A stretch of DNA of 64,000 bases from Naegleria gruberi. Its lineage: Eukaryota. A model generated the notes under the pieces. The model ran no database searches. It was given only the letters and a program-made list of their open reading frames with translations, and was not told the origin of the DNA. Numbering within the stretch: position 1 is the stretch's first letter; every line of letters begins with the position of its first letter. Positions 1 through 64,000 of the stretch are shown here, piece after piece. The stretch lies in NCBI GenBank assembly GCA_000004985.1, contig GG738854.1. One strand, given 5' to 3'. Both the position numbers and the translations under genes were made by a program.

Positions 1-72
1 TGATTTTTCTAATAAAAAATTAAACAATCTTTAAAATTAGTCTCCTCAACCGATTTTTAATTTCTAATAAAA

Positions 73-1812
73 ATGGCAAGAGTAAATGATTATTATTCGA
101 TGGATTGTTCTCCAGAATTTGAAATTAGCAATCATTTGAATTCTTCCTCACAGAAATGTACAACTTTCCACTCATCAACTAATCAAATTCTACCAGATGA
201 AATTATTCAATATCAAATAATACCATTTCTTGATGTGGAAACTTTGTGTTGTAAATTTAGTTTACTTTCTTCACATTTATATAAATTGGCTGAAGACAAT
301 TTGTTGTGGAGAGAAAGATTTTTCAATACTCTGCCAAGTTCTCAATTAGAATTCTTTCAGAACAATCCACTTTATTGGAAACAGTGCTATAATTCAAAAT
401 CAACAAGAAACTACTTTCTCTCACTTTCTCCAACACTTCACGAAAGAATTTATCCTTCTCTTGATGCTTTCAGTGTCAATTTCAAAGATTTGTACAGAAC
501 AACATTTGTTGAGGGCCGTTTAGAAGGAAATCGACTGCTCAACTCTGGTAATTATAAGAGAGATCAATTCTCACACCACATTACTTATTATTATCTGATT
601 GACATTGCTCAGAATTTGAAATTGACAAATGAAGAACTTCGATTGGTTGACAAGGTTTTCGATCAATCAGTTTCTCCAACCATTGAATTTTTCAGAGGAA
701 GAACAAGAGAGAAGGGTGCTCTAAATGATGATGAAACTCGTGAATATTATGGAGTATTTGGTATTGTAATTGGCATCTATTTTGTAATGTATCAGGAATG
801 GATGTCCAATGATTTGAGAGCTCATGTCATTGGTAGAAAATTAACACATCGAGTGAAGGAAGTTTCCAGACATGGAGATGAAATACAGAGAGAGGGTGCG
901 AGTGTTGAATTGAGAACTCATGATTCTGCATTCGATTACAAATACTTTTACAATGAAAAGTTGACATCCACTCCAAAAAATAATGATGATTTTGAACTCT
1001 CGAAATTTGTAAATGGTGATGAGAGTTCTTATCCACAATACTTGTATTTGAATCAATCCACAGAAGATAAATGGGATCAGAGAAGTAAGAGTCAACCAGT
1101 GAGCCTTACTATTCATGGAGTTTGGAGTGATAATAAGGAAAGATGTGGTTTGTTCACAAGTGAAAATATTGATTGGTCAACCAGTGTTTTCGATTTGGCA
1201 ACCCTAGGCAGTAAATTACATGATGTCAATTATAGAAGAGTGTACAGTGTTGATAATGAAGTTAAAATATTCTCCAAGTTGACTGCATTCAAGTATTGGA
1301 AGATGACAACACATATCAAAATAGACGCCACTCTCTCCAATTTCCAATCGACAGAATATAATGTCTCATTTGATTGTGATGCGTATGTGAGAGGAGAGGC
1401 AGCTGTTGCTATTCACCATAGTCAAAGTGGACCTTCATCCTATTCACATCAACATCATACTCATTATCAAATTGTTGGTAATGCAGTGGACAGTTACTTT
1501 TCATTCAATTTACTCAATCGAGGAGAACACATGTTCTTGGCATGGTGTATGTTTGATGATATGAAGAATGAATCCAAATTGAAGAGCGAACAAGCAATCA
1601 GAACTAAAGTTATTACTCCAAAAGAAGCTCCAATCACACCTGAAAAGGTATTGAGTGAGGAGAGAAGAAAGATGGTCCTATCATCAGACAAGTGTGGAAT
1701 GTTTCCAACCATGGACCAATTCAAACTTTCAGGAATATTGGTAGATCGTGATGGAGTGAAGGGATATGTTGAGCTAGAGCCAAGAATTCACCTCAAACAA
1801 CAACAGCAATAA
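73..1812 (+). CDS. F-box domain protein (single exon)
   Basis: 579-aa ORF with an ATG after an A-run. N-terminal 'LPDEIIQYQIIPFLDVETLCCKFSLLSSHLYKLAEDNLLWRERF' matches the F-box consensus (LPxEI..IF..L......VCK.W..L..D..LW). No introns are needed. Confidence 0.6.
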   Translation: MARVNDYYSMDCSPEFEISNHLNSSSQKCTTFHSSTNQILPDEIIQYQIIPFLDVETLCCKFSLLSSHLYKLAEDNLLWRERFFNTLPSSQLEFFQNNPLYWKQCYNSKSTRNYFLSLSPTLHERIYPSLDAFSVNFKDLYRTTFVEGRLEGNRLLNSGNYKRDQFSHHITYYYLIDIAQNLKLTNEELRLVDKVFDQSVSPTIEFFRGRTREKGALNDDETREYYGVFGIVIGIYFVMYQEWMSNDLRAHVIGRKLTHRVKEVSRHGDEIQREGASVELRTHDSAFDYKYFYNEKLTSTPKNNDDFELSKFVNGDESSYPQYLYLNQSTEDKWDQRSKSQPVSLTIHGVWSDNKERCGLFTSENIDWSTSVFDLATLGSKLHDVNYRRVYSVDNEVKIFSKLTAFKYWKMTTHIKIDATLSNFQSTEYNVSFDCDAYVRGEAAVAIHHSQSGPSSYSHQHHTHYQIVGNAVDSYFSFNLLNRGEHMFLAWCMFDDMKNESKLKSEQAIRTKVITPKEAPITPEKVLSEERRKMVLSSDKCGMFPTMDQFKLSGILVDRDGVKGYVELEPRIHLKQQQQ

Positions 1813-1927
1813 ATTTCAAAAATAAATTTCAATATCTTTCAAAATTATCCACACATTCAAAAAGTTTCATATTTCAATTTAAAAATAATTTAGTTGGCAA
1901 AATTTTGCAGCATTATTACAAATGAAC

Positions 1928-2924
1928 TTATTGTTCTCTCTTTCTTAATTCTTCTTCATCCTCAGTTTCTTCACTAATCAATTTTTGAATATCAAATGTG
2001 TACTCAGCAGAACCACTTCCGAATCCCTTAACTAACATGTTCTTTTCAATGTATTTATCAAAAGTTTCAGAAATTTCCTTATCGTTACCCTTGAGCATGA
2101 CGTACTTTTCAACAGTTTCCTTGGCCAAGAATGGCTTGACGAAAGCCCAGATCATTGAAATAGTCCAACCAGCATTGAGAACCATAGTACGAGCCAATCT
2201 TTCAGTGTAATAATTACCCAATTGCACGAATCTAAATTCAATAATTGTAAATTACATTCAATAATAATACTAAATACATACGTATCCTTCATTTCCTTGA
2301 CCAAACCCATTGAGAGTGATGAGTCCTTCAAGTCAACCAACCAAACAATATTGTTAACACCTTCTGGCATTCTCTTGATGCACTTTTCCATCATGTAGAC
2401 GAAGAGTTTGAACTTCATCTTCTTATTTTCTTCAGTATTGTCAGCAGTGTCCTTACCCAAGAGACAGTAGATAATTGGACGACCAGACTATTTTTCATCA
2501 TCATCAAATTAAAATCCATAAAGTAAAAAGCTATTTCTACTATTACAACTACTATTATACTAACCTTATCATAACCATAATGGTAGAGGAATCCTTGCTT
2601 GGCAATTGGTTCAAGATCCTTCAATCTAATATCTTGTGGACGGAATGAAGCTCTCCAATCCATAGTTTCCTTCAATTGCTTGGAGGCAACTTCCATATTC
2701 CATTGCAAACCAGAAAGATAACGGAAGAGACACATGTCATCAAGGAAGGCCTTTTGTTCTTCATCCAAATTCCAAGTTTCACTAATCTTACGAAGGTCTT
2801 CCATGAGCTTCTTTTGTTCATCAGTGAGTTTAGAGAGTGGTGAAACAACAGAAGATCTAACTTCTTCAGCTAATTTACCATAGGTTTCATCTCTTCCGGA
2901 AGGTAAGAAACTGTCTCTGACCAT
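1928..2924 (-). CDS. Sec14-like phosphatidylinositol transfer protein (CRAL-TRIO), 3 exons
   Basis: Minus-strand exons are 2924..2565, 2487..2282 and 2231..1928 (TAA stop at 1928-1930). Intron 1 is 2564..2488 (GTTAGT..TAG, 77 nt) and intron 2 is 2281..2232 (GTATGT..TAG, 50 nt); phases are consistent (0 and 2), giving about 289 aa. Motifs: 'SGRPIIYCLLGKD', 'FVQLGNYYTERLARTMVLNAGW', 'KPFLAKETVEKYVMLKG'. The three track ORFs (1928..2227, 2152..2460, 2415..2972) are these exons. Confidence 0.75.
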
Positions 2925-4205
2925 TTTGATTTCTACATGAATATAATCAATATTTAAATTATTATATAACAATATATTTTCATCAAATCACATAAATTAT
3001 ACAACAAAATCAAAAACGGATAATTATTATGATGAGTAAATCATATTGATTTAAATGATCCAAAAATCACACAAGTTATAATCACCACCATTGATGCAAA
3101 TCACCATCATCAACACGTCAATCAACAATATGGAATAACAATAATTAGCCTTTGGAAAATTCCATCACACAAAAAACATACAAGTTGAGGAGAAGGTTTA
3201 AGAATTTGAGTTTTTTTTAAAAATCTAATTTGTGTGCTGGATGATGAAAGTAGATATTGCTGATGAACCAAAGGGCAGAATGCAAATAAAAGGTGAGAAT
3301 CATCATCCTAACGGTAATGTTCTTGATGAGTTTGGTGGAGGTATGGATTATTATCTTGTTTCCAAAGCGATAACTGTCATTAATATGAAATATTGTTACT
3401 TGGTGAATAAATATGTAGAAATAGTCGGCTTTGATGACCGTTACGCACTATTCCCGCTCATTAAATTTATTAATTTAAAAAAAAGTCTTTAAAGATTCTT
3501 GAATTACCTCTTGATAATCGGGTTCTTGTATCAAATCAATTGAATAATAATAATTTTATGTAGATTAAACTATTGTGCTGAACTCGAAAAGATTGTAAGC
3601 ATCAATGCATATATCTTTTGAGTTTGGAATTTCTTGCTTGTACAGAATGCCAAGCAGTGTCGATGGTTAGATTGGAAATTAGAAACAACAAAGGCAACAA
3701 CATGGATTGTCTTTTAAGTGTCGCATGTTTAATAGTAGATCCACTGTGCGCTTACTGAAAGTTGTTGTTAGTAAGATCCTCAAAGGGATGATAAACTCCA
3801 CTCACGAATGTTGCCTCTTAATTTCCAAAAGGCCCAATTCATTTCGAAAAGGAAACAACCTGTAGAGGCTTTTAACTTGTAGTACCAAGTTCAGTGAGCC
3901 AATGAAGAAAGAAACAAAGCAAGGACCTCTTTCAGTCAATAGTTTATCTTTGGATCACAATTTAATGTTGTCTTTCATTGAATACTGTTGTGATATGTTA
4001 ATGTTTGTTTGTATTTAACACATGAATGGCTAGATTAATTTATTTCGTGCATACAACTGATGTCTAAAACATTTTTGTTTGGAGTTGTCATGGCATCTAA
4101 CTCTTGATTGTGAAATACCCCATAATTGTAAGGTTTAATTCTCATTCGGACAACCCAAAATTCGAGGGACCAAAACACAATTCAAACGAAAACAAAAACA
4201 ACAAA

Positions 4206-7200
4206 ATGGTGCACCAAACTGAGTCGTCACCACTTTCCCATGGTGTTGAATCAGAAAGCTGCCGAAAGTCATCTGCGCATCACGGATTAACAACAAGAAC
4301 TCTTCCTCTCATAACGATCCTTCTATTCATTGGATATTGTTGGGTTTTTGTATCATCTTTAACTTTTTTATGGAATCACTCAACTACTAGTAATTACACA
4401 CGCAATTCGCCCAGTTTCGTCTTCATTGAAGCTGCTAATATTTGTTACACAATTTCAAGTACTGATCCAACCGTTTGCTCTGGTAATGGCACATGTATTG
4501 CTTTGAATACTTGTCAATGTTATCCAGGCTATTCAGGTAAGTTTACTTTCGAATTAACGTTGTGATAATCATTTCGTAGGAAATAAATGTACAACACTAA
4601 TAACATGTAATAACCTTGGAGTTAATGATACACAGGTTTGTTCGGGGCACGGTGTTTGTATCGCCAAAAACAATTGTACATGTACAGATGGATATTCAGG
4701 AGCTAGATGTCAAACCGCCATGCAATGTTATGGAATTGACTTTACCAACACGACCTATGTCTGTAACGGTAATGGTAATTGCACTGCTGCCAACAACTGC
4801 ACCTGTAAAGATGGATTTTCAGGTACCAGATGTCAAACAATCAGACAATGTAGTAACATTGATTTTAATGATCCAACAGTTTGTTCTGGCAAAGGATCTT
4901 GTGTTTCGAATAATAATTGTGAATGTCTAACTGGTTATACAGGTAGTCAATGCCAAAATGTCATGAAATGTTACACAATCCCATTTAATGATCCAAGCGT
5001 TTGTTCTGGAAAAGGTCAATGCATTGCTTCGAATAATTGTTCATGTATTCAAGGATTTTCTGGGACTAAATGTCAGAATGATGATTCTATATTTACGTGT
5101 TTTGGTTTTAACTCGACTAACCCTTTGGTTTGTTCTGGAAATGGAAATTGTACATCGAATGGAAATTGTACATGTAAAGAGGGATTTTCTGGGACTAAAT
5201 GTCAAAATGATGACAGCTACTTTACTTGTTATGATATTGATCCATCAAATACAACCTATGTCTGTAATGGAAATGGAAATTGCACAGCTCAAAATAATTG
5301 CACTTGTAAGGAAGGATATTCAGGAACCAGATGTCAAAACGCCATGCAATGTTATGGAATTGACTTTACCAACACGACCTATGTCTGTAACGGTAATGGT
5401 AATTGCACAGCTGCCAACAACTGCACCTGTAAAGATGGATTTTCAGGTACCAGATGTCAAACTAACAATAATTTAATTACATGTGGTGGACTACTTCCAA
5501 TTGATCCACAAGTTTGTTCTGGAAATGGAAATTGCACTGCCAAAAATAATTGTGATTGCCTTTATGGATACGTTGGTAATCAATGTGCTGATTTACTTCA
5601 ATGCTTTACAATTAATTACAGTGAAAGTTCTGTTTGTTCTGGAAATGGAATTTGCATTGAAAAAAACAACTGCTCCTGCTTTGATGGATATACAGGAAAC
5701 AAATGTCAGACATCAATTCTTCATACATGTTATGGATTAAATGAAACTGATCCACTGATATGCTCTGGAAATGGACAATGTGTTCAGAACAATAATTGCT
5801 CATGTATTTATGGATATAGTGGAAATCAATGTCAAAAAGTGTTGAAATGTCACACCATTACATTCAATGATCCATTGGTATGTTCTGGAAATGGAAATTG
5901 TTCGTTGGATGGAAATTGTACTTGTAAACAAGGTTTCAGTGGTAACAAGTGTCAAAATGATGATTCAGTTTTCTCATGTTACGGTTTTAATTCGACAGAT
6001 CCATTGGTTTGTTCTGGAAATGGTAATTGTACTGCTGACAATCAGTGCAATTGTACAGATGGCTTTAGTGGAAATAAGTGTCAGAATAATGATAATTTAT
6101 TCACATGTAATGGAATTGATTCGAATAATGCAACTGTTTGTAGTGGAAATGGAATTTGTATTTCACAGAATAATTGTTCTTGTTTTTCTGGATTTTCTGG
6201 AAACAGGTGCCAAAAGGATGACAATTTTTTCACTTGTTTTGGTATTGACCTATCAAATTCCACAGTTTGTAATGGAAATGGTATTTGCGTTTCACAAAAC
6301 AATTGCACCTGCTTTAGTGGCTATTCAGGAAACAAATGTCAAAATAATGACATGATTATCAGATGTTACGGAATTGAGTCTACTGATAGCTCAGTATGTT
6401 CTGGTCGTGGTAATTGCACCTTTGATAATACTTGTAAATGCAAAGATGGATTCAGTGGAAGTCAATGTCAAAATGATGATAATATTCTCAAATGTTATGG
6501 AGTTGAGTTCAACAGTCCATTTGTTTGCTCTGGAAATGGAAATTGTTCTTCATTTGGTAATTGCTCATGTTTTGAGGGATTTTCAGGGAAAAAATGTGAA
6601 TTTGATTTGAATTCCAATGAGACAGCATCATCTAATTATACATGTTATGGTATTAATGGTGGATTATCTACTGTTTGTTCAGGAAATGGAAATTGCATTG
6701 CAGATAATGTTTGCGAATGTTTCTATGGATTTGATGGGTCTCAGTGTCAGAAAACACTTCAATGTTATGGAATTGATTACAATAATCCAAGCGTATGTTC
6801 AGGCAATGGTATTTGTAATTCAAGAAACTCTTGTTCATGTTATGAAAATTACGTTGACACCAAATGTCAAACGTACAGAGATCCAAACGCCACCTCATTC
6901 AAATGTTATGGTGTTCAATCGAATGATTCAAGTGTTTGTTCTGGCAGAGGAAACTGCACAGCAGATAATTTCTGTGAATGTCAAACAGGCTTTAAAGGTT
7001 CCAAATGTCAAAATTTGGTCAACTATTGCTTTGGCATTGATGAATATTCCAACAATGTTTGTTCAGGAAATGGAAAATGCACAAGTCAAGATACATGTGA
7101 ATGCTCTTCCAATTATTTTGGAAACGATTGTGGTGTTTACATTCTTCCAGAAACAAGTACAATCAAGATTCTTTCCAAATATTTGTATTTGATTGATAGT

Positions 7201-10008
7201 GCAACAGAGAATAATGTGATAACAGTTAGATCACAAAGATTGGTTAATAATTATAAGGGAATGGAAAGTAGATTGAAAAGCGTGTTGATTTTGTCAACTG
7301 AGCTAGTCAATTATGAATTTTCCCAAATTGGGCTTTTTGACAAGTTACAATTGTTTTCAAATATGACTGTTGGTGAATATACAGCAAATTTGACGATTGT
7401 AGATACTGGTTACAATATTGTTGTTGGACAATCTATTGTAAAGTCACTATTTAATGTTATGACTCTCCAACAATTGAGTCAACCTGAAATTCTTTCAAAA
7501 TTAACACCTAAGGAAATTAATCAAATTACAAGAGAATTGAAAAGAATATCAAATGACCAACAAGTTGTCTCCAATATAGTTTCGAATTTCAAGGATAATG
7601 TCAATAACTATACTTTGGATGATGGTTTGGATTTGACATCTTCTTTATTAGATTTGTCAATAACTAAATTAGAATCTAAAGAAAAGATAACTATTTCAGA
7701 AACATTAACTTCTTTCACGCAGAATTTAATTGAAAGCTCGTCAAATTTCACTTCAGAACAAGTGACACCTATTGCCATCAATATTGTGTCTGTGGCTTCA
7801 AATATTCTCGACAATTCTGGCGATAATTCAGCTGGTAAATCGCAAATAATTGGAAAGTCAATCGAATCTATTGAAAAAACTATTTCTTTAATTTCAGTTG
7901 TAAACTCGACAGAAAATTTATTGATTACAACTTCAAAGATTATGGTTTTGCTAATTTCCAAGGCAGAATATAAGAATTCACACGTGATCGATAAGGATTA
8001 TTCTTTATCTCTTCCAGAACTCGATTTTGGATTTTCGTTTGGTTTAGTCAAGTATGAAAATTATTTGACAGATGACTTACAGAATACTACAGCTATTTCA
8101 GATATTCTACAAGTGAGACCATTATCAAATGGAGTATTCACACCACTCCGTAATCTTTTAACTCCATTCAACTTGACCTTCTCTATTAAGAAATACGAAA
8201 CCCCAAATAATGAAACAATCGCAACTGTTGTTTGTAAATATTGGAATGAAACAAGAAGTGAATGGTTGAAGGACGGCTGTGTAACTACAATATTATCAGA
8301 AACTCAAGTAATGTGTTCTTGCTATCACACAACCAAGTTTTCTTCATTTGTAGATTATTCGAATATTGACTTTACAACAAGAACAGCTCAATCTTCACTT
8401 GCAGTTGCTAATATTATATTTAGTTCTATATTCATTGTAATCATTATTGTAATTCTCATTCTATTAGTGGTGTTTAGAAAATCTCAACCTGTCAAATCAA
8501 GACACGTGACTCCTTACCTTGCATTGACATCCTTACTCATTGAAAACTTAGTTTCTGGAATAATTTCTAAAGGACTTTTACTTGACAAGTACAATTTCAA
8601 TATAACCATCATGACAAGCGTCTGTGCAGTCATTTCTACTGCTTTATTGACAAGCGCAGTTTGGTGTTATTTCGTCATGTCTGTTCGATTCATTATTCAT
8701 AGATATTTCTATGAATACATGATGAGAATAGTAGAAAATAGACAGCAGAAGAATAATCTATTAATCAAGATTTTGAATATTTTCAAGCAAGATAAGGTTT
8801 TGATCTTGTCAAGTGTCATGCTTGCTGTTGGATTTATTTTATATTTTGCTATTTTTGTAATTTTGAGAGGAGTTTCTGTATTTTCTGATTCACAATTTAC
8901 CTATTCAACTACTATTTCATTATTTATTTTTTTACTTTCAATGACAGCAATGATTTTTGGCATTTATATTTTAGATTTTTATTTGGATTGCACTAACAAG
9001 CAATTAAGAGATGAATTGGTTGATATTTCAGATGAAATAATGTTAGTAGAAAGTGGAGACTCCCACCTAAGCAATTTGAATTCCAGAAAATCACTCAAGA
9101 TTACAAAACCATTTATTGAGCTATTGGAACAATCTCAAGTGAAAAAGATTGTGAGCTTGTTTTATTCGAATGACAAGCTCATGTTTAGACCAGAGGCAGT
9201 TTTCTTCATGACTGGTATGCTCTTCTTTACAGTTTCGTACTGTTTAGGATTTGCAAGCGTCAATGATCGTTACTTAATCAACCCTTCAGCTGCCATAACT
9301 CAACATGTTGATGTGTTAGATGCCATATCATTCCTCTTTGACATTCTCATGACTATTTGTTTTATCATTAGTTTCGGTGGTTTCTCCGTTTGTTGGGCCA
9401 TTGTAATTGAATCCAGAAAGAAGAATTGTTTCGTTGAATCTAAACAAGTTGTTATTAAGGAACGAATTAAGTCTCAAAGATTGGAAAATCTTGCAGATAT
9501 GACCGACAAGTTTGATATTTACAAACTCATGAAAAACAAGTATTTGCTTAGATTATTCCGTCAATATTCGAAACTGGAAATGTCATTAGAAAATTATGTA
9601 ATTTGGATGAGAATTGAACATGCCAAGTCTAAATTTGCTAAATTATGGATAGAAATGGAAGGAGAACCAGAATCGATTGAGGAATGGAATTTATTGTTAC
9701 AAGAATTGGAGGAATGGTTGACAGAGCATATTTCATCAGAAGCTGAGCTATCTCTCAATGTCAGTGCTCGTTCAAAGAAGCAGTTTGTGACAGCAGTGAG
9801 AGTATTGGAAACTAAGGTTGCAAGTATTCCATCAAAGAATAGAGATTCTTTATTGAATTTGAAACAAACTGTCAGAGATGCTATTGAATCATTGACCACT
9901 GATGTTTTATATAATTTGATGGACACTTATTCAAGATTTATCATTACTAATGAATACAAAGCCATGAAGGAAGTAGAAGCAGTTACAGAAATGACAACTT
10001 TCAAATAA
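4206..10008 (+). CDS. adhesion-GPCR-like receptor (latrophilin-like, LrlA-type): N-terminal signal anchor, ~34 EGF-like repeats, GPS motif, 7TM; 2 exons
   Basis: Exon 1 is 4206..4536 (ATG 'aaacaacaaaATGgtg'; M-VHQTES.., then TM 'LPLITILLFIGYCWVFVSSLTFL', then the first EGF module). The intron is 4537..4579 (GTAAGT..TAG, 43 nt, phase 1). Exon 2 is 4580..10008, joining the 1762-aa track ORF in frame. Tandem 'C.G.D...P.VCSGNG.C...N.C.C..GFSG..CQ' modules run through about 7140. The GPS motif 'CKYWNETRSEWLKDGCVTTILSETQVMCSCYHTTKFSSF' lies at about 8232-8350, followed by seven hydrophobic helices (about 8400-9420) and a cytoplasmic tail. About 1919 aa. Confidence 0.7.
4700..4838 (+). repeat. intragenic near-identical direct repeat, copy 1 (one EGF unit)
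   Basis: Bases 4720-4838 match 5344-5462 at 118 of 119 positions (actgctgcc vs acagctgcc). Identity extends about 20 nt upstream with 1-2 mismatches. This explains the identical alternative-frame track ORFs 4616..4930 and 4988..5476. Confidence 0.8.
5324..5462 (+). repeat. intragenic near-identical direct repeat, copy 2
   Basis: See copy 1. The two copies are 624 nt apart inside the EGF-repeat array of the adhesion-GPCR-like gene. Confidence 0.8.
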
Positions 10009-10308
10009 CATTTTAAATAGCTGATTGTGAATAGTGATAACTAGTGTTAATATTTTATTGAATGAAAATTTCTGGTAGATTTAGTTTACAGTAACCATTG
10101 TATTACACAGATATTTACAGTTCATTGTAATTTAGGATATCCTCTTTAAATGTTTCGAATAGCTTTAATAATGACAGATGTTTTCCATCAACACAATTTT
10201 TTGTTTTTCGTAGAACACATTTATACACCAACTCGTCAAGTCACTCATTTCGAATTAGGAATTCATCATTTCCATCAGCACAACAGAAACTTAAAAACAC
10301 AAAAAAAA

Positions 10309-12342
10309 ATGCAAGATTCCATTAGCACCAGTAGCTCTGGCAGTAGTAGTAGACAATTCATCAATCCAAGCTTGTTTAAACCATACTCCGCTACACCTTC
10401 TTCTGAGCAAGGTCAACAAGACGAAACAATTTACATTTCGGATAAACCATTTCCACTATTCGAATTCGATGCTACCAAAGAGAAATGGCAGATGAATCAA
10501 GATGCCTTTGCTAAATTAGAAACTGTGAGTGGTTCTGGCTTTGTGAAAGTAATTTCTGTGGTTGGTGCCTATCGTTTAGGTAAAAGTTATTTGATGAATC
10601 AGATAATGAATGGTAAGAAAGGAGGTTTCGAATTGGGACACACCACAGAGAGTATGACTAAAGGTGTATGGGCCTGGGGTGAGGTTGTTCATGATCCACA
10701 AGTTGGCACTCATATTCTTCTCTGTTTGGATTCTGAAGGTCTTTTAGATGTCGATAGAGAGGACGAAACTTTTGACATGTCACTTTTCTGCATATTGACA
10801 ATGTTGTCAAGTTATATGATTATCAATTTGGAAAAGAGAATAAGTAGCGATGATCTTAACAAGTTGGCTTTTGCATCTGATTTTACAAATATGATTGTCA
10901 CTGATCAACAAGATGACAAGGATTACAATCATGAAGATATTCAATATTATACTCCACAATTATTATGGCTAGTAAGAGATTTTACATTGAAATTGAAAGG
11001 AACAGAGCAAGAATACTTGAATGAGATATTAAATGAAGAGGATAAAAAGAAAAAGTCAAATGTCTCTCTAATTAAGAAGAATATTAAGAAGTATTTTGGT
11101 GACAAGATGGAGCTCAAGACTTTACCATGTCCAAGCAGTGATGAAGATGTATTGACAACCATTGAAGAGAGTGGTGATCAATTATCTGAGAAATTTGTTA
11201 ATGGAATGAAATCTTTGGTCAACCACATTAGAACAACAGCTTCCCTTAAAAAGATACTTTCTCCAAAGAGTAATCGTGAAATGTATCTCGACACAATGGG
11301 ATTTTACTATTATTGTAGAAAATTAGTGGAACAATTGAATGAAAATGCCAAACAAATTCAAATTCCAAACACATTCGAATCAGTCTTGACACAACAACTT
11401 GAATCTATTCTAAACGAAACGTTGGAGAATTATGATAAGAAGATTCAAAGCTTTATTGCTAAATTCCCAATTGAGGAAGATTCCCTCTTGGATATTCATA
11501 GTGAAGTTTCCAATTTTTATATGCAGAAAGCTCTCAATAGAGTTCCACATTTCAAGAGAGAAGAATTCCATGAAACTTTGTTGATTTCCCTTGGAGAAGT
11601 TTCGTTTAAGGATAATCCAGAAGAAGTTCAATTGAATTCTAGTTCCAAACTATACAATCTTCTTGAGAGAAACAGGGACGAATCTGAAAGATATTGTGAA
11701 CAAATCTATATTAAGGAAATTAATTCTGTCAAGTCAAAGATGTACTCTGTTGTTGAACAATGCAGAAGTGATTTGGAATTTGTTAGAGCTAATCTTCTTC
11801 AACAATTGATGGGTCCAGCTGCCAACAAGTACATGACTAAATTCTTCAGTGAATCCCAAGAAATAATGAAACAAACTATTCTCTGTCAAAAGATTGATCA
11901 AGCAGAGAAGGAAAAGGAGGTTTTAAAGGAGGAGATTTATAATATGAAAGAACAAAGAAAGCAACTGGTTGAGCTCATTCAAAAAGAACGAACACAAACA
12001 AACTCTGCCATGCAACAATTGCAGAGTCAACAACAAGCTCTCGAACAGCAAATTCAATTAGAAAAACAATCAGCCTCAAGTCAGATCAGTAACTTGAAAA
12101 ATCAATTGGAAAATATACCAAAGGCCACACCAACAGTCATTTACCAAACTGTTTCAGAGCCAAGCAAAAGTACTTGTAGTAGTAGTAGAAGTAGTAGATA
12201 TTACTCTAGCTCAGATGATGATGATTATTATTCAAGAGGTAGTAGAAGAAGCAGTGGTGGTAGAAGTGGAAAAACATTTTACAAAGGTGGCCAGTTTATT
12301 CCAGGTGGTGGAAGAGCTCCAAAAGGAGGCGTTTGGATGTAA
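10309..12342 (+). CDS. guanylate-binding-protein (GBP)-like large GTPase, dynamin superfamily
   Basis: Start taken at 'aaaaaaaaATGcaagattcc' (10309); the upstream part of the 10150 track ORF begins with a non-ATG codon and looks like 5' leader. The P-loop 'VVGAYRLGKSYLMNQIM' matches GBP 'GLYRTGKSYLMN'. The downstream helical domain has coiled-coil Q-rich segments and an S/R/G-rich C-tail. Confidence 0.65.
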   Translation: MQDSISTSSSGSSSRQFINPSLFKPYSATPSSEQGQQDETIYISDKPFPLFEFDATKEKWQMNQDAFAKLETVSGSGFVKVISVVGAYRLGKSYLMNQIMNGKKGGFELGHTTESMTKGVWAWGEVVHDPQVGTHILLCLDSEGLLDVDREDETFDMSLFCILTMLSSYMIINLEKRISSDDLNKLAFASDFTNMIVTDQQDDKDYNHEDIQYYTPQLLWLVRDFTLKLKGTEQEYLNEILNEEDKKKKSNVSLIKKNIKKYFGDKMELKTLPCPSSDEDVLTTIEESGDQLSEKFVNGMKSLVNHIRTTASLKKILSPKSNREMYLDTMGFYYYCRKLVEQLNENAKQIQIPNTFESVLTQQLESILNETLENYDKKIQSFIAKFPIEEDSLLDIHSEVSNFYMQKALNRVPHFKREEFHETLLISLGEVSFKDNPEEVQLNSSSKLYNLLERNRDESERYCEQIYIKEINSVKSKMYSVVEQCRSDLEFVRANLLQQLMGPAANKYMTKFFSESQEIMKQTILCQKIDQAEKEKEVLKEEIYNMKEQRKQLVELIQKERTQTNSAMQQLQSQQQALEQQIQLEKQSASSQISNLKNQLENIPKATPTVIYQTVSEPSKSTCSSSRSSRYYSSSDDDDYYSRGSRRSSGGRSGKTFYKGGQFIPGGGRAPKGGVWM

Positions 12343-12709
12343 ATATTACTGTACATATATTAAGGTGTAAATAACAATAATTGAATGAAATACAAAGCAA
12401 TCGAAATCGAATAACAACTGTAAACTCCTCATTGTCTAAATATTCAACTATAAACAATTCCAAATTATCATAATGTTAATTAAAAAGTCTTGCAGTTCCT
12501 TTATTTAGATGTTGAAAATTTAGACTCTTCATTCCATGGACATCGAATTATTTGAATTTAGAGAGATTAGTGAATTCAGCAATTCTCAAGAACAAAAGCC
12601 AACTGTGGTATATCACAATTTGACATTGTTCTTTCGTTAAGACTCACTTGATCAGTTTGAAATTCAAACTAATTAGGGATGTCATGATTATGAGAGTTCA
12701 TTTTCTTAG

Positions 12710-13057
12710 TTAGCCAGCATTTTCTCTAATTCTAGAGGAAACGCAAGGAGTAGGTTGAGGAAATAGCCAGACTAAACAAGAAAGAAGGGCACATACTAAA
12801 ACTGTGATGACAATAATTGAAAAGGCACCTTTAGCGAATGGTAGCCAAACCTCTCTGTAGATAATTTTACCTATGAGGATTCCAATATCTTCCTTTGGAA
12901 TCTGAAAGAAAACTGTCTGATTATTATTGTTGATTACAGTGATGATATTGGTGGCAGTAGTTTGATTATTGATTATTATCGGATGATGGTTGTGTTCGGT
13001 TGTATGTACAAGAACAGTAAAAATGAAAAGTAAAGTAAAGAGTAGATTTACAGGCAT
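12710..13057 (-). CDS. small single-pass membrane protein (hypothetical)
   Basis: ATG at 13057 is preceded by an A-run on the coding strand. Predicted signal peptide 'MPVNLLFTLLFIFTVLVHTTE' and a later TM 'AFSIIVITVLVCALLSCLVWLF'; 115 aa. No recognisable family. Confidence 0.3.
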   Translation of the reverse strand: MPVNLLFTLLFIFTVLVHTTEHNHHPIIINNQTTATNIITVINNNNQTVFFQIPKEDIGILIGKIIYREVWLPFAKGAFSIIVITVLVCALLSCLVWLFPQPTPCVSSRIRENAG

Positions 13058-13384
13058 TTTTTTGTGATAAAGATACCAGTAACTGTTTGATAACCGATAT
13101 TTAATACCAAAATGGTGAGGTGGGCACTTGGATACAAGAAATAATTTGGAAGCCTTGGTATCCACCTTTTGTTCAAAACAAATTGAATAAATGAAAAATA
13201 CTATTGTAAAGTTTTGAAGAAATCAAACTAAATAGTTTGTGTGGGAAAATGGTAAAATCAATTTTGTAAGCCAATATTGTCTATCACATCCAAGTACTGT
13301 TGGTTGAACATGAAGAATACTAAAAACAAGTTGTGGATGTTCACACATTAGTTTATTAAATTGAGATGTTTTAAACACACTTGC

Positions 13385-14309
13385 TTAAAACCGTTCGAGA
13401 CCGTACAAGTCCATTGTTGTATAGTTAGCCCAAGAATCACAATTGGAAACATTATCTATAGTCGTCGTCATTGGAATAGTCTCAGGAAATGAATTAGTTG
13501 ACAGCTGGAATGATTGATTCATTCTAATGGTTTGCAAAAATTCAATGAAAGAATCACTCATATTAATCTTTAGCTCACCTTGGCAACATTCTATTTTACA
13601 ATCTTCTTGCTCATCTGTTTTTGGTAACCTATTACAGTTGCCATTTAGCATGATTTCCTCTTTTGTATTGAAACCATCTGAGGAAAGTGATTGTAAAGTA
13701 GTAGTACCTGTCGTTGTCGTCGTACTCTGGGAAAGAGGAGAATTTGGATTGCTATTCACGGTATTAATTGGAAACAAAACAGCTTGTTCGTAATTGACCC
13801 CACTTGATGTGTTAAAATTGTTTGTTGAGGAGCATGTATTATCATGATTACAATATTGATGCCTACAGTCAAGAGGATATTGTTGATGGAGATGATGAAT
13901 ATTAGAGTAAGTGAGACTGCTGTTGCTATTACTACTTCTTGGTGATACACTAAAGTGGTTAAAGTAGTGTTGGTGATGGTGATTTGGAGAAATGGTGGTT
14001 GTGGAACTTATTCCACTTGGAAAGGTTGGGTGTTGTGGAGGTGTGGTTGATTGTTTCTTCGTCTTCTTTTGATGATATCTTGATGATGCTCATGAATTTT
14101 AATCGATCTTTTGTCGTTTCGTCCAGATCTTTTAGTTTAGTTTCGTGTCTGATTTTCTGTTCTCCTACTCGTAATTCAAAGTAATTTTGTCTAAAGTTTG
14201 TGTTATTGATTTCCTTCTTCAATTTTCTAATCCCTCCTTTGCAGTCAATTGGTGGTGTGAATGTTGTGGATGATGAGTCATCTGACAACACTTTCTGTTT
14301 ATTTGTCAT
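13385..14309 (-). CDS. hypothetical protein, apparent +1/-1 frameshift between two reading frames (possible pseudogene or sequence error)
   Basis: ATG at 14309..14307 (A-rich context) opens frame A, which ends at TAA 13959 ('..KFHNHHFSKSPSPTLL*'). Frame B is open from about 14090 down to the stop at 13385 and has no ATG before residue 'EEIMLNG'. The frames overlap in a His-rich tract (13959-14090). No AT-rich GT..AG intron is available, so a single gene requires a frameshift. Confidence 0.35.
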
Positions 14310-15220
14310 GGCTGGTTTAGGTTTTAAAGGTTTTTTTTTAACAGTCCAAATGTGAAATTCACTTGTACGGTTTCGTCTAAATACTTTCGGCAGCACCGGC
14401 GCAAACAAAGGAAACCCTCAAAAAACATGGATGAATGATGGCAAACCTGGAAGGGTACTTTGTGTAGATCAACAAGAATATGAGCCACCAAACAAGTTTG
14501 CAAAGCAATACGTTTCTACTGCAAGCTCAGCAAAATAATCTGCAACACATAAATTATTCGATATTACCTCTGCATATGATCATTTCGTTACATTCCCAAA
14601 CTCAAACCTTACCAAATCACAAAGTAGAAAAAGCAATTTTGGGTTGTGAAATTGGTCTCTTGCCATTTTTCCCGAATTTGTGATATCATAAACATCAGAG
14701 AACATTAACAAACTGCAATGATATCAATATTAATTCTTTCTTTGCATTGTCCTTTGGGTCTCTTCTTACGCGCACAATCTGCATTGACTCTTCGTATTTG
14801 CTTTAGTCAAAAACAGATTTTTCTATTCTTGTTAATAGGACCAAAATAACCTCATTAAGGATTAATATATCACTAACTGAGTGCCTAATCAAGTCGGTAC
14901 TTGAACGGTTTTTTGTCCTTACTGAGAGGTTGAGCAAATTGAATGTGTATGACTCATTATTTTGTTCCATTAAATTAGCTTGATGTTTTTTCTTCCCACA
15001 TGTTAAATGATTTAATTAAGTTATGGTGATGATGATGAATTTGACCAGCTGATAGAGTCATTTTCATGATCAAATACATCCCGATTCATTCCTTTCTATA
15101 CATATAATTTCATTACCACAACAAACAATAAATTCATAAAGTGGCAAAGTCAATATTTTCCTAATTGCTTGCCAAATTCCAATATTGGAGAAATACATAG
15201 ATGATAATCGCCATGATGTT

Positions 15221-15769
15221 ATTATTACCAGGGTTCTCCACAGGGTTAATAATTAAAAAGGAAAAGCTGGTTTTGTATTGAGCTTGTATTTTTTTGGAAC
15301 AGGTAAATAGAATTGTTTTGGATTGTGTGTTTATTGAAAATTTTGTTGGGATGAAGTGGGTGTTTTCACCGGAGCAGCAGTTTGCATGTCCGCACAAGCA
15401 AACGCCAGCGTGAAGGTCTGGTTCTTGGTAGCTGTGTGCTGATAACACCATCCAATCAACAGCTATGATACATCATCGTGCAAATGAAAATTTGAAATTT
15501 TCAACATTACGTCAATTGACTACTAAAATTATTATTTGTCTATGTTGATGATATTTGTATTAATTGATATGATTCAATAATATTACTCATTCCGAAGCTT
15601 TACATCACAGTACAAGTAGCCACGTAACAAAACTGCATCCACAACAAATTCATTTTTTATATTTGCAACGGCTAGCGATGGCGGTACGCAACTAAAACAG
15701 AACTATAACGAAAAGCTTGATACCAATCGGCAGCAAACTGCTGCTCCTGTGGAGAACCCTGATTATTAC
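15221..15769. mobile_element. non-autonomous hAT-like MITE (533-bp element plus 8-bp target-site duplications)
   Basis: Left TIR 15229-15244 'CAGGGTTCTCCACAGG' is the exact reverse complement of right TIR 15746-15761 'CCTGTGGAGAACCCTG' (16/16). Immediately outside both TIRs is the identical 8-mer 'ATTATTAC' (15221-15228 and 15762-15769). An 8-bp TSD and a TIR starting CAGNG are hAT hallmarks (compare Ac 'CAGGGATGAAA'). The interior is GC-richer than the flanks and has no transposase-sized ORF. Confidence 0.6.
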
Positions 15770-16099
15770 TCTGTCCAGATCTAAAAAAGGGTAAGTAACG
15801 TCAAGATTATATTATTATTTTCCACTTGCGATTTACTAGTAGGAACAAATGCAAAAGTGGCCCTGAGGGTACATCCCATTAAGAACATTGATTACAATCT
15901 TTGCATCCGTAGTTGAAGAAGGTGGGAAGTCGAGTCTTTTTGTTTTATTAAAAATAAATTATTAATAATTTAATTTTTAAATGCTATAATAGAGAGCAAA
16001 ACGATTAAGGTTCAATTAGAGGAGAAGATTAAAGAGGAATTTTAAGAAATAACAATATTCACCACGGTGATAAAAATATATTTCAAATTTTACAAAAAA

Positions 16100-16993
16100 A
16101 TGTTTAAATTGCAAAATGTACTTTTTCTTCGGAATAATTTATTTGGATTGAAATTAGCAAGAATTAATGCACAACAACAACATCAAATGCATACAAAATG
16201 TTCTCAACAAGCTTATACATGGAAATCGGAAATATTAGCAAATGAATTTTCACTATTGACTGATGAAAAGATGAATTCTGCTCCCTTCCGATTTATTCAA
16301 CCCTTGTTGAGACACTTTTCGGAAAGAGTTAATAATATGGAGAATGTTGGAGGTTTTAAAGAACCAATACCTGTTCAATATTTAAATGATTTGAGTTGTT
16401 CAATGATGAAGAATATTCAATTTTCAACAAGCATGACTGATGATAGTGAATGGTTTAGGAAATTAAAATTTGTGGATCAGGACTTTATTATGGCCAATGT
16501 ATCGTCCGAAAAATTGGAAGAAGGGTTTTGGTATGAGAGGCATATTTGTGAAACGAGTCAAGTTCCTACTCGATTCAATAATTTGCACGATTTTTATGGG
16601 TTTCTGATATGGATGACCTTTCCAAAGACAAAGAGATTGTTCAATTTGTTGCATAATCAAAACATGTTGGAGAGGGATAATCCACATTGTAAGAAGAGAT
16701 CACCCACACAAAATTTCCTTACACTTTTTGATGAGTGTGGTGTGTTGGTGTGTATTGAGGAAAATCATTTCGAGGAGTTGAAGAGTTTGCTATACAACAT
16801 GGAATTTAAAGAACTATTTTGGAAGAGGAGAGAGGTAGTGGAGGAAAACATGCTGTTTATCAATTTTGGACATTCAATATTGGAAATGCTTACAATGAGA
16901 CCTTACATTGGATATACCACAAAGTTTACAGCCGTACCTGTTAATTCTGAAACATGTAAGTCTTTAATCGCCAACTTTTGTTCACAGAGATAG
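16100..16993 (+). CDS. conserved hypothetical protein
   Basis: ATG at 16100 in 'tacaaaaaaaATGttt'; the track ORF's first codon at 16067 is GTG. Complex, non-repetitive composition ('..FNNLHDFYGFLIWMTFPKTKRLFNLLHNQ..'). A 3' extension into the 16978..17247 ORF is possible via a 38-nt intron (see findings). Confidence 0.5.
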   Translation: MFKLQNVLFLRNNLFGLKLARINAQQQHQMHTKCSQQAYTWKSEILANEFSLLTDEKMNSAPFRFIQPLLRHFSERVNNMENVGGFKEPIPVQYLNDLSCSMMKNIQFSTSMTDDSEWFRKLKFVDQDFIMANVSSEKLEEGFWYERHICETSQVPTRFNNLHDFYGFLIWMTFPKTKRLFNLLHNQNMLERDNPHCKKRSPTQNFLTLFDECGVLVCIEENHFEELKSLLYNMEFKELFWKRREVVEENMLFINFGHSILEMLTMRPYIGYTTKFTAVPVNSETCKSLIANFCSQR

Positions 16994-17296
16994 TTAGGAA
17001 TATTCACTCAAACATTACAAATAGCCCCTCAAAGGAAATTGATAACCTTGTGGAGTGTTACAAAACTTTAGATAATATTGCATTGGATTTATTTCAAAAT
17101 CAGAAAACATACGACATTGATATTCAAAACACAAAATCTTTACGCCCATTACCTGTCCTAGGAATACCTCAATGGTGGCCAAACCAAAACGAAGATTTCT
17201 ACAACAATCAACAATATTTCAGAAGGAAGCCAGAATTAAACACATAAATAAGGCAATATGACGCGAAATTTGCCTTTCGGGAGTATAGAATGAGCA

Positions 17297-17369
17297 GCCC
17301 CGCTAGCTCAGTCGGTAGAGCGTTGGACTTTTAATCCAACGGTCGTGGGTTCGAGCCCCACGTGGGGCG
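17297..17369 (+). tRNA. tRNA-Lys (anticodon UUU)
   Basis: Acceptor stem GCCCCGC/GTGGGGC (one G-U pair), D-arm GCTCAGTCGGTAGAGC (A box), anticodon loop CT-TTT-AA, T-arm GTGGG-TTCGAGC-CCCAC (B box), discriminator G. 73 nt, no intron. Followed by the run 'gcaattttttttttgc' (Pol III terminator, 17375-17386). Confidence 0.9.
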
Positions 17370-17639
17370 GTTGCAATTTTTTTTTTGCGCCTTAACGTTT
17401 TTTTGAGAGTTCTAGCATTTGTTGAAACTCTATTAAGAAAAAATAAGACAACATCTTGTTCTAAGGAACCTGCTGTTATTAAGAAATCCGCTCTGCAATT
17501 AATACCCTTGTTAATTACAGAGAAATCACACAATACAATAGAATCAAATTGGTTAAATTGTGATTAAGCTCCATCACCATTTCGAATTATATTCAATTCT
17601 ATATAATATTATTATTCAATCCTAACCACTCGGAAGAAC

Positions 17640-18947
17640 ATGGTCACTCTCAGATTTTGTCTCTACGATTTTGCTTCATCCCTCGATGAATTGAATATGA
17701 AGCACAGAATGTTAAGCCTAATTAATCATTCTCAATTTTCTGATATTTCCCTCCAATGTCAATCCCTTAAAAGCACTGATGAAGAAATTCGGTTTGAATT
17801 TCCGAAACTCTTCACCACCAGAGACTGGACAACAAGAAGAGAAACAATTATATGGACAAACTTTGGTGAAAGCCTGGTACTCATTGCTCAAATCCATAGA
17901 AAATCATTTCCTCTCTACTCGATTATCATTTCCCAAATTTTAAAGCAATATGAAATGTTTACCAATTCAAAAGATCTTTGTGTCCATTTCAATCCGTGGT
18001 TACATTCGGATAAGATTGTTGATATTGATATTCCTAGATACCTTCCATTGAGCAATCCATTCCTTTCCTATTCAAAATTTAATAAGGAAAGATTTCAGAA
18101 ATTGTTTGGTTGTGTATTTGGAGATGATGTATCATTCATGCCTGAATCTGTGCAACAATTACTTAGTTCAAAGAGAAATATCTTTAATGCAAGTCCTATT
18201 TCAATAGGAAACCTCCATCAGAGAACAACAGTTCTCTCCAAGCTTATTACCCTTCCTCATTATGATCCAATTATGGAAGATTTGATTGAGTTTTTATATG
18301 AAATGTGTTATGATTTGAGTCCATTATCGTTTGTGGTTGGAACGTCTGCTAATCATGATTTGGCTTTAATGGAAAGAGATGTTTTTCAATTATTGGTTGA
18401 TCTGGAAAGTCCTGTTCTAGGTTTTGGAGATACCAATAATCCAAAATTTAGGAATAGATTATCAACCATTCTTAGATTATTAGAAAATGAAGATGATTTT
18501 AATTATTACTTTACTTCAAAAAGAAGAAAACATGTAGAAACTCCAATAGATAATAGTGATATTTATTATCTTTCTCAAATTTCTCAATATATTGAGATGC
18601 CTTCCAGATTACATACCCCAACTCTGAGGACGAATCAAGAAGAAAAGTATTTAGAAGCAAGTTACAAGTTAAAAACTGAAGTTGAGAATAATGACAGATT
18701 TGTAAATGCTCCTCTCTTAAATTATAGAAGAAAGGTTGCAGAAAATGTTAAAAAACTGAGAACAACAACCTTTAGCGAATATCCTAAAGTAATCAAACTT
18801 GCCCTTAAGACATCAATTGCTAGTAGTTACAGACGTGACCATTTAGTTGGATTAGGAACTCATTATGGCACCACAATATTAGAGGTAACCAATAGACGTA
18901 AATTAGAGTATAGAATTTACCAACTCAGAAAGTTTTTGGGTTTTTGA
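17640..18947 (+). CDS. hypothetical protein (435 aa)
   Basis: ATG-initiated ORF with coding-like composition and no recognisable domain motifs by eye. Confidence 0.5.
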   Translation: MVTLRFCLYDFASSLDELNMKHRMLSLINHSQFSDISLQCQSLKSTDEEIRFEFPKLFTTRDWTTRRETIIWTNFGESLVLIAQIHRKSFPLYSIIISQILKQYEMFTNSKDLCVHFNPWLHSDKIVDIDIPRYLPLSNPFLSYSKFNKERFQKLFGCVFGDDVSFMPESVQQLLSSKRNIFNASPISIGNLHQRTTVLSKLITLPHYDPIMEDLIEFLYEMCYDLSPLSFVVGTSANHDLALMERDVFQLLVDLESPVLGFGDTNNPKFRNRLSTILRLLENEDDFNYYFTSKRRKHVETPIDNSDIYYLSQISQYIEMPSRLHTPTLRTNQEEKYLEASYKLKTEVENNDRFVNAPLLNYRRKVAENVKKLRTTTFSEYPKVIKLALKTSIASSYRRDHLVGLGTHYGTTILEVTNRRKLEYRIYQLRKFLGF

Positions 18948-18949
18948 GA

Positions 18950-21061
18950 TTACAAATCGTCAACTCCATTCACTATAACTGCTTCTTTCTTGTGGAGGTC
19001 ATAGATATGCTTCCACTCTGTGTATTGTTTAGTTCTCCTCAATCTAGAGAATGTATCATAAATGTTCAGAGCAAGCTCTGGTAGTAAAATATTGAGAATA
19101 TCTTGTCTATTGAGAATGTACTCATCTGGTAAATTCTGTTGATCCATTTCAATACAGAATTGAAGATAGGCCTTCCTAGATCTAGCACTTATGTTGACCT
19201 CAAATTTGGCATAACTTTTGATGAAGGTGTGGAATATATCTTTCATTCCAGCAACTGATACCTGTTTAGAATAGTCAGCAATCATTAGTTTTTCAAAAAG
19301 GAGGTAATTTTCATAGGAGCTTTCATTAATAGAGTACTCTTTGAAAAGCTCTCTTACATCCTTATTCGCAACTAAAATCCTTTCAATAGCCGTAATATCT
19401 TTCGATTCTGTACTGTTGTGCTTTGAATTGGAACCTCTTCTCCTTACGAAACCTCTTATTGAATAATAAATCTCAATAATCATTGCATTACCACCATAGA
19501 AGAAGAACATTACGAGCGCAATCGCTATTCTCACTGCCAAATTTACTGAAGTAGCCGATGATGAATTATTTGGTGTAATAATAATGAAAATAACCAGCAA
19601 GATCACAATGGCTAAGAAAACCATGAGGTCAATTCTGATATAAGCTGGATCATCAAAGAGTAAAAACTTTGCCAATCCTCCCTCCTTAATATTCTTCCTA
19701 TTGATTATCATATCAATTGCAATGCACAATAGAGCAAAGAAACATCCAATCAGAGTAATAATGAAAATATACAAGGTGAATGAAATGAATATCTTGTAAG
19801 GATCCAATACAATGATAATTACAATTGGTATCAGCAAAATCACAGCAAATATCACTGAAAATAAGAGAACCAACACAACTCCAACTGTACTCGATGCAAG
19901 TCTCCTCAGCACCTGAGTATATCTTCCATTCAGTTTCCTGATGAGAACATATAAATTTCTCAAATAAATCCATCTCACAATACTGAGAGCATACACCAAA
20001 CACATTATATTGAACACAAACAATGATGCCAATGAGCTAGCAGTCGCACAATTCACTCTAAACGGAGCTGTCCACAAATTGGTATAGAGAAATGCACAAG
20101 CTGGACATAAATACGGAATCAACAATCTTCTCTTCAGTGAAGGTCTCTTAAACATTCCAAATAGAAAGAAAACCACGTAAAATGAAACATAAACAAAGAA
20201 CATGGTATAATTGGAGAAATCTAGTGGAGTAAAATCGGAATAACTCATACATGCACTTGTGGAACAGTCAGAACAGGTTGCATTCCACAGGATCATTTCA
20301 GATTGATGACTTTGTATGAATTCTGAAATATTCCTTTCGTATAATAATACTTGATTGACAATATTCCAATCAGGTGTTAATCGAATAGATCGAATTCTTT
20401 CAATTTTAGAAATATCCTCTGTTGAGAAATTCAGAAAATTTCTTCCTCTATCCAAAACTATCATGTCATGTAAATTCGAAACTTTACAATCATTCGAATA
20501 TAAAATCAAATTCGTCCTCGTATCCACCTCCTTCTTTAAAATTGAAACTTTCTGATCTAATCCCCCAGAATCAACAATTAACTGCGAAGGAAATATTGGA
20601 AACATTACAAAATCCGAAATTTCATAACCCTCCTTTCGAATACTTTTCTTGGGCGAAATATAACGATTCCTTCTCACTGCAAATGTAAAAACACTAGAAG
20701 GTGCCAAAATTCCATCATAATTATCAAAGAAATGTCCAATAAAACAATCCGAATAGAAATAATCAACTTGTACAAGTGACATTTTGAAACTGGACGAAAC
20801 TTCATTCCAAATCTGAGAACAAGGTTGCGAATTTTGACAAGCTATTCGAAGGTTTGTGTGATTTGCAATTCTATCATTTAGAATAAACAAGGAGAATGTA
20901 TCAAATGCTCCAATAATTTTAGAATTATTTAAAAGATTCGAATAGAATATTGTACTGTTTTCTTGGCCGAAAGTAAAATATTTCATCAACACAGTGATTG
21001 TGATAATCGTCAGAAATGCGTCAAATTTGATGGGCCTAGTCGGTATTAGTATTAGATTCAT
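18950..21061 (-). CDS. 7TM receptor fused to a C-terminal RGS domain (AtRGS1-like architecture)
   Basis: ATG at 21061 follows an 11-A run on the coding strand; the track's 21094 start is TTG. N-terminal signal peptide 'MNLILIPTRPIKFDAFLTIITITVLM', an ectodomain of about 270 aa, seven hydrophobic helices, then the RGS motif 'ELFKEYSINESSYENYLLFEKLMIADYSK...EVNISARSRKAYLQFCIEMD'. Confidence 0.65.
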   Translation of the reverse strand: MNLILIPTRPIKFDAFLTIITITVLMKYFTFGQENSTIFYSNLLNNSKIIGAFDTFSLFILNDRIANHTNLRIACQNSQPCSQIWNEVSSSFKMSLVQVDYFYSDCFIGHFFDNYDGILAPSSVFTFAVRRNRYISPKKSIRKEGYEISDFVMFPIFPSQLIVDSGGLDQKVSILKKEVDTRTNLILYSNDCKVSNLHDMIVLDRGRNFLNFSTEDISKIERIRSIRLTPDWNIVNQVLLYERNISEFIQSHQSEMILWNATCSDCSTSACMSYSDFTPLDFSNYTMFFVYVSFYVVFFLFGMFKRPSLKRRLLIPYLCPACAFLYTNLWTAPFRVNCATASSLASLFVFNIMCLVYALSIVRWIYLRNLYVLIRKLNGRYTQVLRRLASSTVGVVLVLLFSVIFAVILLIPIVIIIVLDPYKIFISFTLYIFIITLIGCFFALLCIAIDMIINRKNIKEGGLAKFLLFDDPAYIRIDLMVFLAIVILLVIFIIITPNNSSSATSVNLAVRIAIALVMFFFYGGNAMIIEIYYSIRGFVRRRGSNSKHNSTESKDITAIERILVANKDVRELFKEYSINESSYENYLLFEKLMIADYSKQVSVAGMKDIFHTFIKSYAKFEVNISARSRKAYLQFCIEMDQQNLPDEYILNRQDILNILLPELALNIYDTFSRLRRTKQYTEWKHIYDLHKKEAVIVNGVDDL

Positions 21062-21801
21062 TTTTTTTTTCTGTTGAAATCTGTCAGTGCTCAAGATTAG
21101 TGAAATCTCCTTTTGACATTTTGACGACAGGATAGTAAAAGGAAGCGAATTAACGATTGTGCTTTTTCAAGAAAGAATCTGGATAAGCAAGTTAGTCTGT
21201 AATAGAGAACATGTTTACAATACATATTCATTATTCGAAACTTGTTGTAAACTAAATATGTTTTTCTCAAACACAAATGTAACATTAAGGTTTCTAAACA
21301 AGATCACAAAGGAAATTCGAAGGCTAAATTCCCCTGTCTTTCGAATAAAAATATGCGGTTTGGTTGACCACTTCACATTTAGTAATTTTTCTGAGCTACA
21401 TATTTGGAAATTTTATTGCATATTCGAAATATTGGTTCGGCTTTTCAATTTTTAAAAAAACTTCTTTTGAAAAAAACTGTCGCAAACTTGCAACTGAAAT
21501 TCGTCCAGTTTCGAATTGGACTTTTTTTACACATTTTGAAAACAAACTAATCTTAGTTTGTAGAACTTATTCGCATTTAGAAACTAGTTCCAGAAGTTGA
21601 TAAAAAGAAGTCAACCACATCGTATCTGTGATATTCGAAACCTGTCAATTCAATTAGCAATACAAAAAAAAAATCTAATTAGTCCACCATCAACGACAAT
21701 TGACACTTCATCATCTGGATAACCCAACATACTAATATTATTACTTTATACAAATTTTGTTACTACTCCATCCAAGTTTCGAATAACGTTTTTCAAAAAG
21801 A
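21062..21801. promoter_or_regulatory. divergent intergenic/promoter region between the 7TM-RGS gene (-) and the ankyrin-hemerythrin gene (+)
   Basis: 740 bp with no credible ORF, flanked by head-to-head start codons and A/T-rich with homopolymer runs. The small track ORFs here (21097..21600) are AT-rich and non-coding-like. Confidence 0.3.
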
Positions 21802-24531
21802 ATGGGTTTCTTCTCCAATTTATTTCATCATCACAATAAGAATGATCCTAAACACCAATCCGTTTCCGTTTCTTCCACTGCTCCTTCACTAACCTCTCCA
21901 CACACAATAGACGAAACCTCCCATGCCGACCAAGCTCTCGATCAATCCTTTCGTTCAACTGTCAGTTCAACTCACATCAATTCCAATACCTCATCCAGTC
22001 GTTTATCCATCGACTCAATGGCTTCCTCCTTCTCCAATGCCACACAATACAACTCAACTCATAAACATTCAATGAGTAATCCATTTCATTTCCTTCACAC
22101 TCACACTTCACATCATAATCCACAGAGAATGAGTGTTCGTGATTTTGCTCGACAATATTTGGAAGTTTTGGAGAGTGAAAAGAGGAGAGAATTGTTGAAG
22201 AGTGTTTCAATGATACAGACAAACTATTCGAATGGTGGTTGTGTGAGTGCGAATCAGTCGTTGCATGCAATTGTTGGTGGTGCTGCTGCTGCTACAGTAG
22301 TGGGTGATAATGTGAATTCGAATAATGAGAATTTGGTGAGTGAGGAGGCAACTGTTTCGAATGGAATTGCAGAGGTGAATACAGAGTCAACGACACTGGT
22401 GACAGCTGTTGATAATTCAAACACTTCCAATGAGGATGTTGCAGTTAGTAATGAAAATAATCGTCTCAGTATTGAAAATTCACAACTTATCAGAAATATC
22501 AAGAAACAACATGTAAATAATGAGGAGAAACAAACTTTTAAAAAGTTTATTATTGAAAATGAAAAGTATATTCAAACACTCGATGAAATTTATCAAGTTT
22601 GCATTTATGGACAAGTTGAAAGATTGAAGGAACTTGTCTCTGCACATAGTGAAAAATCCGGAAGAAAATTTTCACTCACAATGGCAAGTTTGAGAATGAC
22701 TGGTTCTGTAATTGATATGAGTGGTGATGCAGAACATAAGAATGTAAAGAAACAATCGTGGAGTCATTGTACTCTGGTTCACTTGGCTGCACGTTTCAAT
22801 CAGGTCGATGTTTTAGACATGCTCTTGAAAGAATTTACCAATGAAGATAATCTTTCAGATGTGCTGAATTGTGAGGATGATATTCATGCAACTCCATTGT
22901 TCCATGCTGTGACTGCTGGAGCCATTGAGGCAACTACATTTTTATGCAGTTTCACTCAACAAATCAAAATTAATGTAAAGGACATGTTTGAATGCAGTCC
23001 ACTTTGGTATGCTCTCAATAGAAAAGACTTTGAAATGGCCAATATTTTATTGACATTTGGTGCTGACATGTTCTTTAAAATTCATGGTGGAGAATCCTAT
23101 CTCCATAGAGCTTGTGACAATAATGATATTGCCATGGTTAAGTATATTCTTCTAGGTATTGGAGTGGACGATGAGATTGATTTGACCAATCAAAAGACTT
23201 TACAAATATTCGAGGAGAGACAGAACTTATTTTTGAGAAGTGATCAAAGACATCAAACACCTCTCTTCAATTCTATCAAATCCTATCAGGATAATATGAA
23301 GAAACGTAAATCTGATACTCTTCCATCTCCAAATGAAGCTCCAAATCCACAAAAGGAACAAGTGATGGACTTTTTATTAAGCTTTTTCAATGAACATGCC
23401 CCAGTGTTATTGCAGAAAGCTTTAGATCAAACGAATCACTATGGACACAATGTATTCCACTTCTGCGCTGAGCAAGATGCATTCCAGCAATTGCTCAAAT
23501 TAATCAAATATTTTGAAACTGATGAAAAGCTCAAGTTTGCCCTAAATCTCAAAGACAAAATTCTAGGTAACACCCCACTCCATATTTCTATAATGACAAG
23601 TCATTATGATATTTTTAAACTATTTATTAATTGTAGTGAAGTTGAGTTGAATATTCCAAACCAACAACTAGATTTACCACTCCATGTAGCCCTAAGACAA
23701 CACAAGTTGAGAATGTGTCAATATCTCTATATTCACTATAGTCAACAAGATTTAGAAGTTAAGAATGCTCAAAGATACTCCTCACTGAAATTGGCCAAGA
23801 GATTGGACATTAACATGAAAAAGCTTGCAGAGGGTTCAACAGAAGAATTTGAAAAGAAGAAGATCGTCAAGAACACTTCTGAAAAGAAATGGTGGCACAT
23901 TTTCAAGATTCACAAGCAAAACAATCAACAAGATTCCAGAAAGAGCATGGTTGAAAAGGGCCATACAACACCTCTCGAAGAAATTTCTCAAAATGAAAGC
24001 GAGTTCACCTCATCAACTGATGCCTCTTCCTCTGATTTATCGGCTCAAAGAACAACCTTCCCTCTGGTTATTTGGACTAAGGAGCTGACATTGGGAGTTG
24101 ATATTATTGACACTCAACACCATGCCCTTGTTGACATTATCAACAAGTTGATCAAATTATTGTTTGGAGAAGATAATGCTTTTATTCCTGACAGATCAGC
24201 AGATGAATGGATTCTGGGTTATATAATTGGCAATCTACTCGAATACACTGAATTCCATTTTGAAACCGAGGAGAAAATTATGTCCAAATATCAGAAAATA
24301 CTTCCAGATGGTTATTTAGATGAACATCATCAAGAACATGTCGAATTCACATCGAAAATTCACAAATTGCATCAAGAATACCTTGAAAGTCACTCCACTC
24401 TATCCTTCCTCAATGTGGATTTGTTGAATTATTTACTGAACTGGCTAGTTACTCACATCATGGGAAGTGATCATATTTTGGTTTCTCATCTTAACAAGGG
24501 TATGAAGGAGGGCCAAAAAATCGAATTGTAA
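21802..24531 (+). CDS. ankyrin-repeat protein with C-terminal hemerythrin (HHE cation-binding) domain
   Basis: ANK repeats include 'HLAARFNQVDVLDMLL', 'TPLFHAVTAGAIEAT', 'SPLWYALNRKDFEMANILLTFGAD', 'YLHRACDNNDIAMVKYIL', 'TPLHISIMTSHYDIFKLFI' and 'LPLHVALRQHKLRMCQYL'. The C-terminus 'DTQHHALVDIINKL...EYTEFHFETEEKIMSKY...HHQEHVEFTSKIHKLHQEY...WLVTHIMGSDHIL' matches the hemerythrin H-HxxxE-HxxxH-HxxxxD pattern. Confidence 0.7.
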   Translation: MGFFSNLFHHHNKNDPKHQSVSVSSTAPSLTSPHTIDETSHADQALDQSFRSTVSSTHINSNTSSSRLSIDSMASSFSNATQYNSTHKHSMSNPFHFLHTHTSHHNPQRMSVRDFARQYLEVLESEKRRELLKSVSMIQTNYSNGGCVSANQSLHAIVGGAAAATVVGDNVNSNNENLVSEEATVSNGIAEVNTESTTLVTAVDNSNTSNEDVAVSNENNRLSIENSQLIRNIKKQHVNNEEKQTFKKFIIENEKYIQTLDEIYQVCIYGQVERLKELVSAHSEKSGRKFSLTMASLRMTGSVIDMSGDAEHKNVKKQSWSHCTLVHLAARFNQVDVLDMLLKEFTNEDNLSDVLNCEDDIHATPLFHAVTAGAIEATTFLCSFTQQIKINVKDMFECSPLWYALNRKDFEMANILLTFGADMFFKIHGGESYLHRACDNNDIAMVKYILLGIGVDDEIDLTNQKTLQIFEERQNLFLRSDQRHQTPLFNSIKSYQDNMKKRKSDTLPSPNEAPNPQKEQVMDFLLSFFNEHAPVLLQKALDQTNHYGHNVFHFCAEQDAFQQLLKLIKYFETDEKLKFALNLKDKILGNTPLHISIMTSHYDIFKLFINCSEVELNIPNQQLDLPLHVALRQHKLRMCQYLYIHYSQQDLEVKNAQRYSSLKLAKRLDINMKKLAEGSTEEFEKKKIVKNTSEKKWWHIFKIHKQNNQQDSRKSMVEKGHTTPLEEISQNESEFTSSTDASSSDLSAQRTTFPLVIWTKELTLGVDIIDTQHHALVDIINKLIKLLFGEDNAFIPDRSADEWILGYIIGNLLEYTEFHFETEEKIMSKYQKILPDGYLDEHHQEHVEFTSKIHKLHQEYLESHSTLSFLNVDLLNYLLNWLVTHIMGSDHILVSHLNKGMKEGQKIEL

Positions 24532-24634
24532 ATAAAAATTTAATCCAAACTGTATCAATAATTTTAGAAATAATCTATTAATTATTTATCTTATGTTTTT
24601 CCACACATTTCAATTAAAATAATATTTTGTACAA

Positions 24635-25567
24635 TTAATCCTTCTTTGATTTCTTTCCAGACTCTGTTTGTTTGGCATCCTTCTTTTCCTTCTTTTGTTT
24701 TGGTTCTGTAGTGGAAGGTGAAGCTGGCTTAGCAACTGGTTTTTTAGATGGAGTAGACCACCAAGCACTGACAGCATCAGCAGCGTCCAAAATAAGTGGG
24801 AATGTAACAAACACTACCATAATGATATAAACTGAATTATAAGCAATGAGATATAAAACAGTAGATTTGGCTCCCTCATCTCCAACAACACTTTCCAAAT
24901 AATAATAACTCAAAGCATAGAAAACAGAGCAAACAAATGGCATTTTCAATCTCCAAGATGGATTTGCCAAAAAGGTACTAATTCCATAATCTGCCTTTTT
25001 AAGAACCAAATGAGCTTCAATAACATTCATTATTAAACTTCCACCAACAGCACTAAGATAACCCAAAAGGGCAGGGAAAAAGATGGTAGAAGAATGATTT
25101 TCACTTCTAGCCAACTTTAAAAAGAACAAAGTGCTAGCACACAATGCACAAGCACGTCTAAATTCGTTTGGCAAAGTCAAAACATATTTGAGAATTGGAT
25201 GAGCGAACCAGGAAGAGAAGCTTTCCTTTGCTCCCTTTGAACGGAAGAGAATATAGGAACAGACAGACCATACCCCCAATCCACACCACAACCTAAAATC
25301 ATTAAAGATGAAAGGAGCTGGTTTTCCGACGAGAATTCTAGAAATAGTTCCACCTCCTTCTCCCATCACAATAATATATACCATAGCCATGACGATATTC
25401 ATCTTGGTTGAATCATATCCAGCAGCAGCATAATATCTCTTAATGATGAGCAAGTGCTTGAGAACATACAATACCTGAAACAAGGTAATTGCGATCCAAA
25501 CATTTTCGAACAATCGGAACGAGTTGAGATCAAACTCTTGTATGAGAGAAAGAACAACTTTGGACAT
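24635..25567 (-). CDS. multi-pass membrane protein, TRIC/TMEM38-type cation channel-like (tentative)
   Basis: 310 aa with about 7 hydrophobic helices, a glycine-rich helix 'MGEGGGTISRILVG' and a very lysine-rich C-tail 'KQKKEKKDAKQTESGKKSKKD' as in TRIC channels. ATG follows an A-run on the coding strand. Confidence 0.4.
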   Translation of the reverse strand: MSKVVLSLIQEFDLNSFRLFENVWIAITLFQVLYVLKHLLIIKRYYAAAGYDSTKMNIVMAMVYIIVMGEGGGTISRILVGKPAPFIFNDFRLWCGLGVWSVCSYILFRSKGAKESFSSWFAHPILKYVLTLPNEFRRACALCASTLFFLKLARSENHSSTIFFPALLGYLSAVGGSLIMNVIEAHLVLKKADYGISTFLANPSWRLKMPFVCSVFYALSYYYLESVVGDEGAKSTVLYLIAYNSVYIIMVVFVTFPLILDAADAVSAWWSTPSKKPVAKPASPSTTEPKQKKEKKDAKQTESGKKSKKD

Positions 25568-26383
25568 TTTTAATTTATTAATTTTAATAACAATAATAAT
25601 TTTAATGATGTGACGAGGGAGTGTAAAATTTATGATGACCTTTTTTATCTTCTCTCGTTTTAGTAAAATTAAATCGATATGGCTTAGTGAGATGCATCGA
25701 TAGTAGATAGCAAATTATATCATTAGAGTTGGGTGGAAGAAATTTATTGGAATTGAATATGGAGAGTCATCATTGTGTTGATTAGAACGGAGCTCACAAT
25801 TAATTGAAGACCTTGGGTCGTCAAATTGTCTTATCAACTTCTTCAAATTACCTTTCTAATTGGCTCTTCTCCAAGTTTCTCATTATTGCCTCAATAATGA
25901 ATTGTCAGATTTGTCATCTTTGTGGCTTCTTTAAAAATGTAGTATTATCGTCAAGAAGTATGAAAATCAAGTTTAAACTTGTGACCAATTTTTGCTTCTG
26001 AAGAGTCAATAGTCATGGCATTGGTGTATCGACATTATGATTTTGGCTACAGTTGTGCTGTATTGGTAGAACGGCAAATGAAACTCTTGGTTTTTGCTTC
26101 TTTCTTTGCTGATCCATGTTGTTAACCTCCTTCCGATGATGGTTGCACCATGATTTTACCATGATTTTGGGTAAGTGAGAAGAAGGATAGGAGTTTCAAT
26201 GAACTTGAAAGAGAAATTACCAGATTGAATGAAATTACATGACGAATTTGTTTGGTGTTGTTGTGTGGGCTTTGTATTGTTGGATGAGGTTTTTTTTACT
26301 GCGTTCAACCTCCAAAACATTTCATTGTAAAATTCTAGTCACCCGTTAATGATAGAAAATTTGTTGAAAAAAAAAATCGCAAG

Positions 26384-26430
26384 GTGAGTAACCTCATAAC
26401 GTTATAGTTTTTTCTTACAATTATTATCAG
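26384..26430 (+). other. putative 5'UTR intron of rpl21 (GTGAGT...TTATCAG)
   Basis: 'aaaaaaaaaatcgcaag|GTGAGTaacc...ttattatcAG|aattcaaaATG'. Intron size (47 nt) matches the other introns in the window, and 5'UTR introns are common in ribosomal protein genes. Cannot be confirmed without transcript data. Confidence 0.3.
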
Positions 26431-26438
26431 AATTCAAA

Positions 26439-26924
26439 ATGCCACACAGCTTCGGTTATAGAGCCAGAACCAGACACACCTTCGCCAGAGGTTTCAGAGC
26501 CCACGGTATTCTCTCATCAAAGTTCTTCTTGACCAACTTCAAGCTTGGTGATTTCGTTACCGTCAAGGTTAACAGTAACGAACACAAGGGTATGCCACAC
26601 AGAATTTACCACGGTAAGACTGGTAGAGTCTGGAACGTTACCCCAAGAGCTGTTGGTGTTGAAATCACTAAGCAAGTCAGAGGTAGAATCATCAACAAGA
26701 GATTCCACGTCAGAATTGAACACGTCGTGAAGAGCAAGTGTAGACAAGACTTCTTGGAAAGATGTAAGCTTAACAACAAGATTGCTCTTGAAAATAAGGA
26801 TAAGCCAGTTGAACAAAGAAAGAAGTTCGTCAAGAGACTCCCAGCTCAACCAAGACCATCTTTCACTTTGAAGGTTGAAAATGTTGTTGATGTCATTCCA
26901 CCAGAATTCGTTGAAACTGCTTAA
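26439..26924 (+). CDS. rpl21: 60S ribosomal protein L21 (eL21)
   Basis: 'MPHSFGYRARTRHTFARGFRAHG...KGMPHRIYHGKTGRVWNVTPRAVGVEITKQVRGRIINKRFHVRIEHVVKSKCRQDFLERCK...LPAQPRPSFTLK..PPEFVE' is collinear with yeast Rpl21 (MGKSHGYRSRTRYMF..KGMPHKFYQGKTGVVYNVT..HIKHSKCRQEFLERVK..QPAQPRE..). Strong third-position C/G codon bias typical of highly expressed genes. Confidence 0.9.
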   Translation: MPHSFGYRARTRHTFARGFRAHGILSSKFFLTNFKLGDFVTVKVNSNEHKGMPHRIYHGKTGRVWNVTPRAVGVEITKQVRGRIINKRFHVRIEHVVKSKCRQDFLERCKLNNKIALENKDKPVEQRKKFVKRLPAQPRPSFTLKVENVVDVIPPEFVETA

Positions 26925-27202
26925 ATTTCATAATAAATTAATCATAAAAATTCAAAAACATTTAATTTTCTATTAAATATCATCATTAAATTTTCATACT
27001 TGCCGTATTTTCATTCAACGTTTTCCATCATGTGATTAGATAAATTTTTGTTTGATGCCTCTTGCTTGCAATCCATCAAATTACCAATTTTTAACGGTTG
27101 CAATGTTCAAATATTACTTGTACAGTTTGAAAAAAATAACGAATCACCACATAGCAATCCCTTTCGCTTGATCATCAAGTTGTACAAGCAAAAGATTTAA
27201 AA

Positions 27203-30200
27203 ATGCAAGAATCCATTATGAGTGCTGAGACTCTAGAAGAGGGTGATGCTAACGCTTTAAATTTAATAAATAGTTTAGTAACTGCGGAAGAGGAACAACA
27301 ACTTCAACATCATCATGCTCACCACCAACATCATGATTTTACAGAACTGACAGATAATCATTTTCTTGGTGACCATCATTCTGCTACCACTCCAACCCTT
27401 TCCGATTCTAAAATTCATCATGACAATGAGATACATTCCGTTACGGATGAAGAACATTTATTCAATTTTAATTTAGGTAGTGGAACAACTCCAACTAATC
27501 AACCACACCGAGATGACGATTCATCCTCTCATCATCTTGTTGGTAATTTTGATTCAACAACCTCTACTCCAATAGTACAAACAAACACAGGTCAGCCTTT
27601 GGATGATAGGGATCGATTATTAAAACGAATTAATGAATTAGAAGAACAAGTAAGAGCTTTGATAGAAGACAACAAACAAAAGACTGATGCATTTAATGTT
27701 ATCACACAACATAATATTGATTTATCATATCAATTACAAATTATTCAATATTACCATCCCGAATTAATATCAGCAATTCCTCCACCAAGTGCTGCTAATC
27801 CAACACCAAATTCTCCTCTCATGTTATCACCAAATAATCACCACCAGCAACATATTGCAACTACATCACCATTCTTTTCAAATCCAACAGGTATTACGCC
27901 ATCTTCTCACTTTTCAACTTCTCCAGGCGTATTATCAAATATTACATCACCAATGACCTCTCCTTCTGCTAATACTCCCAACATGTCAAATAATATTAAT
28001 GGAATTTCACCAAATCTTCAACCTTCATTGGTTCCAAATAATCCAGCAGGTTATTACCCACTTCATCATCCACATTTAATGCAACCAACTCCTCTCATTC
28101 CACAACAACCAAAGAATGGAACAAAAAAGAAGAAGAAAAAAGGAGAATCACCTGCAGTTAATTCTTCATCATTTCAATCACCAATTTCCTCTGTAACATC
28201 TCCAACTTCCTCTGTACCATTAAATAAGAAACAGACTAAAAAGAAGAGAAAACATGAAAGTGATGGAGAGGAAACTTCCGAGTCTGAAGATGAAACACCT
28301 GAAAATGCCACTTCTACCCCTTCAAACCTTCCACCTGTTAATACTCATTTACCACCACCACCTTCATCAAATCTTCCACCAAAACCTAAAGTAACACTTC
28401 CACCTCAACCATCTAAGCATTTGCCAAAGCTTCCACCAAGATCTCTACTTCCTGGTATGGATCCTTTTGCTATGCACGCTACAACACCTTTTCCATTTCC
28501 ACCTCCTTCTGGTTTACCTCATCCACCATTGGGAATGAGTGAACATCCTTTAATGATGGATCCATCACTTCTTCAACATCATATGGCTCATCATTCTTCA
28601 GAAGCTCCTTCTCCAGGTGCCTTCTCACCAATGGGAACAACAGCTGAAACTCCAGGTGCATCAAATCAACGAAGAAGAAGTAAAAAGGGTGAAGGAATTG
28701 AGAATAGTGATAGTAGTGAGACATTAAATCCATCCAATGCTGAATTAGAAATTAGAAAATTATTTGGAAAAGTTAACAATGGAGGAAAACGAGGTATTTT
28801 AGCTGTTCATGCAGGTGATGGTTTGGAAGCTGTTAAAGAAATTATCAGACAAACTCTGGATCAGGTAGAATTACTAAAGAATCGATCTGTTACAGAGTAT
28901 AATTCTAGGAAAGAAAACAATGCTATGAATTGCATTAACAAGGCTTTGGATTTATTACACCAAGCAACACGTGGAATAGTTGGAGGTTTATTACAATTAT
29001 TAGAGTCGAGTATTTCTCAACTTTTAGATGGTACAAGAGATAATTGGGGTTTAGAAATAGCTAAAATGATGGAAAAGAGTTGGTTAGATTTATTCTCAGT
29101 TATATTTGTAGAATCTGAAATCACCAGCTATACACAATTAGGTACTCTTGTTGATCCTATACAAATGCAAAGTTGTCTTGAAGAACTTCAATCATTTGGA
29201 AAATCTCTTTCTTACTTTAAATTTGACCATCTGACTAGAGTGTTCAATATCATGTTTGGTTACATGAAGAAGAATAACTCTGTAGAGTGGTATCTGGGCT
29301 TTTGTTTACAAATCAGATATTACAAAGAGTATTGTGCCAAAATGATTGAACTTTATCACTATGAAGATTGTTTTAACAATATTGTAAATAATATTCTCAC
29401 AGGAAATGCTCACTCTGAAAGAACAGGAGATTATAAGGATGAAGATAAGACATATCTTGTCGAGTATGCTGTTTTATGTCTCACTAAAATTTATGATCAA
29501 TCTGTAGAAATTGTCAGACAAGAATATATTGATAACCACATTGAAGATAGTATGCCAATCAACTTGTCAAATACTCAATATTCAGAAATGTTGGAAAAGA
29601 TAATGGGTAGCTGTGTAAATATTCAAAATATTGTTTTATACCCAAGAGAATTAGTCCCTCTACTCAAATTTTTGTTAAAGGTTTTCCCAAGTGATGAAGC
29701 TTTTATAGATGGAGGAGGTTTGGGAGAAACAAGACAAGATATTAGACATTTAACATTTATTGCAGATCTTTTATTTATTATGAGTAGATTTATTGTTGAA
29801 TTAGATGAATATAACGAAACCATTGATTCTGTCAAAGCAGTAGGAAGAAAGATTGTACTAGAATGTACAGACAACCTCCTTCAAAAGCTGATTAAGATTA
29901 GATTTGAAGGTGCTGCAACACATTTGAAGGAAATTTTGGAAACAAATGACCTTTTCAAGATGAGTATTGCTCAAATTTGTGAGAAGGCTGTTTGGATACC
30001 AATTCATCAAGAGGAGAAGGATTATAACTGGAAGTCTCTCCATGACTATAATGAAACTCTGCAGATCAAACAAGATGAAGCTGCTGTTACTGTTAGAGGA
30101 AAACTTTTGGAACATTTGAAAATACTATTACCTGGTGCATCTCAATATTTATCAGTAATGATTGATTGTATTAATTATGCACTTGGTTGTAAAATTGAAA

Positions 30201-30790
30201 ACAGAAGTAATACCAGTTATGAACAATTTTTCAATGTCATGAAGAGAATTGGCGTTCACTATTTACAAAGTCATAGAGAAGCCCAATGGGAAGAACTACT
30301 TGCAAAGATTTACTTTATTCACTCTAGGAAAGTTAAACTGAAGAAAATGTTAAAACAATGGAATACAGAATTTAAGGGCAAGATGGAAACCAATGTCAAC
30401 TGGTATGATCAATTATTAGGAGAGAATTATGTAGAGACAGAACCTCTTGTTTTGCTACCAAAAGTTGAAGAAAAACCTCCAGTTCCAATATCTGCTCTGC
30501 AGCCACAACCTGTCCTTAATCCAGCCACCACAATCACTTCAAATACACCAGTCACAAGCACTACCAACGCAGTCACACCTACAACAATTACTCCAGTGAC
30601 TTCTACCACTTCCTCAACACCCTCCTCTGGTGGTCTAACCACACAAACCCTTAAAAGAAGAAAAACTAAACTGGTCAAAGTAGAGGAAGTTTCCTCAAAT
30701 GGAAACAATTCATCTTATCCAAACTCTACAAACGCCTCAACTACCACCACAACTACAGCAGCAGAGGATGATATGGAAGAGGACGAATAA
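27203..30790 (+). CDS. large nuclear-type hypothetical protein (His/Pro/Ser-rich N-terminus, basic NLS-like K-runs, conserved ~650-aa C-terminal domain)
   Basis: 1195-aa ATG ORF. The low-complexity N-terminal half includes 'KKKKKKGESP' and 'KKQTKKKRKHESDGEETSESEDE'. The structured C-terminal half is family-unassigned. Confidence 0.55.
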   Translation: MQESIMSAETLEEGDANALNLINSLVTAEEEQQLQHHHAHHQHHDFTELTDNHFLGDHHSATTPTLSDSKIHHDNEIHSVTDEEHLFNFNLGSGTTPTNQPHRDDDSSSHHLVGNFDSTTSTPIVQTNTGQPLDDRDRLLKRINELEEQVRALIEDNKQKTDAFNVITQHNIDLSYQLQIIQYYHPELISAIPPPSAANPTPNSPLMLSPNNHHQQHIATTSPFFSNPTGITPSSHFSTSPGVLSNITSPMTSPSANTPNMSNNINGISPNLQPSLVPNNPAGYYPLHHPHLMQPTPLIPQQPKNGTKKKKKKGESPAVNSSSFQSPISSVTSPTSSVPLNKKQTKKKRKHESDGEETSESEDETPENATSTPSNLPPVNTHLPPPPSSNLPPKPKVTLPPQPSKHLPKLPPRSLLPGMDPFAMHATTPFPFPPPSGLPHPPLGMSEHPLMMDPSLLQHHMAHHSSEAPSPGAFSPMGTTAETPGASNQRRRSKKGEGIENSDSSETLNPSNAELEIRKLFGKVNNGGKRGILAVHAGDGLEAVKEIIRQTLDQVELLKNRSVTEYNSRKENNAMNCINKALDLLHQATRGIVGGLLQLLESSISQLLDGTRDNWGLEIAKMMEKSWLDLFSVIFVESEITSYTQLGTLVDPIQMQSCLEELQSFGKSLSYFKFDHLTRVFNIMFGYMKKNNSVEWYLGFCLQIRYYKEYCAKMIELYHYEDCFNNIVNNILTGNAHSERTGDYKDEDKTYLVEYAVLCLTKIYDQSVEIVRQEYIDNHIEDSMPINLSNTQYSEMLEKIMGSCVNIQNIVLYPRELVPLLKFLLKVFPSDEAFIDGGGLGETRQDIRHLTFIADLLFIMSRFIVELDEYNETIDSVKAVGRKIVLECTDNLLQKLIKIRFEGAATHLKEILETNDLFKMSIAQICEKAVWIPIHQEEKDYNWKSLHDYNETLQIKQDEAAVTVRGKLLEHLKILLPGASQYLSVMIDCINYALGCKIENRSNTSYEQFFNVMKRIGVHYLQSHREAQWEELLAKIYFIHSRKVKLKKMLKQWNTEFKGKMETNVNWYDQLLGENYVETEPLVLLPKVEEKPPVPISALQPQPVLNPATTITSNTPVTSTTNAVTPTTITPVTSTTSSTPSSGGLTTQTLKRRKTKLVKVEEVSSNGNNSSYPNSTNASTTTTTTAAEDDMEEDE

Positions 30791-31071
30791 ATGCTTTGCC
30801 ACTTATTGAGAGATATAACATGGAGAGAAAATCTTGTGAACAGTTTGATTCTGTCTCTGTAAGGAAGTCGATTAAGGGATATTAAGGGATCACTTCCTTT
30901 AAAAAAAATTGTACATGACCAATGATAACAAGAAGCACCACAACTACCGACAGGCACGGTCATCACTTCTCCTCACCACCGCACTCATTGTTGTTGTCAT
31001 CTGGATCATGTCCTCCTCGACCCTTACTACAAAAACAACAGTACTGTTCAAATGTAATAATAAGATTAATA

Positions 31072-34000
31072 ATGGCGGTTGGGTTCCTAGTGTTGTTAAC
31101 AACAATATCTTGCCAAATTCAGTCCGATGATTTTATATCTACTGCTCCATTAGAAATACCAAACCTTCTGCCTTCCACTTCATCATTTGTAACATATGTG
31201 TATTTGATAGATGAGGAGTTATATAAGGAGTGTACCAATATTACCACATCAACAGGTTTGTAATTTAAAGATCAATTATCCTTAGTCTTTTTTCATAGTT
31301 AAAAGGTTTTCGTGTCCGAGTATTTACAAATCCATTATGCATTTGAATAAGGAAGTAGGTGGTGAAATTATGATGAGAGATATAAAGTTAGTTCTCAAAA
31401 TTGGACGAGTAACAAGTTGTGAGGTTGCTCCTCTCATGGTTCAGACTTTCATTACAATAATTATTGAAAATTTAGAAGAGGATTCATACGGAACAATATC
31501 ATGTTCTTCGAGTAGAAATCCATCATCTATTATTCCTGATGAAACTCTCCTCCAATTCGTCATTTTGAAAAACATGAGGATGGAATATGTGGAAATTGGA
31601 CTATCCTTTCCATCAGAGGTTAGAATACGTCATTGTTACTTTATTAATTCAAAAATAAGTATTAGGAAGGATGAAAGAATGATGTTTTATGATACTCTTA
31701 AAGTGGAAATAAGTGGAGTAACTTCTCTGCAGAGTTATTTCACATTTTTTAAAGTGGACAAACTTCATTTGAGTAATGTTGCTATTGTTAAAGGAAAAAC
31801 AGATACATTTTCTGTTACCAAAAATGGATGGGATTTCAAAGGAGTTAAGGATGTTCTTCTTGAGGATTGTGTAATTAAGGATGTATTGAGAGTTTTGGAG
31901 GGAACAAATACAAATATTACAACTTCATCATTTGAGGGAGACTCATCACTCTATATTTCTCAATCTGACAATCTATTTATTTCCCAAACATTATTCTCTG
32001 ATTCTATATTAGAATCCTTACCAATGTTAATTATTACTTTTGTGAAGGTGGTTGACATTTCTGATTGTACTGTTGAAAGATTAGGTTCTCAATGGCTTTA
32101 TGTCTCTTCAACAGTTGATATAATTTTGATGCGTTTAATTGTTAATGATTGCAAATTGAAGGGCAATTTAGTCTATCTCACTTCTACAAACAAGGTTTTT
32201 ATTAAGAACTCTCTTTTTAAAGACATTACTGGAACTGTGGTTAATATGGCAAATATTGTAACTTTGGAGTTGAAAAATTCGACTTTCCATTCGTGCCATA
32301 GTAGAATACACGAATCGATTGTGATACTGAACACTAATGAAGTATTTTCAGCTAGTGCAACTAATGAAAAATCGATTATTTGGGGATCAAGATTTATCAA
32401 GTGTTCAGGGTCCAGGGGAGGAGCAATCTTCTTGAGTTCTTTTTATAAGGTTGATATTAACAGGTGTGAATTCATAGCAAATAGTGCACCAAGTGGGAGT
32501 GCAATATACTCGGATAGTAGAAGGGGAATGATTTATACAGCTACAGGGCTGGAACCTACCATCTCCATCTTTCATTCACTATTTCAAGAGAATGGAGACC
32601 CAACTTTTGGGTCAACATCCTCTGGAGGAGCCATTCACGTTAAGGGAAGCATATATATTGAACAATGTACATTTATTGCCAATTATGCTGTTAAGGGTGG
32701 TGTAATTTATATTGACAAATCAGATTCCACCTTTTACTTTAGTCAATACGAACAAAAGTTAGCAGTATTGGTTGCTAGAAGTGAATTTCAGAATAACACA
32801 GCAAATTTTGGAGAAATTTCCTTCACTGAACTACCTGATCCATCACTAATCTATTTCAAAACCAATATTGTTGTATTTAATCCAACTTCTCTGGGATCAC
32901 CTTGTACCAAGCTAATTATTGATAATACGCAATCTGAACGAGGAAATGTTTACAATGGAACATTAATGGTTTACATGGGAGAGAATGTGAATATAAACAT
33001 GATTGCTTCTAATTTATACGGATACATATTCCCAAAACCATACACAATTATTGGAATTAGGACTCCTGGATCTTCCAAGATATTTGTCAAAACATTAGAT
33101 GATGAAGATCATGTTGAAAATCAAACATTTAACAAATCCTTCTCACTCTATTCACATTATGAAATTTCCTCTCATGAAGATTTGGAGATTTTCATTTCTT
33201 ATGATAAGGTTCATATATCACTCAACTTGATTGTAACACCTTGTCCATTATTCTACAAGTGGGAATCTCCTGTTTGTGTTAATATTTTCTACTTGATTCC
33301 AACTGTTGCTTCAGTCACTTTGTTGACGATAGTTATTGGACTTGTAGCAATTGTTGCTTGTTGTATTGCAAGAAACAAGACAAAGAGATGGAATAGTCGA
33401 AAGAAGGCAGAAAGAATAATGGAACAAGCTCTACTTGATAAAAGAGTTATCTTTGAGGAAGATGAAGAGTCTAGCTCATGTAATTTGAATCGACCTTTCA
33501 TAATCTCAGCAGAAGATATTGTAATTGTAAAGAAAATTGGTGAGGGAGGTGCTGCTAATGTTTTCCTTGCTAAATGGAAAGGTCAAGAAGTTGCCATTAA
33601 AACTCTTAAAGAATGTTTCAGAGGAGACAATGAGGTTTTGGAAACAGAAGCTGCCTTGATTAGTAGTTTCCTTCATCCGAATGTGATTAGATTTTGGGGA
33701 TTTTGTGCCTCATCCTCTCAGAAATACATGGTCATGGAGTATATGAAAGGAGGAAGTTTGGAGAATCTGATTCAGAGTTGTAAAATTGGAAAGGAAAAGT
33801 TGTCCCTCTATGAAAAGCTTCAAATTCTGATTGGGGTAGCTAAAGGAATGGCTTATCTGCATGGCTTGAAACCATGTTGTGTTCACCGTGACTTGAAACC
33901 TGGAAATATTCTGTTGGATGAAAATCGAATCAGTAAGGTTGGAGATTTTGGTTTATCCAGACTCATTTCAAATACCTATCAGACCAGTTTTACAACGAAT

Positions 34001-34615
34001 GTGGGTACTTTATTCTATATGGCACCAGAAAACTTTTCTGATAATACCTTCTCTGAAGATTCATTGGGAATGTCTGGTTTTTCACACACAACCTACCAAA
34101 CTACAAATATGACCAACAATACTCATCATTCCATCCAATCATACTATTCAGAGACAGAGTCAGCAGTAGATCAATCGGCAACTATACAAGAATCAGAGAC
34201 CTCTGAGAAGAAACTATTGAATGCTTCAAAGGTTGATGTTTACAGTTATGCAGTGATTATGTGGTCACTCTTCTTTGAGGAAAGTCCTTATGGAAACTAC
34301 AATACTAAGAAGATGAACTTTTTTGGAGATAGTAATGATAACTTTACTAATTGTTACACTGTTTTACCATTGATTCTTCAAGGTAAGAGACCTACAGTAC
34401 CATTTAATTCTGTTGAGAAGATGAAGAGATGGCTTGATGTGTTTGTACTCCCAAAAGAATTAGGAAAGGACAGAGAACATTTATCTAAAATTGTTTTTAG
34501 ATATCTCAACATGATGAAGCTGTGTTGGCATCCACAGCCAGAAGAGCGTCCACCATTTGATCAAATAGTTCCAGAACTGGAAGATTTAGCTGAGCAACTC
34601 CAATACAATAATTGA
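31072..34615 (+). CDS. receptor-like protein kinase: signal peptide, beta-helix ectodomain with Pmp-like 'GGAI' repeats, TM, TKL-type kinase domain; 2 exons
   Basis: Exon 1 is 31072..31255 (ATG in 'aataATGgcg', signal peptide 'MAVGFLVLLTTISCQIQS'). The intron is 31256..31298 (GTTTGT..TTTTTCATAG, 43 nt, phase 1). Exon 2 is 31299..34615, in frame with the 1092-aa track ORF. Ectodomain repeats: 'GGAIFLSSF', 'SGSAIYSDS', 'GGAIHVKGSIYIEQCTFIANYAVKGGVIYID'. TM 'IPTVASVTLLTIVIGLVAIVACCIA'. Kinase motifs: 'IGEGGAANVFLAKWKGQEVAIKTLK', 'HRDLKPGNILL', 'DFGLSR', 'YMAPE'. Confidence 0.65.
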
Positions 34616-34764
34616 CAACTCAATTGAAATTCCTCCACATTCTCTCCAAGGATCGTTTTTCAATAGCATACGGAACTTCAAGAACTCCTCTCAAAATCTT
34701 TAAAATATCAAGACCCATACTGTAATGAACATAAGTTAACAATAAACTATTGATATTGCACAAC

Positions 34765-35765
34765 TTACAATATTCCAATAATTCCTGCAATTTGGCCTAA
34801 AAGACCTTCCATCGTTGAAGTAACCATTTCAGTAATTACATTAACATTCAATGTTGAATAAGCAACTGAAATTACCACTTCATCTCCATCGAATTGAGTT
34901 AATTCCACGATGGATAACTGAGGATGCCATCTCACTGAATTAATTCCTCCTTCGGTATTTGGTTTTAGTCTATTTGTGATAACCTTTGTCAAGATGAAAT
35001 AATTGTCCACTCCAGAAATTGCATAATTGGTCTCTGCAAATACATTAGGTACTGTTCCAGTTTCGTGAAAAGAAACTTGCAAACCAAATCTTGAATCTCT
35101 ATTTTCAGGAACAAAAGGGACATGAAAATAGAATGAAATAGTTCCTGCATATCCAATATCAGTAGCTTAAATTGTGAATGAGATTTTTCCTTGCTCGTTA
35201 ATCACTTACCATTCAAAAGTGATTGGCTCACATTATTGAATACATAACAATTGAACAATTGACCATTCTGAAAAAGCACAACTCTATCATAATGAGGATC
35301 CAAATTTTCCACAATTCCCAATGTAGAATTCACTTTCGTTGCAAACTTTAACGTTAAATTACAATAATCACAATCCAACATTGCATTCCAGTTACAAACA
35401 GTAATAGCTGGAAACGGTAAAGGAACTGACTCGATAAATGTTGTGGCTGTTGTTGGATTACTAATACTCTGCACAAATTGTTCGGAAGAGTCAACAATAT
35501 ACCATATACACATTGCTGTTGCTATGAACCACCCAATGCATGTTATTGCTCTGCTCACCTTAGTGTACATCCATGTTTTCTTCTTCTTTTTCCTCCGTTC
35601 TTGAAGTGTTTGCTGTATTTGCTGAATTTGCCTCACTTGTTCCATTCTGATTTCGGAATCCTGCACTCCATCATCACACACAGGACCTACTTGAACCTGA
35701 ATCCCAGACAACGTCTCGAACGTTGTAGAATTGGAACATTTCTCCTCCTCATTGTTTGTTGCCAT
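34765..35765 (-). CDS. two-TM membrane protein with an ENaC/degenerin-like post-TM1 'FPAITVC' motif (tentative family), 2 exons; paralog 1 of a tandem pair
   Basis: Exon 1 is 35765..35210 (ATG at 35765). The intron is 35209..35166 (GTAAGT..TTTAAG, 44 nt, phase 1). Exon 2 is 35165..34765; about 318 aa. Cytoplasmic N-tail with a K-run, TM1 'AITCIGWFIATAMCIWYIV', then 'SVPLPFPAITVCNWNAMLDCDYCN' (compare ENaC 'FPAVTIC'), a Cys-containing ectodomain and a C-terminal hydrophobic segment 'EGLLGQIAGIIGIL'. Confidence 0.55.
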
Positions 35766-36030
35766 TTTTTTTATTAAGGTTTTTGCATTTCCTTTAGCAG
35801 CTTTTTTAGTAGGTTTGGAAAGTTCATTGTCGGAATTGGTTATTGATTCAATAGTGATTGCAAGATGCTATTTTCTTATATTTGACTTGAAAGATTTGGT
35901 TGATATCTATTTCAATATTTGAGATGGTTAATTAAAGTTATCCCAAACTCTTCGTATTGACCGATGTTTCACAGAATAGGGAATTACAAGAATTCCTCTT
36001 AGAAATTTCAATACATCCAATCCCATACTA

Positions 36031-36847
36031 TCAACAAGCAAAAATTACAAAGCCAACTCTTAATAATAAACTTACAAAATTCCAACCATGCCAGCAATTT
36101 GCCCTAACAACCTTCAACGAAGTTGTGTAAATTTCTGAAATTTGTCTCAAATTCATAGAAGCATAAGCTACCGAAATAACAATGATATCATCATGTGTAT
36201 CGGTGAGTTCTATAAAGGACAATACTGATTCCCAACGAACCGAATGTAAGCCATCTTCTTTCGTTGGTTTCAATCTTGTGGTTAACACTTTTGTAACAGA
36301 AAAGAAATTGTCTACATTTGGAATGGCAAAGTTTGTCTCTGAAAAAACATTTGGCACAGTTCCAATCTCATGAAATGAAATTTGCAGACCGAATCTTCCA
36401 TCCAAACTCTGGGGCACGAGAGGGAGCTTAAAGTAGAATGTTAAAGTTCCAGAATATCCAACATCCTTTGCTGTTTCGAATGAGAATTATCCGCATAAAT
36501 TCAAATACGAACCTTCAACAGGATTCATCGACCTATTATTAAATACTAAACATTGAAATGGCTGTTCGTGCTGAACTACCACCTTACTATCATATTCCAT
36601 TGTGTAATTCTCCACAAAACCAGTTTCACTATTCACTCTCGTCAAGTGTTCCAAAGAAAGGGAGCAAAACTCACAATCATGCAAAGCATTCCAATTACAA
36701 ACAGTCATTGCAGGATAATATAAAGGAACCGAATCAACATAGGATGTTGCTGTGGTCGGATTTTCAAGTGCCGAGATGAAATTCGTTATTATATGAATAG
36801 GCAATATAAAATCCACAAACTCCCATCGCCACAATCCATCCAGCCAT
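36031..36847 (-). pseudogene. paralog 2 of the ENaC-like two-TM gene, disrupted by a 1-nt frameshift just after TM1
   Basis: Same two-exon structure (intron 36512..36471, GTTCGT..AAACAG, 42 nt). TM1 'MAGWIVAMGVCGFYIAYSYNNEF' reads in one frame and hits TGA; 'ISALENPTTATSYVDSVPLYYPAMTVCNWNALHDCEFC' continues in the adjacent frame, with an extra C at 'gaattt-c-atctcg' near 36777-36782. Further upstream (36949..37224) is a third frame with a His-rich tract, so the N-terminus is also unclear. Confidence 0.45.
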
Positions 36848-37340
36848 TGTGATTAATTCTCCAAAGTGAGGCAATCTGATACTCCAGTTTTTCCTTAATT
36901 GTGTCCATTTACTTTTATTAAGGGTGCCCTGCAAATTGGTATTATTTCCTATTGTCTGATGATTAAGTTGATGATGATGATTATTATTGAATAATTTTCG
37001 TGATGATGAAGATGACGACCATGATGATGATGATTGATGATGTGATGAGGTGCCTTCTTTGGCGACCTTCCAACCTCTATATAAACACTATCTGAACTGA
37101 GAATCGACTTGTCTCTTCTTGGAAACGAAGTGTGCATTTTTTTGAGTGTTGTTAAGGGAAGTTTGAATACGGATTTGGAGTTCCATAGCCATAACTGAAA
37201 CATTGTTGTAGAAAGAAAATTCATTTCTTGGGTTATGATATATTGGTGAAGATGAATTGGAGGGTTGCTGCTTATTCCAGATGTCTACAACCAGCACACT
37301 ATGGAAAGAATATAAAAGAATAATTTTTTAAATATGCGAA

Positions 37341-37425
37341 GCTCATATAGCTCAGTGGTAGAGCATTTGTCTTATGAGAACTTAAGGTTAGCAGATGGCC
37401 GAGGGTTCGACCCCCTCTATGAGCA
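37341..37425 (+). tRNA. tRNA-Ile (anticodon UAU) with 13-nt intron
   Basis: Acceptor GCTCATA/TATGAGC, D-arm GCTCAGTGGTAGAGC, anticodon stem TTTGT/GCAGA (two G-U pairs), loop CT-TAT-G[intron AGAACTTAAGGTT at 37377-37389]A, variable TGGCC, T-arm GAGGG-TTCGACC-CCCTC, discriminator A. Eukaryotic tRNA-Ile(UAU) characteristically carries an intron. Followed by 'aattttttgc'. Confidence 0.8.
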
Positions 37426-37781
37426 GTTCAAATTTTTTGCTTTTTAGTAGTGTTAAAGATTTATTAGAAGATTTCAATTCCAATTAATTAGCTCCAATCT
37501 TTTGTAGAGAATAAGAAATCTTTACGAGGTTGTTTTTGAGAATACTTTCTCTTGACTACCATGGAATGCGAATCTCTTTGATTCCACTTCATACTGGTAA
37601 CCTGAATATTGTCCAACTTGTTTTTAAGTGGTTTGTCAGATACGTGGTGTAAATAGGGTTCGTCCTGGCCAAATGACTTTCCAGATGAAGATCTGCCAGA
37701 AGAGCTCCAAGGAGACAATTGTCCAAAACGAAAGCTTTGTAAAGAGATTAGGTTAGGTAATATAAAGCAAAAAATTTGAAC

Positions 37782-37866
37782 TGCTCATAGAGGGGGTCGA
37801 ACCCTCGGCCATCTGCTAACCTTAAGTTCTCATAAGACAAATGCTCTACCACTGAGCTATATGAGC
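37782..37866 (-). tRNA. tRNA-Ile (anticodon UAU) with 13-nt intron, inverted duplicate
   Basis: Exact reverse complement of the 37341-37425 copy, convergent (tail-to-tail) with it. Confidence 0.8.
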
Positions 37867-38059
37867 TTCGCATATTTAAAAAATTATTCTTTTATATTCT
37901 TACCCATTCAACTTTTCTTGTCTCTTTATGGTTTGATGCTACATTTCAGAACCAACATTCATTCCTTTCTGGCCAGAATAAAAATTTAGAAAGATTATTT
38001 GATGAAATTGTTTACAAATTTAATGTAATCATCAATTTGTTCGTTTCAAAACAAAAAAA

Positions 38060-39079
38060 ATGATCAATCGCGATAATGATGAAGATAAAGTTTCTTTCAC
38101 CTTCTTTAATTTCACTCAATCCGAAGTCTGCAATCCTCTTTATGCTAAACTTCGTGAAAAACTTTCGTCCAACAAGAGCAAAACCTTCTCCATGCAATTT
38201 ACTCCCCACAAAACGATTGGCTATCAAAGGCCTATAATTACCGAGGACGGAGATGTGGAAGAAGTTTCTAATGAAGAGAACAAGTTGAAACTTCATTATC
38301 CTTCCGATATTAAAATTGCTCGCCATCATGGTTGTCTTGTAATTGCTGATGATCATAATGATAGAATAGTATTTCTCAATTTGGATAATTATCAATTGAG
38401 GACTGAATTTATTTTGGAAGAGAATGTCACTGATTTTTGGATTGAGTCTGATAGTGCTGGAAATGAATATATTTATTTTGGAGATAATGGAATTACTTTT
38501 AAATTTAATATTGCCAAATTGGTTGAACATGCACAAGTCAAGTTGAAAGATATAGAGCCTATGTGGAAGATTTCTGAAAAACTGTCTGGATCTATAATGG
38601 TAATACATGATACAAGTAGAAAGGAAAAGGTAGTATTGAGATGGAACAATGATGCACAAGGATTAAATGCTCATAGAGATTGTGATGGTTCTCTATTGGC
38701 CAAATATCCAGTCTTGTCGTTGTGTGATTCTCCTGGACTGTTTGCCATTTCAAATTCAGAATTCATTGCTCTCAATCACGAATCTAATATGGTCTTTAAA
38801 ATTACATTTACCGATGGCAAATGTGAAAACTCAGACATGTTTCAAGTACAAAATCATTGGAAACATCCACTTTCGGTTGCAAAAGAATTGAATCAACCTA
38901 GAATTTACATCTCAGATTATGGAAATAAGAGGATTGTTGTGTGGGACTTGTTGCAGGGGTGTGAAATTAAAATTCACCACGAGGAACATCTCCATCCATT
39001 TGGAATTTTCTATGACGATCAATCTGGACTACTCTATGTTGTCGATCAACAAGCTTCTATCATTCGAGTGTATCAGTAA
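38060..39079 (+). CDS. NHL-repeat-like beta-propeller protein (hypothetical)
   Basis: 339-aa ATG ORF after an A8 run. Repeated 'hydrophobic-x-V/I-x-D-x-x-N-x-R-I-V-V-W/F' blades: 'HHGCLVIADDHNDRIVFLNLD', 'PRIYISDYGNKRIVVWDL', 'GLLYVVDQQASIIRVYQ'. Confidence 0.5.
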   Translation: MINRDNDEDKVSFTFFNFTQSEVCNPLYAKLREKLSSNKSKTFSMQFTPHKTIGYQRPIITEDGDVEEVSNEENKLKLHYPSDIKIARHHGCLVIADDHNDRIVFLNLDNYQLRTEFILEENVTDFWIESDSAGNEYIYFGDNGITFKFNIAKLVEHAQVKLKDIEPMWKISEKLSGSIMVIHDTSRKEKVVLRWNNDAQGLNAHRDCDGSLLAKYPVLSLCDSPGLFAISNSEFIALNHESNMVFKITFTDGKCENSDMFQVQNHWKHPLSVAKELNQPRIYISDYGNKRIVVWDLLQGCEIKIHHEEHLHPFGIFYDDQSGLLYVVDQQASIIRVYQ

Positions 39080-39208
39080 ATACTTTAAACCACAAGATAT
39101 TGTAAACTAGAGTCTCTCCGCATTGTAATCGAAAGATTCGTAGTAGTATTTCACCGATTGTTCCACTATGTGATCATATGATTGGTGAAACAATTTGCGT
39201 GGATAAAA

Positions 39209-41025
39209 ATGGAGGGTGAAATTTTTATGATTGTTGAAAAAAAAATGACAACAAACAATCGCACGAAAATTATTTATTGCACAACTTTGTTGGTCGTTGT
39301 GCTCTCGTTAATGATGACGGTTGGAGTGCAAGGAGCCGATGATTTATTTCTCGTTGTTCGTCCATCATCATCTTCCCCAATGAAGAGAAGTTTGGATTCA
39401 TTTTACATGTTGCCAAAGGCTAAAATTAATCTTCTCGGAGGAGATGAAGTACATGCTCATGTACACTATGATGAGACAACTAACAAGACTGGGTGGGCCT
39501 TGTTGAGTCTTACAACAAATCCTGATGAAACAGATGCTGATCAAGCTTTTGCTGCTGGTTTTGTTGAAGGTATGTTGTTGGTAAAATGGAATTCATCAAT
39601 ATTCATGGAAATCATTTGAATGCACAGGTTATGTAACTGCCAATTTAATGGAAACCTATTGGCCTGGATTTAACAATGCAAGCTATACTCCAAGTTTGGA
39701 TCCTCAACTCAATCAATTTTTGGATGACAATTTACGTTTCATGAGAAGAAAAATTGCTGAATCTAGAAATGGAAATACCAATGAAAAACTTTATTGGACT
39801 CATGTAGGTTTGGTTTTGGATCAAGTTGAAGGTCTCTATGCTGGCTATTTAAAAAAAATGGCTGAACAATTCAAAACACCAACATTGACACTTCTAGAAA
39901 TGCTCAAATTCCAAGTAGCTGCTGACACTGATGACTTGTATTCCAAGTGGCAACCAACAAATTTTGACAATATGAGCAAGGAAGAAATTGAAAAATATAC
40001 ACTCCTTCACACAAGATGCACTGCATTCATCAAGTATAGTGAAGACAAGAAGAATCTTTTCCTTACTCATGCCACCTGGGCTCCTTATCAATACATGTTG
40101 AGAATTTACAAACATTACAGAATTAATTTTAAGGATACACCTGCCAAGTTGGTCAGCTTTTCTTCATCACCTGGATGGTTGGCTAGTGGTGATGATTTCT
40201 ACATTACTAGTGCTGGACTTATTGTTACTGAAACAACAAACTCCATCTATAATCAAACATTGTACAATTATGTTACATCAGAAACTGTATTATATTGGAT
40301 GAGAAATATTGTTGCAAACAGATTAGCCAACTCTGCCAAAGAATGGACTGAACTCTTTGCCAAATATAATAGGTATGTATTTTTAACAAAATGAATGTTA
40401 AATCCAGAACCACTATAGTGGCACTTATAACAATCAATGGATGATTATTGACACTAAGAAATTTGTACCAGGAGCTGATAAATCAGATCCAGAATTATTC
40501 TATATTTTGGAACAAATTCCAGGAGATTGTATGAGTGCTTCAATGAGTCACATTCTCGATGAAAGATATTGGCCATCATTCAATCTTCCTTACTTCTCAT
40601 ATATTTTTAATGTTAGTGGATATCCAGAAAAATTGAAAAAGTATGGAGACTTTTTCAGTTATGACAAGTGTCCTAGAGCTAAGATTTTCAAACGTGATGC
40701 ACCTTCAGTCAATACCATTGAGGATGTCAAGAAATTGATCAGATATAATGACTATCAACATGATCCACTTTCATTAGGAGATGCATGCCATCAAATTGCA
40801 TCCAGATGTGATTTGAATCCTGGAGGCTCAGCATTTGGTGCTATTGATGCTAAAGTTACTGACATTGCCTTTGCTAGAAGAAACTTTGCTTTTGCTCAAT
40901 CTGGACCAACTCACGACCAAGAACCAGTATTCAAGTGGAATAATGTTAATAGCCCAGCTAATCCACATCCTGGACAACCTGTTGAATTTGATTTTAATTG
41001 GGTATCTATGGCTCCAATATATTAA
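39209..41025 (+). CDS. phospholipase B-like protein (PLBD/LAMA family), 3 exons
   Basis: Exon 1 is 39209 (or ATG 39245, 'gaaaaaaaaATGaca', signal peptide MTTNNRTKIIYCTTLLVVVLSLMMTVGVQG)..39569. Intron 1 is 39570..39627 (GTATGT..CACAG, 58 nt, phase 1). Exon 2 is 39628..40372. Intron 2 is 40373..40418 (GTATGT..CTATAG, 46 nt, phase 2). Exon 3 is 40419..41025. The junction recreates the family motif 'YNSGTYNNQWMIID'. Other motifs: 'YWTHVGLVLDQVEGLYAGY', 'THATWAPYQYMLRIYKHY', 'SSPGWLASGDDFYITSAGLIVTETT'. Confidence 0.75.
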
Positions 41026-41135
41026 TTTTATAATATTGAGCTCAAGAGAGAACGATTTGAATTTCCCTTATATTATTAGTAATAAATTTAAAATATAAAA
41101 AAATGCAGAGACTTTAGGTACAAATTCTTGAAAAA

Positions 41136-42326
41136 ATGAGTGAATTGAAAACCATCAAAGATCTGCGTTCCAATTTCACAGCCATCAAAAAGATTGTTCA
41201 GGATGGCGTTGCACAGGAACCTAATTCAAACACTTTAGGCACAATTATACGCTTGTTACAAAAGTATGAATATGATCCGAAAGAATTTTTTGGTACGGAG
41301 AAAGGCATTGATGAATATTCAATGTTGGAATTAAATATTTGTGATGACAGTAGTGAACAGAATATTTGTATGAAAACGATACTGTTGATTAATTCGTTTT
41401 GGTTATTGGAGGTGAAACTTGCTGCTAAGAATGCAAAAGAGTTTCGGCTATTTTTTAATTGCATTGAAAAGAAGGTTTTAACAAAGTTTTTTGATTGCCT
41501 GCAACGAATTTATAGAGAATCAAATGAAGGAGAGCTTAAAGAGTTCACAAGTGGAATGGAAAGTTTGGAGAAATGGCAACAGTTCATTTTACATTTGTAC
41601 ATGTGTATGAATAGTGACATTTATACTGGCGCTAATTCCCTAAATAATATAATGACATCACGTCCAACTATATTATTATCATTAGTGCTTTATCAACATT
41701 TTTCTGAAAAGAAGGAAAAATTCTTGAATGAGAATCCTGGAAAATCATTCAATTTGACAATAACTGAAAATTATCTCCTTTCTACTGCAATTCTTATTTC
41801 TGATGATTATGACCTCGACGAGATGAGTTCAGAATTAAAGCTTACCATGGACCACATTTCAAAAGTGTACATTGAATATTTATACAATTTGGTAGGGTTG
41901 ACCTTTGAACAAGATACTCCAAATCTAGTATCGCTTGGTATTGTTTCTGTGGCCCAACTATCAATACGTAATTGTGATTTTGTTCAAAGATTAATCAAAG
42001 ATGATTACAGAATTATACAAAATACAGAAAATTCAGTTATTATCACAGAAGATTTCATTAGTGAGAAAGTTCCAGACATCCAAAATAAGAAACGAAACCG
42101 TGGCGAAAGTGCTTTGGCGGTCAAAATTAAGCTGTTAACTCTAATTGATATTTTGCTAGATGCTGATTTTGAAGATTTCAATGAAAATCAAAAGGTAGAG
42201 TTTTGTCTGTACTTTAAAGAGTTGATTATTGAATCCCTTAATGATGAAATGATTAATGAGTCGGGAAGTTTAGTCGGTAAACAAGCTGTTGCCACAGCCA
42301 TTAGATCTATCTCAGTTGTTACTTAG
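41136..42326 (+). CDS. hypothetical helical protein, N-terminal part (possibly the 5' half of one ~830-aa gene)
   Basis: ATG at 41136 after an A6 run; 396 aa; ends at TAG 42324-42326. The next ORF (42384..43712) is in the same frame and the 57 nt between them are stop-free apart from this TAG. Confidence 0.45.
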   Translation: MSELKTIKDLRSNFTAIKKIVQDGVAQEPNSNTLGTIIRLLQKYEYDPKEFFGTEKGIDEYSMLELNICDDSSEQNICMKTILLINSFWLLEVKLAAKNAKEFRLFFNCIEKKVLTKFFDCLQRIYRESNEGELKEFTSGMESLEKWQQFILHLYMCMNSDIYTGANSLNNIMTSRPTILLSLVLYQHFSEKKEKFLNENPGKSFNLTITENYLLSTAILISDDYDLDEMSSELKLTMDHISKVYIEYLYNLVGLTFEQDTPNLVSLGIVSVAQLSIRNCDFVQRLIKDDYRIIQNTENSVIITEDFISEKVPDIQNKKRNRGESALAVKIKLLTLIDILLDADFEDFNENQKVEFCLYFKELIIESLNDEMINESGSLVGKQAVATAIRSISVVT

Positions 42327-42383
42327 ACTGAGGGTACTATAGATCTTTTATCAGACAATTTTAGGGAATACCTATTTAATATT

Positions 42384-43712
42384 TTGTTCTGGTGTAAGCG
42401 ATTGCTATTTTCCAAAAATAGTACAATTAGAGCAAGAACTTTCCGTTCCCTTTCGGATTTTTTCACTAAAACTAGTTATTATTCTGACGATTTGATGGAG
42501 GCAATTATCAAATCACATGAATTGAATTTAGAGGAGGTACCAGATTATTTTGACATGTTGAGAGGAATTGCCAAAATTATGACAAACGTAAAAATTGGTG
42601 AATCTGTTGCGGAAAGCTTCAAATCCTTAATATTTACCTTATTTGAAAACATTTGTGTGGAAAATTTTTTGGTCAGTTTAAAAAAAACAAATGACGAAAG
42701 GAAGAAAATGCACTATATGAACATTGACAAATTCTTTCGTATGATAGAGGTTACGTATCTCATGATGGTAAATGATATTGACCTATTAGAAAGATTGCTT
42801 GTATTCATTGAAAAACAGACAGAGGTTATGAAGTGCACTTTATCAAGTGACCTTCTTCCATCATTTGCCTTGACCCTTAAAGAAATTATCAAATCAACTG
42901 ATAGAAATACTCTATTGGAGGTGTTTGACCAGCTAGAATATTATCCATTCTTGGTCAATTTTATTTCATTTTACTTTGCTAATGGTGACGCAGATCCAAA
43001 CTTTGAAATGAGTCCAATATTCACATTGTTGGGATGCTTTAGCGATTCCACGATACTGCACACCCATTTTTCCTTTGTTTCTGAGGTACTTGGCGAAGAT
43101 CAAGATTATATCTATGATTTCTTATTGCCAATTATAATCCGTAATGCCATTCTACCAAAATCTGCTTTGGAAACTACTGACCCAGACCAAGCAATATTCT
43201 TTGTAGAAAAGATCAAAGAAGTTCATTATGCACTGAGCAGAATAGTGAGCAATGATATTTTAATTAATGGAGGAGTAATCTCTTCTATGATATTGCAACA
43301 AACTATTGGTCCAATAACTAGTAATGCAACACAACTCAAAGCATTCGATAATCTGGTTGAATCGGATTTACTAAACAAGTACATGGAGAACATGTTCTTT
43401 ACCATGCTTGCTTGTGGAAAGGAGACACTGAAACAGTTCCCCCAACTTGCCAAAATTCTTTCCCATCTGTATGATACTACATATTCAAAGGAATTTCCTG
43501 ATAGTGAGCAATTCTTATTTTCCTCCTTTTTGGAATTAATGGAATACGCAATTGATAATGAAGTTTTAAAAGTTGGATATAATGAATGTGAATGGATGGA
43601 AAATGCTGAAGTAAATATCATTCCCAAATGTAAATCATCTCTGAGATCTCAATGTAAAAGAGTCATTATGAAGATATTGATAGAACTTAAATACGAAGAA
43701 GATAGTGATTGA
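42384..43712 (+). CDS. hypothetical helical protein, C-terminal part (in frame with 41136..42326)
   Basis: The track ORF begins with a non-ATG codon (TTG). The first internal ATG is about 36 codons in, yet the upstream sequence is coding-like and not AT-rich intergenic. This supports continuity with the preceding ORF, by a 66- or 78-nt intron (42277..42342 or 42277..42354) or read-through/sequence error at the TAG. Confidence 0.45.
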   Translation: MFWCKRLLFSKNSTIRARTFRSLSDFFTKTSYYSDDLMEAIIKSHELNLEEVPDYFDMLRGIAKIMTNVKIGESVAESFKSLIFTLFENICVENFLVSLKKTNDERKKMHYMNIDKFFRMIEVTYLMMVNDIDLLERLLVFIEKQTEVMKCTLSSDLLPSFALTLKEIIKSTDRNTLLEVFDQLEYYPFLVNFISFYFANGDADPNFEMSPIFTLLGCFSDSTILHTHFSFVSEVLGEDQDYIYDFLLPIIIRNAILPKSALETTDPDQAIFFVEKIKEVHYALSRIVSNDILINGGVISSMILQQTIGPITSNATQLKAFDNLVESDLLNKYMENMFFTMLACGKETLKQFPQLAKILSHLYDTTYSKEFPDSEQFLFSSFLELMEYAIDNEVLKVGYNECEWMENAEVNIIPKCKSSLRSQCKRVIMKILIELKYEEDSD

Positions 43713-44028
43713 TTCTTCTTTTCAAAAAACTATTTAGCAATCTTTTTCATATTAAATCGCTATTGCCTTTTTATGAGATATCAACAAGCAGTCTATTTAT
43801 TACTTGATTTTGTAAAGTTTTTTCTTTTCCTATCATCTTTCTGCTCAAAAAAAATCCACTTTAACTCTTGTTAATTCCATTGGTGAGTAGTGTCGATAGA
43901 TCTGTAAGCGTTTTGGCTCATTAACCTTTTCGTGAGTATCCCCGCCTTAGTTACAATCGCTTTTCCATCGAACCAGTAATCTCCAGTCTGCACTTGAAGA
44001 ACCAAAGTCACGTTGATCTCAAAAAAAA

Positions 44029-46281
44029 ATGTTTAGTAACTGCCATCATCATGATGATGCTGAACGTGTAGTAATTATATTGGACGATCATGACAAATTT
44101 ATGGAACAATTATTGAATAGCAAATATAAACAAGAACGAAATTTATCATGCTACAAACAAATATTAAAATATTTAACTAATACGAGAGGTTTAATATTAA
44201 AGTATTATGAATTACCTGTTATATTACGAAGAGATCGGAGATTCATCACTGAAATTGCACAAACTTTTGAATTTTACCAACAATTACCTGAAGAATTTAA
44301 ATCCGATAAACAAGTAATGCTAAATTGTTTTAAAAAGAAAGTATTTAATGGAAGTGATATTAAGAGTGGATATATTCCCTCTAATTTAATGAATGATAGG
44401 AAATTTATATTGGAATTAATTGAAGGAAATCCAACATGTCTCTATTTAGTACCGAAAGAAAGAGAATTCGTGTTGGCAGCAATGAAACACGATATTATAT
44501 ATTTGGGATTTCTCCCAGGAAGTGAAAAGAAGAATGAATCATACATGTGGGAATTGTTTTTGAAAAATTGGGAAAATTTAAGATTTGCAAGTGGTGAATT
44601 ACTAAATAATCCATCATTTGCTATAAAAGTAAGAAAGCATGATACCAATACTTTCAACTATTATTGTGGACGGCCACATTTGGCGGTTCATGCAAGGGAT
44701 AAATTTCGAAATAATAGAGAATATGTGCTTTTTGCTATTTTACATGGAAAAGCTGATTTTACAATGATAAAAAAGGTATTTCAAGCGGATTTGGAAATTA
44801 AAATGGCAAATAATATTAAAACTGATGCCTCCTTATGGAAATTAAAGGAAGAATGGGCAAATGACAAGGAAATGATTTTGAAATATGTCAAACATAATTC
44901 AAATATATTGAAATTTATTAATTTGGAATTACTACAGGATTATGAATTTAATATTAAATTAATTTACAAAAATATTGAAAGTATTCAATTTATTAATGAA
45001 TGCAATACTAATTTTAAACAATTATTTACACAATCAGATAAAACTGAATTAATTTCTAGATATTTAAGCAACAAAAAATTTAACATTAATTCCAAAATTA
45101 TAAATCCAACTAATATTAGAGCATTTGGTTCCAAAATTAATTATATACATTTTATAGAGGAATATTTAAATGAAAACGATTTAATTTATATAACAAGTAA
45201 TATTGATGGACAAGCATGTTACGGTTTGTTAAACGTAATTTCCAATAAGAAAATTTTCAATGAATGCTTACAATTATGGAAAATAACAGTTAAAAAGCAT
45301 TATTCATGTTATGAATTATTTAATATAAAATATACCAAACAAGATATTATTGAGATAATTTCATCCATGCATGAATCTCCTTTTCCATTCCTGGCACACA
45401 TTGATAGAAATGTATTTAGCTCTGAGAGTGAAGTTCTTCTCATTGCAATTCAAACCCATTTCAAGTGCTTTGAATTGGCAAGTAAAGAACTGAAATCTGA
45501 CTTGAATTTTATTAGAAAGTCAGTCAATTTAAATAGAAATATTATTAAAGTAATAGATTTGCAAATTGTACAAGATAATTTGGATTTATTGATTATTTAT
45601 ATAAATTATAAATTAAAAATCAATACCATGTATGGATATCAAAATAGCGCTCATGCATTAAATCCATTAATTAACATATTAGCAAAACATTTACAAAATG
45701 AGGATACAGTTTTACAATTAGTAGAAATACCCCAATTTGTAAATTTATTTTATGGCCATATAGATATTAATTTAAGATCAAGTGAGGAATTCTGTTTAAA
45801 AATATTAAAAACAGATTTGAATAATGCCACTAAAATTCCAAATTTAATTAAATATAGAAATTTCATAATTGAATTTCTAAAAGAGGGAAAATCCATTACA
45901 TTCATTCCTAAAATATTCGAACAGGATGAGGAATTTTTACATTTATTTTTTAAAAACTGGAATCGTACGGAATACCTTCCAATATTACCAGCGGATGAAA
46001 TTTTTATTGGTATTCTAATTAAGGAATTGAAAATTAACCCATCCATATATAGAAATTTTAATAATAGTGATCCGTTGAAACATAATTGGGATATATTATT
46101 GAATGTTGCCAGAGATGTAAATAGCTGTTTAGTTTTTCCCACCACAATATGGCAAGATGAGAATTTTAAATTGGAACTTGTGAAGAGAGGAATTTTTCCA
46201 CCTTCCTTTTTGAAACATTTTAATAGCATTTTGAACGATATGGATTTGATTGTAGAAAATGGTTTTTACTTGATTCAATAA
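44029..46281 (+). CDS. DUF4116 repeat-containing protein
   Basis: 750-aa ATG ORF after an A9 run. At least 8 tandem ~30-aa repeats of the DUF4116 type ('D/N-+-E/Q-hydrophobic-hydrophobic-L-x-hydrophobic-hydrophobic-K-x-N'): 'DKQVMLNCFKKKVFNGSDI', 'DRKFILELIEGNPTCLYLV', 'EREFVLAAMKHDIIYLGF', 'NPSFAIKVRKHDTNTFNYY', 'NREYVLFAILHGKADFTMI', 'DKEMILKYVKHNSNILKFI', 'DYEFNIKLIYKNIESIQFI'. Confidence 0.55.
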   Translation: MFSNCHHHDDAERVVIILDDHDKFMEQLLNSKYKQERNLSCYKQILKYLTNTRGLILKYYELPVILRRDRRFITEIAQTFEFYQQLPEEFKSDKQVMLNCFKKKVFNGSDIKSGYIPSNLMNDRKFILELIEGNPTCLYLVPKEREFVLAAMKHDIIYLGFLPGSEKKNESYMWELFLKNWENLRFASGELLNNPSFAIKVRKHDTNTFNYYCGRPHLAVHARDKFRNNREYVLFAILHGKADFTMIKKVFQADLEIKMANNIKTDASLWKLKEEWANDKEMILKYVKHNSNILKFINLELLQDYEFNIKLIYKNIESIQFINECNTNFKQLFTQSDKTELISRYLSNKKFNINSKIINPTNIRAFGSKINYIHFIEEYLNENDLIYITSNIDGQACYGLLNVISNKKIFNECLQLWKITVKKHYSCYELFNIKYTKQDIIEIISSMHESPFPFLAHIDRNVFSSESEVLLIAIQTHFKCFELASKELKSDLNFIRKSVNLNRNIIKVIDLQIVQDNLDLLIIYINYKLKINTMYGYQNSAHALNPLINILAKHLQNEDTVLQLVEIPQFVNLFYGHIDINLRSSEEFCLKILKTDLNNATKIPNLIKYRNFIIEFLKEGKSITFIPKIFEQDEEFLHLFFKNWNRTEYLPILPADEIFIGILIKELKINPSIYRNFNNSDPLKHNWDILLNVARDVNSCLVFPTTIWQDENFKLELVKRGIFPPSFLKHFNSILNDMDLIVENGFYLIQ

Positions 46282-46943
46282 CCCTATTTATTCATCTTCA
46301 ATATACTGCTGCAAAAATAAATCAAATAAATGAAGATAAGCTTATTAAACTAGGAAGGAATACAGAATTAACCGACAAATCACTAAAGAAAGATAAACAA
46401 GCTTCATCATCAAAGAACAGTAAGGAAGAAAATCCTGAGGAAATCAATAGAAAGTGGCATTTAAATTCTAGAAGGAAAAGAAATCCACAACAGTTTAAAA
46501 CTCTTTCTCCCTAAAGAAGAAACTAAACAAATAGAGACAAACATGAAGCTTTTATCATCTGGCTCATCGACGATTATAAGTAATACATCATGTTGATTAA
46601 GAGTTTGATTATTAAAATGTCTAACAAGGTCCAAAATGTAAGATTGTGAAATTGTATTCACGTATCATAAGTAAGAAGATGTTGTCCTTTCCAATTGAAA
46701 CATTTTTTTGATAAGAAAACTATTTCTAGAATTGAAATTGCCAGAATCAATAAGGGTTCTGAAGTAAAGGTGTTAAAGAAGAGAGATTGGAGGAAACAAG
46801 TTCAATTGGAAAGAGAAAAATGTATAAATTCATGCATTTTCCTCAAATATTCTCCATTGGAAAGAAATCAATGAATTGTGAATTTAGGTAAATTCTGATA
46901 AATTTCCAAATTAAATAAAAAACTCTCAGAGTTTATATGTAAA

Positions 46944-48452
46944 TTACATAACTGGATTTGTAATGATAATGTCAATATCGAAAAGTTGATGGTTTTCTGG
47001 TGATTCATGCAAGTATGTTTTCAGTTTTGCAAGCATTTCCTTCTCACTCTTTGATGTAAATATTGGGAGATATGGTGAGCAAGCAACCATAGTATTCCAA
47101 CCTCCGCATGCAACACAAACAGCTTTCAATTGGATATTTCCCCCAGAGTTGATTTTCATAGAGTCTGGGAATAAATTCATTTCTGATAGAGTTGTTTGAG
47201 TTTTCAAAATTCCTGGTTGATTTTGTTCCTCCTTTGTACTTTGATTGAATCCACTGTGTCCAAACAAGTAAGCTTTACCTTCAGAATCAAGAGCTGCTGA
47301 GTGATAACCTCCACAACTCACTTGAACAATATTCTTGAAATTTTTGTGTTCAAATAAACGACAATCCTCAGCACCACTCTCGGATTTTCTATTGAGACAA
47401 TTATATTGATTTCTTCCGCATGAGTAGACCACCCCTTCCTGAGTAGTAAATAAGGTGTGATAGTAACCAGAGTCAGCTGTCACTACTTTGTGATTAAATC
47501 CTTCAACCTTTTTTGTTGTATGCTTTCCATTTGCTGATCCAAAAAGCATATGACCCAATTCACCACAAGCATAAACTTCTCCCTGATCAGTAATGAAAAA
47601 ACTATAGTCATAACCACCAGATGCAGAAATTAATTTAGGGATTCCAGTGATTTTAGTGATAGCTCTTCCAAAACCTTGCCCACAACAGTAGGCATTTCCA
47701 TCAAAACTTACAAAGATTGAATGATAGTAACCTGCGTGAATGGATCTGATCTTTTCAGGTATATCAATCTTGTGTGTCAAACCTTTGTATCCTTCACTCA
47801 ATTGACCATGAGAGTTATCTCCACAGCCGTACACATCACCTTCCTTGGATAAAAACAATGTAAAGTAATATCCACAAGATGCTTGAACAATAAAGTGAGG
47901 AATTAATTCAGAAAAAATTTTAAAATCTTTCAATTCACTTTCTGATCTATCAACTCCGACCTGACCATTAGAATTAGAACCACAGCCCAATGCAAATCCA
48001 TCTTCAGTAATTGCAATAGCTTCTGTATAGCCCATAACGACTGAACTAATCTTGAATGGTGATCGAATATATGCAGGATTCTCAGCATCAGAAATTGCGA
48101 TCCAATTATCACCAAGGCCTCTCATCGAACTAGTTTCACCAAAACTAAACAAAACAGCTTGGGAAGCTTCCAACAGAGAGAAGGATGTTGGTTCGGATTT
48201 ATCGTTACGATAGGCTATTCTAGCTTTTATCATTTCTTTAAATTTAGCAGTATAGAAAGTAGCCTGATCTTTACGAAACTTGGTATCTTGACTTTGATAG
48301 GAGGCATCAATGTGAGGAATACTCATACTAGGAATAATTCCAATAGCACCAAATGATTTGGATTCACCTTGAAGACCACCCGATCCATTGTTTGAAGTTT
48401 CGGTTGATGATTTTGGTTTCTTCTTGAAAATGTTGGTGACGAAAGAAAGCAT
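46944..48452 (-). CDS. RCC1-repeat (regulator of chromosome condensation-like) beta-propeller protein
   Basis: 502 aa; ATG at 48452 after an A-run. Six or seven RCC1 blades with the 'G.V+.CG.N..GQLG' signature: 'GFALGCGSNSNGQVGVD', 'GDVYGCGDNSHGQLSEG', 'GNAYCCGQGFGRA', 'GEVYACGELGHMLFG', 'GVVYSCGRNQYNCLN', 'GKAYLFGHSGFNQS'. Confidence 0.7.
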   Translation of the reverse strand: MLSFVTNIFKKKPKSSTETSNNGSGGLQGESKSFGAIGIIPSMSIPHIDASYQSQDTKFRKDQATFYTAKFKEMIKARIAYRNDKSEPTSFSLLEASQAVLFSFGETSSMRGLGDNWIAISDAENPAYIRSPFKISSVVMGYTEAIAITEDGFALGCGSNSNGQVGVDRSESELKDFKIFSELIPHFIVQASCGYYFTLFLSKEGDVYGCGDNSHGQLSEGYKGLTHKIDIPEKIRSIHAGYYHSIFVSFDGNAYCCGQGFGRAITKITGIPKLISASGGYDYSFFITDQGEVYACGELGHMLFGSANGKHTTKKVEGFNHKVVTADSGYYHTLFTTQEGVVYSCGRNQYNCLNRKSESGAEDCRLFEHKNFKNIVQVSCGGYHSAALDSEGKAYLFGHSGFNQSTKEEQNQPGILKTQTTLSEMNLFPDSMKINSGGNIQLKAVCVACGGWNTMVACSPYLPIFTSKSEKEMLAKLKTYLHESPENHQLFDIDIIITNPVM

Positions 48453-49503
48453 TTTTTTTAATGTTCTTCTTGATTCGAAAGTGAAATGTGAAAGGAGAGG
48501 AGGCCTTCTTTTGAAGTTACCATTTGGAGAACATTGGAAAGTTACATAATTTCTTATGATACTCCAATAGGGTTTTAAAAATCCTATATATTACAACATT
48601 TAGTAAATAAATTATATTTAATTTCTTACCTAAATTCATTGGAATGATAGTAAGGATGAAGAAAATGAGGACGAGGAGAACATTATGATATTGTTGTTGA
48701 TGACGTTGTTGTAACATTTTTTAAGGCTATTAATATCATCATGTTCATGAACAACAGGAGAACACAACGATTAAGCGCGCCCGAGTATATTTGTGTTGAT
48801 GATATGGCTAAGGAAATAATATTTGTTCTGATGATTAATTAATTGTTATTGGTTGAGGAATTTAAACGATGGTGTGATGGTGGTAATGATATTAAATAAC
48901 TGAGTTGGTTTTGTTGAAGAGTTGATGATAGAGAGTGTGTTGTGTAAATTTGTGTGAAGAAAAGCAATCTATTCATGAAGATTTCTTCTCTGAAATGTAT
49001 TTTGAGAATTGGTATTGGTATTATTAATCCATCATGATGAGAGCCACAAGCAGTTTTCACTAATTTTTTAATTTGTTGTTTTTTGTTTAATTTTCATAAC
49101 GGAAACAACCGCGCCAAAAAAATGTCTTCTAATTGTTAGTCGGATTTGGACAACAAGAAACAAAATCAAACGGAAGATTGTTTATTGCACATAATTTGGC
49201 TCAATGCTACCTCTATGTAGTCGGCTTTATGGATTTGATGCAAATTAAATAATTAACAAAAACACACCAAGCCTTGAAGAAATTAAATTACAATATTAAT
49301 TATTATGTTATTGGGCAATTAAGCGAAATAATGAAAGAAGAAACCACTAGAACCCTTTCACCCATTATCAATCATTATTGCAATAGGAGTCGTTTCGCTT
49401 TTATAGCAATCGCGTAATTTCTTACTTCCAACTCCTGTCAAACTAAACCCAACTCAAACACACATGTAGATCTTGAACATACCATCAGAACATTCAGCAA
49501 AAA

Positions 49504-52500
49504 ATGTATCGAATGGGTTTATTTGAATGCCTTCAGTTGTTGATTGTTTGTTGTTTGACATTGGCAATGATAAGTTGTTCTAATGCCCAGACCAGATCAG
49601 TTGATTACAAAATAACAACACTTGCTGGAGGATTGTATGGAGAAGGAGTGAGAGCAACAAATGTTGGTATTAATGGACCGTTTGGTGTTTATTCATCATC
49701 TCTTTCTGGTGGGAACGTTTATTACACAGATGTTTCATATGGGCAAGTGAGATTTGTTGATTCGAATGGAATTTCACATCTTGTTGCTGGCTCACCAACT
49801 TATCATACAGGAACAGCCACAGATAGCTTGACTTTTGCAAATGATACCTTGAACATGCCACACAGTATTTCGTTCAATTCGAATGGAGAGATGTTTATTG
49901 CAGAGTACAACGCAACAAGGATTAGAAAGGTTTATTACAATTCAACTATTGGAGATTACAGTATGATTACTGTTGCTGGAGGTGGTTCTTCTCTTAGCAG
50001 TAACATTTCAGCTCTCAATGCCAAGTTCTCTCAACCTCGATGTGTTGTTGTTTCGCCAAATAATGAAGTTTACATTTGTGATACAGGTAATTACATGATC
50101 AGAAAGATTGTGAATGGTGTTGTGTATAATATTGTTGGAAATGGACAGCAGGGATCAAGTACTGATGGCACTCTTGCTGTCAATGCCAAAGTTTCTCTGG
50201 TATTGAGTGTTGCCTTTCATCCAGTGAGTGGTGAATTGTTCTTTTCTGATTATTCCAATAATGCAATCAAGTATGTCATGAATAATGGCAGCATTTTCAC
50301 ATATGCAACATCTAGTGGCCCTTATGGAATTGCTTTCGACTCGAGTGGCGATAATTTATATGTGGCAGAGTATGGATCTAACAAGATTGTTAAATTCACT
50401 AATGGTGTTAGATCTGTAATTGTCAATACTTTGGGCACAAAAAGTTTCAGTGGAGATGGTGGTAGTTCTTTGAGTGCAACCATCAATCTTCCTGCTGGTA
50501 TTGCACTGAATGGAAATAATCTCTACTTTGCTGATACTGCCAACAATCGTATTAGAGTGGTCAATTTACAAACCAGTATTGTGAATACTATTGCAGGTGA
50601 TGGAACTGCAAGATTCCTTGGAGCTTACTCTGGATCAAGATCAGATGTTTCATTATTTAGACCAGAGACAACATTTTACAATTCACAGACTGATGAGTTG
50701 CTGGTGGCCGACACCCTCAATCATCGCGTAGTTAGAATCAACTCACTGACAAATATCAATACATCCCCAATTGAATCTATTGCTGGTTATACTGGTATTG
50801 CTAGCAATGATGTTGCAGGCAAGTTGGGAAATCAAACCTATCTCAATTATCCATACTCTGTAGCTCAATCAGAAACTAGTGGTGATGTCTATTTTGGAAC
50901 CACTAATTTTGTTTACAAATGGGGAAAGAAAGATCAAAAGATTACACTCATTGCTGGATCGAGTAGTACATTGGCAGGCGATAATTATCTTGCTGTTGGT
51001 TCACAATTATATCAACCAGCTGGTATGGCCTTTGCTTCAAATGGAGATTTATATTTTTGTGATTCTAATAATCATGCTATTAGAAAGATTGATACTCAAG
51101 GTGTGATTACAACACTAACTGGAAATGGAACAGCAGGATTCCAAGATGGTGATGCTGCAAGTGCACTTTTCAATAGTCCAGCTAGTATTGCCTTATTACC
51201 AAATGGCGATTTTCTAGTTGCTGATTTTACCAATTCTAGAATTAGAAAATATGTTGCCAGTACCAAACAAGTTGTTACTATTGCTGGTAATTCAACTCTT
51301 GGTTTCTATGGAGATAATGGACTGGCTTCAAAGGCACTTCTAAACAAACCTACAGGTGTTTTCTATAATTCCACATCAGGTGATATTTTGATTGCTGATT
51401 ATTTCAATTTCAGAATTAGAAAAATTTCCAATAATACAGGAATTATTACAACCATTGCTGGATCTGGTTCAACCAGCTACAATGGAGATGGATTGGCAGC
51501 AACATCTACAAGTATGGCTCCATACGGATTGGCAGTAAATCCAATTAGTGGGGAGCTGTTCTTTACTGATAATGCCAACTTTCTTGTTAGAAGAATTGAT
51601 GCCAGCTCTAAGGTTCACACAGTAATTGGTGTTGCTAAAAGTACAATTTTCAATGTAACCAGTTTGGCCAATTCAACTGGTTTATCTTCAATTTCGTTCT
51701 TGACATTTTCACCAAGTGGTGATCTTTATGTTTCTTGCTTTGGACAACATGTCATCAAAAAGATGAGTTATGGTAGCGATATTGTTTATAATGTAGCTGG
51801 TACAGGAAATACAGATTTGAATGGAGATGGATTGGAAGCAACATTGACCAATCTTTATCAACCAATTGCTGTAGCTTACTCTCCTACTTCCAGTGAATTA
51901 TACTTTTCTGATTATTTACATGATAGAGTGAGAAAAATAACCTCTTCAGGATTGGTTGAAACAGTTGCAGGAGGTTTAGGTGATAAGGGATTGGCTGTTA
52001 ATGCAAAAATCAGAGGTGTTTCATCAATATTACTGGTAGACAATGATTTATATATCTCTGATGCATTCAATTATAGAATTCGTAAAATTTCCCTCTCAAC
52101 TGGTATTATTGATTCCATTGTTGGAGCATCATATGCATCTATTTACAATGGAGATAACTTGGCCAATCAAACCAATATTAACTATGTATGGGATCTGAGA
52201 ATTCAAAACGGTGAACTTGTATTTGCTGACATGAACAATAACTTAATTAGGAAAACAAGTTTATCTGGTAAAGGAAAGGTAACAACCATTGCTGGTATGG
52301 GTACAAACAATGCTTCGATTATTATCGATAATGTCAAGGCAACAAGTGCCTATTTGAAAAACCCTGGTTCTGTTGCATTCTTACCAACTGGTGATATGAT
52401 TATTGCAGAGACAGAAGGTCATATCATTAGAAAGGTTGATTTGAATGGCAATATTTCACTCATTGCTGGATCATTCTTCCAACCAGGTTTCAATGGTGAC

Positions 52501-53535
52501 TTGTCAGATTCAAAGAATTCTTTATTGTATCAACCAACAGGACTTTCTATTTTACAGGATGGTAGAATCATCTTCTCAGACTTTGGAAACAATAGAGTGA
52601 GAATGTTAACACCATATTGTAAGGATGAAAAGTATTATTTGACTCAATCTTCACAAGGTATTGTCTGCAACATTACTTCATGTTATGGACTCGCCTACAA
52701 TGATGCAAAAGTTTGTTCAGGAAATGGAATTTGTTCATCATTGAATAACTGCAGCTGCTCAAGTGGATATTCTGGAAACGATTGCTCAACTGCTGATATT
52801 TGTTCTGTCTTGTCAAGCTCATATGTTTGTACAACAACGTCTCTCAACACAACTGAAACTCAAGTTACAACAGTTCAAAATGTCACTCAATTGGATTCGA
52901 AAACTATCGAGTTCTCATCTACAAGTACTGTCACTGTTTCACTGCCATCAACAATTTCACAATACTTGACAAGTGTTGATTCAACATTGAAGAATGACAC
53001 TGTTACTGTTGTCAGTTCTGTTTCATCAGCAAGCAAAGTAACAGAAACTTCTGAGGTTATTTCACCAGTCATCTCAATTGTTCTTGTCAAGTCAAGTTCT
53101 AATCAAAAAATTTCTGTCCAAAATCTCGAAGAACCAATTTCATTATATTTCAATAAGGTCAACATGACTGTTTCGAATATTGAAACCTTGAATGTAACTT
53201 GTATGTATTATGATGAAAGTGAAAAGGTATGGAAATCGGATGGGGTTGAAAGTGAAATTACAGAGATTATTCTCCACAACCTTGCTGATGGAAATGTTAC
53301 CTTGACAATTTCACTTACATGCAAGACTTTCCATTTAACTTCATTTGGAATCATTGATCAAAACTACAAGAAGGCAACTACTAACTCTAATACTGACGAT
53401 TCCACAATCTTGACAGATTACACAGTTTTAATAGGTGCCATTGTTGGTGGTGTTGGTGGATGTTGTGTTATTGCCACAATTATTACACTCATCATTGTTG
53501 TCATTATCTTTGTAAGAAGAAGAGGAAAGAAATAA
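49504..53535 (+). CDS. secreted/single-pass protein with NHL-type beta-propeller repeats, EGF-like module, GPS motif and C-terminal TM (teneurin- or PKD-REJ-like architecture)
   Basis: 1343 aa. Signal peptide 'MYRMGLFECLQLLIVCCLTLAMISCSNAQT'. More than 15 NHL-like repeats ('LYVAEYGSNKIVKF', 'LYFADTANNRIRVV', 'LYFCDSNNHAIRKID', 'FLVADFTNSRIRKY', 'ILIADYFNFRIRKI', 'LYISDAFNYRIRKI'). EGF module 'CYGLAYNDAKVCSGNGICSSLNNCSCSSGYSGNDC', Ser/Thr-rich stalk, GPS 'CMYYDESEKVWKSDGVE...LTISLTCKTFHLTSFGII' (about 53198-53350), TM 'LIGAIVGGVGGCCVIATIITLIIVVIIFV', and a short basic tail RRRGKK. Confidence 0.7.
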   Translation: MYRMGLFECLQLLIVCCLTLAMISCSNAQTRSVDYKITTLAGGLYGEGVRATNVGINGPFGVYSSSLSGGNVYYTDVSYGQVRFVDSNGISHLVAGSPTYHTGTATDSLTFANDTLNMPHSISFNSNGEMFIAEYNATRIRKVYYNSTIGDYSMITVAGGGSSLSSNISALNAKFSQPRCVVVSPNNEVYICDTGNYMIRKIVNGVVYNIVGNGQQGSSTDGTLAVNAKVSLVLSVAFHPVSGELFFSDYSNNAIKYVMNNGSIFTYATSSGPYGIAFDSSGDNLYVAEYGSNKIVKFTNGVRSVIVNTLGTKSFSGDGGSSLSATINLPAGIALNGNNLYFADTANNRIRVVNLQTSIVNTIAGDGTARFLGAYSGSRSDVSLFRPETTFYNSQTDELLVADTLNHRVVRINSLTNINTSPIESIAGYTGIASNDVAGKLGNQTYLNYPYSVAQSETSGDVYFGTTNFVYKWGKKDQKITLIAGSSSTLAGDNYLAVGSQLYQPAGMAFASNGDLYFCDSNNHAIRKIDTQGVITTLTGNGTAGFQDGDAASALFNSPASIALLPNGDFLVADFTNSRIRKYVASTKQVVTIAGNSTLGFYGDNGLASKALLNKPTGVFYNSTSGDILIADYFNFRIRKISNNTGIITTIAGSGSTSYNGDGLAATSTSMAPYGLAVNPISGELFFTDNANFLVRRIDASSKVHTVIGVAKSTIFNVTSLANSTGLSSISFLTFSPSGDLYVSCFGQHVIKKMSYGSDIVYNVAGTGNTDLNGDGLEATLTNLYQPIAVAYSPTSSELYFSDYLHDRVRKITSSGLVETVAGGLGDKGLAVNAKIRGVSSILLVDNDLYISDAFNYRIRKISLSTGIIDSIVGASYASIYNGDNLANQTNINYVWDLRIQNGELVFADMNNNLIRKTSLSGKGKVTTIAGMGTNNASIIIDNVKATSAYLKNPGSVAFLPTGDMIIAETEGHIIRKVDLNGNISLIAGSFFQPGFNGDLSDSKNSLLYQPTGLSILQDGRIIFSDFGNNRVRMLTPYCKDEKYYLTQSSQGIVCNITSCYGLAYNDAKVCSGNGICSSLNNCSCSSGYSGNDCSTADICSVLSSSYVCTTTSLNTTETQVTTVQNVTQLDSKTIEFSSTSTVTVSLPSTISQYLTSVDSTLKNDTVTVVSSVSSASKVTETSEVISPVISIVLVKSSSNQKISVQNLEEPISLYFNKVNMTVSNIETLNVTCMYYDESEKVWKSDGVESEITEIILHNLADGNVTLTISLTCKTFHLTSFGIIDQNYKKATTNSNTDDSTILTDYTVLIGAIVGGVGGCCVIATIITLIIVVIIFVRRRGKK

Positions 53536-53595
53536 ACCAAGATAATCACTTTATATTTTACAAATCTGCTATATTGATATAATTGAAACTGTATT

Positions 53596-54525
53596 TTAAT
53601 TAATAAGTTCAATTACAGTGTTTTCTTGCAAATTCGAAACCAAAGGTTGCAAACAAACAATACATGGCAAATGATCCGATGCATTTTCCTTATACTCACT
53701 CAATACCTTACTCGAAATCAATTTAAACTGATCCTTTCTTCCAAAAATGTGATCATAACTTCCCCACAATGAAAATGGGCCTTTCAGTGGCCAATACCAA
53801 GTTGTTTGATTTTCAATAAAATCATGGAATTTCATTTCTTTGAGGAGGGAGGCATAGTTAGATTGGAATATTCCAGATTGACTTGTTTCGTTGAAATCTC
53901 CTAAAATGATGAGTGGATAGGAACATTTTTGTAATGCTTGTTTCGTATAACTCTCAACTTCATTTCGTCTTACTGAAACGGTTTGATAGAGAAAGGCACT
54001 AATATGTTGTAAATTTCCACCTTCGAATGAGAGAGGAGGTCTCAAATGTAAATTCAATACTTGATAATTAACAGAATCTTCAAGTTTCGAATTCTTTCTT
54101 GTCACAATAATATGCATGGCATCAAAATAACTTCCCTCCACATTACTACTCAACATTTCCACATCCAAATTGAGATTAGCTTTAGCCATCACTCCAGTTC
54201 CACTTGCTAAATAAACATTCGTCTTGGAATGATCCCAAACTTGATTTGGATATTGAGTAGAAAGTGTTGTACTATTCGAAACTGCAATTTCCCACCCAAC
54301 ATGAGTCTCCTGTAAACAAATCAAATCAACATTATCCACATTCTCCTTCATGGCTTGTAAAACTCGTTGACCATTATACGAAAGTGCTCCATCATAATTA
54401 ACACCACCAAAATTCACATTAAACGACATGATTCGAAGAATAGGAAGAGATTTCCGTGATTCTATTAAATCATTTAAAATAGACTGTGGGTTGCGTAATG
54501 ATGTATTGTTTGGAGGTAACGACAT
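53596..54525 (-). CDS. endonuclease/exonuclease/phosphatase (EEP) family protein
   Basis: 309 aa; ATG after an A-run. EEP motifs: 'LRIMSFNVNFGG' (N-terminal strand and Asn), 'DLICLQETH' (catalytic Glu), 'LIILGDFNE' (Asp-Asn) and 'SDHLP' (C-terminal His). Confidence 0.65.
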   Translation of the reverse strand: MSLPPNNTSLRNPQSILNDLIESRKSLPILRIMSFNVNFGGVNYDGALSYNGQRVLQAMKENVDNVDLICLQETHVGWEIAVSNSTTLSTQYPNQVWDHSKTNVYLASGTGVMAKANLNLDVEMLSSNVEGSYFDAMHIIVTRKNSKLEDSVNYQVLNLHLRPPLSFEGGNLQHISAFLYQTVSVRRNEVESYTKQALQKCSYPLIILGDFNETSQSGIFQSNYASLLKEMKFHDFIENQTTWYWPLKGPFSLWGSYDHIFGRKDQFKLISSKVLSEYKENASDHLPCIVCLQPLVSNLQENTVIELIN

Positions 54526-54703
54526 TTTTTTTTTGTAAATTTGTGAGTGTTGAACTTTTGTTCGAAAGTAATGAATGAAAATTAGTAAAGAACTGTGAAC
54601 TTTTGATGACGTAAAAGTAATCGTTGCAAACTAAACGATTCAACTTATTATTATTCAGATATGAATCTGTACATCCAATATTATTTAGTCTTCTCTTTCT
54701 CAT

Positions 54704-56623
54704 TTACCATTTTTTACTTTCACAAATTGAATCGACAATTGGGTGAATTTGGATGAGGAATTCGCTCAATTGCTCATTAAAAGATCCACTTCGCATACTA
54801 CCCATTGCAGCAGCAATTCTGTTTTTCATGAGAGTTGGAGCGAATTCTGATGGATTCTCTAAGGCACATTCAATTGCCATCTTGAATAAGGAAAAATTCT
54901 TCTGAGTACTATCGGTATGTATAATATCCAACAAGATTCTAAAAATGTTATCCTCTGTAATTGCCAACAACTTTTTGTGAATAGCTCTCACATGCACTGG
55001 TAAGGCAATCTTGGGGGAGAATAAACTTGAGAAGCATAAGGGAGTATGAGCTGCCTCTTTGACAATGCTTGGAGATGTTGCAAGATTTTCATACTCTTCC
55101 TCTTTCATCTCTACAAATAATGGATAGAGTGCTTCAAAAACTAACATGCAATCACTTGGTTTATAGATCCACTTTGCTTGTCTGCATGCTTCACCAACTC
55201 TTTGAATAAGGTAGAAAAGAGGATTGGAAGATTTGTAAACTATTTGGAAAATATCACAAATTGGTAAAAAGTGCCTTCTCATCTTTTTCAATGATTGCAC
55301 TATTGAATGGCTCTTCTTTTTGAAATCCGCCATTGATAAGCTGGTATCAATAAACAAGTGCACCGGAGAGAAATTCAAATAGTCACTTTTCAATTGTGAA
55401 AGAAAATTTTTGTTTTTCTGAATATCCATAATAATATCCACAATTTCAATCCTAACATTCTGTATGGAACTGATTAAAAAATCATTACTGCTACAACAAA
55501 TTTGTGTGATATTGGAGAGCTTAGAGTTCTTGGTTAAAAACTCTTTCAAAACACTTGGAGATTCGATTGATTGAAGAACCTTTGCAGAGCCAATTGGGAT
55601 TTCTTCCTCAAGATAAATAATTTTGCTAATTTGGTCTGGATCAAATCCGCATTCCTTGATATATTGGAATTTGTCTGAAATGTTAGAATAATATTTTCTA
55701 TCAGATGCTAAAAGAGGATACCTCCTTAATTGCTTTTGTAAAAACTTCAAGAATCGTCTCCATTCCACCTGTGTTGGTGCTTCATTGGAGGGCTCTTGTT
55801 GGGGCTCTTTTTTTTTCAAACGTTCTCTTTTGATCCATGGTGAGAATGCTAAACTTGGCTGTGAGAGGAACGCTTGGTAGAACCAAACTGGCTCATATCT
55901 AGATCTCAATACTGCCGAATAAACAGGTTCACTAAGAATGTATTGACTAGCTGGTAATACTTGTATCATGTTGGATGAAACTCTTGAATTGGAGAGAACA
56001 AGATCAGGATTTCTAATGCATTGATAGAGTCCTTCCCAAATCAATTTGACAACCAACAAATCATAACAATCATCTATTAAAAAGGAATAAAATGTTTTCT
56101 TTGAAACTCTAATAAGATTGTAAAATTCGCTAACAATTTCATCAATAATCAATTGTCTCATAAACAAGCTCTCTGCAAAAATAGCACGAGAGCTTGCTAA
56201 ATACTTGAATTCTCCATGCTTGGTTCCAAAGTAATGATATCCATTTGTATTTTCCTTTATCCAAGCAACAATCCTTTGATTGGAAAACAAACTATGCAAC
56301 ACTTGACTCAACACCATTGTTGACTTTCTCCTATCGTTGAAATCAATACTCGCTCCACTTGTAATCTTTTCAAAATGTGAATAAAAAGGAAAAATGTAAT
56401 CCATCACTTGTAGCAACACTTCAAAGGATAATTCATTAAAACGAGTCTTGATCTTTTTCTTGATCAGAATTGGCGTGTTTGTATTTTTCGATTTACTTTC
56501 TTTTTCATCATCGGAATTAATTTCCAATAATTCCTCATCTTTATAAAATTCATCATCACCATCATCACTACTGTAGCCTTCCAATTCTTCAAGCAAGGAG
56601 GTTGCTGATACGCCTTTCACCAT
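54704..56623 (-). CDS. hypothetical protein (~640 aa)
   Basis: ATG at 56623 in the context 'aaaaaaaATGgtg'; the track's earlier start at 56668 lies in AT-rich leader. Acidic N-terminal segment 'EELEGYSSDDGDDEFYKDEELLEINSDDEKE', then a largely helical body; no family assigned. Confidence 0.5.
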   Translation of the reverse strand: MVKGVSATSLLEELEGYSSDDGDDEFYKDEELLEINSDDEKESKSKNTNTPILIKKKIKTRFNELSFEVLLQVMDYIFPFYSHFEKITSGASIDFNDRRKSTMVLSQVLHSLFSNQRIVAWIKENTNGYHYFGTKHGEFKYLASSRAIFAESLFMRQLIIDEIVSEFYNLIRVSKKTFYSFLIDDCYDLLVVKLIWEGLYQCIRNPDLVLSNSRVSSNMIQVLPASQYILSEPVYSAVLRSRYEPVWFYQAFLSQPSLAFSPWIKRERLKKKEPQQEPSNEAPTQVEWRRFLKFLQKQLRRYPLLASDRKYYSNISDKFQYIKECGFDPDQISKIIYLEEEIPIGSAKVLQSIESPSVLKEFLTKNSKLSNITQICCSSNDFLISSIQNVRIEIVDIIMDIQKNKNFLSQLKSDYLNFSPVHLFIDTSLSMADFKKKSHSIVQSLKKMRRHFLPICDIFQIVYKSSNPLFYLIQRVGEACRQAKWIYKPSDCMLVFEALYPLFVEMKEEEYENLATSPSIVKEAAHTPLCFSSLFSPKIALPVHVRAIHKKLLAITEDNIFRILLDIIHTDSTQKNFSLFKMAIECALENPSEFAPTLMKNRIAAAMGSMRSGSFNEQLSEFLIQIHPIVDSICESKKW

Positions 56624-56708
56624 TTTTTTTAATAAATTTAAATTTGTAAAAAGATTACAAAAATTCAAGTTTGAAATTGAACTAAAAATTACTTATGTTT
56701 AGTGTGAT

Positions 56709-57533
56709 TTAGTTTATAAAGTTAAAGAAAACATCTGTATATTGGGTGTTGGCTCTCAGGTTGACAGAGATTTTCATCTTTTTCTTTTCCATCTTTTCCA
56801 AAACTTTGGAAATTACTAAATTAAATTCTTCTTGCACATCATCTTTCAATATATAATGCTTTGCATTTCGATAATTTGCCCCAAACTTCAACAATAATTC
56901 AATCATTTCTTCATCTTTAAGTTCAAATGCACGATACAAGGCAGTAATCATCGAATGATCATTAAATTGGTCAACCTTAGCCCCCTTCTCTAATAAATAT
57001 TGAGCTACATTATAATGTCCATTTTCTACAGCAACATAGAGTGGATACTTTTCACAATCATAATGCCCCCTTGATGGTATACAGTAACAATCTAGATTCA
57101 CACTAAATTTTTCAAAATACCACCAAATTATCCCAAAATATCCTTTTTGAAGTGGTTTCATGATAGGAGCAATGAATTCACCATATCTACCACCACGATT
57201 CCTTGGAGAAACAATGTCAATGTGTGGCAAGATTAATTTAACAATTTCCAAATGATTCATTTCACATGCCAAATACAGACATTCAGATAATCGCTTCTCC
57301 TTGATTTTTCCATTAAATAATTCGTCTTTATTATTCAATAATTCATCCAATAATAATTTAAATATTGATAAAAATCCATATTTCGATGCCAATTCCAGTC
57401 CAACAATTACATCTTGATGAAAATCTGACAATTTAATTGCATTCTCATGATAATCATGAATAAAATTCCAAACTCCGACACTGTCTCCTGTTGAAATAAG
57501 TTTGAAAAACTCTTCCCTTGCCAATGTTTCCAT
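56709..57533 (-). CDS. ankyrin-repeat protein
   Basis: ATG at 57533 (A8 context); the track start at 57545 is TTG. ANK repeats: 'LYLACEMNHLEIVKLIL', 'YPLYVAVENGHYNVAQYLLEKGAKVDQ', 'TALYRAFELKDEEMIELLLKFGANY'. Confidence 0.6.
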   Translation of the reverse strand: METLAREEFFKLISTGDSVGVWNFIHDYHENAIKLSDFHQDVIVGLELASKYGFLSIFKLLLDELLNNKDELFNGKIKEKRLSECLYLACEMNHLEIVKLILPHIDIVSPRNRGGRYGEFIAPIMKPLQKGYFGIIWWYFEKFSVNLDCYCIPSRGHYDCEKYPLYVAVENGHYNVAQYLLEKGAKVDQFNDHSMITALYRAFELKDEEMIELLLKFGANYRNAKHYILKDDVQEEFNLVISKVLEKMEKKKMKISVNLRANTQYTDVFFNFIN

Positions 57534-59340
57534 TTTTTTTGACAATGTTTACCAGTCTGCATATCCAACACAATGAATGTTACACTGATGTCAAAGAAGT
57601 TCAGAGGAACATACCTGTCAAATGCCTTTGACATCATCATAGACTCCTCTACTAGTGTTCTAGGCTACTTTTCAGGCAAAAGACATTTTAGGCTATTATT
57701 TGATGGACAAAAGTTCTTGGTGTTGCCTTGTATGTATTAATAACACCGAACAAATACACGTTCCATTATTTTCCACCATTAAGAAAAAATATTTCAGCCC
57801 AAACACACATTGGGAACACTTTGGTGATTTTCAGAGTGATTTCACCCCATGAATCCACCAAACTTTCACATCATCATCTCAACATCATCCTAATAGTATT
57901 ACTGGTAGTATTTTTTATTATTGGATTGTGATTATAAATTTGGAATTTAATTTTCACTTGGGAAAAATTCAAGTTGGTAAACCATCATCGGAACAACTTC
58001 CAACCATCATCATTGTTATTTATCATCATTATAATAGTAATATTTGTGGAAATAAATCTGATAATAGTAATATTTTAGTGAAATTCAATATTTTCACTAA
58101 AATCATCATCACTGCCAGATTCATATGGTAATTTGGAAAACTTTCAATCTAGTATTGTTCAGCATGGTCGATTCCATCAGGTAAAATCACTTCCGAACAT
58201 TTTCCTATTGGTTATCATCATGATAGGTTCATGTATATTTTCAACATGTACATGGACCATAACTCAACATGTACTTCACCAACTTGGAAAATGTCTTTCA
58301 TAACTACTATTCAAATACATAATAAACAATATATTTATTATCAGTTTTTCATCATTTTGTTGTTTTACCAACTTCGGAATATTCATGATAACATATCATG
58401 ATTCATGCCAAAAGTACATAGCCAAACTTCTTGAAACATTAATAAACTGTTATTAGTATTATTGTAGATGTACCATATCAAATATTTCGTTTTATTTCGA
58501 TGAGATCATAAAGATCTTAAATTTCTCTCTAAACATGCAAGTTCTCAGCCTAACCAGATGTTCACCATGTCAAAACATCAAAATAATAAATTTCATTGTA
58601 CTTTTGTATCACACATTAATTTATTGTGTTAAATTCATTGAATTGGAGATTTTAAATTTTTAAAAACTAATCTGTGATTATTTACCAATTAAATATACTT
58701 CTTTAATACTTGATAATTCATAAAATCCTAGTAGATATTGAATAGGTTCATAAAACAAGATATTACACATAATGGCTCTAAATTCATGCTAATAGAGCTT
58801 GTTTAATGAGACTTATCATATTAATGATATTTCCTACCTTAACAGATAAGTGTTGTCTAATTGGATTCTATTTGTGCAAGGCCTAATTCCATCCCTAATA
58901 TAGCAGACTTTTAGGGATGGATAATTTTAATGGAATCTATCCTAGAAGTATTTTTCGCCTGGAAGGTTCATACCAACGAATTTAACTGCCTGGGTCTTCA
59001 TGCGAGTTTTTATCGCCTATAACAACTAGTTCGGCTTCAGACATTCTCTCCTCGGTTGTTGGTCTAAATGACTACTCAGTATATGTGTTAAATTAATTAA
59101 GGAATTGGATGAAGTATATTAAGCCAAGAAATTTCATGAACCAAACAGCTTGGGATCTCACTAACATTTAAAGTCAACCTGGAAACTTGTTCAGCCTCTC
59201 ATTAACCTCAAACCTTACTCAATGCACACAATTCACAATCGGCTGCAATTCAAGTAATACTTGTTTAGTAAAATATTAACTCCGACACTATCTCCTCTAA
59301 TCGACTACAATGTAAATTCAATGAAAAGATTGAAAAAGCT

Positions 59341-59988
59341 TTATTTCTTTCCACAGAAAGTAAACTTTCCTTTAAGACATTCTTCAAGTTTTTCCCTATC
59401 ATCATATTCAAAACTATTCTTACATGAATTATTTTCCCAAATACGTTTTTCAGCCCAAGTTCCATTACAAGAAACAGTAAAACTTTCAGATCCAACTGAA
59501 ATACAAGTATTCAAAGGAGTTCCAGAAATTGACTTGACTGAATCATCTTTACAATCACTCTTTCCATTAATAACTGAATGCTTGATAGTCCACAACATTG
59601 GTGGATAATCACCAATATTGAAGGCACCACATTCCACTCTATAAGGATGATAAGGAGCAGTAGCTTGACACTCATTGGTAGAAATTACATTATCAGCATT
59701 AGTTAAACAATGTGAACAATTGGTATTGCAGGAAGTTTTATAGATTACTCTGACCTTATCTGAAGAAATTTGAGTACAGTGAGCAATTTCATAACCATAA
59801 TTGACTGGATCACTTGTCGGAACACAGACATTAGTTTTATCGAAAGAAACTGATTCGATATTGGTGTTGTCATTACATGATTTACCTTGTGAGTAGAATC
59901 TATATTTGATGAATTGGTTTTCTTGATGAGAGTAACAGATGGCAATGGCCAAGACGGAAAGAAGCAAGAGGATTGTGTTGAATTTCAT
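59341..59988 (-). CDS. secreted cysteine-rich protein (hypothetical)
   Basis: ATG at 59988. Signal peptide 'MKFNTILLLLSVLAIAICYS'. About 195-aa mature region with 18 Cys and several N-glycosylation sequons; no TM. Confidence 0.45.
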   Translation of the reverse strand: MKFNTILLLLSVLAIAICYSHQENQFIKYRFYSQGKSCNDNTNIESVSFDKTNVCVPTSDPVNYGYEIAHCTQISSDKVRVIYKTSCNTNCSHCLTNADNVISTNECQATAPYHPYRVECGAFNIGDYPPMLWTIKHSVINGKSDCKDDSVKSISGTPLNTCISVGSESFTVSCNGTWAEKRIWENNSCKNSFEYDDREKLEECLKGKFTFCGKK

Positions 59989-60332
59989 TTGTGTGTAATT
60001 TTTTTTAACAATTTTGTTTCGCATAAACTATTGGAAATGGCATGAGCTGTTAGAACATTGCTTTTTTGATTGTAAACCTTTCCATCGTGTGTAGTGGAAA
60101 GTCAATATTCTCGGCGAACTGTTAATTATTGTGTTACTTTTTACAATTGCTCGTTTCCTAATATTCTTCACGACTTTACAAATTTTTCTTGGTAGATTAA
60201 AAAAGACTGAGATTAAAGGTATCAAATGTTTAGGTTGCACAATTATGTTCTTAGAATTAGTTTGATTTTTATTCCCTTCAGCAGTTAACATAGTCAGTTC
60301 AGGCAGCCAAAAATCCAAGATAAAATTGCAAC

Positions 60333-60405
60333 CGCCCCACGTGGGGCTCGAACCCACGACCGTTGGATTAAAAGTCCAACGCTCTACCGACTGAGCTAGC
60401 GGGGC
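60333..60405 (-). tRNA. tRNA-Lys (anticodon UUU), second copy
   Basis: Exact reverse complement of the 17297-17369 gene. It shares the immediate flanks 'gagca|tRNA|gttgcaatttt' and is followed by T-runs on the minus strand. Confidence 0.9.
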
Positions 60406-60711
60406 TGCTCGACAATAATCCAAGGTGGGTCAATTTACAGGAATAGCTCACCAACAAAGGTCCAAGAAATGATTCTATTGAATTTTTGAATTTTTAACAT
60501 TAAAAAAATTACTATCCTCATATTACCTACAACACAACAAGAAATGTGTTACCTTAGATTATCACAATATGAATGAACTATTATTGTAAAAGAACATTAT
60601 CGAACATCCGAGCATCAAATACAGATATAAATCCTTTCTGTTCATATTCCTCCTGAGCCACAAAACATACACAAAAAAAACAAATCAACATTAGAAGGCT
60701 TTTTCATCACG

Positions 60712-62169
60712 ATGATGCAACAACAAGATACTAATTCAACAACAACAACAACAACAGAAGGAATGCTCGAGCTTCATGCAGAAGTTGATATTGTTAGAAA
60801 AGGGAGAAGATCAATTCCTTCCGAAATTTTGAGTTTAATCTTTAGTTATGCGATGGTGGATATAGTTGATGGAGAAATGATAAGAAAGGTTGGTGTATTG
60901 AGAGAGCTTGGTTCTGATTTTGTTGAGGCTATTGCAGACAATGTTAGACAATTGAATGTTGGATCCTTGTTGAGGTGTTATAAGGGAAACAAGTTGTCAG
61001 ATTATGCCTCCCACTTGTCAAGAAATATTGACAAGATTGTTCACATATTCCCAAAGCTTGAAAGATTGTTTCTTGATGGCTTGTCAGAATTGAAAGAGAA
61101 TCAATTGGAATACTTGCTAAATGAGTTGAATTTGAAGGAGATTTCAATTGTTGGATGTCCAATTAGTCAATTTAATTGTCCTGATATTGCTCAATTTGAA
61201 GTAATTACTGTTGATCAAGCTAATACAGAATTGAGATCGTCCCTATATAGACAAATATCCCTCTCCATTTACAATGGAAAGCCAAAAACTCGTGTTAAAG
61301 TGCCAGAAGGAATCAACTGCTTTCTCAAAACCCTCACTGGTACGGTATGTGAGCTAGAGCTGTCTTCAAGAGATACAGTCCATGATGTAAAAATGGTTTT
61401 CGAAGGATATTCTGGAGTTTATGCTGATAACCAACGTATGATATTTGCTGGGAAAAGATTGGCCGATGATAGGTGCTTGTACGAGTATGGTTGCACAAAT
61501 TCAGATTCAACCATTCATGTCGTATTGAGATTGTCTCAGGACTCTAATACTAAGATGCTTGACCTTCCAAATTATAACCAGATTAAATTCACTCCTCAAG
61601 AGGAATTGAAATCTTCCACTCTTTACGAACATGATGAGTTTAAAGTCTTGGAGTTGGACATTTTCAATGAGACCACGTGTGAAGTCTTAACAAAGGATAT
61701 TCTATATGAGAAAAAAGATGATTTTGACTATAACATTACCACTGTTTTGTCCAAGCCATTCAAGAGATATCTCAATACTACAGTCATTCCTTACCTTAAC
61801 AATTTGAGAAAGTTTGATAGGAAAATTCAAGAAGTGCAAGATATTTTCGTGGTTCACTACTCTCTCGAAGAGGATCAAGATTTAATCCTTCACACTGATC
61901 CTTCTTATATTACTTTGAATATTTGTGTTCATATATCGAACAATTTTACAGGAAATGAAATTGAGTTCATCACTCAAAACGAACAACAAGTGAGTGAGTT
62001 AGTGGAAAAGTGTGGATGTGGTCAGGATATTGATTCATCCATCAATTATACCTACAGAAGAGTTACACCAACAATCGGTAAAGCTTTAGTTCATCTTGGA
62101 AATCATCCTCACAAAACTCTCAACATTACCAGTGGCAATAGATTTAACATTATCTGTTGGTTGAAATAA
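60712..62169 (+). CDS. F-box / ubiquitin-like / 2OG-Fe(II) oxygenase (prolyl-4-hydroxylase-like) fusion protein
   Basis: 485 aa; ATG-ATG start. F-box 'IPSEILSLIFSYAMVD'. Ubiquitin-fold 'VKVPEGINCFLKTLTGTVCELELSSRDTVHDVKMVFEGYSGVYADNQRMIFAGKRLADDRCLYEYGCTNSDSTIHVVLRL' (compare ubiquitin '..[31 protein letters not shown]'). C-terminal oxygenase core 'LILHTDPS..ITLNICV' (HxD) and 'ALVHLGNHPHKTLNITSGNRFNIICW' (distal His and Arg). Confidence 0.6.
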   Translation: MMQQQDTNSTTTTTTEGMLELHAEVDIVRKGRRSIPSEILSLIFSYAMVDIVDGEMIRKVGVLRELGSDFVEAIADNVRQLNVGSLLRCYKGNKLSDYASHLSRNIDKIVHIFPKLERLFLDGLSELKENQLEYLLNELNLKEISIVGCPISQFNCPDIAQFEVITVDQANTELRSSLYRQISLSIYNGKPKTRVKVPEGINCFLKTLTGTVCELELSSRDTVHDVKMVFEGYSGVYADNQRMIFAGKRLADDRCLYEYGCTNSDSTIHVVLRLSQDSNTKMLDLPNYNQIKFTPQEELKSSTLYEHDEFKVLELDIFNETTCEVLTKDILYEKKDDFDYNITTVLSKPFKRYLNTTVIPYLNNLRKFDRKIQEVQDIFVVHYSLEEDQDLILHTDPSYITLNICVHISNNFTGNEIEFITQNEQQVSELVEKCGCGQDIDSSINYTYRRVTPTIGKALVHLGNHPHKTLNITSGNRFNIICWLK

Positions 62170-62296
62170 TTCTATTATGTACAATACATTGAATTTCAAA
62201 TGTTTTGTAATATTCCCTTAATATCTTAAAATATGCAAAAACACGTTTTTGGTTTTATTTTTAGAAAATTCACAAAACATAAAAAAATTTACACAC

Positions 62297-62707
62297 ATGT
62301 TCAGCTACGTCAACGAGTTACTCTCATCAGTGGTGAATCTCTCATCAGCAGAGTCTGTTATGCCGGAATCAACTCCTGCAATCGTTAATGCAGCCAATTC
62401 ACTGATAAAAGATACCTTTGATGATGATCAAATAGAAATGGAAAGGAAGGGAAGAAGATTACAAGAGTGGACTTGTTTGCACTTGTGTAATTTTCTCTAT
62501 CGTTCGGAGAGTGGTGAAGAGTTATTGTTTGTGATTAGGAATTTAATGAAGGCTGATGTTCAGGTGAAGGAAATTTATTCAGCTATTCATGATGAAGAGG
62601 AAAAGAATAGATTGATGGATTTGGTGGGTGGAACCAGAAGTGAAATTGAATTGGTTTTGAAATTGGTAGGAAAGGAAATTGATAGAATTAATGAATTGTT
62701 ATTGTAA
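62297..62707 (+). CDS. small hypothetical protein (136 aa)
   Basis: ATG at 62297 in 'acacacATGttc'; the track ORF's upstream start is non-ATG. Acidic, helical composition; no family. Confidence 0.35.
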   Translation: MFSYVNELLSSVVNLSSAESVMPESTPAIVNAANSLIKDTFDDDQIEMERKGRRLQEWTCLHLCNFLYRSESGEELLFVIRNLMKADVQVKEIYSAIHDEEEKNRLMDLVGGTRSEIELVLKLVGKEIDRINELLL

Positions 62708-62853
62708 AGTTGGTGTTTGGATTTGGAAGAGGAATGAAACTTTTAAATCAGCTCCATTACTTGGACTCAGAAATATGAAAATCAAAGATTATTGAAATGA
62801 TCTTTTAGATTTCGAATATAATTTACAAATGAAAGAAGAATTAAAACTGAACT

Positions 62854-63663
62854 TTACATCAAAATTGCTACTTCAATAATTTTATTGGGCAGCACTGAAT
62901 TGTTAGAATCCTTCTCACGTGAAATTTGAAAGAGTGCCCAACCATGTCTTGTTACAGATTGAGTTGATGCACTATTATTCGAATGTTGTTGCTGCTGTTG
63001 TTGTTGATTATTAGTTGAAATTGATTCAGAAATTGAAAGAGAATTAGTACTATTTTGATTATTATTCGCATTAGAAAGTGGTGCTGAACTAGTTGAATTA
63101 GCCACCACCGATTGACCACCATTCGTTTCATTTCCTTCAGAAACCATTGCAGAACTACCACTCTGTGATTGACTCATTGAAAAATTAATATAAACTCCAT
63201 TAGGCAAAACTGTAAATTTCAATCGATAGGCAAGTGTGAATTTGTGTGGAGTCAGAGCAGTGTACAACTCAATCGTTTGCATTAGTGTCAAATCTCTGTT
63301 CATCATATTTACAAAATGAATTTGTCCGCTCGGTGATAATTCCTTGAGTGAAAGTTTGTTTTTTGTTTTTTGTAAAAGATTTGAGATGGAGTGGGCGAAG
63401 GTTCCATTATTGACGATTTGGGACCATTTGGAAAGGTTTCTTGTTGGAAAGATGACTCTGGTTCGGCTTGTTAGTTTGGAGTTGTTATTGTTATTCACAA
63501 AAGTTATTGGAAAGGTTTCGGTTGGTGTGGAGAATGGAAGAGGCAAGTTAGATTGAATGGATGAAGTAGTGCATAAACCCTTTCGTCTAGGTTTATCAGT
63601 TTCTCGTGATTTACTGTTCAAGAATTGGGATTGCTTCTTTTCAGCATACTTTGAGAGTCTCAT
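62854..63663 (-). CDS. Q/N/S-rich hypothetical protein
   Basis: 269 aa; ATG at 63663. A structured segment 'IHFVNMMNRDLTLMQTIELYTALTPHKFTLAYRLKFTVLPNGVYINFS' is followed by poly-Q/N/S low complexity typical of dictyostelid nuclear proteins. Confidence 0.45.
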   Translation of the reverse strand: MRLSKYAEKKQSQFLNSKSRETDKPRRKGLCTTSSIQSNLPLPFSTPTETFPITFVNNNNNSKLTSRTRVIFPTRNLSKWSQIVNNGTFAHSISNLLQKTKNKLSLKELSPSGQIHFVNMMNRDLTLMQTIELYTALTPHKFTLAYRLKFTVLPNGVYINFSMSQSQSGSSAMVSEGNETNGGQSVVANSTSSAPLSNANNNQNSTNSLSISESISTNNQQQQQQQHSNNSASTQSVTRHGWALFQISREKDSNNSVLPNKIIEVAILM

Positions 63664-64000
63664 TCTTAAAACTATTCGAAACCTAAAGATGAAGATTGCA
63701 AGTTATTGTTGTTGTATTGCTACCAAACAAGTTGGATCGTGTTGACTTGTTTTTTTTGTGTTCGACTTCTCTATCGTCTCTTATTACCCGAAAATGTAGA
63801 TTCGGTTACTAGTACACGAAACACAATAAGAAACTTAAAAAAACGATATGATGGATAGGTGTATTAGAATGAGTTTCAACTTGACATTTTGGAGCAAGAG
63901 ATTGGAGGGAAACTTACCTGCATGACTCTTTTGACAAGTGACTTTGAAAAATTTGCAGTGACAGGCAGATCAAAACGAAACCCCGAATTGGAAATTTGTA

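What the first reader, a model, noticed from the sequence alone, without database searches (positions are those of the whole stretch)
37306..37901. Perfect palindromic duplication carrying two convergent intron-containing tRNA-Ile(UAU) genes
Two 138-bp arms (37306-37443 and 37764-37901) are exact reverse complements, including about 35 bp of upstream flank, the 85-nt pre-tRNA with its 13-nt intron, and the T6 terminator. They are separated by a 320-bp spacer. Perfect identity extending into normally fast-evolving flanks implies a very recent inverted duplication or ongoing gene conversion. Such palindromes are recombinogenic hairpin or cruciform-prone structures and can act as fragile sites or boundaries.
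Basis: seen in the sequence. Interest (0 to 1): 0.6.

Follow-up and report, generated by a model that had tools for sequence, protein, structure and literature searches.

The report
Convergent identical tRNA-Ile gene pair
Two identical, intron-containing isoleucine tRNA genes face each other 320 bases apart in the amoeba Naegleria gruberi; this is an ordinary local gene duplicate of a kind already counted in this genome, not a special palindromic element.

Summary
Bases 37306-37443 and 37764-37901 are exact reverse complements (138 nt), separated by 320 nt. Each arm holds a complete Pol III unit: a TATAAAA box at -30, an 85-nt tRNA-Ile(UAU) gene with a 13-nt intron at the canonical 37/38 position, and a T6 terminator.

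Homology stops at the arm ends. The outer flanks and the two spacer halves are no more alike than shuffled sequence.

The organism is Naegleria gruberi, not a dictyostelid. A flanking ORF is 100% identical to an N. gruberi predicted protein.

A published survey of this genome reports 924 tRNA-like loci. It counts four same-isotype +/- pairs lying within 1 kb, and this pair fits that definition.

The best reading is a local inverted duplication of a minimal tRNA transcription unit, either recent or kept identical by gene conversion. Its likely effect is simply a second gene copy for AUA decoding.

The cruciform or fragile-site idea is weak. In yeast, hairpin-driven instability of inverted repeats falls steeply once the spacer exceeds about 100-200 bp.

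I found no target-site duplication, no mirrored genes around the pair, no viral match and no real homologue of the spacer ORF. An assembly fold-back is unlikely because the flanks and the spacer are unique.

The parts
37306..37443 (+). Left arm, exact 138 nt (extends with mismatches to 37303-37449)
37311..37317 (+). TATAAAA at -30 to -24 from the mature 5' end of copy 1. Inferred to be the upstream Pol III (TBP/TFIIIB) element. The outer edge of the arm lies just beyond it.
   Evidence: Sequence read; function inferred
37341..37425 (+). tRNA-Ile(UAU) gene, copy 1, 85 nt. A box TAGCTCAGTGG at 37348-37358, anticodon TAT at 37373-37375, B box GGTTCGACCCC at 37404-37414.
   Evidence: Rfam tRNA 61.4 bits; ARAGORN tRNA-Ile(tat)
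37377..37389 (+). 13-nt intron AGAACTTAAGGTT between positions 37 and 38. Intron UAAG pairs with loop CUUA, and the 3' splice site lies in a 4-nt bulge.
   Evidence: ARAGORN i(37,13); Rfam 16-vs-3 insertion in the anticodon loop; constrained fold
37433..37438 (+). T6 Pol III terminator of copy 1, 8 nt after the gene
   Evidence: Sequence
37444..37763 (.). Unique, non-palindromic 320-nt spacer. It holds a 91-codon open frame on the minus strand with no real homologue.
   Evidence: halves not mirrored; no Pfam; only spurious repeat-driven hits
37764..37901 (-). Right arm, exact reverse complement of the left arm
37782..37866 (-). tRNA-Ile(UAU) gene, copy 2. Intron 37818-37830, terminator 37769-37774, TATA box 37890-37896 (all mirror coordinates).
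   Evidence: mirror coordinates follow

Best explanation
These are two functional-looking copies of the nuclear tRNA-Ile(UAU) gene of Naegleria gruberi in convergent orientation. The duplicated unit is a minimal, complete Pol III transcription unit: a TATA-like box at -30, internal A and B boxes, the 13-nt intron and a T6 terminator.

The pair arose by a small local inverted duplication, for example a template switch during replication or repair. It is either young or has been kept identical by intrachromosomal gene conversion between the arms. I cannot tell which from one genome.

Its effect is most likely just gene dosage for decoding AUA. The intron fits the general eukaryotic pattern for this tRNA, in which the intron is needed for pseudouridylation of the anticodon (my own knowledge, not tested here).

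What is shown: the structure, the tRNA identity, the sharp limits of homology, the species, and that such pairs are a counted class in this genome. What is inferred: the duplication mechanism, gene conversion, expression and dosage.
For: - The arms are exact over 138 nt. Homology ends at the arm edges: outer flanks and spacer halves align no better than shuffles.
- Both copies are good tRNAs (61.4 bits). All stems pair. The intron is canonical, with an anticodon-intron helix and a bulged 3' splice site. A box, B box, TATAAAA at -30 and T6 can be read directly in the sequence.
- The species is N. gruberi: the flanking ORF 38060-39079 is 100% identical over 339 aa to an NCBI N. gruberi predicted protein on a 665-kb contig.
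- PMC2888827 supplement 2 gives for N. gruberi 924 tDNAs and 77 adjacent pairs under 1 kb. Same-isotype pairs number 8 (++), 4 (+-) and 0 (-+), against 1.02, 0.51 and 0.51 expected at random. Local duplication of tRNA genes in both orientations is therefore a known feature of this genome.
- An internal comparator exists. The identical tRNA-Lys(UUU) pair at 17297 and 60333 shares only 16/35 upstream and 15/18 downstream bases. The 35/35 and 18/18 of the Ile pair therefore reflect recent copying or conversion, not constraint alone.
- ATA makes up 1.36% of codons and 18% of Ile codons in the window's long ORFs, so the tRNA is in regular demand.
Against: - I could not obtain an orthologous locus or any other N. 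gruberi tRNA-Ile(UAU) copy. Recent duplication and gene conversion therefore remain unresolved. I also cannot exclude that the 138-nt unit is a genome-wide module.
- Expression and splicing are untested.
- The mature anticodon loop would be CUUAUGA, with G at position 37. ANN-reading tRNAs usually carry A37 (my own knowledge). However, more than 120 metagenomic tRNA(UAU) genes with the same CTTATG loop exist.
Confidence: 0.8

Rival explanations
1. Functional or hazardous palindrome. The inverted repeat extrudes a cruciform or hairpin and acts as a fragile site, a recombination hotspot, a replication barrier or a chromatin boundary between the two divergently transcribed neighbour genes.
For: As single-stranded DNA the 602-nt unit folds into a long perfect stem (-192 kcal/mol). 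The pair sits in an intergenic region of roughly 0.9-1.2 kb between a minus-strand ASC-like gene and a plus-strand gene, so each tRNA gene is divergent from its neighbour. From my own knowledge, tRNA genes act as barriers in yeasts.
Against: The spacer is 320 nt and the arms only 138 nt. In yeast, inverted-repeat recombination falls about 300-fold from a 12-bp to a 100-bp spacer, and gross rearrangements fall about 20-fold from 12 to 200 bp (PMC10164571). Nothing in the sequence specifically indicates a boundary role, and a single tRNA gene would serve equally well as a barrier.
Confidence: 0.06
2. Assembly artefact: a fold-back chimera or misjoined reads created the second copy.
For: Perfect identity of the arms. 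I could not inspect any reads, and the N. gruberi gene was not on record in the contig index.
Against: A fold-back artefact mirrors everything beyond the junction. Here only 138-147 nt are mirrored. The 320-nt spacer and both outer flanks are unique and non-palindromic. The flanks continue into different intact genes on a 665-kb contig. The whole 596-nt unit is also about the length of one Sanger read; that the assembly is Sanger-based is my own recollection, not checked here.
Confidence: 0.04
3. Mobile element: a 596-602-nt MITE-like unit whose terminal inverted repeats are tRNA-derived, or an insertion delivered by a virus or transposon.
For: The layout is formally that of terminal inverted repeats around a short unique core.
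Against: There is no target-site duplication at either candidate boundary (37303/37904 or 37306/37901; sequence). No other copy of the arm or the spacer occurs in the 64-kb window. An exact scan of viral contigs found nothing. The spacer ORF has no real homologue and no Pfam domain. The arms are complete, intact tRNA genes rather than degraded tRNA-derived ends.
Confidence: 0.03
4. Core of an old large palindrome. The nested order Lys> ... Ile> <Ile ... <Lys, with similar Lys-Ile distances (19,972 and 22,467 bp), is the remnant of an inverted segmental duplication of about 20 kb per arm in which only the tRNA genes stayed recognisable.
For: All four tRNA genes of the window form two nested convergent identical pairs. 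The arm lengths are similar.
Against: All-against-all blastp of six-frame ORFs finds no mirrored paralogues between 17-37 kb and 38-60 kb. Inverted hits (best E 0.007) are no better than same-strand control hits (best E 0.036). Both arms are packed with different genes. The Lys flanks are mostly diverged. With 924 tDNAs in 41 Mb, a repeated isoacceptor within 64 kb is not very improbable.
Confidence: 0.03

Closest known systems
Same-isotype anti-parallel tDNA pairs within 1 kb, as catalogued across eukaryotes including N. gruberi (Bermudez-Santana et al. 2010, PMC2888827)
   Same: Two adjacent tRNA genes for the same amino acid, under 1 kb apart, first on the + strand and second on the - strand. 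That survey counted four such pairs in the N. gruberi assembly.
   Different: The survey gives counts only. It does not describe arm identity, flank extent or this particular locus.
Dictyostelium discoideum tRNA gene pairs and triplets with identical anticodons (Eichinger et al. 2005, as cited in PMC8163159)
   Same: Multi-copy tRNA genes occurring as nearby identical pairs. My own recollection of the 2005 paper is that it read these pairs as recent duplications.
   Different: A different supergroup: Amoebozoa versus Heterolobosea.
Eukaryotic nuclear tRNA-Ile(UAU) genes with a canonical 37/38 intron (yeast, human)
   Same: UAU anticodon, intron directly 3' of position 37, anticodon-intron helix, internal A and B boxes, oligo-T terminator.
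   Different: The intron is short (13 nt) and position 37 is G rather than the usual A.
Fragile long inverted repeats (Alu inverted repeats in yeast, human palindromic AT-rich repeats)
   Same: 100% identical inverted arms longer than 100 nt.
   Different: The spacer is 320 nt rather than 0-20 nt and the arms are shorter. Published spacer dependence predicts little cruciform-driven instability.
Palindromes homogenised by arm-to-arm gene conversion (human Y-chromosome palindromes, plastid inverted repeats)
   Same: Inverted arms that stay identical while the spacer is unique. Gene conversion is one of the two explanations left open here.
   Different: Those arms span kilobases to megabases and carry many genes. 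Here each arm is a single 138-nt Pol III unit, and conversion has not been demonstrated.

Membership tests
Nuclear tRNA-Ile(UAU) gene | Cloverleaf that reaches the Rfam tRNA gathering score | tested here: met
   61.4 bits against a gathering score of 29, both copies. All four stems pair.
Nuclear tRNA-Ile(UAU) gene | Anticodon UAU, with an intron between positions 37 and 38 and a bulged 3' splice site | tested here: met
   ARAGORN (tat) i(37,13). The constrained fold shows the CUUA/UAAG helix and a 4-nt bulge.
Nuclear tRNA-Ile(UAU) gene | Pol III signals: A box, B box and a downstream T run of 4 or more | tested here: met
   TAGCTCAGTGG, GGTTCGACCCC and T6 at +8 to +13, plus TATAAAA at -30.
Nuclear tRNA-Ile(UAU) gene | A37 (t6A), as usual for ANN-decoding tRNAs | tested here: not met
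   Every possible 13-nt excision that leaves UAU gives G or U at position 37, and the canonical excision gives CUUAUGA. The same loop recurs in more than 120 metagenomic tRNA(UAU) genes. The feature is typical rather than strictly defining.
Nuclear tRNA-Ile(UAU) gene | Transcribed, spliced and charged with isoleucine | not testable with these tools
   No expression data are available.
Same-isotype anti-parallel tDNA pair (Bermudez-Santana class Ho+-) | Adjacent tDNAs under 1000 nt apart, same amino acid, + then - | tested here: met
   The genes are 356 nt apart (37425 to 37782), both Ile, + then -. The class holds four pairs in N. gruberi.
Cruciform-forming or fragile palindrome | Long, near-identical inverted arms | tested here: met
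   138/138 identical.
Cruciform-forming or fragile palindrome | Short or absent spacer (about 20 bp or less for strong effects) | tested here: not met
   The spacer is 320 nt (308 nt between the extended arms). Spacer dependence is taken from PMC10164571.
MITE / TIR transposon | Target-site duplication flanking the terminal inverted repeats | tested here: not met
   The flanks ...CACTATGG and CATTCAAC... share no direct repeat at either candidate boundary.
MITE / TIR transposon | Multiple dispersed copies in the genome | not testable with these tools
   Only 64 kb of the genome is available. There is no second copy in the window.
Large palindromic segmental duplication | Mirrored paralogous content in the two arms | tested here: not met
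   There are no mirrored ORF matches beyond the tRNA arms.

The most novel reading that the evidence does not exclude
The pair is a maintained functional module rather than a passive duplicate. In this reading, two convergent Pol III/TFIIIC-bound units are kept identical by gene conversion. They form a symmetric barrier in a compact bidirectional Pol II promoter region. Alternatively they yield double-stranded RNA from terminator read-through across the 320-nt spacer. The nested mirrored Lys...Ile/Ile...Lys order could reflect a tDNA-bounded chromosomal domain.
Probability: 0.04. Interest if true: 0.5.

Novelty: already known. Interest (0 to 1): 0.12.

Why it matters
It matters little beyond annotation. 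The locus is a clean example of how a minimal Pol III unit (TATA box to terminator, 138 nt) is copied locally in a genome that carries an unusually large tRNA gene complement.

If closely related Naegleria strains were compared, the locus could show whether such pairs are young duplicates or are homogenised by gene conversion.

It also gives a practical caution. The two copies should produce identical primary transcripts, so RNA sequencing cannot assign expression to one copy.

Tried and rejected
- Large ancient palindrome. All-against-all blastp of six-frame ORFs found no mirrored paralogues. Rejected.
- Residual homology beyond the arms. Local alignment against 300 shuffles found none.
- Rfam scan of 36800-38100 at E up to 1. 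Only the two tRNAs scored well. The remaining matches (archaeal C/D snoRNA models at 36967-37047 and Plastid-ycf2 on the reverse strand of copy 1) are far below their thresholds. The snoRNA hits lie in a TGATGA-rich coding stretch. Treated as chance.
- Spacer ORF 37488-37763(-) as a gene. It has no Pfam hit. HMMER against 1.84 billion representatives gave two hits. P0007 scores E 2e-21 only because one weak 38-aa Ser-rich match (28 bits) recurs in many near-identical Ig-like repeats. P0008 is itself a translated tandem repeat. Rejected as coding evidence.
- Orthologous locus. The right-hand neighbour has no homologue besides itself. The phospholipase-B neighbour led to contigs L121-L123. These share only that gene and carry no tRNA, so there is no usable synteny.
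- The look-up of encoding contigs for the N. gruberi gene: not on record.
- Metagenome scan. None carried the 13-nt intron and none was an inverted pair.
- Exact viral scan of the intron region: 0 hits.
- The bacterial promoter/terminator scan is not relevant to a eukaryote.
- Eichinger et al. 2005 (PMC1352341) is not held in the library.

Full report
**The observation**

A direct comparison shows that 37306-37443 is the exact reverse complement of 37764-37901, 138 of 138 bases. Allowing mismatches, the repeat finder extends the arms to 37303-37449 and 37758-37904, 147 nt at 98%.

Between the exact arms lie 320 nt with 35% GC. Beyond the arms the similarity drops to background. Local alignment of 300 nt of the outer flanks, and of the two halves of the spacer, scores within the range of shuffled sequence. 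The palindrome is therefore real, sharply bounded, and far beyond chance.

**What the arms contain**

Rfam's tRNA model scores 61.4 bits (gathering score 29) at 37341-37425 on the plus strand and 37782-37866 on the minus strand. Both matches have a 13-nt insertion in the anticodon loop.

With the cloverleaf enforced, loop bases CUUA pair with intron bases UAAG. The 3' splice site then falls in a 4-nt bulge, which is the usual eukaryotic pre-tRNA layout.

The following signals can be read directly from the sequence:
- an A box, TAGCTCAGTGG
- a B box, GGTTCGACCCC
- TATAAAA at -30 to -24
- a T6 run 8 nt after the gene

Each arm thus spans a complete minimal Pol III transcription unit, from just outside the TATA-like box to just past the terminator. 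The genes are convergent.

**Which organism**

The ORF at 38060-39079, about 160 nt to the right of the palindrome, is 100% identical over 339 residues to an NCBI predicted protein of Naegleria gruberi on a 665-kb contig. The window's 34% GC agrees with my recollection of that genome's composition, which I did not check here.

**The surroundings**

To the left lie two tandem paralogous genes on the minus strand with a weak amiloride-sensitive sodium channel match. To the right lie the 339-aa orphan gene and then a phospholipase B gene. The tRNA pair occupies most of a short intergenic region between divergently oriented protein genes.

The spacer has a 91-codon open frame on the minus strand, but it has no Pfam domain. 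A full HMMER search of 1.84 billion representative proteins gave only two hits. One is a weak 38-residue Ser-rich match multiplied across many near-identical repeats of an Ig-like protein. The other is a translated tandem repeat. I treat the spacer as non-coding.

**Is the pair part of something larger?**

The window holds four tRNA genes in two nested convergent pairs. tRNA-Lys(UUU) sits at 17297-17369 (+) and 60333-60405 (-), outside the Ile pair, with Lys-Ile distances of 19,972 and 22,467 bp. This suggested an old large palindrome.

An all-against-all protein comparison of six-frame ORFs found no mirrored paralogues between the two sides. Even at E up to 10, inverted hits were no better than same-strand control hits. 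I reject that reading on present evidence.

The Lys pair does serve as a useful comparator. Its two genes are identical, but the flanks match at only 16 of 35 upstream and 15 of 18 downstream bases. Constraint on promoter and terminator elements therefore does not by itself produce the 35/35 and 18/18 seen for the Ile pair. Those values need recent copying or gene conversion.

**What is already known**

A survey of eukaryotic tRNA gene organisation included the N. gruberi assembly (PMC2888827, supplement 2). It reports:

| Measure | Value |
|---|---|
| tDNAs | 924 |
| Adjacent pairs closer than 1 kb | 77 (39 expected) |
| Same-isotype pairs, parallel (++) | 8 |
| Same-isotype pairs, + then - | 4 |
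| Same-isotype pairs, - then + | 0 |
| Random expectation for those three classes | 1.02, 0.51, 0.51 |

This pair meets the definition of the + then - class.

Identical tRNA pairs are also a noted feature of Dictyostelium discoideum (PMC8163159). The kind of structure is known, and it was counted in this very genome.

**Mechanism**

The most likely history is a small local inverted duplication of the tRNA unit, for example by template switching during replication or repair. The copies are either young or kept identical by conversion between the arms. One genome cannot separate these two possibilities.

The likely consequence is a second gene copy for decoding AUA, which makes up 1.36% of codons and 18% of isoleucine codons in the window's long ORFs.

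**Rival readings**

- Fragile site or cruciform. This is weak. Yeast work shows inverted-repeat recombination falling about 300-fold when the spacer grows from 12 to 100 bp. Gross rearrangements fall about 20-fold from 12 to 200 bp (PMC10164571). Here the spacer is 320 nt and the arms are short.
- Mobile element. There is no target-site duplication, no second copy in the window and no viral match.
- Assembly fold-back. This is unlikely because only the arms are mirrored, while the spacer and both flanks are unique and run into different genes.

**What could not be done**

I could not obtain an orthologous locus. The right-hand neighbour has no homologue. The contigs reached through the phospholipase B gene share no other gene with the window and carry no tRNA.

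My single metagenome scan used too general a pattern. It returned 120 loci holding tRNA(UAU) genes, mostly on what look like viral or bacterial contigs. None had the 13-nt intron or an inverted arrangement.

**Verdict**

It is partly wrong on the taxon and on the fragile-site or boundary claim. This is an ordinary, already catalogued kind of tRNA gene pair, and interest is low.

Noticed in passing
window 17297-17369 (+) and 60333-60405 (-): A second identical convergent pair, tRNA-Lys(UUU), lies 43 kb apart and is nested around the Ile pair at similar distances (19,972 and 22,467 bp). Identity covers the gene plus 5 nt upstream and about 11 nt downstream (94-nt arms at 98%).
   Followed up: partly
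window 37426-37438, 17370-17380, 60322-60332: All four tRNA genes are followed directly by the same kind of 3' trailer, GTT(C/G)(A/C)AATTTT. This may be a conserved trailer or terminator context in this genome, but with two gene families it could also be coincidence.
   Followed up: no
window 37376 (and mirror 37831): After splicing the anticodon loop would read CUUAUGA, with G rather than the usual A at position 37 of an ANN-decoding tRNA. More than 120 metagenomic tRNA(UAU) genes carry the same CTTATG loop. One of them (L112) matches the mature tRNA exactly over positions 8-42.
   Followed up: partly
window 34765-35765 (-) and 36031-36834 (-): Tandem paralogous two-exon genes, 51-57% identical at the protein level, with a sub-threshold Pfam match to the amiloride-sensitive sodium channel family (21.7 bits against a cutoff of 23.6).
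   Followed up: partly
window 4433-7165, within open frame 4558-10005; also 52671-52796 within 49477-53532: A long array of about 17-19 cysteine-rich repeats with a period of 120-132 nt. They look EGF-like but I did not run a domain search on them. One related unit occurs in a second large ORF 46 kb away.
   Followed up: no
window 44001-46000: The GC fraction drops to 0.258 against about 0.34 elsewhere in the window.
   Followed up: no
window 38060-39079 (+): This 339-aa predicted protein has no homologue other than itself among 5.8 billion clustered proteins and no Pfam domain. It appears to be an orphan gene directly beside the tRNA pair.
   Followed up: partly
L002 187-662 and L092 565-1040 (metagenome contigs, GC 0.26-0.27): Six tRNA-Ile(UAU) genes lie head to tail with almost no spacing on low-GC environmental contigs, one of them from a 54-kb contig. 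This is an unusual single-isoacceptor tandem array and is unrelated to the window.
   Followed up: no

What the first reader, a model, noticed from the sequence alone, without database searches (positions are those of the whole stretch)
49504..53535. NHL-propeller / EGF / GPS / single-TM protein sharing its EGF module with the adhesion GPCR
More than 15 NHL-like blades are followed by one 'CSGNGICSSLNNCSCSSGYSGNDC' module of the same type as the GPCR repeats, a Ser/Thr stalk, a GPS motif ending '...CKTFHLTSFG' and one TM helix. This NHL + EGF + juxtamembrane cleavage-site layout echoes teneurins and PKD1/REJ-type GPS proteins. Two large GPS-containing surface proteins within 45 kb using the same EGF cassette suggests exon or domain shuffling within a lineage-specific family of autoproteolytic surface receptors.
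Basis: partly seen in the sequence, partly recalled or inferred. Interest (0 to 1): 0.55.

Follow-up and report, generated by a model that had tools for sequence, protein, structure and literature searches.

The report
Single-pass NHL protein with minimal GAIN domain
This Naegleria gruberi gene encodes a large surface protein (18 NHL propeller blades, one EGF module, one membrane helix). Its membrane-proximal part is a stripped-down version of the self-cleaving GAIN/GPS domain of animal adhesion receptors, and it belongs to an undescribed Naegleria-wide family.

Summary
ORF 49504..53535(+) encodes a 1343-aa type I membrane protein with this layout:
- signal peptide
- 18 NHL blades
- one EGF module
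- a GPS-bearing juxtamembrane domain
- one TM helix
- a 6-aa basic tail

On its own the target misses Pfam's GPS threshold (18.8 vs 22.5 bits). However, it belongs to a family of at least 21 aligned single-pass proteins (29 database hits). All named members come from N. gruberi, N. lovaniensis or N. fowleri. The family profile hits only adhesion-GPCR GAIN domains in the PDB.

The family keeps HL|T, the aromatic and Gly cleavage determinants, and the C1-C3 disulfide. It lacks the C2-C4 disulfide and the helical subdomain A.

The NHL-EGF ectodomain is collinear (46% identity) with that of a paralogous NHL-GPS-7TM-RGS receptor, and similarity stops right after the EGF. Domain recombination is therefore supported, but not through the neighbouring gene.

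Cleavage is plausible but untested. I rate this a new variant of a known kind, of moderate interest.

The parts
49504..53535 (+). Complete single-exon gene, 1343 codons plus stop. It encodes a type I single-pass membrane protein.
   Evidence: The N-terminus aligns with the signal peptide of P0001. The C-terminus aligns with the ends of 20 or more family members.
49504..49590 (+). Predicted signal peptide (aa 1-29, MYRMGLFECLQLLIVCCLTLAMISCSNAQ).
   Evidence: Hydrophobic segment at aa 4-28. Same position as the P0001 leader.
49666..52614 (+). 18 NHL blades (aa 55-1037). By inference these form three six-bladed beta-propellers: aa 55-367, 383-710 and 733-1037.
   Evidence: Pfam NHL 3e-53 and TEN_NHL 7e-45. 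18 repeat matches. Collinear at 46% identity with P0001. The three-propeller grouping is not modelled.
52681..52785 (+). EGF_2-type module (aa 1060-1094), preceded by a conserved Cys-containing linker PYCKDEKYYLTQSSQGIVCNITSC.
   Evidence: EGF_2 25.2 bits, above the 22.1 cut-off. The same module sits at the same position in P0001 and P0156. Identity counts.
52855..53355 (+).
53200..53355 (+). GPS motif, 2-Cys subtype (aa 1233-1284). C1233 (C1), Y1235, W1243, G1247 and C1273 (C3) are kept. C2 is replaced by V1248 and C4 by T1275.
   Evidence: Pfam GPS 18.8 bits, model 2-45/45. Alignment A1 invariant columns. HMM alignment to ADGRG6/ADGRL3. hhalign to Naegleria 7TM-RGS GPS regions: 97.6%, E 4e-12.
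53332..53340 (+). Predicted autoproteolysis triad H1277-L1278|T1279. The strand that follows, TSFGIIDQNYKK, corresponds to the tethered-agonist (Stachel) strand.
   Evidence: L is invariant and H and T are at least 90% conserved in the 21-sequence family. The triad aligns with HL|T of ADGRG6/ADGRL3. Cleavage itself is inferred, not shown.
53425..53514 (+). Single transmembrane helix (aa 1308-1337) with a conserved small-xxx-small zipper (GAIVGGVGG).
   Evidence: Hydropathy. AF2 helix in both models. Family alignment.
53515..53535 (+). Six-residue basic cytoplasmic tail RRRGKK and the stop codon. There is no intracellular domain.
   Evidence: No 7TM or RGS remnant downstream (tblastn). The next gene, 53596..54525, is on the minus strand.

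Best explanation
What it is: the gene encodes a type I, single-pass cell-surface glycoprotein. It belongs to a family whose named members are all from Naegleria.

Anatomy:
- The ectodomain has about 18 NHL blades, probably three six-bladed propellers. This is the ligand- or substrate-binding part.
- It is spaced from the membrane by one EGF module and a compact GAIN subdomain-B beta-sandwich.
- That sandwich carries a GPS with an intact H-L|T triad about 29 residues before the TM helix.

Most likely mechanism:
- The domain self-cleaves between L1278 and T1279 in the ER.
- This leaves a ~1250-aa N-terminal fragment held non-covalently on a 65-aa stub (strand TSFGIIDQNYKK, TM helix, RRRGKK tail).
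- Ligand engagement or mechanical pull could then shed the ectodomain.
- Because there is no cytoplasmic domain, any signal must pass through partners. The glycine-zipper TM helix could bind them.
- The most obvious candidate partner is the paralogous NHL-EGF-GAIN-7TM-RGS receptor, which has a homologous ectodomain. Fly Cirl-1TM / Cirl-7TM isoform pairs are a precedent.

Origin: one NHL18-EGF ectodomain has been joined, at the EGF boundary, to two different GPS-plus-membrane modules.

Shown: the ORF, the architecture, GAIN-B homology and predicted fold, family membership, and the recombination boundary.
Inferred: cleavage (about 0.55), shedding, and partner coupling (low).
For: - Architecture.
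- Source organism.
- Family: exhaustive phmmer with the C-terminal 249 aa gives 29 hits, from 3e-80 to 8e-4. Most match at their own C-terminal ends. All named ones are N. gruberi, N. lovaniensis or N. fowleri. UniProt auto-labels several of them 'GAIN-B domain-containing protein'.
- Cleavage determinants conserved in at least 90% of members: H, L, T, Tyr at the position of Phe S10.49, and the Gly of the Gly-Cys motif. Both of the latter are required for efficient cleavage according to PMC13062082.
- The retained Cys pair is the C1-C3 disulfide of latrophilin, C801-C832 (PMC3321182).
- Recombination boundary.
- 1TM/7TM precedent: bioRxiv 10.1101/2023.01.11.521585.
Against: - The target alone is below Pfam's GPS gathering score.
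- The family lacks subdomain A. Its deletion abolished cleavage of latrophilin-1 (PMC3321182). Helices H4 and H6 are described as critically conserved (PMC11697300).
- An HxS/T triad alone does not guarantee cleavage, as BAI2 shows.
- The AF2 model depends on a 21-sequence alignment, and AF2 was trained on GAIN structures.
- Foldseek against the PDB found nothing.
- There are no expression data. The protein is absent from public protein sets.
- Partner coupling is pure analogy.
Confidence: 0.6

Rival explanations
1. The GAIN-B-like domain is a non-catalytic structural stalk. The protein stays uncleaved and acts simply as an adhesion or ligand-binding molecule, or as a membrane-anchored decoy for ligands of the paralogous 7TM-RGS receptor.
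For: There is no subdomain A and only one of the two GPS disulfides. Deleting subdomain A abolishes cleavage in latrophilin-1. Several human aGPCRs, including BAI2 with an HLS triad, are not cleaved. One family member, P0129, has lost HLT (SLERS) yet keeps the rest of the module.
Against: L is invariant, and H and T are kept in at least 90% of the 21 paralogs across three species. The aromatic (S10.49-equivalent) and Gly determinants are kept as well. This is hard to explain by fold stability alone.
Confidence: 0.33
2. One reading: the EGF cassette was recently shuffled between this gene and the GPS-bearing receptor 45 kb upstream. On this view the two form a local pair of related autoproteolytic receptors.
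For: The target EGF shares up to 24 of 35 residues with a neighbour repeat, more than with the positional EGF of P0001 (17). Both genes carry a GPS.
Against: The EGF and its upstream Cys linker sit at the same position in P0001 and P0156, so they predate these duplications. The 35-aa modules have about 12 fixed positions, and the neighbour's own repeats share 14-30 of 35 with each other. The two GPS modules are different subtypes, 2-Cys single-pass versus 4-Cys 7TM-RGS. The genes in between are unrelated.
Confidence: 0.04
3. The ORF is a truncated relic or pseudogene of an NHL-GPS-7TM-RGS receptor that lost its 7TM and RGS parts.
For: The ectodomain is 46% identical to 7TM-RGS paralog P0001. 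No matching protein is in public protein sets.
Against: The 4-kb ORF is intact. The post-EGF module is not a degraded copy of the P0001 GAIN. It is a distinct module shared with at least 20 single-pass proteins in three species, at 60-72% identity to P0156 including the TM helix and tail. There are no 7TM or RGS remnants downstream.
Confidence: 0.02
4. It is a homolog of teneurin or of PKD1/REJ.
For: Pfam TEN_NHL, EGF_Teneurin and EGF_TEN hits. A GPS next to the membrane, as in PKD1/REJ proteins.
Against: The protein has type I topology with NHL N-terminal to the EGF. It has no YD, RHS, TTR or Tox-GHH domains, no REJ or PLAT domains, and no multi-pass region. The teneurin-named models are generic NHL/EGF models that also hit bacterial NHL proteins.
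Confidence: 0.01

Closest known systems
GAIN domain (GPS-containing autoproteolytic domain) of adhesion GPCRs, e.g. ADGRG6 (6v55), BAI3 (4dlo), latrophilin
   Different: No helical subdomain A. No C2-C4 disulfide. The first Trp is replaced by Tyr. It is followed by one TM helix and a 6-aa tail instead of a 7TM domain. The organism is a heterolobosean amoeba.
Naegleria 7TM-RGS proteins with GPS motifs (Bosch et al. 2022, PMC9283941). Here: P0001, P0036, P0040 and window ORF 4720..10008
   Same: Same genus-level family of ectodomains. The NHL18-EGF region is collinear with P0001 at 46% identity. The GPS regions are homologous (hhalign 97.6%).
   Different: The target lacks the ~550-aa stalk and full GAIN region, the 4-Cys GPS, the 7TM domain and the RGS domain. 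Similarity to P0001 ends at the EGF boundary.
Uncharacterised Naegleria single-pass 'GAIN-B domain-containing' proteins, e.g. N. gruberi EFC47550 (NAEGRDRAFT_47033) and N. lovaniensis C9374_005712
   Same: Same C-terminal module: GAIN-B with a 2-Cys GPS, the ID.N.KKA motif, a glycine-zipper TM helix and a basic tail. E-values run from 3e-80 to 1e-10. NHL and/or EGF ectodomains.
   Different: The number of NHL blades and EGF modules varies. Some members (N. fowleri FDP41_013523, P0151) add a cytoplasmic Ser/Thr kinase. The target's own sequence is not in public protein sets.
Single-TM isoforms of adhesion GPCRs (Drosophila Cirl-1TM, GPR126 1TM; bioRxiv 10.1101/2023.01.11.521585)
   Same: An ectodomain plus GAIN domain anchored by one TM helix, coexisting with a 7TM version that carries the same ectodomain.
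   Different: Those isoforms arise by intron retention from one gene and keep a full GAIN domain. Here the two forms are separate, anciently diverged genes with different GAIN subtypes. Interaction between them is untested.
PKD1 / REJ-type GPS proteins and teneurins
   Same: A juxtamembrane GPS (PKD1/REJ). An NHL propeller plus EGF modules in a large surface protein (teneurin).
   Different: No REJ or PLAT domain and no 11-TM region. No type II topology, YD shell or toxin domain. These are analogies only.

Membership tests
NHL-repeat beta-propeller | Repeats score above the Pfam NHL (PF01436) gathering threshold and better than other propeller types. | tested here: met
   NHL 175.7 bits against a cut-off of 20. 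SGL/SMP-30 41.6 bits. No YWTD hit. 18 blades.
NHL-repeat beta-propeller | Blades close into six-bladed propellers. | not tested
   18 = 3 x 6 is an inference.
GAIN domain / GPS | GPS motif scores above the Pfam PF01825 gathering threshold. | tested here: not met
   The target scores 18.8 bits on a 97-aa fragment and 10.3 bits on a 249-aa fragment, against a cut-off of 22.5. 17 of 21 family members match at E <= 0.01.
GAIN domain / GPS | Profile-level sequence homology to solved GAIN domains. | tested here: met
   All significant hits of family profile A1 against PDB sequences are aGPCR GAIN domains: 1.9e-5 to 8e-4.
GAIN domain / GPS | Subdomain-B twisted beta-sandwich with the post-cleavage strand as its last strand. 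| tested here: met
GAIN domain / GPS | Catalytic H-x-S/T triad (usually HL|T). | tested here: met
   H1277-L1278-T1279. L is invariant and H and T are at least 90% conserved in the family. The triad aligns with HLT of ADGRG6/L3.
GAIN domain / GPS | Two disulfides formed by four conserved Cys (C1-C3 and C2-C4). | tested here: not met
   Only C1 (C1233) and C3 (C1273) are present. C2 is replaced by Val and C4 by Thr in the target, and both are absent from all 21 members. Pairing as given in PMC3321182.
GAIN domain / GPS | Helical subdomain A (2-6 helices, H4 and H6 conserved). | tested here: not met
   Only 23 residues lie between the EGF and the first strand. The AF2 model has only short intra-sandwich helices. 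Definition from PMC11697300.
GAIN domain / GPS | Accessory cleavage determinants: an aromatic at S10.49 and the Gly of the Gly-Cys motif. | tested here: met
   Y1235 aligns with the Phe of C-x-F-W. G1247 is conserved in at least 90% of members. Determinants from PMC13062082.
GAIN domain / GPS | Autoproteolysis actually occurs. | not testable with these tools
   This needs a tagged construct or mass spectrometry.
Adhesion GPCR (class B2) | A 7TM domain following the GAIN domain. | tested here: not met
   One TM helix only, then RRRGKK and the stop codon. No 7tm_2 hit.
Naegleria 7TM-RGS receptors | A 7TM domain plus a C-terminal RGS domain. | tested here: not met
   Neither is present, and there are no remnants downstream. 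Only the ectodomain is homologous.
Naegleria single-pass 2-Cys GAIN-B family (unnamed) | The C-terminal module (GAIN-B with C..Y..W..G..C.T.HLTSF.VID.N.KK, TM helix, short basic tail) aligns end to end. | tested here: met
   phmmer 3e-80 (P0127/P0156), 2e-66, 2e-47 and onward, covering query residues 1-249. Alignment.
Teneurin | Type II topology, EGF repeats N-terminal to the NHL domain, a YD-repeat shell and a toxin-like C-terminus. | tested here: not met
   Signal peptide and C-terminal TM helix. No YD or RHS hits.
PKD1 / REJ | REJ domain, PLAT domain and a multi-pass membrane region after the GPS. | tested here: not met
   None is detected.

The most novel reading that the evidence does not exclude
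Naegleria may carry a minimal, self-sufficient GAIN module: subdomain B only, with one disulfide. On this reading it still autoproteolyses, and it is used as a portable juxtamembrane 'breakable joint'. It appears on single-pass adhesion-type proteins like this one and on receptor Ser/Thr kinases (N. fowleri FDP41_013523). It would operate alongside full GAIN-7TM-RGS receptors that share the same ectodomains.

That would show three things. GAIN-mediated shedding or mechanosensing is older than, and independent of, 7TM coupling. Subdomain A and the second disulfide are dispensable for catalysis. 1TM/7TM receptor pairing exists outside animals.
Probability: 0.3. Interest if true: 0.7.

Novelty: new variant of a known kind. 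Interest (0 to 1): 0.45.

Why it matters
Recent literature states that GAIN domains occur only in adhesion GPCRs and PKD1-like proteins (PMC11697300). It also states that subdomain A and both GPS disulfides are constant features.

A conserved family from a protist far outside the animal lineage departs from all of this:
- It places a subdomain-B-only, one-disulfide GAIN domain on single-pass proteins, and in some members on receptor kinases.
- It still keeps every known catalytic determinant.

This makes it a natural minimal test case for what autoproteolysis really requires, and for what GAIN domains did before they were coupled to 7TM receptors.

It also gives Naegleria a candidate 1TM/7TM receptor pair with homologous ectodomains. 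The genus includes the pathogen N. fowleri, whose 7TM-RGS system is being studied as a drug-relevant pathway.

For genome annotation, the gene appears to be missing from the public N. gruberi protein set.

Tried and rejected
- Word-index homology search with the C-terminal 249 aa and with family alignment A1 returned nothing.
- phmmer of the C-terminal 309 aa against PDB sequences found only weak EGF matches.
- Single-sequence AF2 of aa 1035-1343 was uninformative: pLDDT 38.5, with only the TM helix confident.
- The afdb50 fold library was unavailable.
- Exact look-ups of the target protein found no record.
- tblastn for 7TM or RGS remnants downstream of the gene was negative, which rejects the truncated-receptor idea.
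- Identity counts for the EGF module are too weak to give a phylogeny. I did not build a GPS tree because about 50 aligned residues cannot support one. The 2-Cys versus 4-Cys character and hhalign were used instead.
- Literature searches for Naegleria with 'GAIN domain' or 'NHL repeat' found no paper.
- The dictyostelid origin implied by 'LrlA-like' was rejected by the exact matches to N. gruberi proteins.

Full report
**1. The observation**

The window holds one uninterrupted ORF at 49504..53535 on the plus strand, 1343 codons. With the window's base composition, an ORF of that length has a chance probability of about 1e-45.

Only two hydrophobic segments exist: an N-terminal leader (aa 4-28) and one helix near the C-terminus (aa ~1308-1337). 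The helix is followed by RRRGKK and the stop codon. All 24 N-x-S/T sequons lie between the two segments, which fits a type I surface glycoprotein.

Pfam gives NHL at 175.7 bits (E 3e-53) and TEN_NHL at 154 bits. SMP-30/SGL reaches only 41.6 bits and no YWTD model is hit. A repeat HMM built from eight blades of this protein recovers 18 blades between aa 55 and 1037. Grouping them into three six-bladed propellers is my inference.

EGF_2 matches aa 1069-1094 above its curated cut-off, 25.2 against 22.1 bits.

The GPS-like string is present. Taken alone it is sub-threshold: no GPS hit for the whole protein at E <= 1, 10.3 bits on a 249-aa fragment, and 18.8 bits (E 0.0024, model positions 2-45 of 45) on a 97-aa fragment. 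The cut-off is 22.5 bits.

**2. Where the window comes from**

Three window ORFs are identical to Naegleria gruberi NEG-M proteins EFC47503, EFC47508 and EFC47511, all on a 665-kb scaffold.

The target protein itself is not in the public collection. Nothing near-identical to it was found by exact look-up or by homology search. The gene appears to be unannotated.

**3. The ectodomain has a 7TM-RGS paralog**

The best full-length hit is N. gruberi P0001, 2212 aa, with domains NHL, GPS, RGS. Pfam confirms GPS at 30.2 bits and RGS at 32.6 bits.

The target aligns collinearly with it from the signal peptide to the last Cys of the EGF module: aa 10-1094 against 6-1101, 46% identity. Identity is 56% across the linker plus EGF and falls to 13% immediately afterwards.

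P0001 continues with about 550 aa of stalk and GAIN, a four-Cys GPS (CQCNHATLF), seven TM helices and an RGS domain. This is the 7TM-RGS class described in N. fowleri: 28 genes, several with GPS motifs and EGF repeats, and RGS domains shown to act as GAPs (PMC9283941).

The window's 'adhesion GPCR' at 4720..10008 belongs to the same class:
- It has at least 14 EGF_2 repeats, no 7tm_2 hit and a weak RGS hit.
- It aligns from its GPS to its C-terminus with P0001, P0036 and P0040, with E from 1e-41 to 6e-30.

No 7TM or RGS remnant follows the target gene. The next gene lies on the opposite strand.

**4. The C-terminal module defines a separate family**

An exhaustive phmmer search of 1.84 billion representatives with aa 1095-1343 found 29 proteins with E <= 1e-3, 22 of them below 1e-10. 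Nearly all match at their own C-terminal ends.

Every named one is from N. gruberi, N. lovaniensis or N. fowleri. UniProt auto-labels several N. lovaniensis members 'GAIN-B domain-containing protein'.

The closest is EFC47550 (P0156), on the same scaffold as the window. It is 46% identical over aa 119-1343. By region it is 60% identical in the GAIN-B part and 72% in the TM helix plus tail.

The alignment shows a conserved module of about 180 aa. It reads ...L[DN]SK..F....V.V.FP......SS....S..S.SL.K....I.V.NL..PI.I.F.N......N..C.Y.DE....WK.DG........C.T.HLTSFAVID.N.KKA. It is followed by about 20 variable residues, a TM helix with a small-xxx-small zipper, and a short basic tail.

Ectodomains in the family vary: NHL blades, EGF arrays, or both. 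Two members carry a cytoplasmic protein kinase.

**5. The module is a GAIN subdomain B**

Four independent lines support this:
1. A profile of the 21-sequence alignment, searched against all PDB sequences, has significant hits only to adhesion-GPCR GAIN domains. The best are ADGRG6 at E 1.9e-5 (covering profile positions 26-161), ADGRL3 at 3e-4, then ADGRG1 and ADGRG3; ADGRF1, ADGRE5 and ADGRD1 follow more weakly.
2. Pfam GPS matches 17 of the 21 members, best E 2.4e-7.
3. hhalign against the GPS regions of four Naegleria 7TM-RGS proteins, including the window neighbour, gives 97.6% probability and E 4e-12.
4. AF2 with the family alignment gives mean pLDDT 89.6 and pTM 0.82. The model has about 11 strands and a few short helices. 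The segment SFGIID after HLT forms the last strand.

The related ZU5, FIIND and Nup98 autoproteolytic folds follow.

Caveats: the model rests on 21 related sequences, and AF2 has seen GAIN structures in training. Foldseek against the PDB failed to find them.

Only aa 1095-1117 look like a linker.

**6. How it differs from canonical GAIN**

The family alignment maps onto ADGRG6 and ADGRL3 as follows:
- C1 aligns with C1.
- Y aligns with the Phe of C-x-F-W.
- The second Trp is kept.
- Gly is kept, but the following Cys (C2) is Val, Ile or Leu.
- C3 is kept.
- C4 is Thr.
- HLT aligns with HLT.

In latrophilin-1 the disulfides are C801-C832 (C1-C3) and C820-C834 (C2-C4) (PMC3321182). The family has therefore lost exactly one disulfide pair and kept the other, in all 21 members.

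There is no helical subdomain A. Only 23 residues separate the EGF from the first strand. The literature describes two to six helices, with H4 and H6 critically conserved (PMC11697300).

**7. Will it cleave?**

For cleavage:
- L is invariant, and H and T are at least 90% conserved.
- The two accessory determinants recently shown to matter are also at least 90% conserved. These are an aromatic at S10.49 that stacks on the His, and the Gly of the Gly-Cys motif (PMC13062082).

Against cleavage:
- Deleting subdomain A abolished cleavage of latrophilin-1.
- The missing disulfide is reported as universal in human GAIN domains.
- BAI2 shows that an HxS/T triad is not sufficient.

I put cleavage at about 0.55. 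If it occurs, the products are an N-terminal fragment of about 1250 aa and a 65-aa stub with no cytoplasmic domain. Output would then be shedding, or signalling through a partner.

The conserved zipper in the TM helix and the paralogous 7TM-RGS receptor with a homologous ectodomain suggest a 1TM/7TM pairing. Drosophila Cirl and GPR126 are a precedent (bioRxiv 10.1101/2023.01.11.521585). This is analogy only.

**8.

The EGF type is indeed the same as in the neighbour: 16-24 of 35 identical residues, against 19 on average among the neighbour's own repeats. But this is the generic Naegleria module, also found in P0001, P0040, P0143 and P0144. In the target it sits at a position conserved in P0001 and P0156. 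It therefore says nothing about an exchange with the neighbour. The two GPS modules in the window are different subtypes.

Recombination is nevertheless well supported by a different observation. One NHL18-EGF ectodomain is joined, at a sharp boundary after the EGF, either to a full GAIN-7TM-RGS (P0001) or to the compact 2-Cys GAIN-B-1TM module (target, P0156). The same 1TM module is attached to many other ectodomains and to kinases.

**9. Comparison with known families, and novelty**

The protein is not an adhesion GPCR, a 7TM-RGS protein, a teneurin or a PKD1/REJ protein. In each case a defining feature was tested and not met.

It is a member of an uncharacterised single-pass family, named members of which are all from Naegleria. 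Members of that family carry only automatic 'GAIN-B' or 'EGF-like' labels. I found no paper describing it.

Relative to the GAIN domain as defined in the literature, it is a reduced variant: subdomain B only, with one disulfide. It occurs in a new protein context. I rate it a new variant of a known kind, with moderate interest (0.45).

The architecture is solid and the family is real. However, its existence is already implicit in database annotations, and the key functional claim, autoproteolysis, is untested.

Noticed in passing
window 18950..21094 (-): This 714-aa ORF has a multi-pass hydrophobic core and an RGS-like C-terminus. It matches the C-terminal part of 7TM-RGS protein P0036 (tblastn E 2e-8), yet has no EGF, no GPS and no Pfam hit. 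It looks like a third 7TM-RGS-type gene in the window.
   Followed up: partly
window 4104..4565 (+) and 4720..10008 (+): The neighbour's long ORF begins inside an EGF repeat. The upstream ORF carries a hydrophobic leader and a first EGF module. The real gene probably starts near 4200 and contains a short intron before 4720.
   Followed up: partly
window 4720..10008 (+): The 'adhesion GPCR' has no 7tm_2 hit and a C-terminal RGS-like domain (19.9 bits). It aligns from GPS to C-terminus with Naegleria NHL-GPS-7TM-RGS proteins. A GPS directly precedes a 7TM domain outside Holozoa, although a 2025 eLife paper states that the GAIN/7TM linkage is restricted to holozoans (PMC12716839).
   Followed up: partly
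P0144/P0161 (N. fowleri FDP41_013523) and P0151 (unnamed ENA record), found: The same 2-Cys GAIN-B module and TM helix are followed by a cytoplasmic protein kinase domain (Pkinase E 3e-51 and 4e-49). These are GAIN-B receptor kinases, an architecture I did not find described.
   Followed up: partly
window 49504..53535 (+): Neither this protein nor anything near-identical is in the public protein collection, although flanking ORFs are exact matches to EFC47503, EFC47508 and EFC47511. The gene seems to be missing from the N. gruberi annotation.
   Followed up: partly
window 53425..53514 (+), and the family alignment: The TM helix carries a conserved small-xxx-small / glycine-zipper motif (GAIVGGVGG), followed in several members including the target by a CC pair. 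This suggests helix-helix association.
   Followed up: no
P0154 and P0155 (unnamed Logan/ENA records): These are distant single-pass proteins of 321 and 474 aa with a canonical four-Cys GPS (C.YWDE..W...GC....C.C.HLTDFS) and one TM helix. Single-pass GPS proteins therefore also exist in other, unidentified organisms.
   Followed up: no
P0129 (N. gruberi EFC39929): This family member has replaced HLTSF with SLERS while keeping the rest of the module. It is a natural cleavage-site-dead paralog.
   Followed up: no
window 21802..24531 (+) and 31337..34615 (+): One gene fuses ankyrin repeats to a hemerythrin domain. Another 1092-aa protein combines a right-handed beta-helix with a kinase domain.
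   Followed up: no
window 44001..46000: GC content dips to 0.258, against about 0.33-0.36 elsewhere. The dip lies over the DUF4116-repeat gene at 44029..46281.
   Followed up: no

What the first reader, a model, noticed from the sequence alone, without database searches (positions are those of the whole stretch)
60712..62169. Single polypeptide combining F-box, ubiquitin-like fold and a prolyl-hydroxylase-type 2OG oxygenase
Direct motif reading shows an N-terminal F-box, a central domain with the ubiquitin C-terminal signature ('MIFAGKRLADDRCLYEYGCTNSDSTIHVVLRL'), and a C-terminal HxD...H...R 2OG-Fe(II) oxygenase core. In Dictyostelia, Skp1 is regulated by prolyl-4-hydroxylation and glycosylation, normally by a free-standing P4H. 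An oxygenase physically fused to an F-box, the domain that docks on Skp1, is an intriguing candidate for a dedicated oxygen-sensing SCF component.
Basis: partly seen in the sequence, partly recalled or inferred. Interest (0 to 1): 0.55.

Follow-up and report, generated by a model that had tools for sequence, protein, structure and literature searches.

The report
F-box/LRR–ubiquitin-like–lysyl-hydroxylase-like oxygenase fusion in Naegleria
An intact Naegleria gruberi gene, absent from the public protein sets searched, encodes one protein joining a divergent F-box with leucine-rich repeats, a built-in ubiquitin-like domain and an oxygen-dependent hydroxylase closest to collagen lysyl hydroxylases and the orphan enzyme OGFOD2, which points to an untested link between protein hydroxylation and the ubiquitin system.

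Summary
The 485-codon ORF at 60712-62169 (+) is real; chance of such an open frame is ~5e-17. The window is Naegleria gruberi NEG-M, not a dictyostelid. The ORF is absent from the public protein collection searched.

- A ubiquitin-family domain (aa 200-275, Pfam E=3.5e-17) that lacks the di-glycine tail.
- A C-terminal Fe(II)/2OG oxygenase with invariant H394-x-D396...H467...R477.
- All parts in one polypeptide.

Two points need correcting:
- The F-box gets no Pfam hit. Only its helix-1 signature (IPSEILSLIFSY) is significant. It sits directly before FBXL-type LRRs (family profile versus FBXL2, E=4e-14), collinear with the F-boxes of FBXL2, FBXL17 and TIR1.

The same architecture occurs in N. 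lovaniensis, Willaertia magna and one environmental sequence. Across the wider family the oxygenase is repeatedly fused to ubiquitin (23 of 150 representatives) and to E2 domains (6 of 150).

F-box plus oxygenase fusions are already known (Dictyostelium JcdI, human KDM2A/B), so this is a new variant of a known kind. Skp1 binding, activity and substrate are untested.

The parts
60712..62169 (+). Complete ORF, 485 codons plus TAA stop. Alternative in-frame starts are M2 (60715) and M18 (60763).
   Evidence: Chance of an open frame this long is ~5e-17. The homologues have only 2-11 residues before the LP motif.
60712..60810 (+). N-terminal low-complexity tail (aa 1-33, Q/T-rich), not conserved.
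   Evidence: Absent from the three homologues. pLDDT <50.
60811..60945 (+). Divergent F-box-like segment (aa 34-78): the IPSEILSLIFSY helix-1 signature plus two further predicted helices.
   Evidence: The [LI]PxE[IV][IL]xxI[FL]S[YF] motif is conserved in all four homologues. hhalign to an F-box reference gives 93% over 17 columns, with 0 of 200 shuffles reaching the score. The family profile aligns it onto the F-boxes of FBXL2, FBXL17 and TIR1. Against: no Pfam hit, the F-box-only profile is not significant, and pLDDT is <50 for aa 1-60.
60946..61296 (+). About 4-5 FBXL-type (cysteine-containing) leucine-rich repeats (aa 79-195).
   Evidence: Four-sequence profile against the PDB: FBXL2 4.3e-14, FBXL17 6.4e-10, TIR1 2.3e-6, SKP2 1.4e-5, RAD7, FBXL5, KDM2A. 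Two-sequence profile: FBXL2 6.9e-4. AlphaFold shows alternating strand/helix with pLDDT mostly 80-96.
61309..61536 (+). Integral ubiquitin-like domain (aa 200-275). The L8/I44/H68/V70 patch and K48 are kept; K63 and the RGG tail are lost (RLSQD).
   Evidence: Pfam PF00240 E=3.5e-17. Ubiquitin hits in the PDB. pLDDT >90. Residue mapping.
61537..61641 (+). Poorly conserved linker (aa 276-310).
   Evidence: 11-17% identity to the homologues. pLDDT about 53-64.
61642..62166 (+). OGFOD2-like / lysyl-hydroxylase-like Fe(II)/2-oxoglutarate dioxygenase domain (aa 311-485).
61891..61899 (+). Codons for H394-T395-D396, the HxD Fe(II) ligands.
   Evidence: Read directly from the sequence. Invariant. Aligned with 'HHD' of L230.
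62110..62112 (+). Codon for H467, the distal Fe(II) ligand.
   Evidence: Invariant. Aligned with the His of L230.
62140..62142 (+). Codon for R477, the predicted 2-oxoglutarate C5-carboxylate binder, 10 residues after H467.
   Evidence: Invariant or nearly invariant. Aligned with the Arg of 'SGKRY' in L230.

Best explanation
The ORF is a genuine Naegleria gruberi gene that is missing from the public protein collection searched. It encodes a four-module protein of a family seen so far only in heteroloboseans.

Modules:
1. A divergent F-box.
2. About 4-5 FBXL-type leucine-rich repeats.
3. A non-cleavable, non-conjugatable ubiquitin-like domain that keeps the Ile44 recognition patch.
4. A catalytically intact Fe(II)/2-oxoglutarate dioxygenase of the OGFOD2-like family, whose closest characterised relatives are procollagen lysyl hydroxylases.

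Proposed mechanism (inferred):
- The enzyme is a protein hydroxylase held within the ubiquitin system. The F-box/LRR end docks it on Skp1, and so on an SCF-type ligase, or on an LRR-bound partner.
- The Ubl offers a handle for ubiquitin receptors such as those of the proteasome.
- The oxygenase uses O2 and 2-oxoglutarate to hydroxylate a protein side chain. Lysine is the first guess from its relatives.
- Alternatively the oxygenase domain acts as the substrate-binding end of an SCF receptor.

Shown here: the ORF, the domain composition, the catalytic residues, the fold, the family relationships and the recurrent fusions.
Inferred: Skp1 binding, enzyme activity, substrate identity and any oxygen-sensing role.
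Excluded: it is not a PhyA/P4H1-type Skp1 prolyl hydroxylase.
For: - ORF intact, chance ~5e-17.
- Organism: five neighbouring ORFs are identical to N. gruberi NEG-M proteins.
- Same architecture in N. lovaniensis XP_044545796.1, Willaertia magna ABK040_003427 and one environmental protein. Identity is 39-45% in the Ubl and oxygenase domains but 11-17% in the linker, so the domains are under constraint.
- LRR: FBXL2 E=4.3e-14 plus FBXL17, TIR1, SKP2, RAD7, FBXL5 and KDM2A. The alignments start on those proteins' F-boxes.
- Helix-1 F-box signature: hhalign 93%, 0 of 200 shuffles reach the score. P0122 has a sub-threshold Pfam F-box-like hit, E=0.049.
- Ubl: Pfam 3.5e-17. The L8/I44/H68/V70 patch and K48 are conserved.
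- Guilt by association: among the 150 best family representatives, 23 carry an N-terminal ubiquitin and 6 carry an E2 (UQ_con) domain, including an E2-Ub-Ub-oxygenase protein in a foraminiferan.
- Precedent: F-box dioxygenase JcdI binds Skp1 through a weakly scoring F-box (PMC9485057).
Against: - The F-box is not detected by Pfam in this protein.
- An F-box-only profile finds nothing significant in the PDB.
- Helices 2 and 3 do not align to F-box consensus, and the usual Trp is replaced in the N. gruberi copy.
- AlphaFold gives pLDDT <50 for aa 1-60, so there is no structural support for an F-box.
- Pfam 2OG-FeII_Oxy and OGFOD2-like profiles do not reach threshold on this protein alone. Family membership rests on profile and structure comparisons.
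- There is no expression evidence, and the gene is absent from the public protein set searched.
- The three homologues keep RLRGG and may be cleaved by deubiquitinases, in which case physical tethering is not a conserved property of the family.
- The substrate is entirely unknown; OGFOD2 itself has no known function (PMC10083964).
Confidence: 0.6

Rival explanations
1. LRR-Ubl-oxygenase without a working F-box. The N-terminal LPxEIL motif is a relic or the cap of the LRR solenoid, the protein does not bind Skp1, and the LRRs simply recruit the hydroxylase's substrate or partner.
For: - No Pfam F-box hit.
- The F-box-only profile is not significant.
- Only 17 columns (helix 1) align by hhalign.
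- aa 1-60 have pLDDT <50.
- Only 4 of 45 positions are invariant among the four homologues.
Against: - The helix-1 signature is conserved in all four homologues at the very N-terminus, exactly where FBXL proteins carry their F-box.
- Its score is about 15 SD above shuffles.
- The LRRs are specifically of the FBXL type (FBXL2 E=4.3e-14).
- Three helices are predicted between the LP motif and the first LRR strand.
- Protist F-boxes are known to be too divergent for standard profiles yet still functional (PMC9485057).
Confidence: 0.25
2. Ubiquitin-fusion precursor. As with ubiquitin-ribosomal protein fusions, the internal ubiquitin is a processing site, so the mature products are a separate F-box/LRR-Ub and a free oxygenase. 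The fusion then reflects co-expression rather than a physical tether, and the N. gruberi copy is a degenerate, uncleavable derivative.
For: - All three homologues keep the exact RLRGG tail, followed by Q, K or R.
- Several Ub-OGFOD2-like proteins elsewhere also keep GG.
- Own knowledge: linear ubiquitin fusions with an intact GG are normally cleaved by deubiquitinases.
Against: - The window protein has RLSQD and cannot be processed this way.
- Many Ub-OGFOD2-like proteins have also lost GG (LRLSG, RGN, HAA and others), which implies a stable built-in Ubl.
- The ubiquitin here is internal, preceded by about 200 residues, unlike known precursors.
Confidence: 0.1
3. One reading: a dedicated Skp1 (or SCF) prolyl hydroxylase, in effect a PhyA-like oxygen sensor delivered to Skp1 by its own F-box.
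For: - Intact 2OG oxygenase plus an F-box-like/LRR module.
- All 2OG oxygenases consume O2.
Against: - No PHD, P4H or PhyA chain reaches E<=1 by profile.
- The organism is not a dictyostelid.
- The one paper found that mentions Skp1, prolyl and Naegleria together does not report Skp1 hydroxylation in Naegleria.
Confidence: 0.05
4. A non-functional or unexpressed ORF (a young pseudogene), which would explain why it is not annotated and why it has lost features its relatives keep (GG tail, K63, weaker profile scores).
For: - Absent from the protein collection although its neighbours are annotated.
- Loss of K63 and RGG occurs only in this copy.
- Weakest Pfam scores among the four.
Against: - 485 codons without a stop in a 34% GC genome, ~5e-17.
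- All catalytic residues, the Ubl hydrophobic patch and the LRR framework residues are retained.
- Conservation is domain-structured rather than uniform decay.
Confidence: 0.05

Closest known systems
Dictyostelium JcdI/Fbxo13 and JcdH (F-box + JmjC dioxygenases, conserved across protists)
   Same: A single polypeptide with an N-terminal, weakly scoring F-box and a Fe(II)/2OG dioxygenase. JcdI binds Skp1 directly and its activity depends on physiological O2 (PMC9485057).
   Different: - The oxygenase there is JmjC (JMJD6-like). Here it is OGFOD2/PLOD-like, with no JmjC hit.
- No LRRs or Ubl were mentioned for JcdI in the passages read.
- Skp1 binding is shown experimentally for JcdI and only inferred here.
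Human KDM2A/FBXL11 and KDM2B/FBXL10
   Same: They combine a 2OG oxygenase with an F-box and FBXL-type LRRs in one chain (own knowledge). Their LRRs are among the PDB hits of the N-terminal profile (KDM2A E=0.0096).
   Different: - Domain order is reversed (JmjC at the N-terminus, F-box/LRR at the C-terminus).
- The oxygenase is a JmjC histone demethylase.
- They have CXXC and PHD domains and no Ubl.
FBXL2 / FBXL17 / SKP2 / TIR1 (F-box/LRR substrate receptors of SCF ligases)
   Same: An N-terminal LPxE-hydrophobic helix followed directly by cysteine-containing LRRs. Family profile E=4.3e-14, 6.4e-10, 1.4e-5 and 2.3e-6.
   Different: - Only about 4-5 LRRs here.
- F-box helices 2 and 3 are not recognisable.
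- The C-terminal Ubl and oxygenase are absent from those proteins.
Procollagen lysyl hydroxylases (human LH3/PLOD3; mimivirus L230 LH domain)
   Same: - HxD, H and R (at +10) are aligned.
- The 'VYxFPlfxxxFC' motif upstream of the DSBH is shared.
   Different: - No glycosyltransferase domains were detected.
- The context is F-box/LRR and Ubl rather than collagen processing.
- Only 19-26% identity.
- Lysine specificity is not demonstrated.
OGFOD2 and the OGFOD2-like family (Pfam PF25238)
   Same: The C-terminal domain groups with this family: hhalign 99.4%, 69 of 80 relatives score as PF25238, and 4,567 cluster representatives are found at E<=1e-3. The family has no known function (PMC10083964).
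   Different: - The window protein itself does not reach the PF25238 threshold.
- The N-terminal F-box/LRR extension was found in only four proteins.
FBXO7, parkin, Rad23/Dsk2 (proteins with a built-in Ubl)
   Different: - The Ubl here lies between the LRRs and an enzyme domain.
- It is about 40% identical to ubiquitin itself, closer than most Ubls.

Membership tests
F-box proteins (Pfam PF00646 / PF12937) | The sequence scores against an F-box profile at or near the curated threshold. | tested here: not met
   No F-box family listed even at E<=10. The homologue P0122 scores only E=0.049, 13.8 bits against a cutoff of 24.3. The F-box-only family profile against the PDB gives TIR1 E=0.95 as its best F-box hit.
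F-box proteins (Pfam PF00646 / PF12937) | An LPxE-hydrophobic helix-1 signature at the N-terminus, collinear with the F-box of known F-box/LRR proteins. | tested here: met
   IPSEILSLIFSY (aa 35-46) is conserved in all four homologues. It aligns onto the F-boxes of FBXL2 (residue 14), FBXL17 (residue 18) and TIR1 (residue 8). hhalign gives 93%, P=3.5e-7, with 0 of 200 shuffles reaching the score.
F-box proteins (Pfam PF00646 / PF12937) | Three-helix fold that binds Skp1. | not testable with these tools
   Three helices are predicted (37-47, 54-65, 67-77), but pLDDT is <50 for aa 1-60. No complex prediction or binding assay was available.
FBXL-type leucine-rich repeats | Repeats of about 25 residues of the cysteine-containing LRR type, homologous to FBXL/SKP2 LRRs. 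| tested here: met
   FBXL2 4.3e-14, FBXL17 6.4e-10, SKP2 1.4e-5, FBXL5 3.1e-4. Strand/helix repeats with pLDDT mostly 80-96.
Ubiquitin family (PF00240) | Beta-grasp ubiquitin domain above the Pfam threshold. | tested here: met
   [not shown]
Ubiquitin family (PF00240) | C-terminal RLRGG, needed for processing and conjugation (a true modifier). | tested here: not met
   The tail is RLSQD. R74, G75 and G76 are replaced by S, Q and D, while the three homologues keep RGG. It is therefore a built-in Ubl, not a ubiquitin moiety.
Fe(II)/2-oxoglutarate dioxygenases (DSBH) | An HxD/E...H iron triad plus a basic 2OG-binding residue. | tested here: met
   H394, D396, H467 and R477 are invariant or nearly invariant in 4-80 sequence alignments. 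They align with the L230 residues.
Fe(II)/2-oxoglutarate dioxygenases (DSBH) | Double-stranded beta-helix fold. | tested here: met
   [not shown]
Fe(II)/2-oxoglutarate dioxygenases (DSBH) | Pfam 2OG-FeII_Oxy profile at threshold. | tested here: not met
   PF03171 E=0.38, 11.5 bits against 23.
OGFOD2-like (PF25238) | Homology to the OGFOD2-like domain that precedes the DSBH. | tested here: inconclusive
   No PF25238 hit for the window protein, and P0001 scores E=0.0053. However, hhalign of the four heterolobosean C-termini against seven PF25238-positive proteins gives 99.4%, E=3.9e-21, and 69 of 80 profile hits are PF25238-positive.
Procollagen lysyl hydroxylases (PLOD/LH) | Catalytic-domain homology to the LH domain. 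| tested here: met
   [not shown]
Procollagen lysyl hydroxylases (PLOD/LH) | Lysyl 5-hydroxylase activity on collagen-type substrates, with the associated glycosyltransferase domains. | not testable with these tools
   No GT domain was detected. Activity and substrate cannot be computed. I therefore call it 'LH-like', not a PLOD.
Skp1 / HIF prolyl 4-hydroxylases (PhyA, PHD2) | Closest relatives by sequence and structure are PHD/PhyA-type enzymes. | tested here: not met
   [not shown]
JmjC F-box dioxygenases (JcdI, KDM2A/B) | JmjC-type catalytic domain. | tested here: not met
   No JmjC or cupin hit in Pfam. It may work like these proteins, but it is not a member.

The most novel reading that the evidence does not exclude
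OGFOD2-like oxygenases, including the orphan human enzyme OGFOD2, may be hydroxylases of the ubiquitin system. Their catalytic domain, a sister of collagen lysyl hydroxylases, has been fused independently to ubiquitin, to E2 conjugating enzymes and, in heteroloboseans, to an F-box/LRR SCF adaptor. This suggests that they hydroxylate a residue, perhaps lysine, on ubiquitin, on an E2/E3 component or on ligase substrates, which would couple O2 and 2-oxoglutarate availability to ubiquitylation. In the relatives that keep RLRGG, deubiquitinase cleavage would release an oxygenase whose new N-terminus is K, Q or R. These are N-degron-type residues, so the enzyme's lifetime would itself be controlled by the ubiquitin system.
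Probability: 0.2. Interest if true: 0.75.

Novelty: new variant of a known kind. Interest (0 to 1): 0.45.

Why it matters
If the F-box is functional, this would be a third, independent case of a 2OG oxygenase built into an SCF-type adaptor, after the JmjC proteins JcdI/JcdH and KDM2A/B. It uses a different oxygenase lineage and adds a built-in ubiquitin-like domain.

The family-wide fusions may matter more. Ubiquitin in 23 of 150 representatives, E2 domains in 6 of 150 and F-box/LRR in four proteins give a concrete, testable lead for OGFOD2-like enzymes. These are widespread in eukaryotes, include a human protein, and have no known substrate. The lead is to look for their targets in the ubiquitin machinery, with lysine as the first candidate residue.

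It also flags a gene that appears to be missing from the N. gruberi reference protein set.

Tried and rejected
- Exact-sequence contig look-ups for the ORF, two flanking ORFs and an annotated neighbour all failed. That index evidently lacks N. gruberi gene calls, so local gene models could not be inspected.
- Single-sequence PDB searches with the F-box segments of the window protein and of the Willaertia homologue gave only spurious hits: de novo designed TIM barrels, Rgd1 and Dicer.
- The F-box-only four-sequence profile was not significant.
- The afdb50 fold library was unavailable.
- Literature searches for this architecture, for OGFOD2 function and for Skp1 hydroxylation in Naegleria found nothing specific.
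- Rejected: a dictyostelid origin; a PhyA/P4H1 relationship; paralogous copies in the window; functional linkage to neighbouring genes, which are unrelated in a eukaryotic genome.
Full report
**1. The observation**

The region 60712-62169 (+) is a single uninterrupted ORF of 485 codons ending in TAA. At the window's base composition (34% GC, stop probability 0.075 per codon) such an open frame has a chance probability of about 5e-17. In-frame Met codons lie at positions 1, 2 and 18. The homologues have only 2-11 residues before the conserved LP motif, so the true start may be M18.

**2. Organism and annotation**

Five other ORFs of the window are identical to annotated proteins of Naegleria gruberi strain NEG-M (EFC47499, 47503, 47508, 47633, 47635) on a 665-kb contig.

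The 485-aa product is not in the 15-billion-protein collection by exact look-up, including the M2 variant. No near-identical protein appeared in the word-indexed search or in the exhaustive profile search. The gene seems to be missing from the public N. gruberi protein set.

**3. Domain by domain**

*(a) Ubiquitin-like domain, aa 200-275.*
- Pfam ubiquitin E=3.5e-17, 62.4 bits against a cutoff of 25.4.
- It aligns at about 40-45% identity to ubiquitin chains, and the model has pLDDT >90.
- The L8/I44/H68/V70 recognition patch and K48 are kept. K63 and the R74-G75-G76 tail are replaced (S264; S275-Q276-D277).
- It is therefore an integral Ubl that can be neither cleaved off nor conjugated.

*(b) C-terminal oxygenase, aa ~311-485.*
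- On its own the protein scores only E=0.38 against Pfam 2OG-FeII_Oxy.
- H394, D396 and H467 are invariant, and R477 invariant or nearly so, in alignments of 4, 7, 54 and 80 relatives.
- A profile of the C-terminal domain finds 4,567 cluster representatives at E<=1e-3. Of 80 representatives scanned, 69 are Pfam OGFOD2-like, PF25238.
- The link does not depend on the ubiquitin domain. The window's C-terminus alone hits Pfam-verified OGFOD2-like proteins at about 1e-5 to 1e-10, scaled to the 1.84-billion library. hhalign gives 99.4%, E=3.9e-21.
- With a 54-sequence alignment AlphaFold models this domain at pLDDT 80-97.
- At sequence level the family profile hits L230 at 4.1e-18 and LH3 at 3.6e-12, with the HxD, H and R aligned. 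No PHD, P4H or PhyA chain reaches E<=1.
- The domain is therefore an intact 2OG oxygenase, but of the OGFOD2/lysyl-hydroxylase lineage, not the PhyA type.

*(c) N-terminal region, aa 34-195.*
- Pfam reports no F-box for this protein even at E<=10.
- A local profile search among the fetched proteins found that only three share this region. They are Willaertia magna ABK040_003427 (P0001), Naegleria lovaniensis XP_044545796.1 (P0122) and an environmental protein (P0079).
- A four-sequence profile of the region hits FBXL2 (4.3e-14), FBXL17 (6.4e-10), TIR1 (2.3e-6), SKP2 (1.4e-5), RAD7, FBXL5 and KDM2A. That establishes FBXL-type leucine-rich repeats. AlphaFold models them with pLDDT mostly 80-96 as 4-5 strand/helix repeats.
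- The alignments to FBXL2, FBXL17 and TIR1 begin at the conserved motif [LI]PxE[IV][IL]xxI[FL]S[YF] (window IPSEILSLIFSY, aa 35-46) and place it on those proteins' own F-box helix 1.
- Tested alone, the first ~60 residues are not significant against the PDB.
- hhalign against a small F-box reference alignment gives 93% probability, but over only 17 columns. The score of 33 compares with 8.0 +/- 1.7 (maximum 14.3) for 200 column shuffles.
- P0122 gives a sub-threshold Pfam F-box-like hit, E=0.049.
- Residues 1-60 remain below pLDDT 50, so there is no structural confirmation.

My reading is that this is a probable but divergent F-box, at about 0.65. Helix 1 is clear and helices 2-3 are unrecognisable. 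Weakly scoring but functional F-boxes are typical of protists (PMC9485057).

**4. Conservation and family context**

Against its three homologues the window protein is 39-45% identical in the Ubl and oxygenase domains, 26-36% in the F-box-like and LRR regions, and 11-17% in the linker. This is domain-wise constraint rather than uniform decay.

Among the 150 best representatives of the oxygenase family:
- 23 carry a ubiquitin domain, always N-terminal to the oxygenase.
- 6 carry an E2 (UQ_con) domain, including an E2-Ub-Ub-oxygenase protein from the foraminiferan Nonionella stella.
- Others carry ankyrin repeats, for example a protein from Arcella.

The profile used for that search contained no ubiquitin residues. 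This recurrent fusion to ubiquitin-system modules is the strongest functional clue available. OGFOD2 itself has no known function (PMC10083964).

**5. Mechanism**

Shown: an intact gene, four modules, complete catalytic residues, and homology to lysyl hydroxylases and OGFOD2-like proteins.

Inferred:
- The protein is a hydroxylase held within the ubiquitin system.
- The F-box/LRR end probably docks on Skp1/SCF or on an LRR partner.
- The Ubl provides an Ile44-patch handle for ubiquitin receptors.
- The oxygenase hydroxylates a protein side chain using O2 and 2-oxoglutarate. Lysine is the first guess from its nearest relatives.
- Alternatively, the oxygenase acts as the substrate-recognition end of an SCF receptor.

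Any oxygen-sensing role is speculative.

A notable difference concerns the ubiquitin tail. The three homologues keep RLRGG, followed by Q, K or R, and could be cleaved by deubiquitinases into two products. The N. gruberi copy (RLSQD) cannot be. The 'single polypeptide' property may therefore be specific to this species.

**6. Comparison with what is known**

- F-box plus 2OG oxygenase in one chain is not new. Dictyostelium JcdI/JcdH (F-box + JmjC) are conserved across protists, and JcdI binds Skp1 and is O2-dependent (PMC9485057). Human KDM2A/B are FBXL11/10 (own knowledge; their LRRs appear).
- A Ubl combined with an F-box occurs in FBXO7 (own knowledge).
- What is different here is the oxygenase lineage (OGFOD2/PLOD-like rather than JmjC), the order F-box/LRR-Ubl-oxygenase, and the restriction of this layout to heteroloboseans.
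- I found no paper describing this architecture.

**7. Verdict**

It is a new variant of a known kind, namely F-box proteins that carry a dioxygenase. It belongs to an uncharacterised family, and the family-wide fusions give a useful lead on OGFOD2-like enzymes. The main uncertainties are the F-box's function, whether the gene is expressed, and the substrate. Interest 0.45.

Noticed in passing
window 60712-62169: The 485-aa ORF is absent from the public protein collection, both by exact look-up and by two homology searches, although neighbouring ORFs match annotated N. gruberi NEG-M proteins exactly. It looks like a gene missed by the reference annotation.
   Followed up: partly
P0122 aa 279-283, P0079 aa 235-239, P0001 aa 235-239; window aa 273-277 (61528-61542): The N. 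lovaniensis, W. magna and environmental homologues keep the ubiquitin tail RLRGG, followed by Q, K or R. These are N-degron-type residues if the chain is cleaved by deubiquitinases. Only the N. gruberi copy has RLSQD, and it has also lost K63.
   Followed up: partly
related proteins P0062, P0101, P0141, P0156, P0160, P0182; P0061, P0083, P0085, P0120: OGFOD2-like oxygenase domains are recurrently fused to E2 ubiquitin-conjugating domains. One foraminiferan protein is E2-Ub-Ub-oxygenase. Others, for example in Arcella, are fused to ankyrin repeats.
   Followed up: partly
window 21802-24531 (+): A 909-aa ORF combining ankyrin repeats with a C-terminal hemerythrin (HHE cation-binding) domain, which is another potential O2/iron-binding module in the same window.
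   Followed up: no
window 17297-17369 (+) and 60333-60405 (-): Two 73-nt tRNA-Lys(UUU) genes that are 100% identical. The second lies about 300 bp upstream of the ORF on the opposite strand.
   Followed up: yes
window 37341-37425 (+) and 37782-37866 (-): Two 100% identical 85-nt tRNA-like genes in inverted orientation, about 360 bp apart. ARAGORN could not assign an anticodon, and they probably contain an intron.
   Followed up: partly
window 10150-12342, 44029-46281, 46944-48452, 49504-53535, 56709-57545: Other ORFs in the window: a guanylate-binding-protein GTPase, a DUF4116-repeat protein, an RCC1-repeat protein (annotated as EFC47635), a 1,343-aa NHL/teneurin-like protein with an EGF domain, and an ankyrin protein. 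None is related to the finding.
   Followed up: no
window 60712-60810: The first 33 residues (Q/T-rich) have no counterpart in the homologues, so the real start codon may be M18 at 60763.
   Followed up: no
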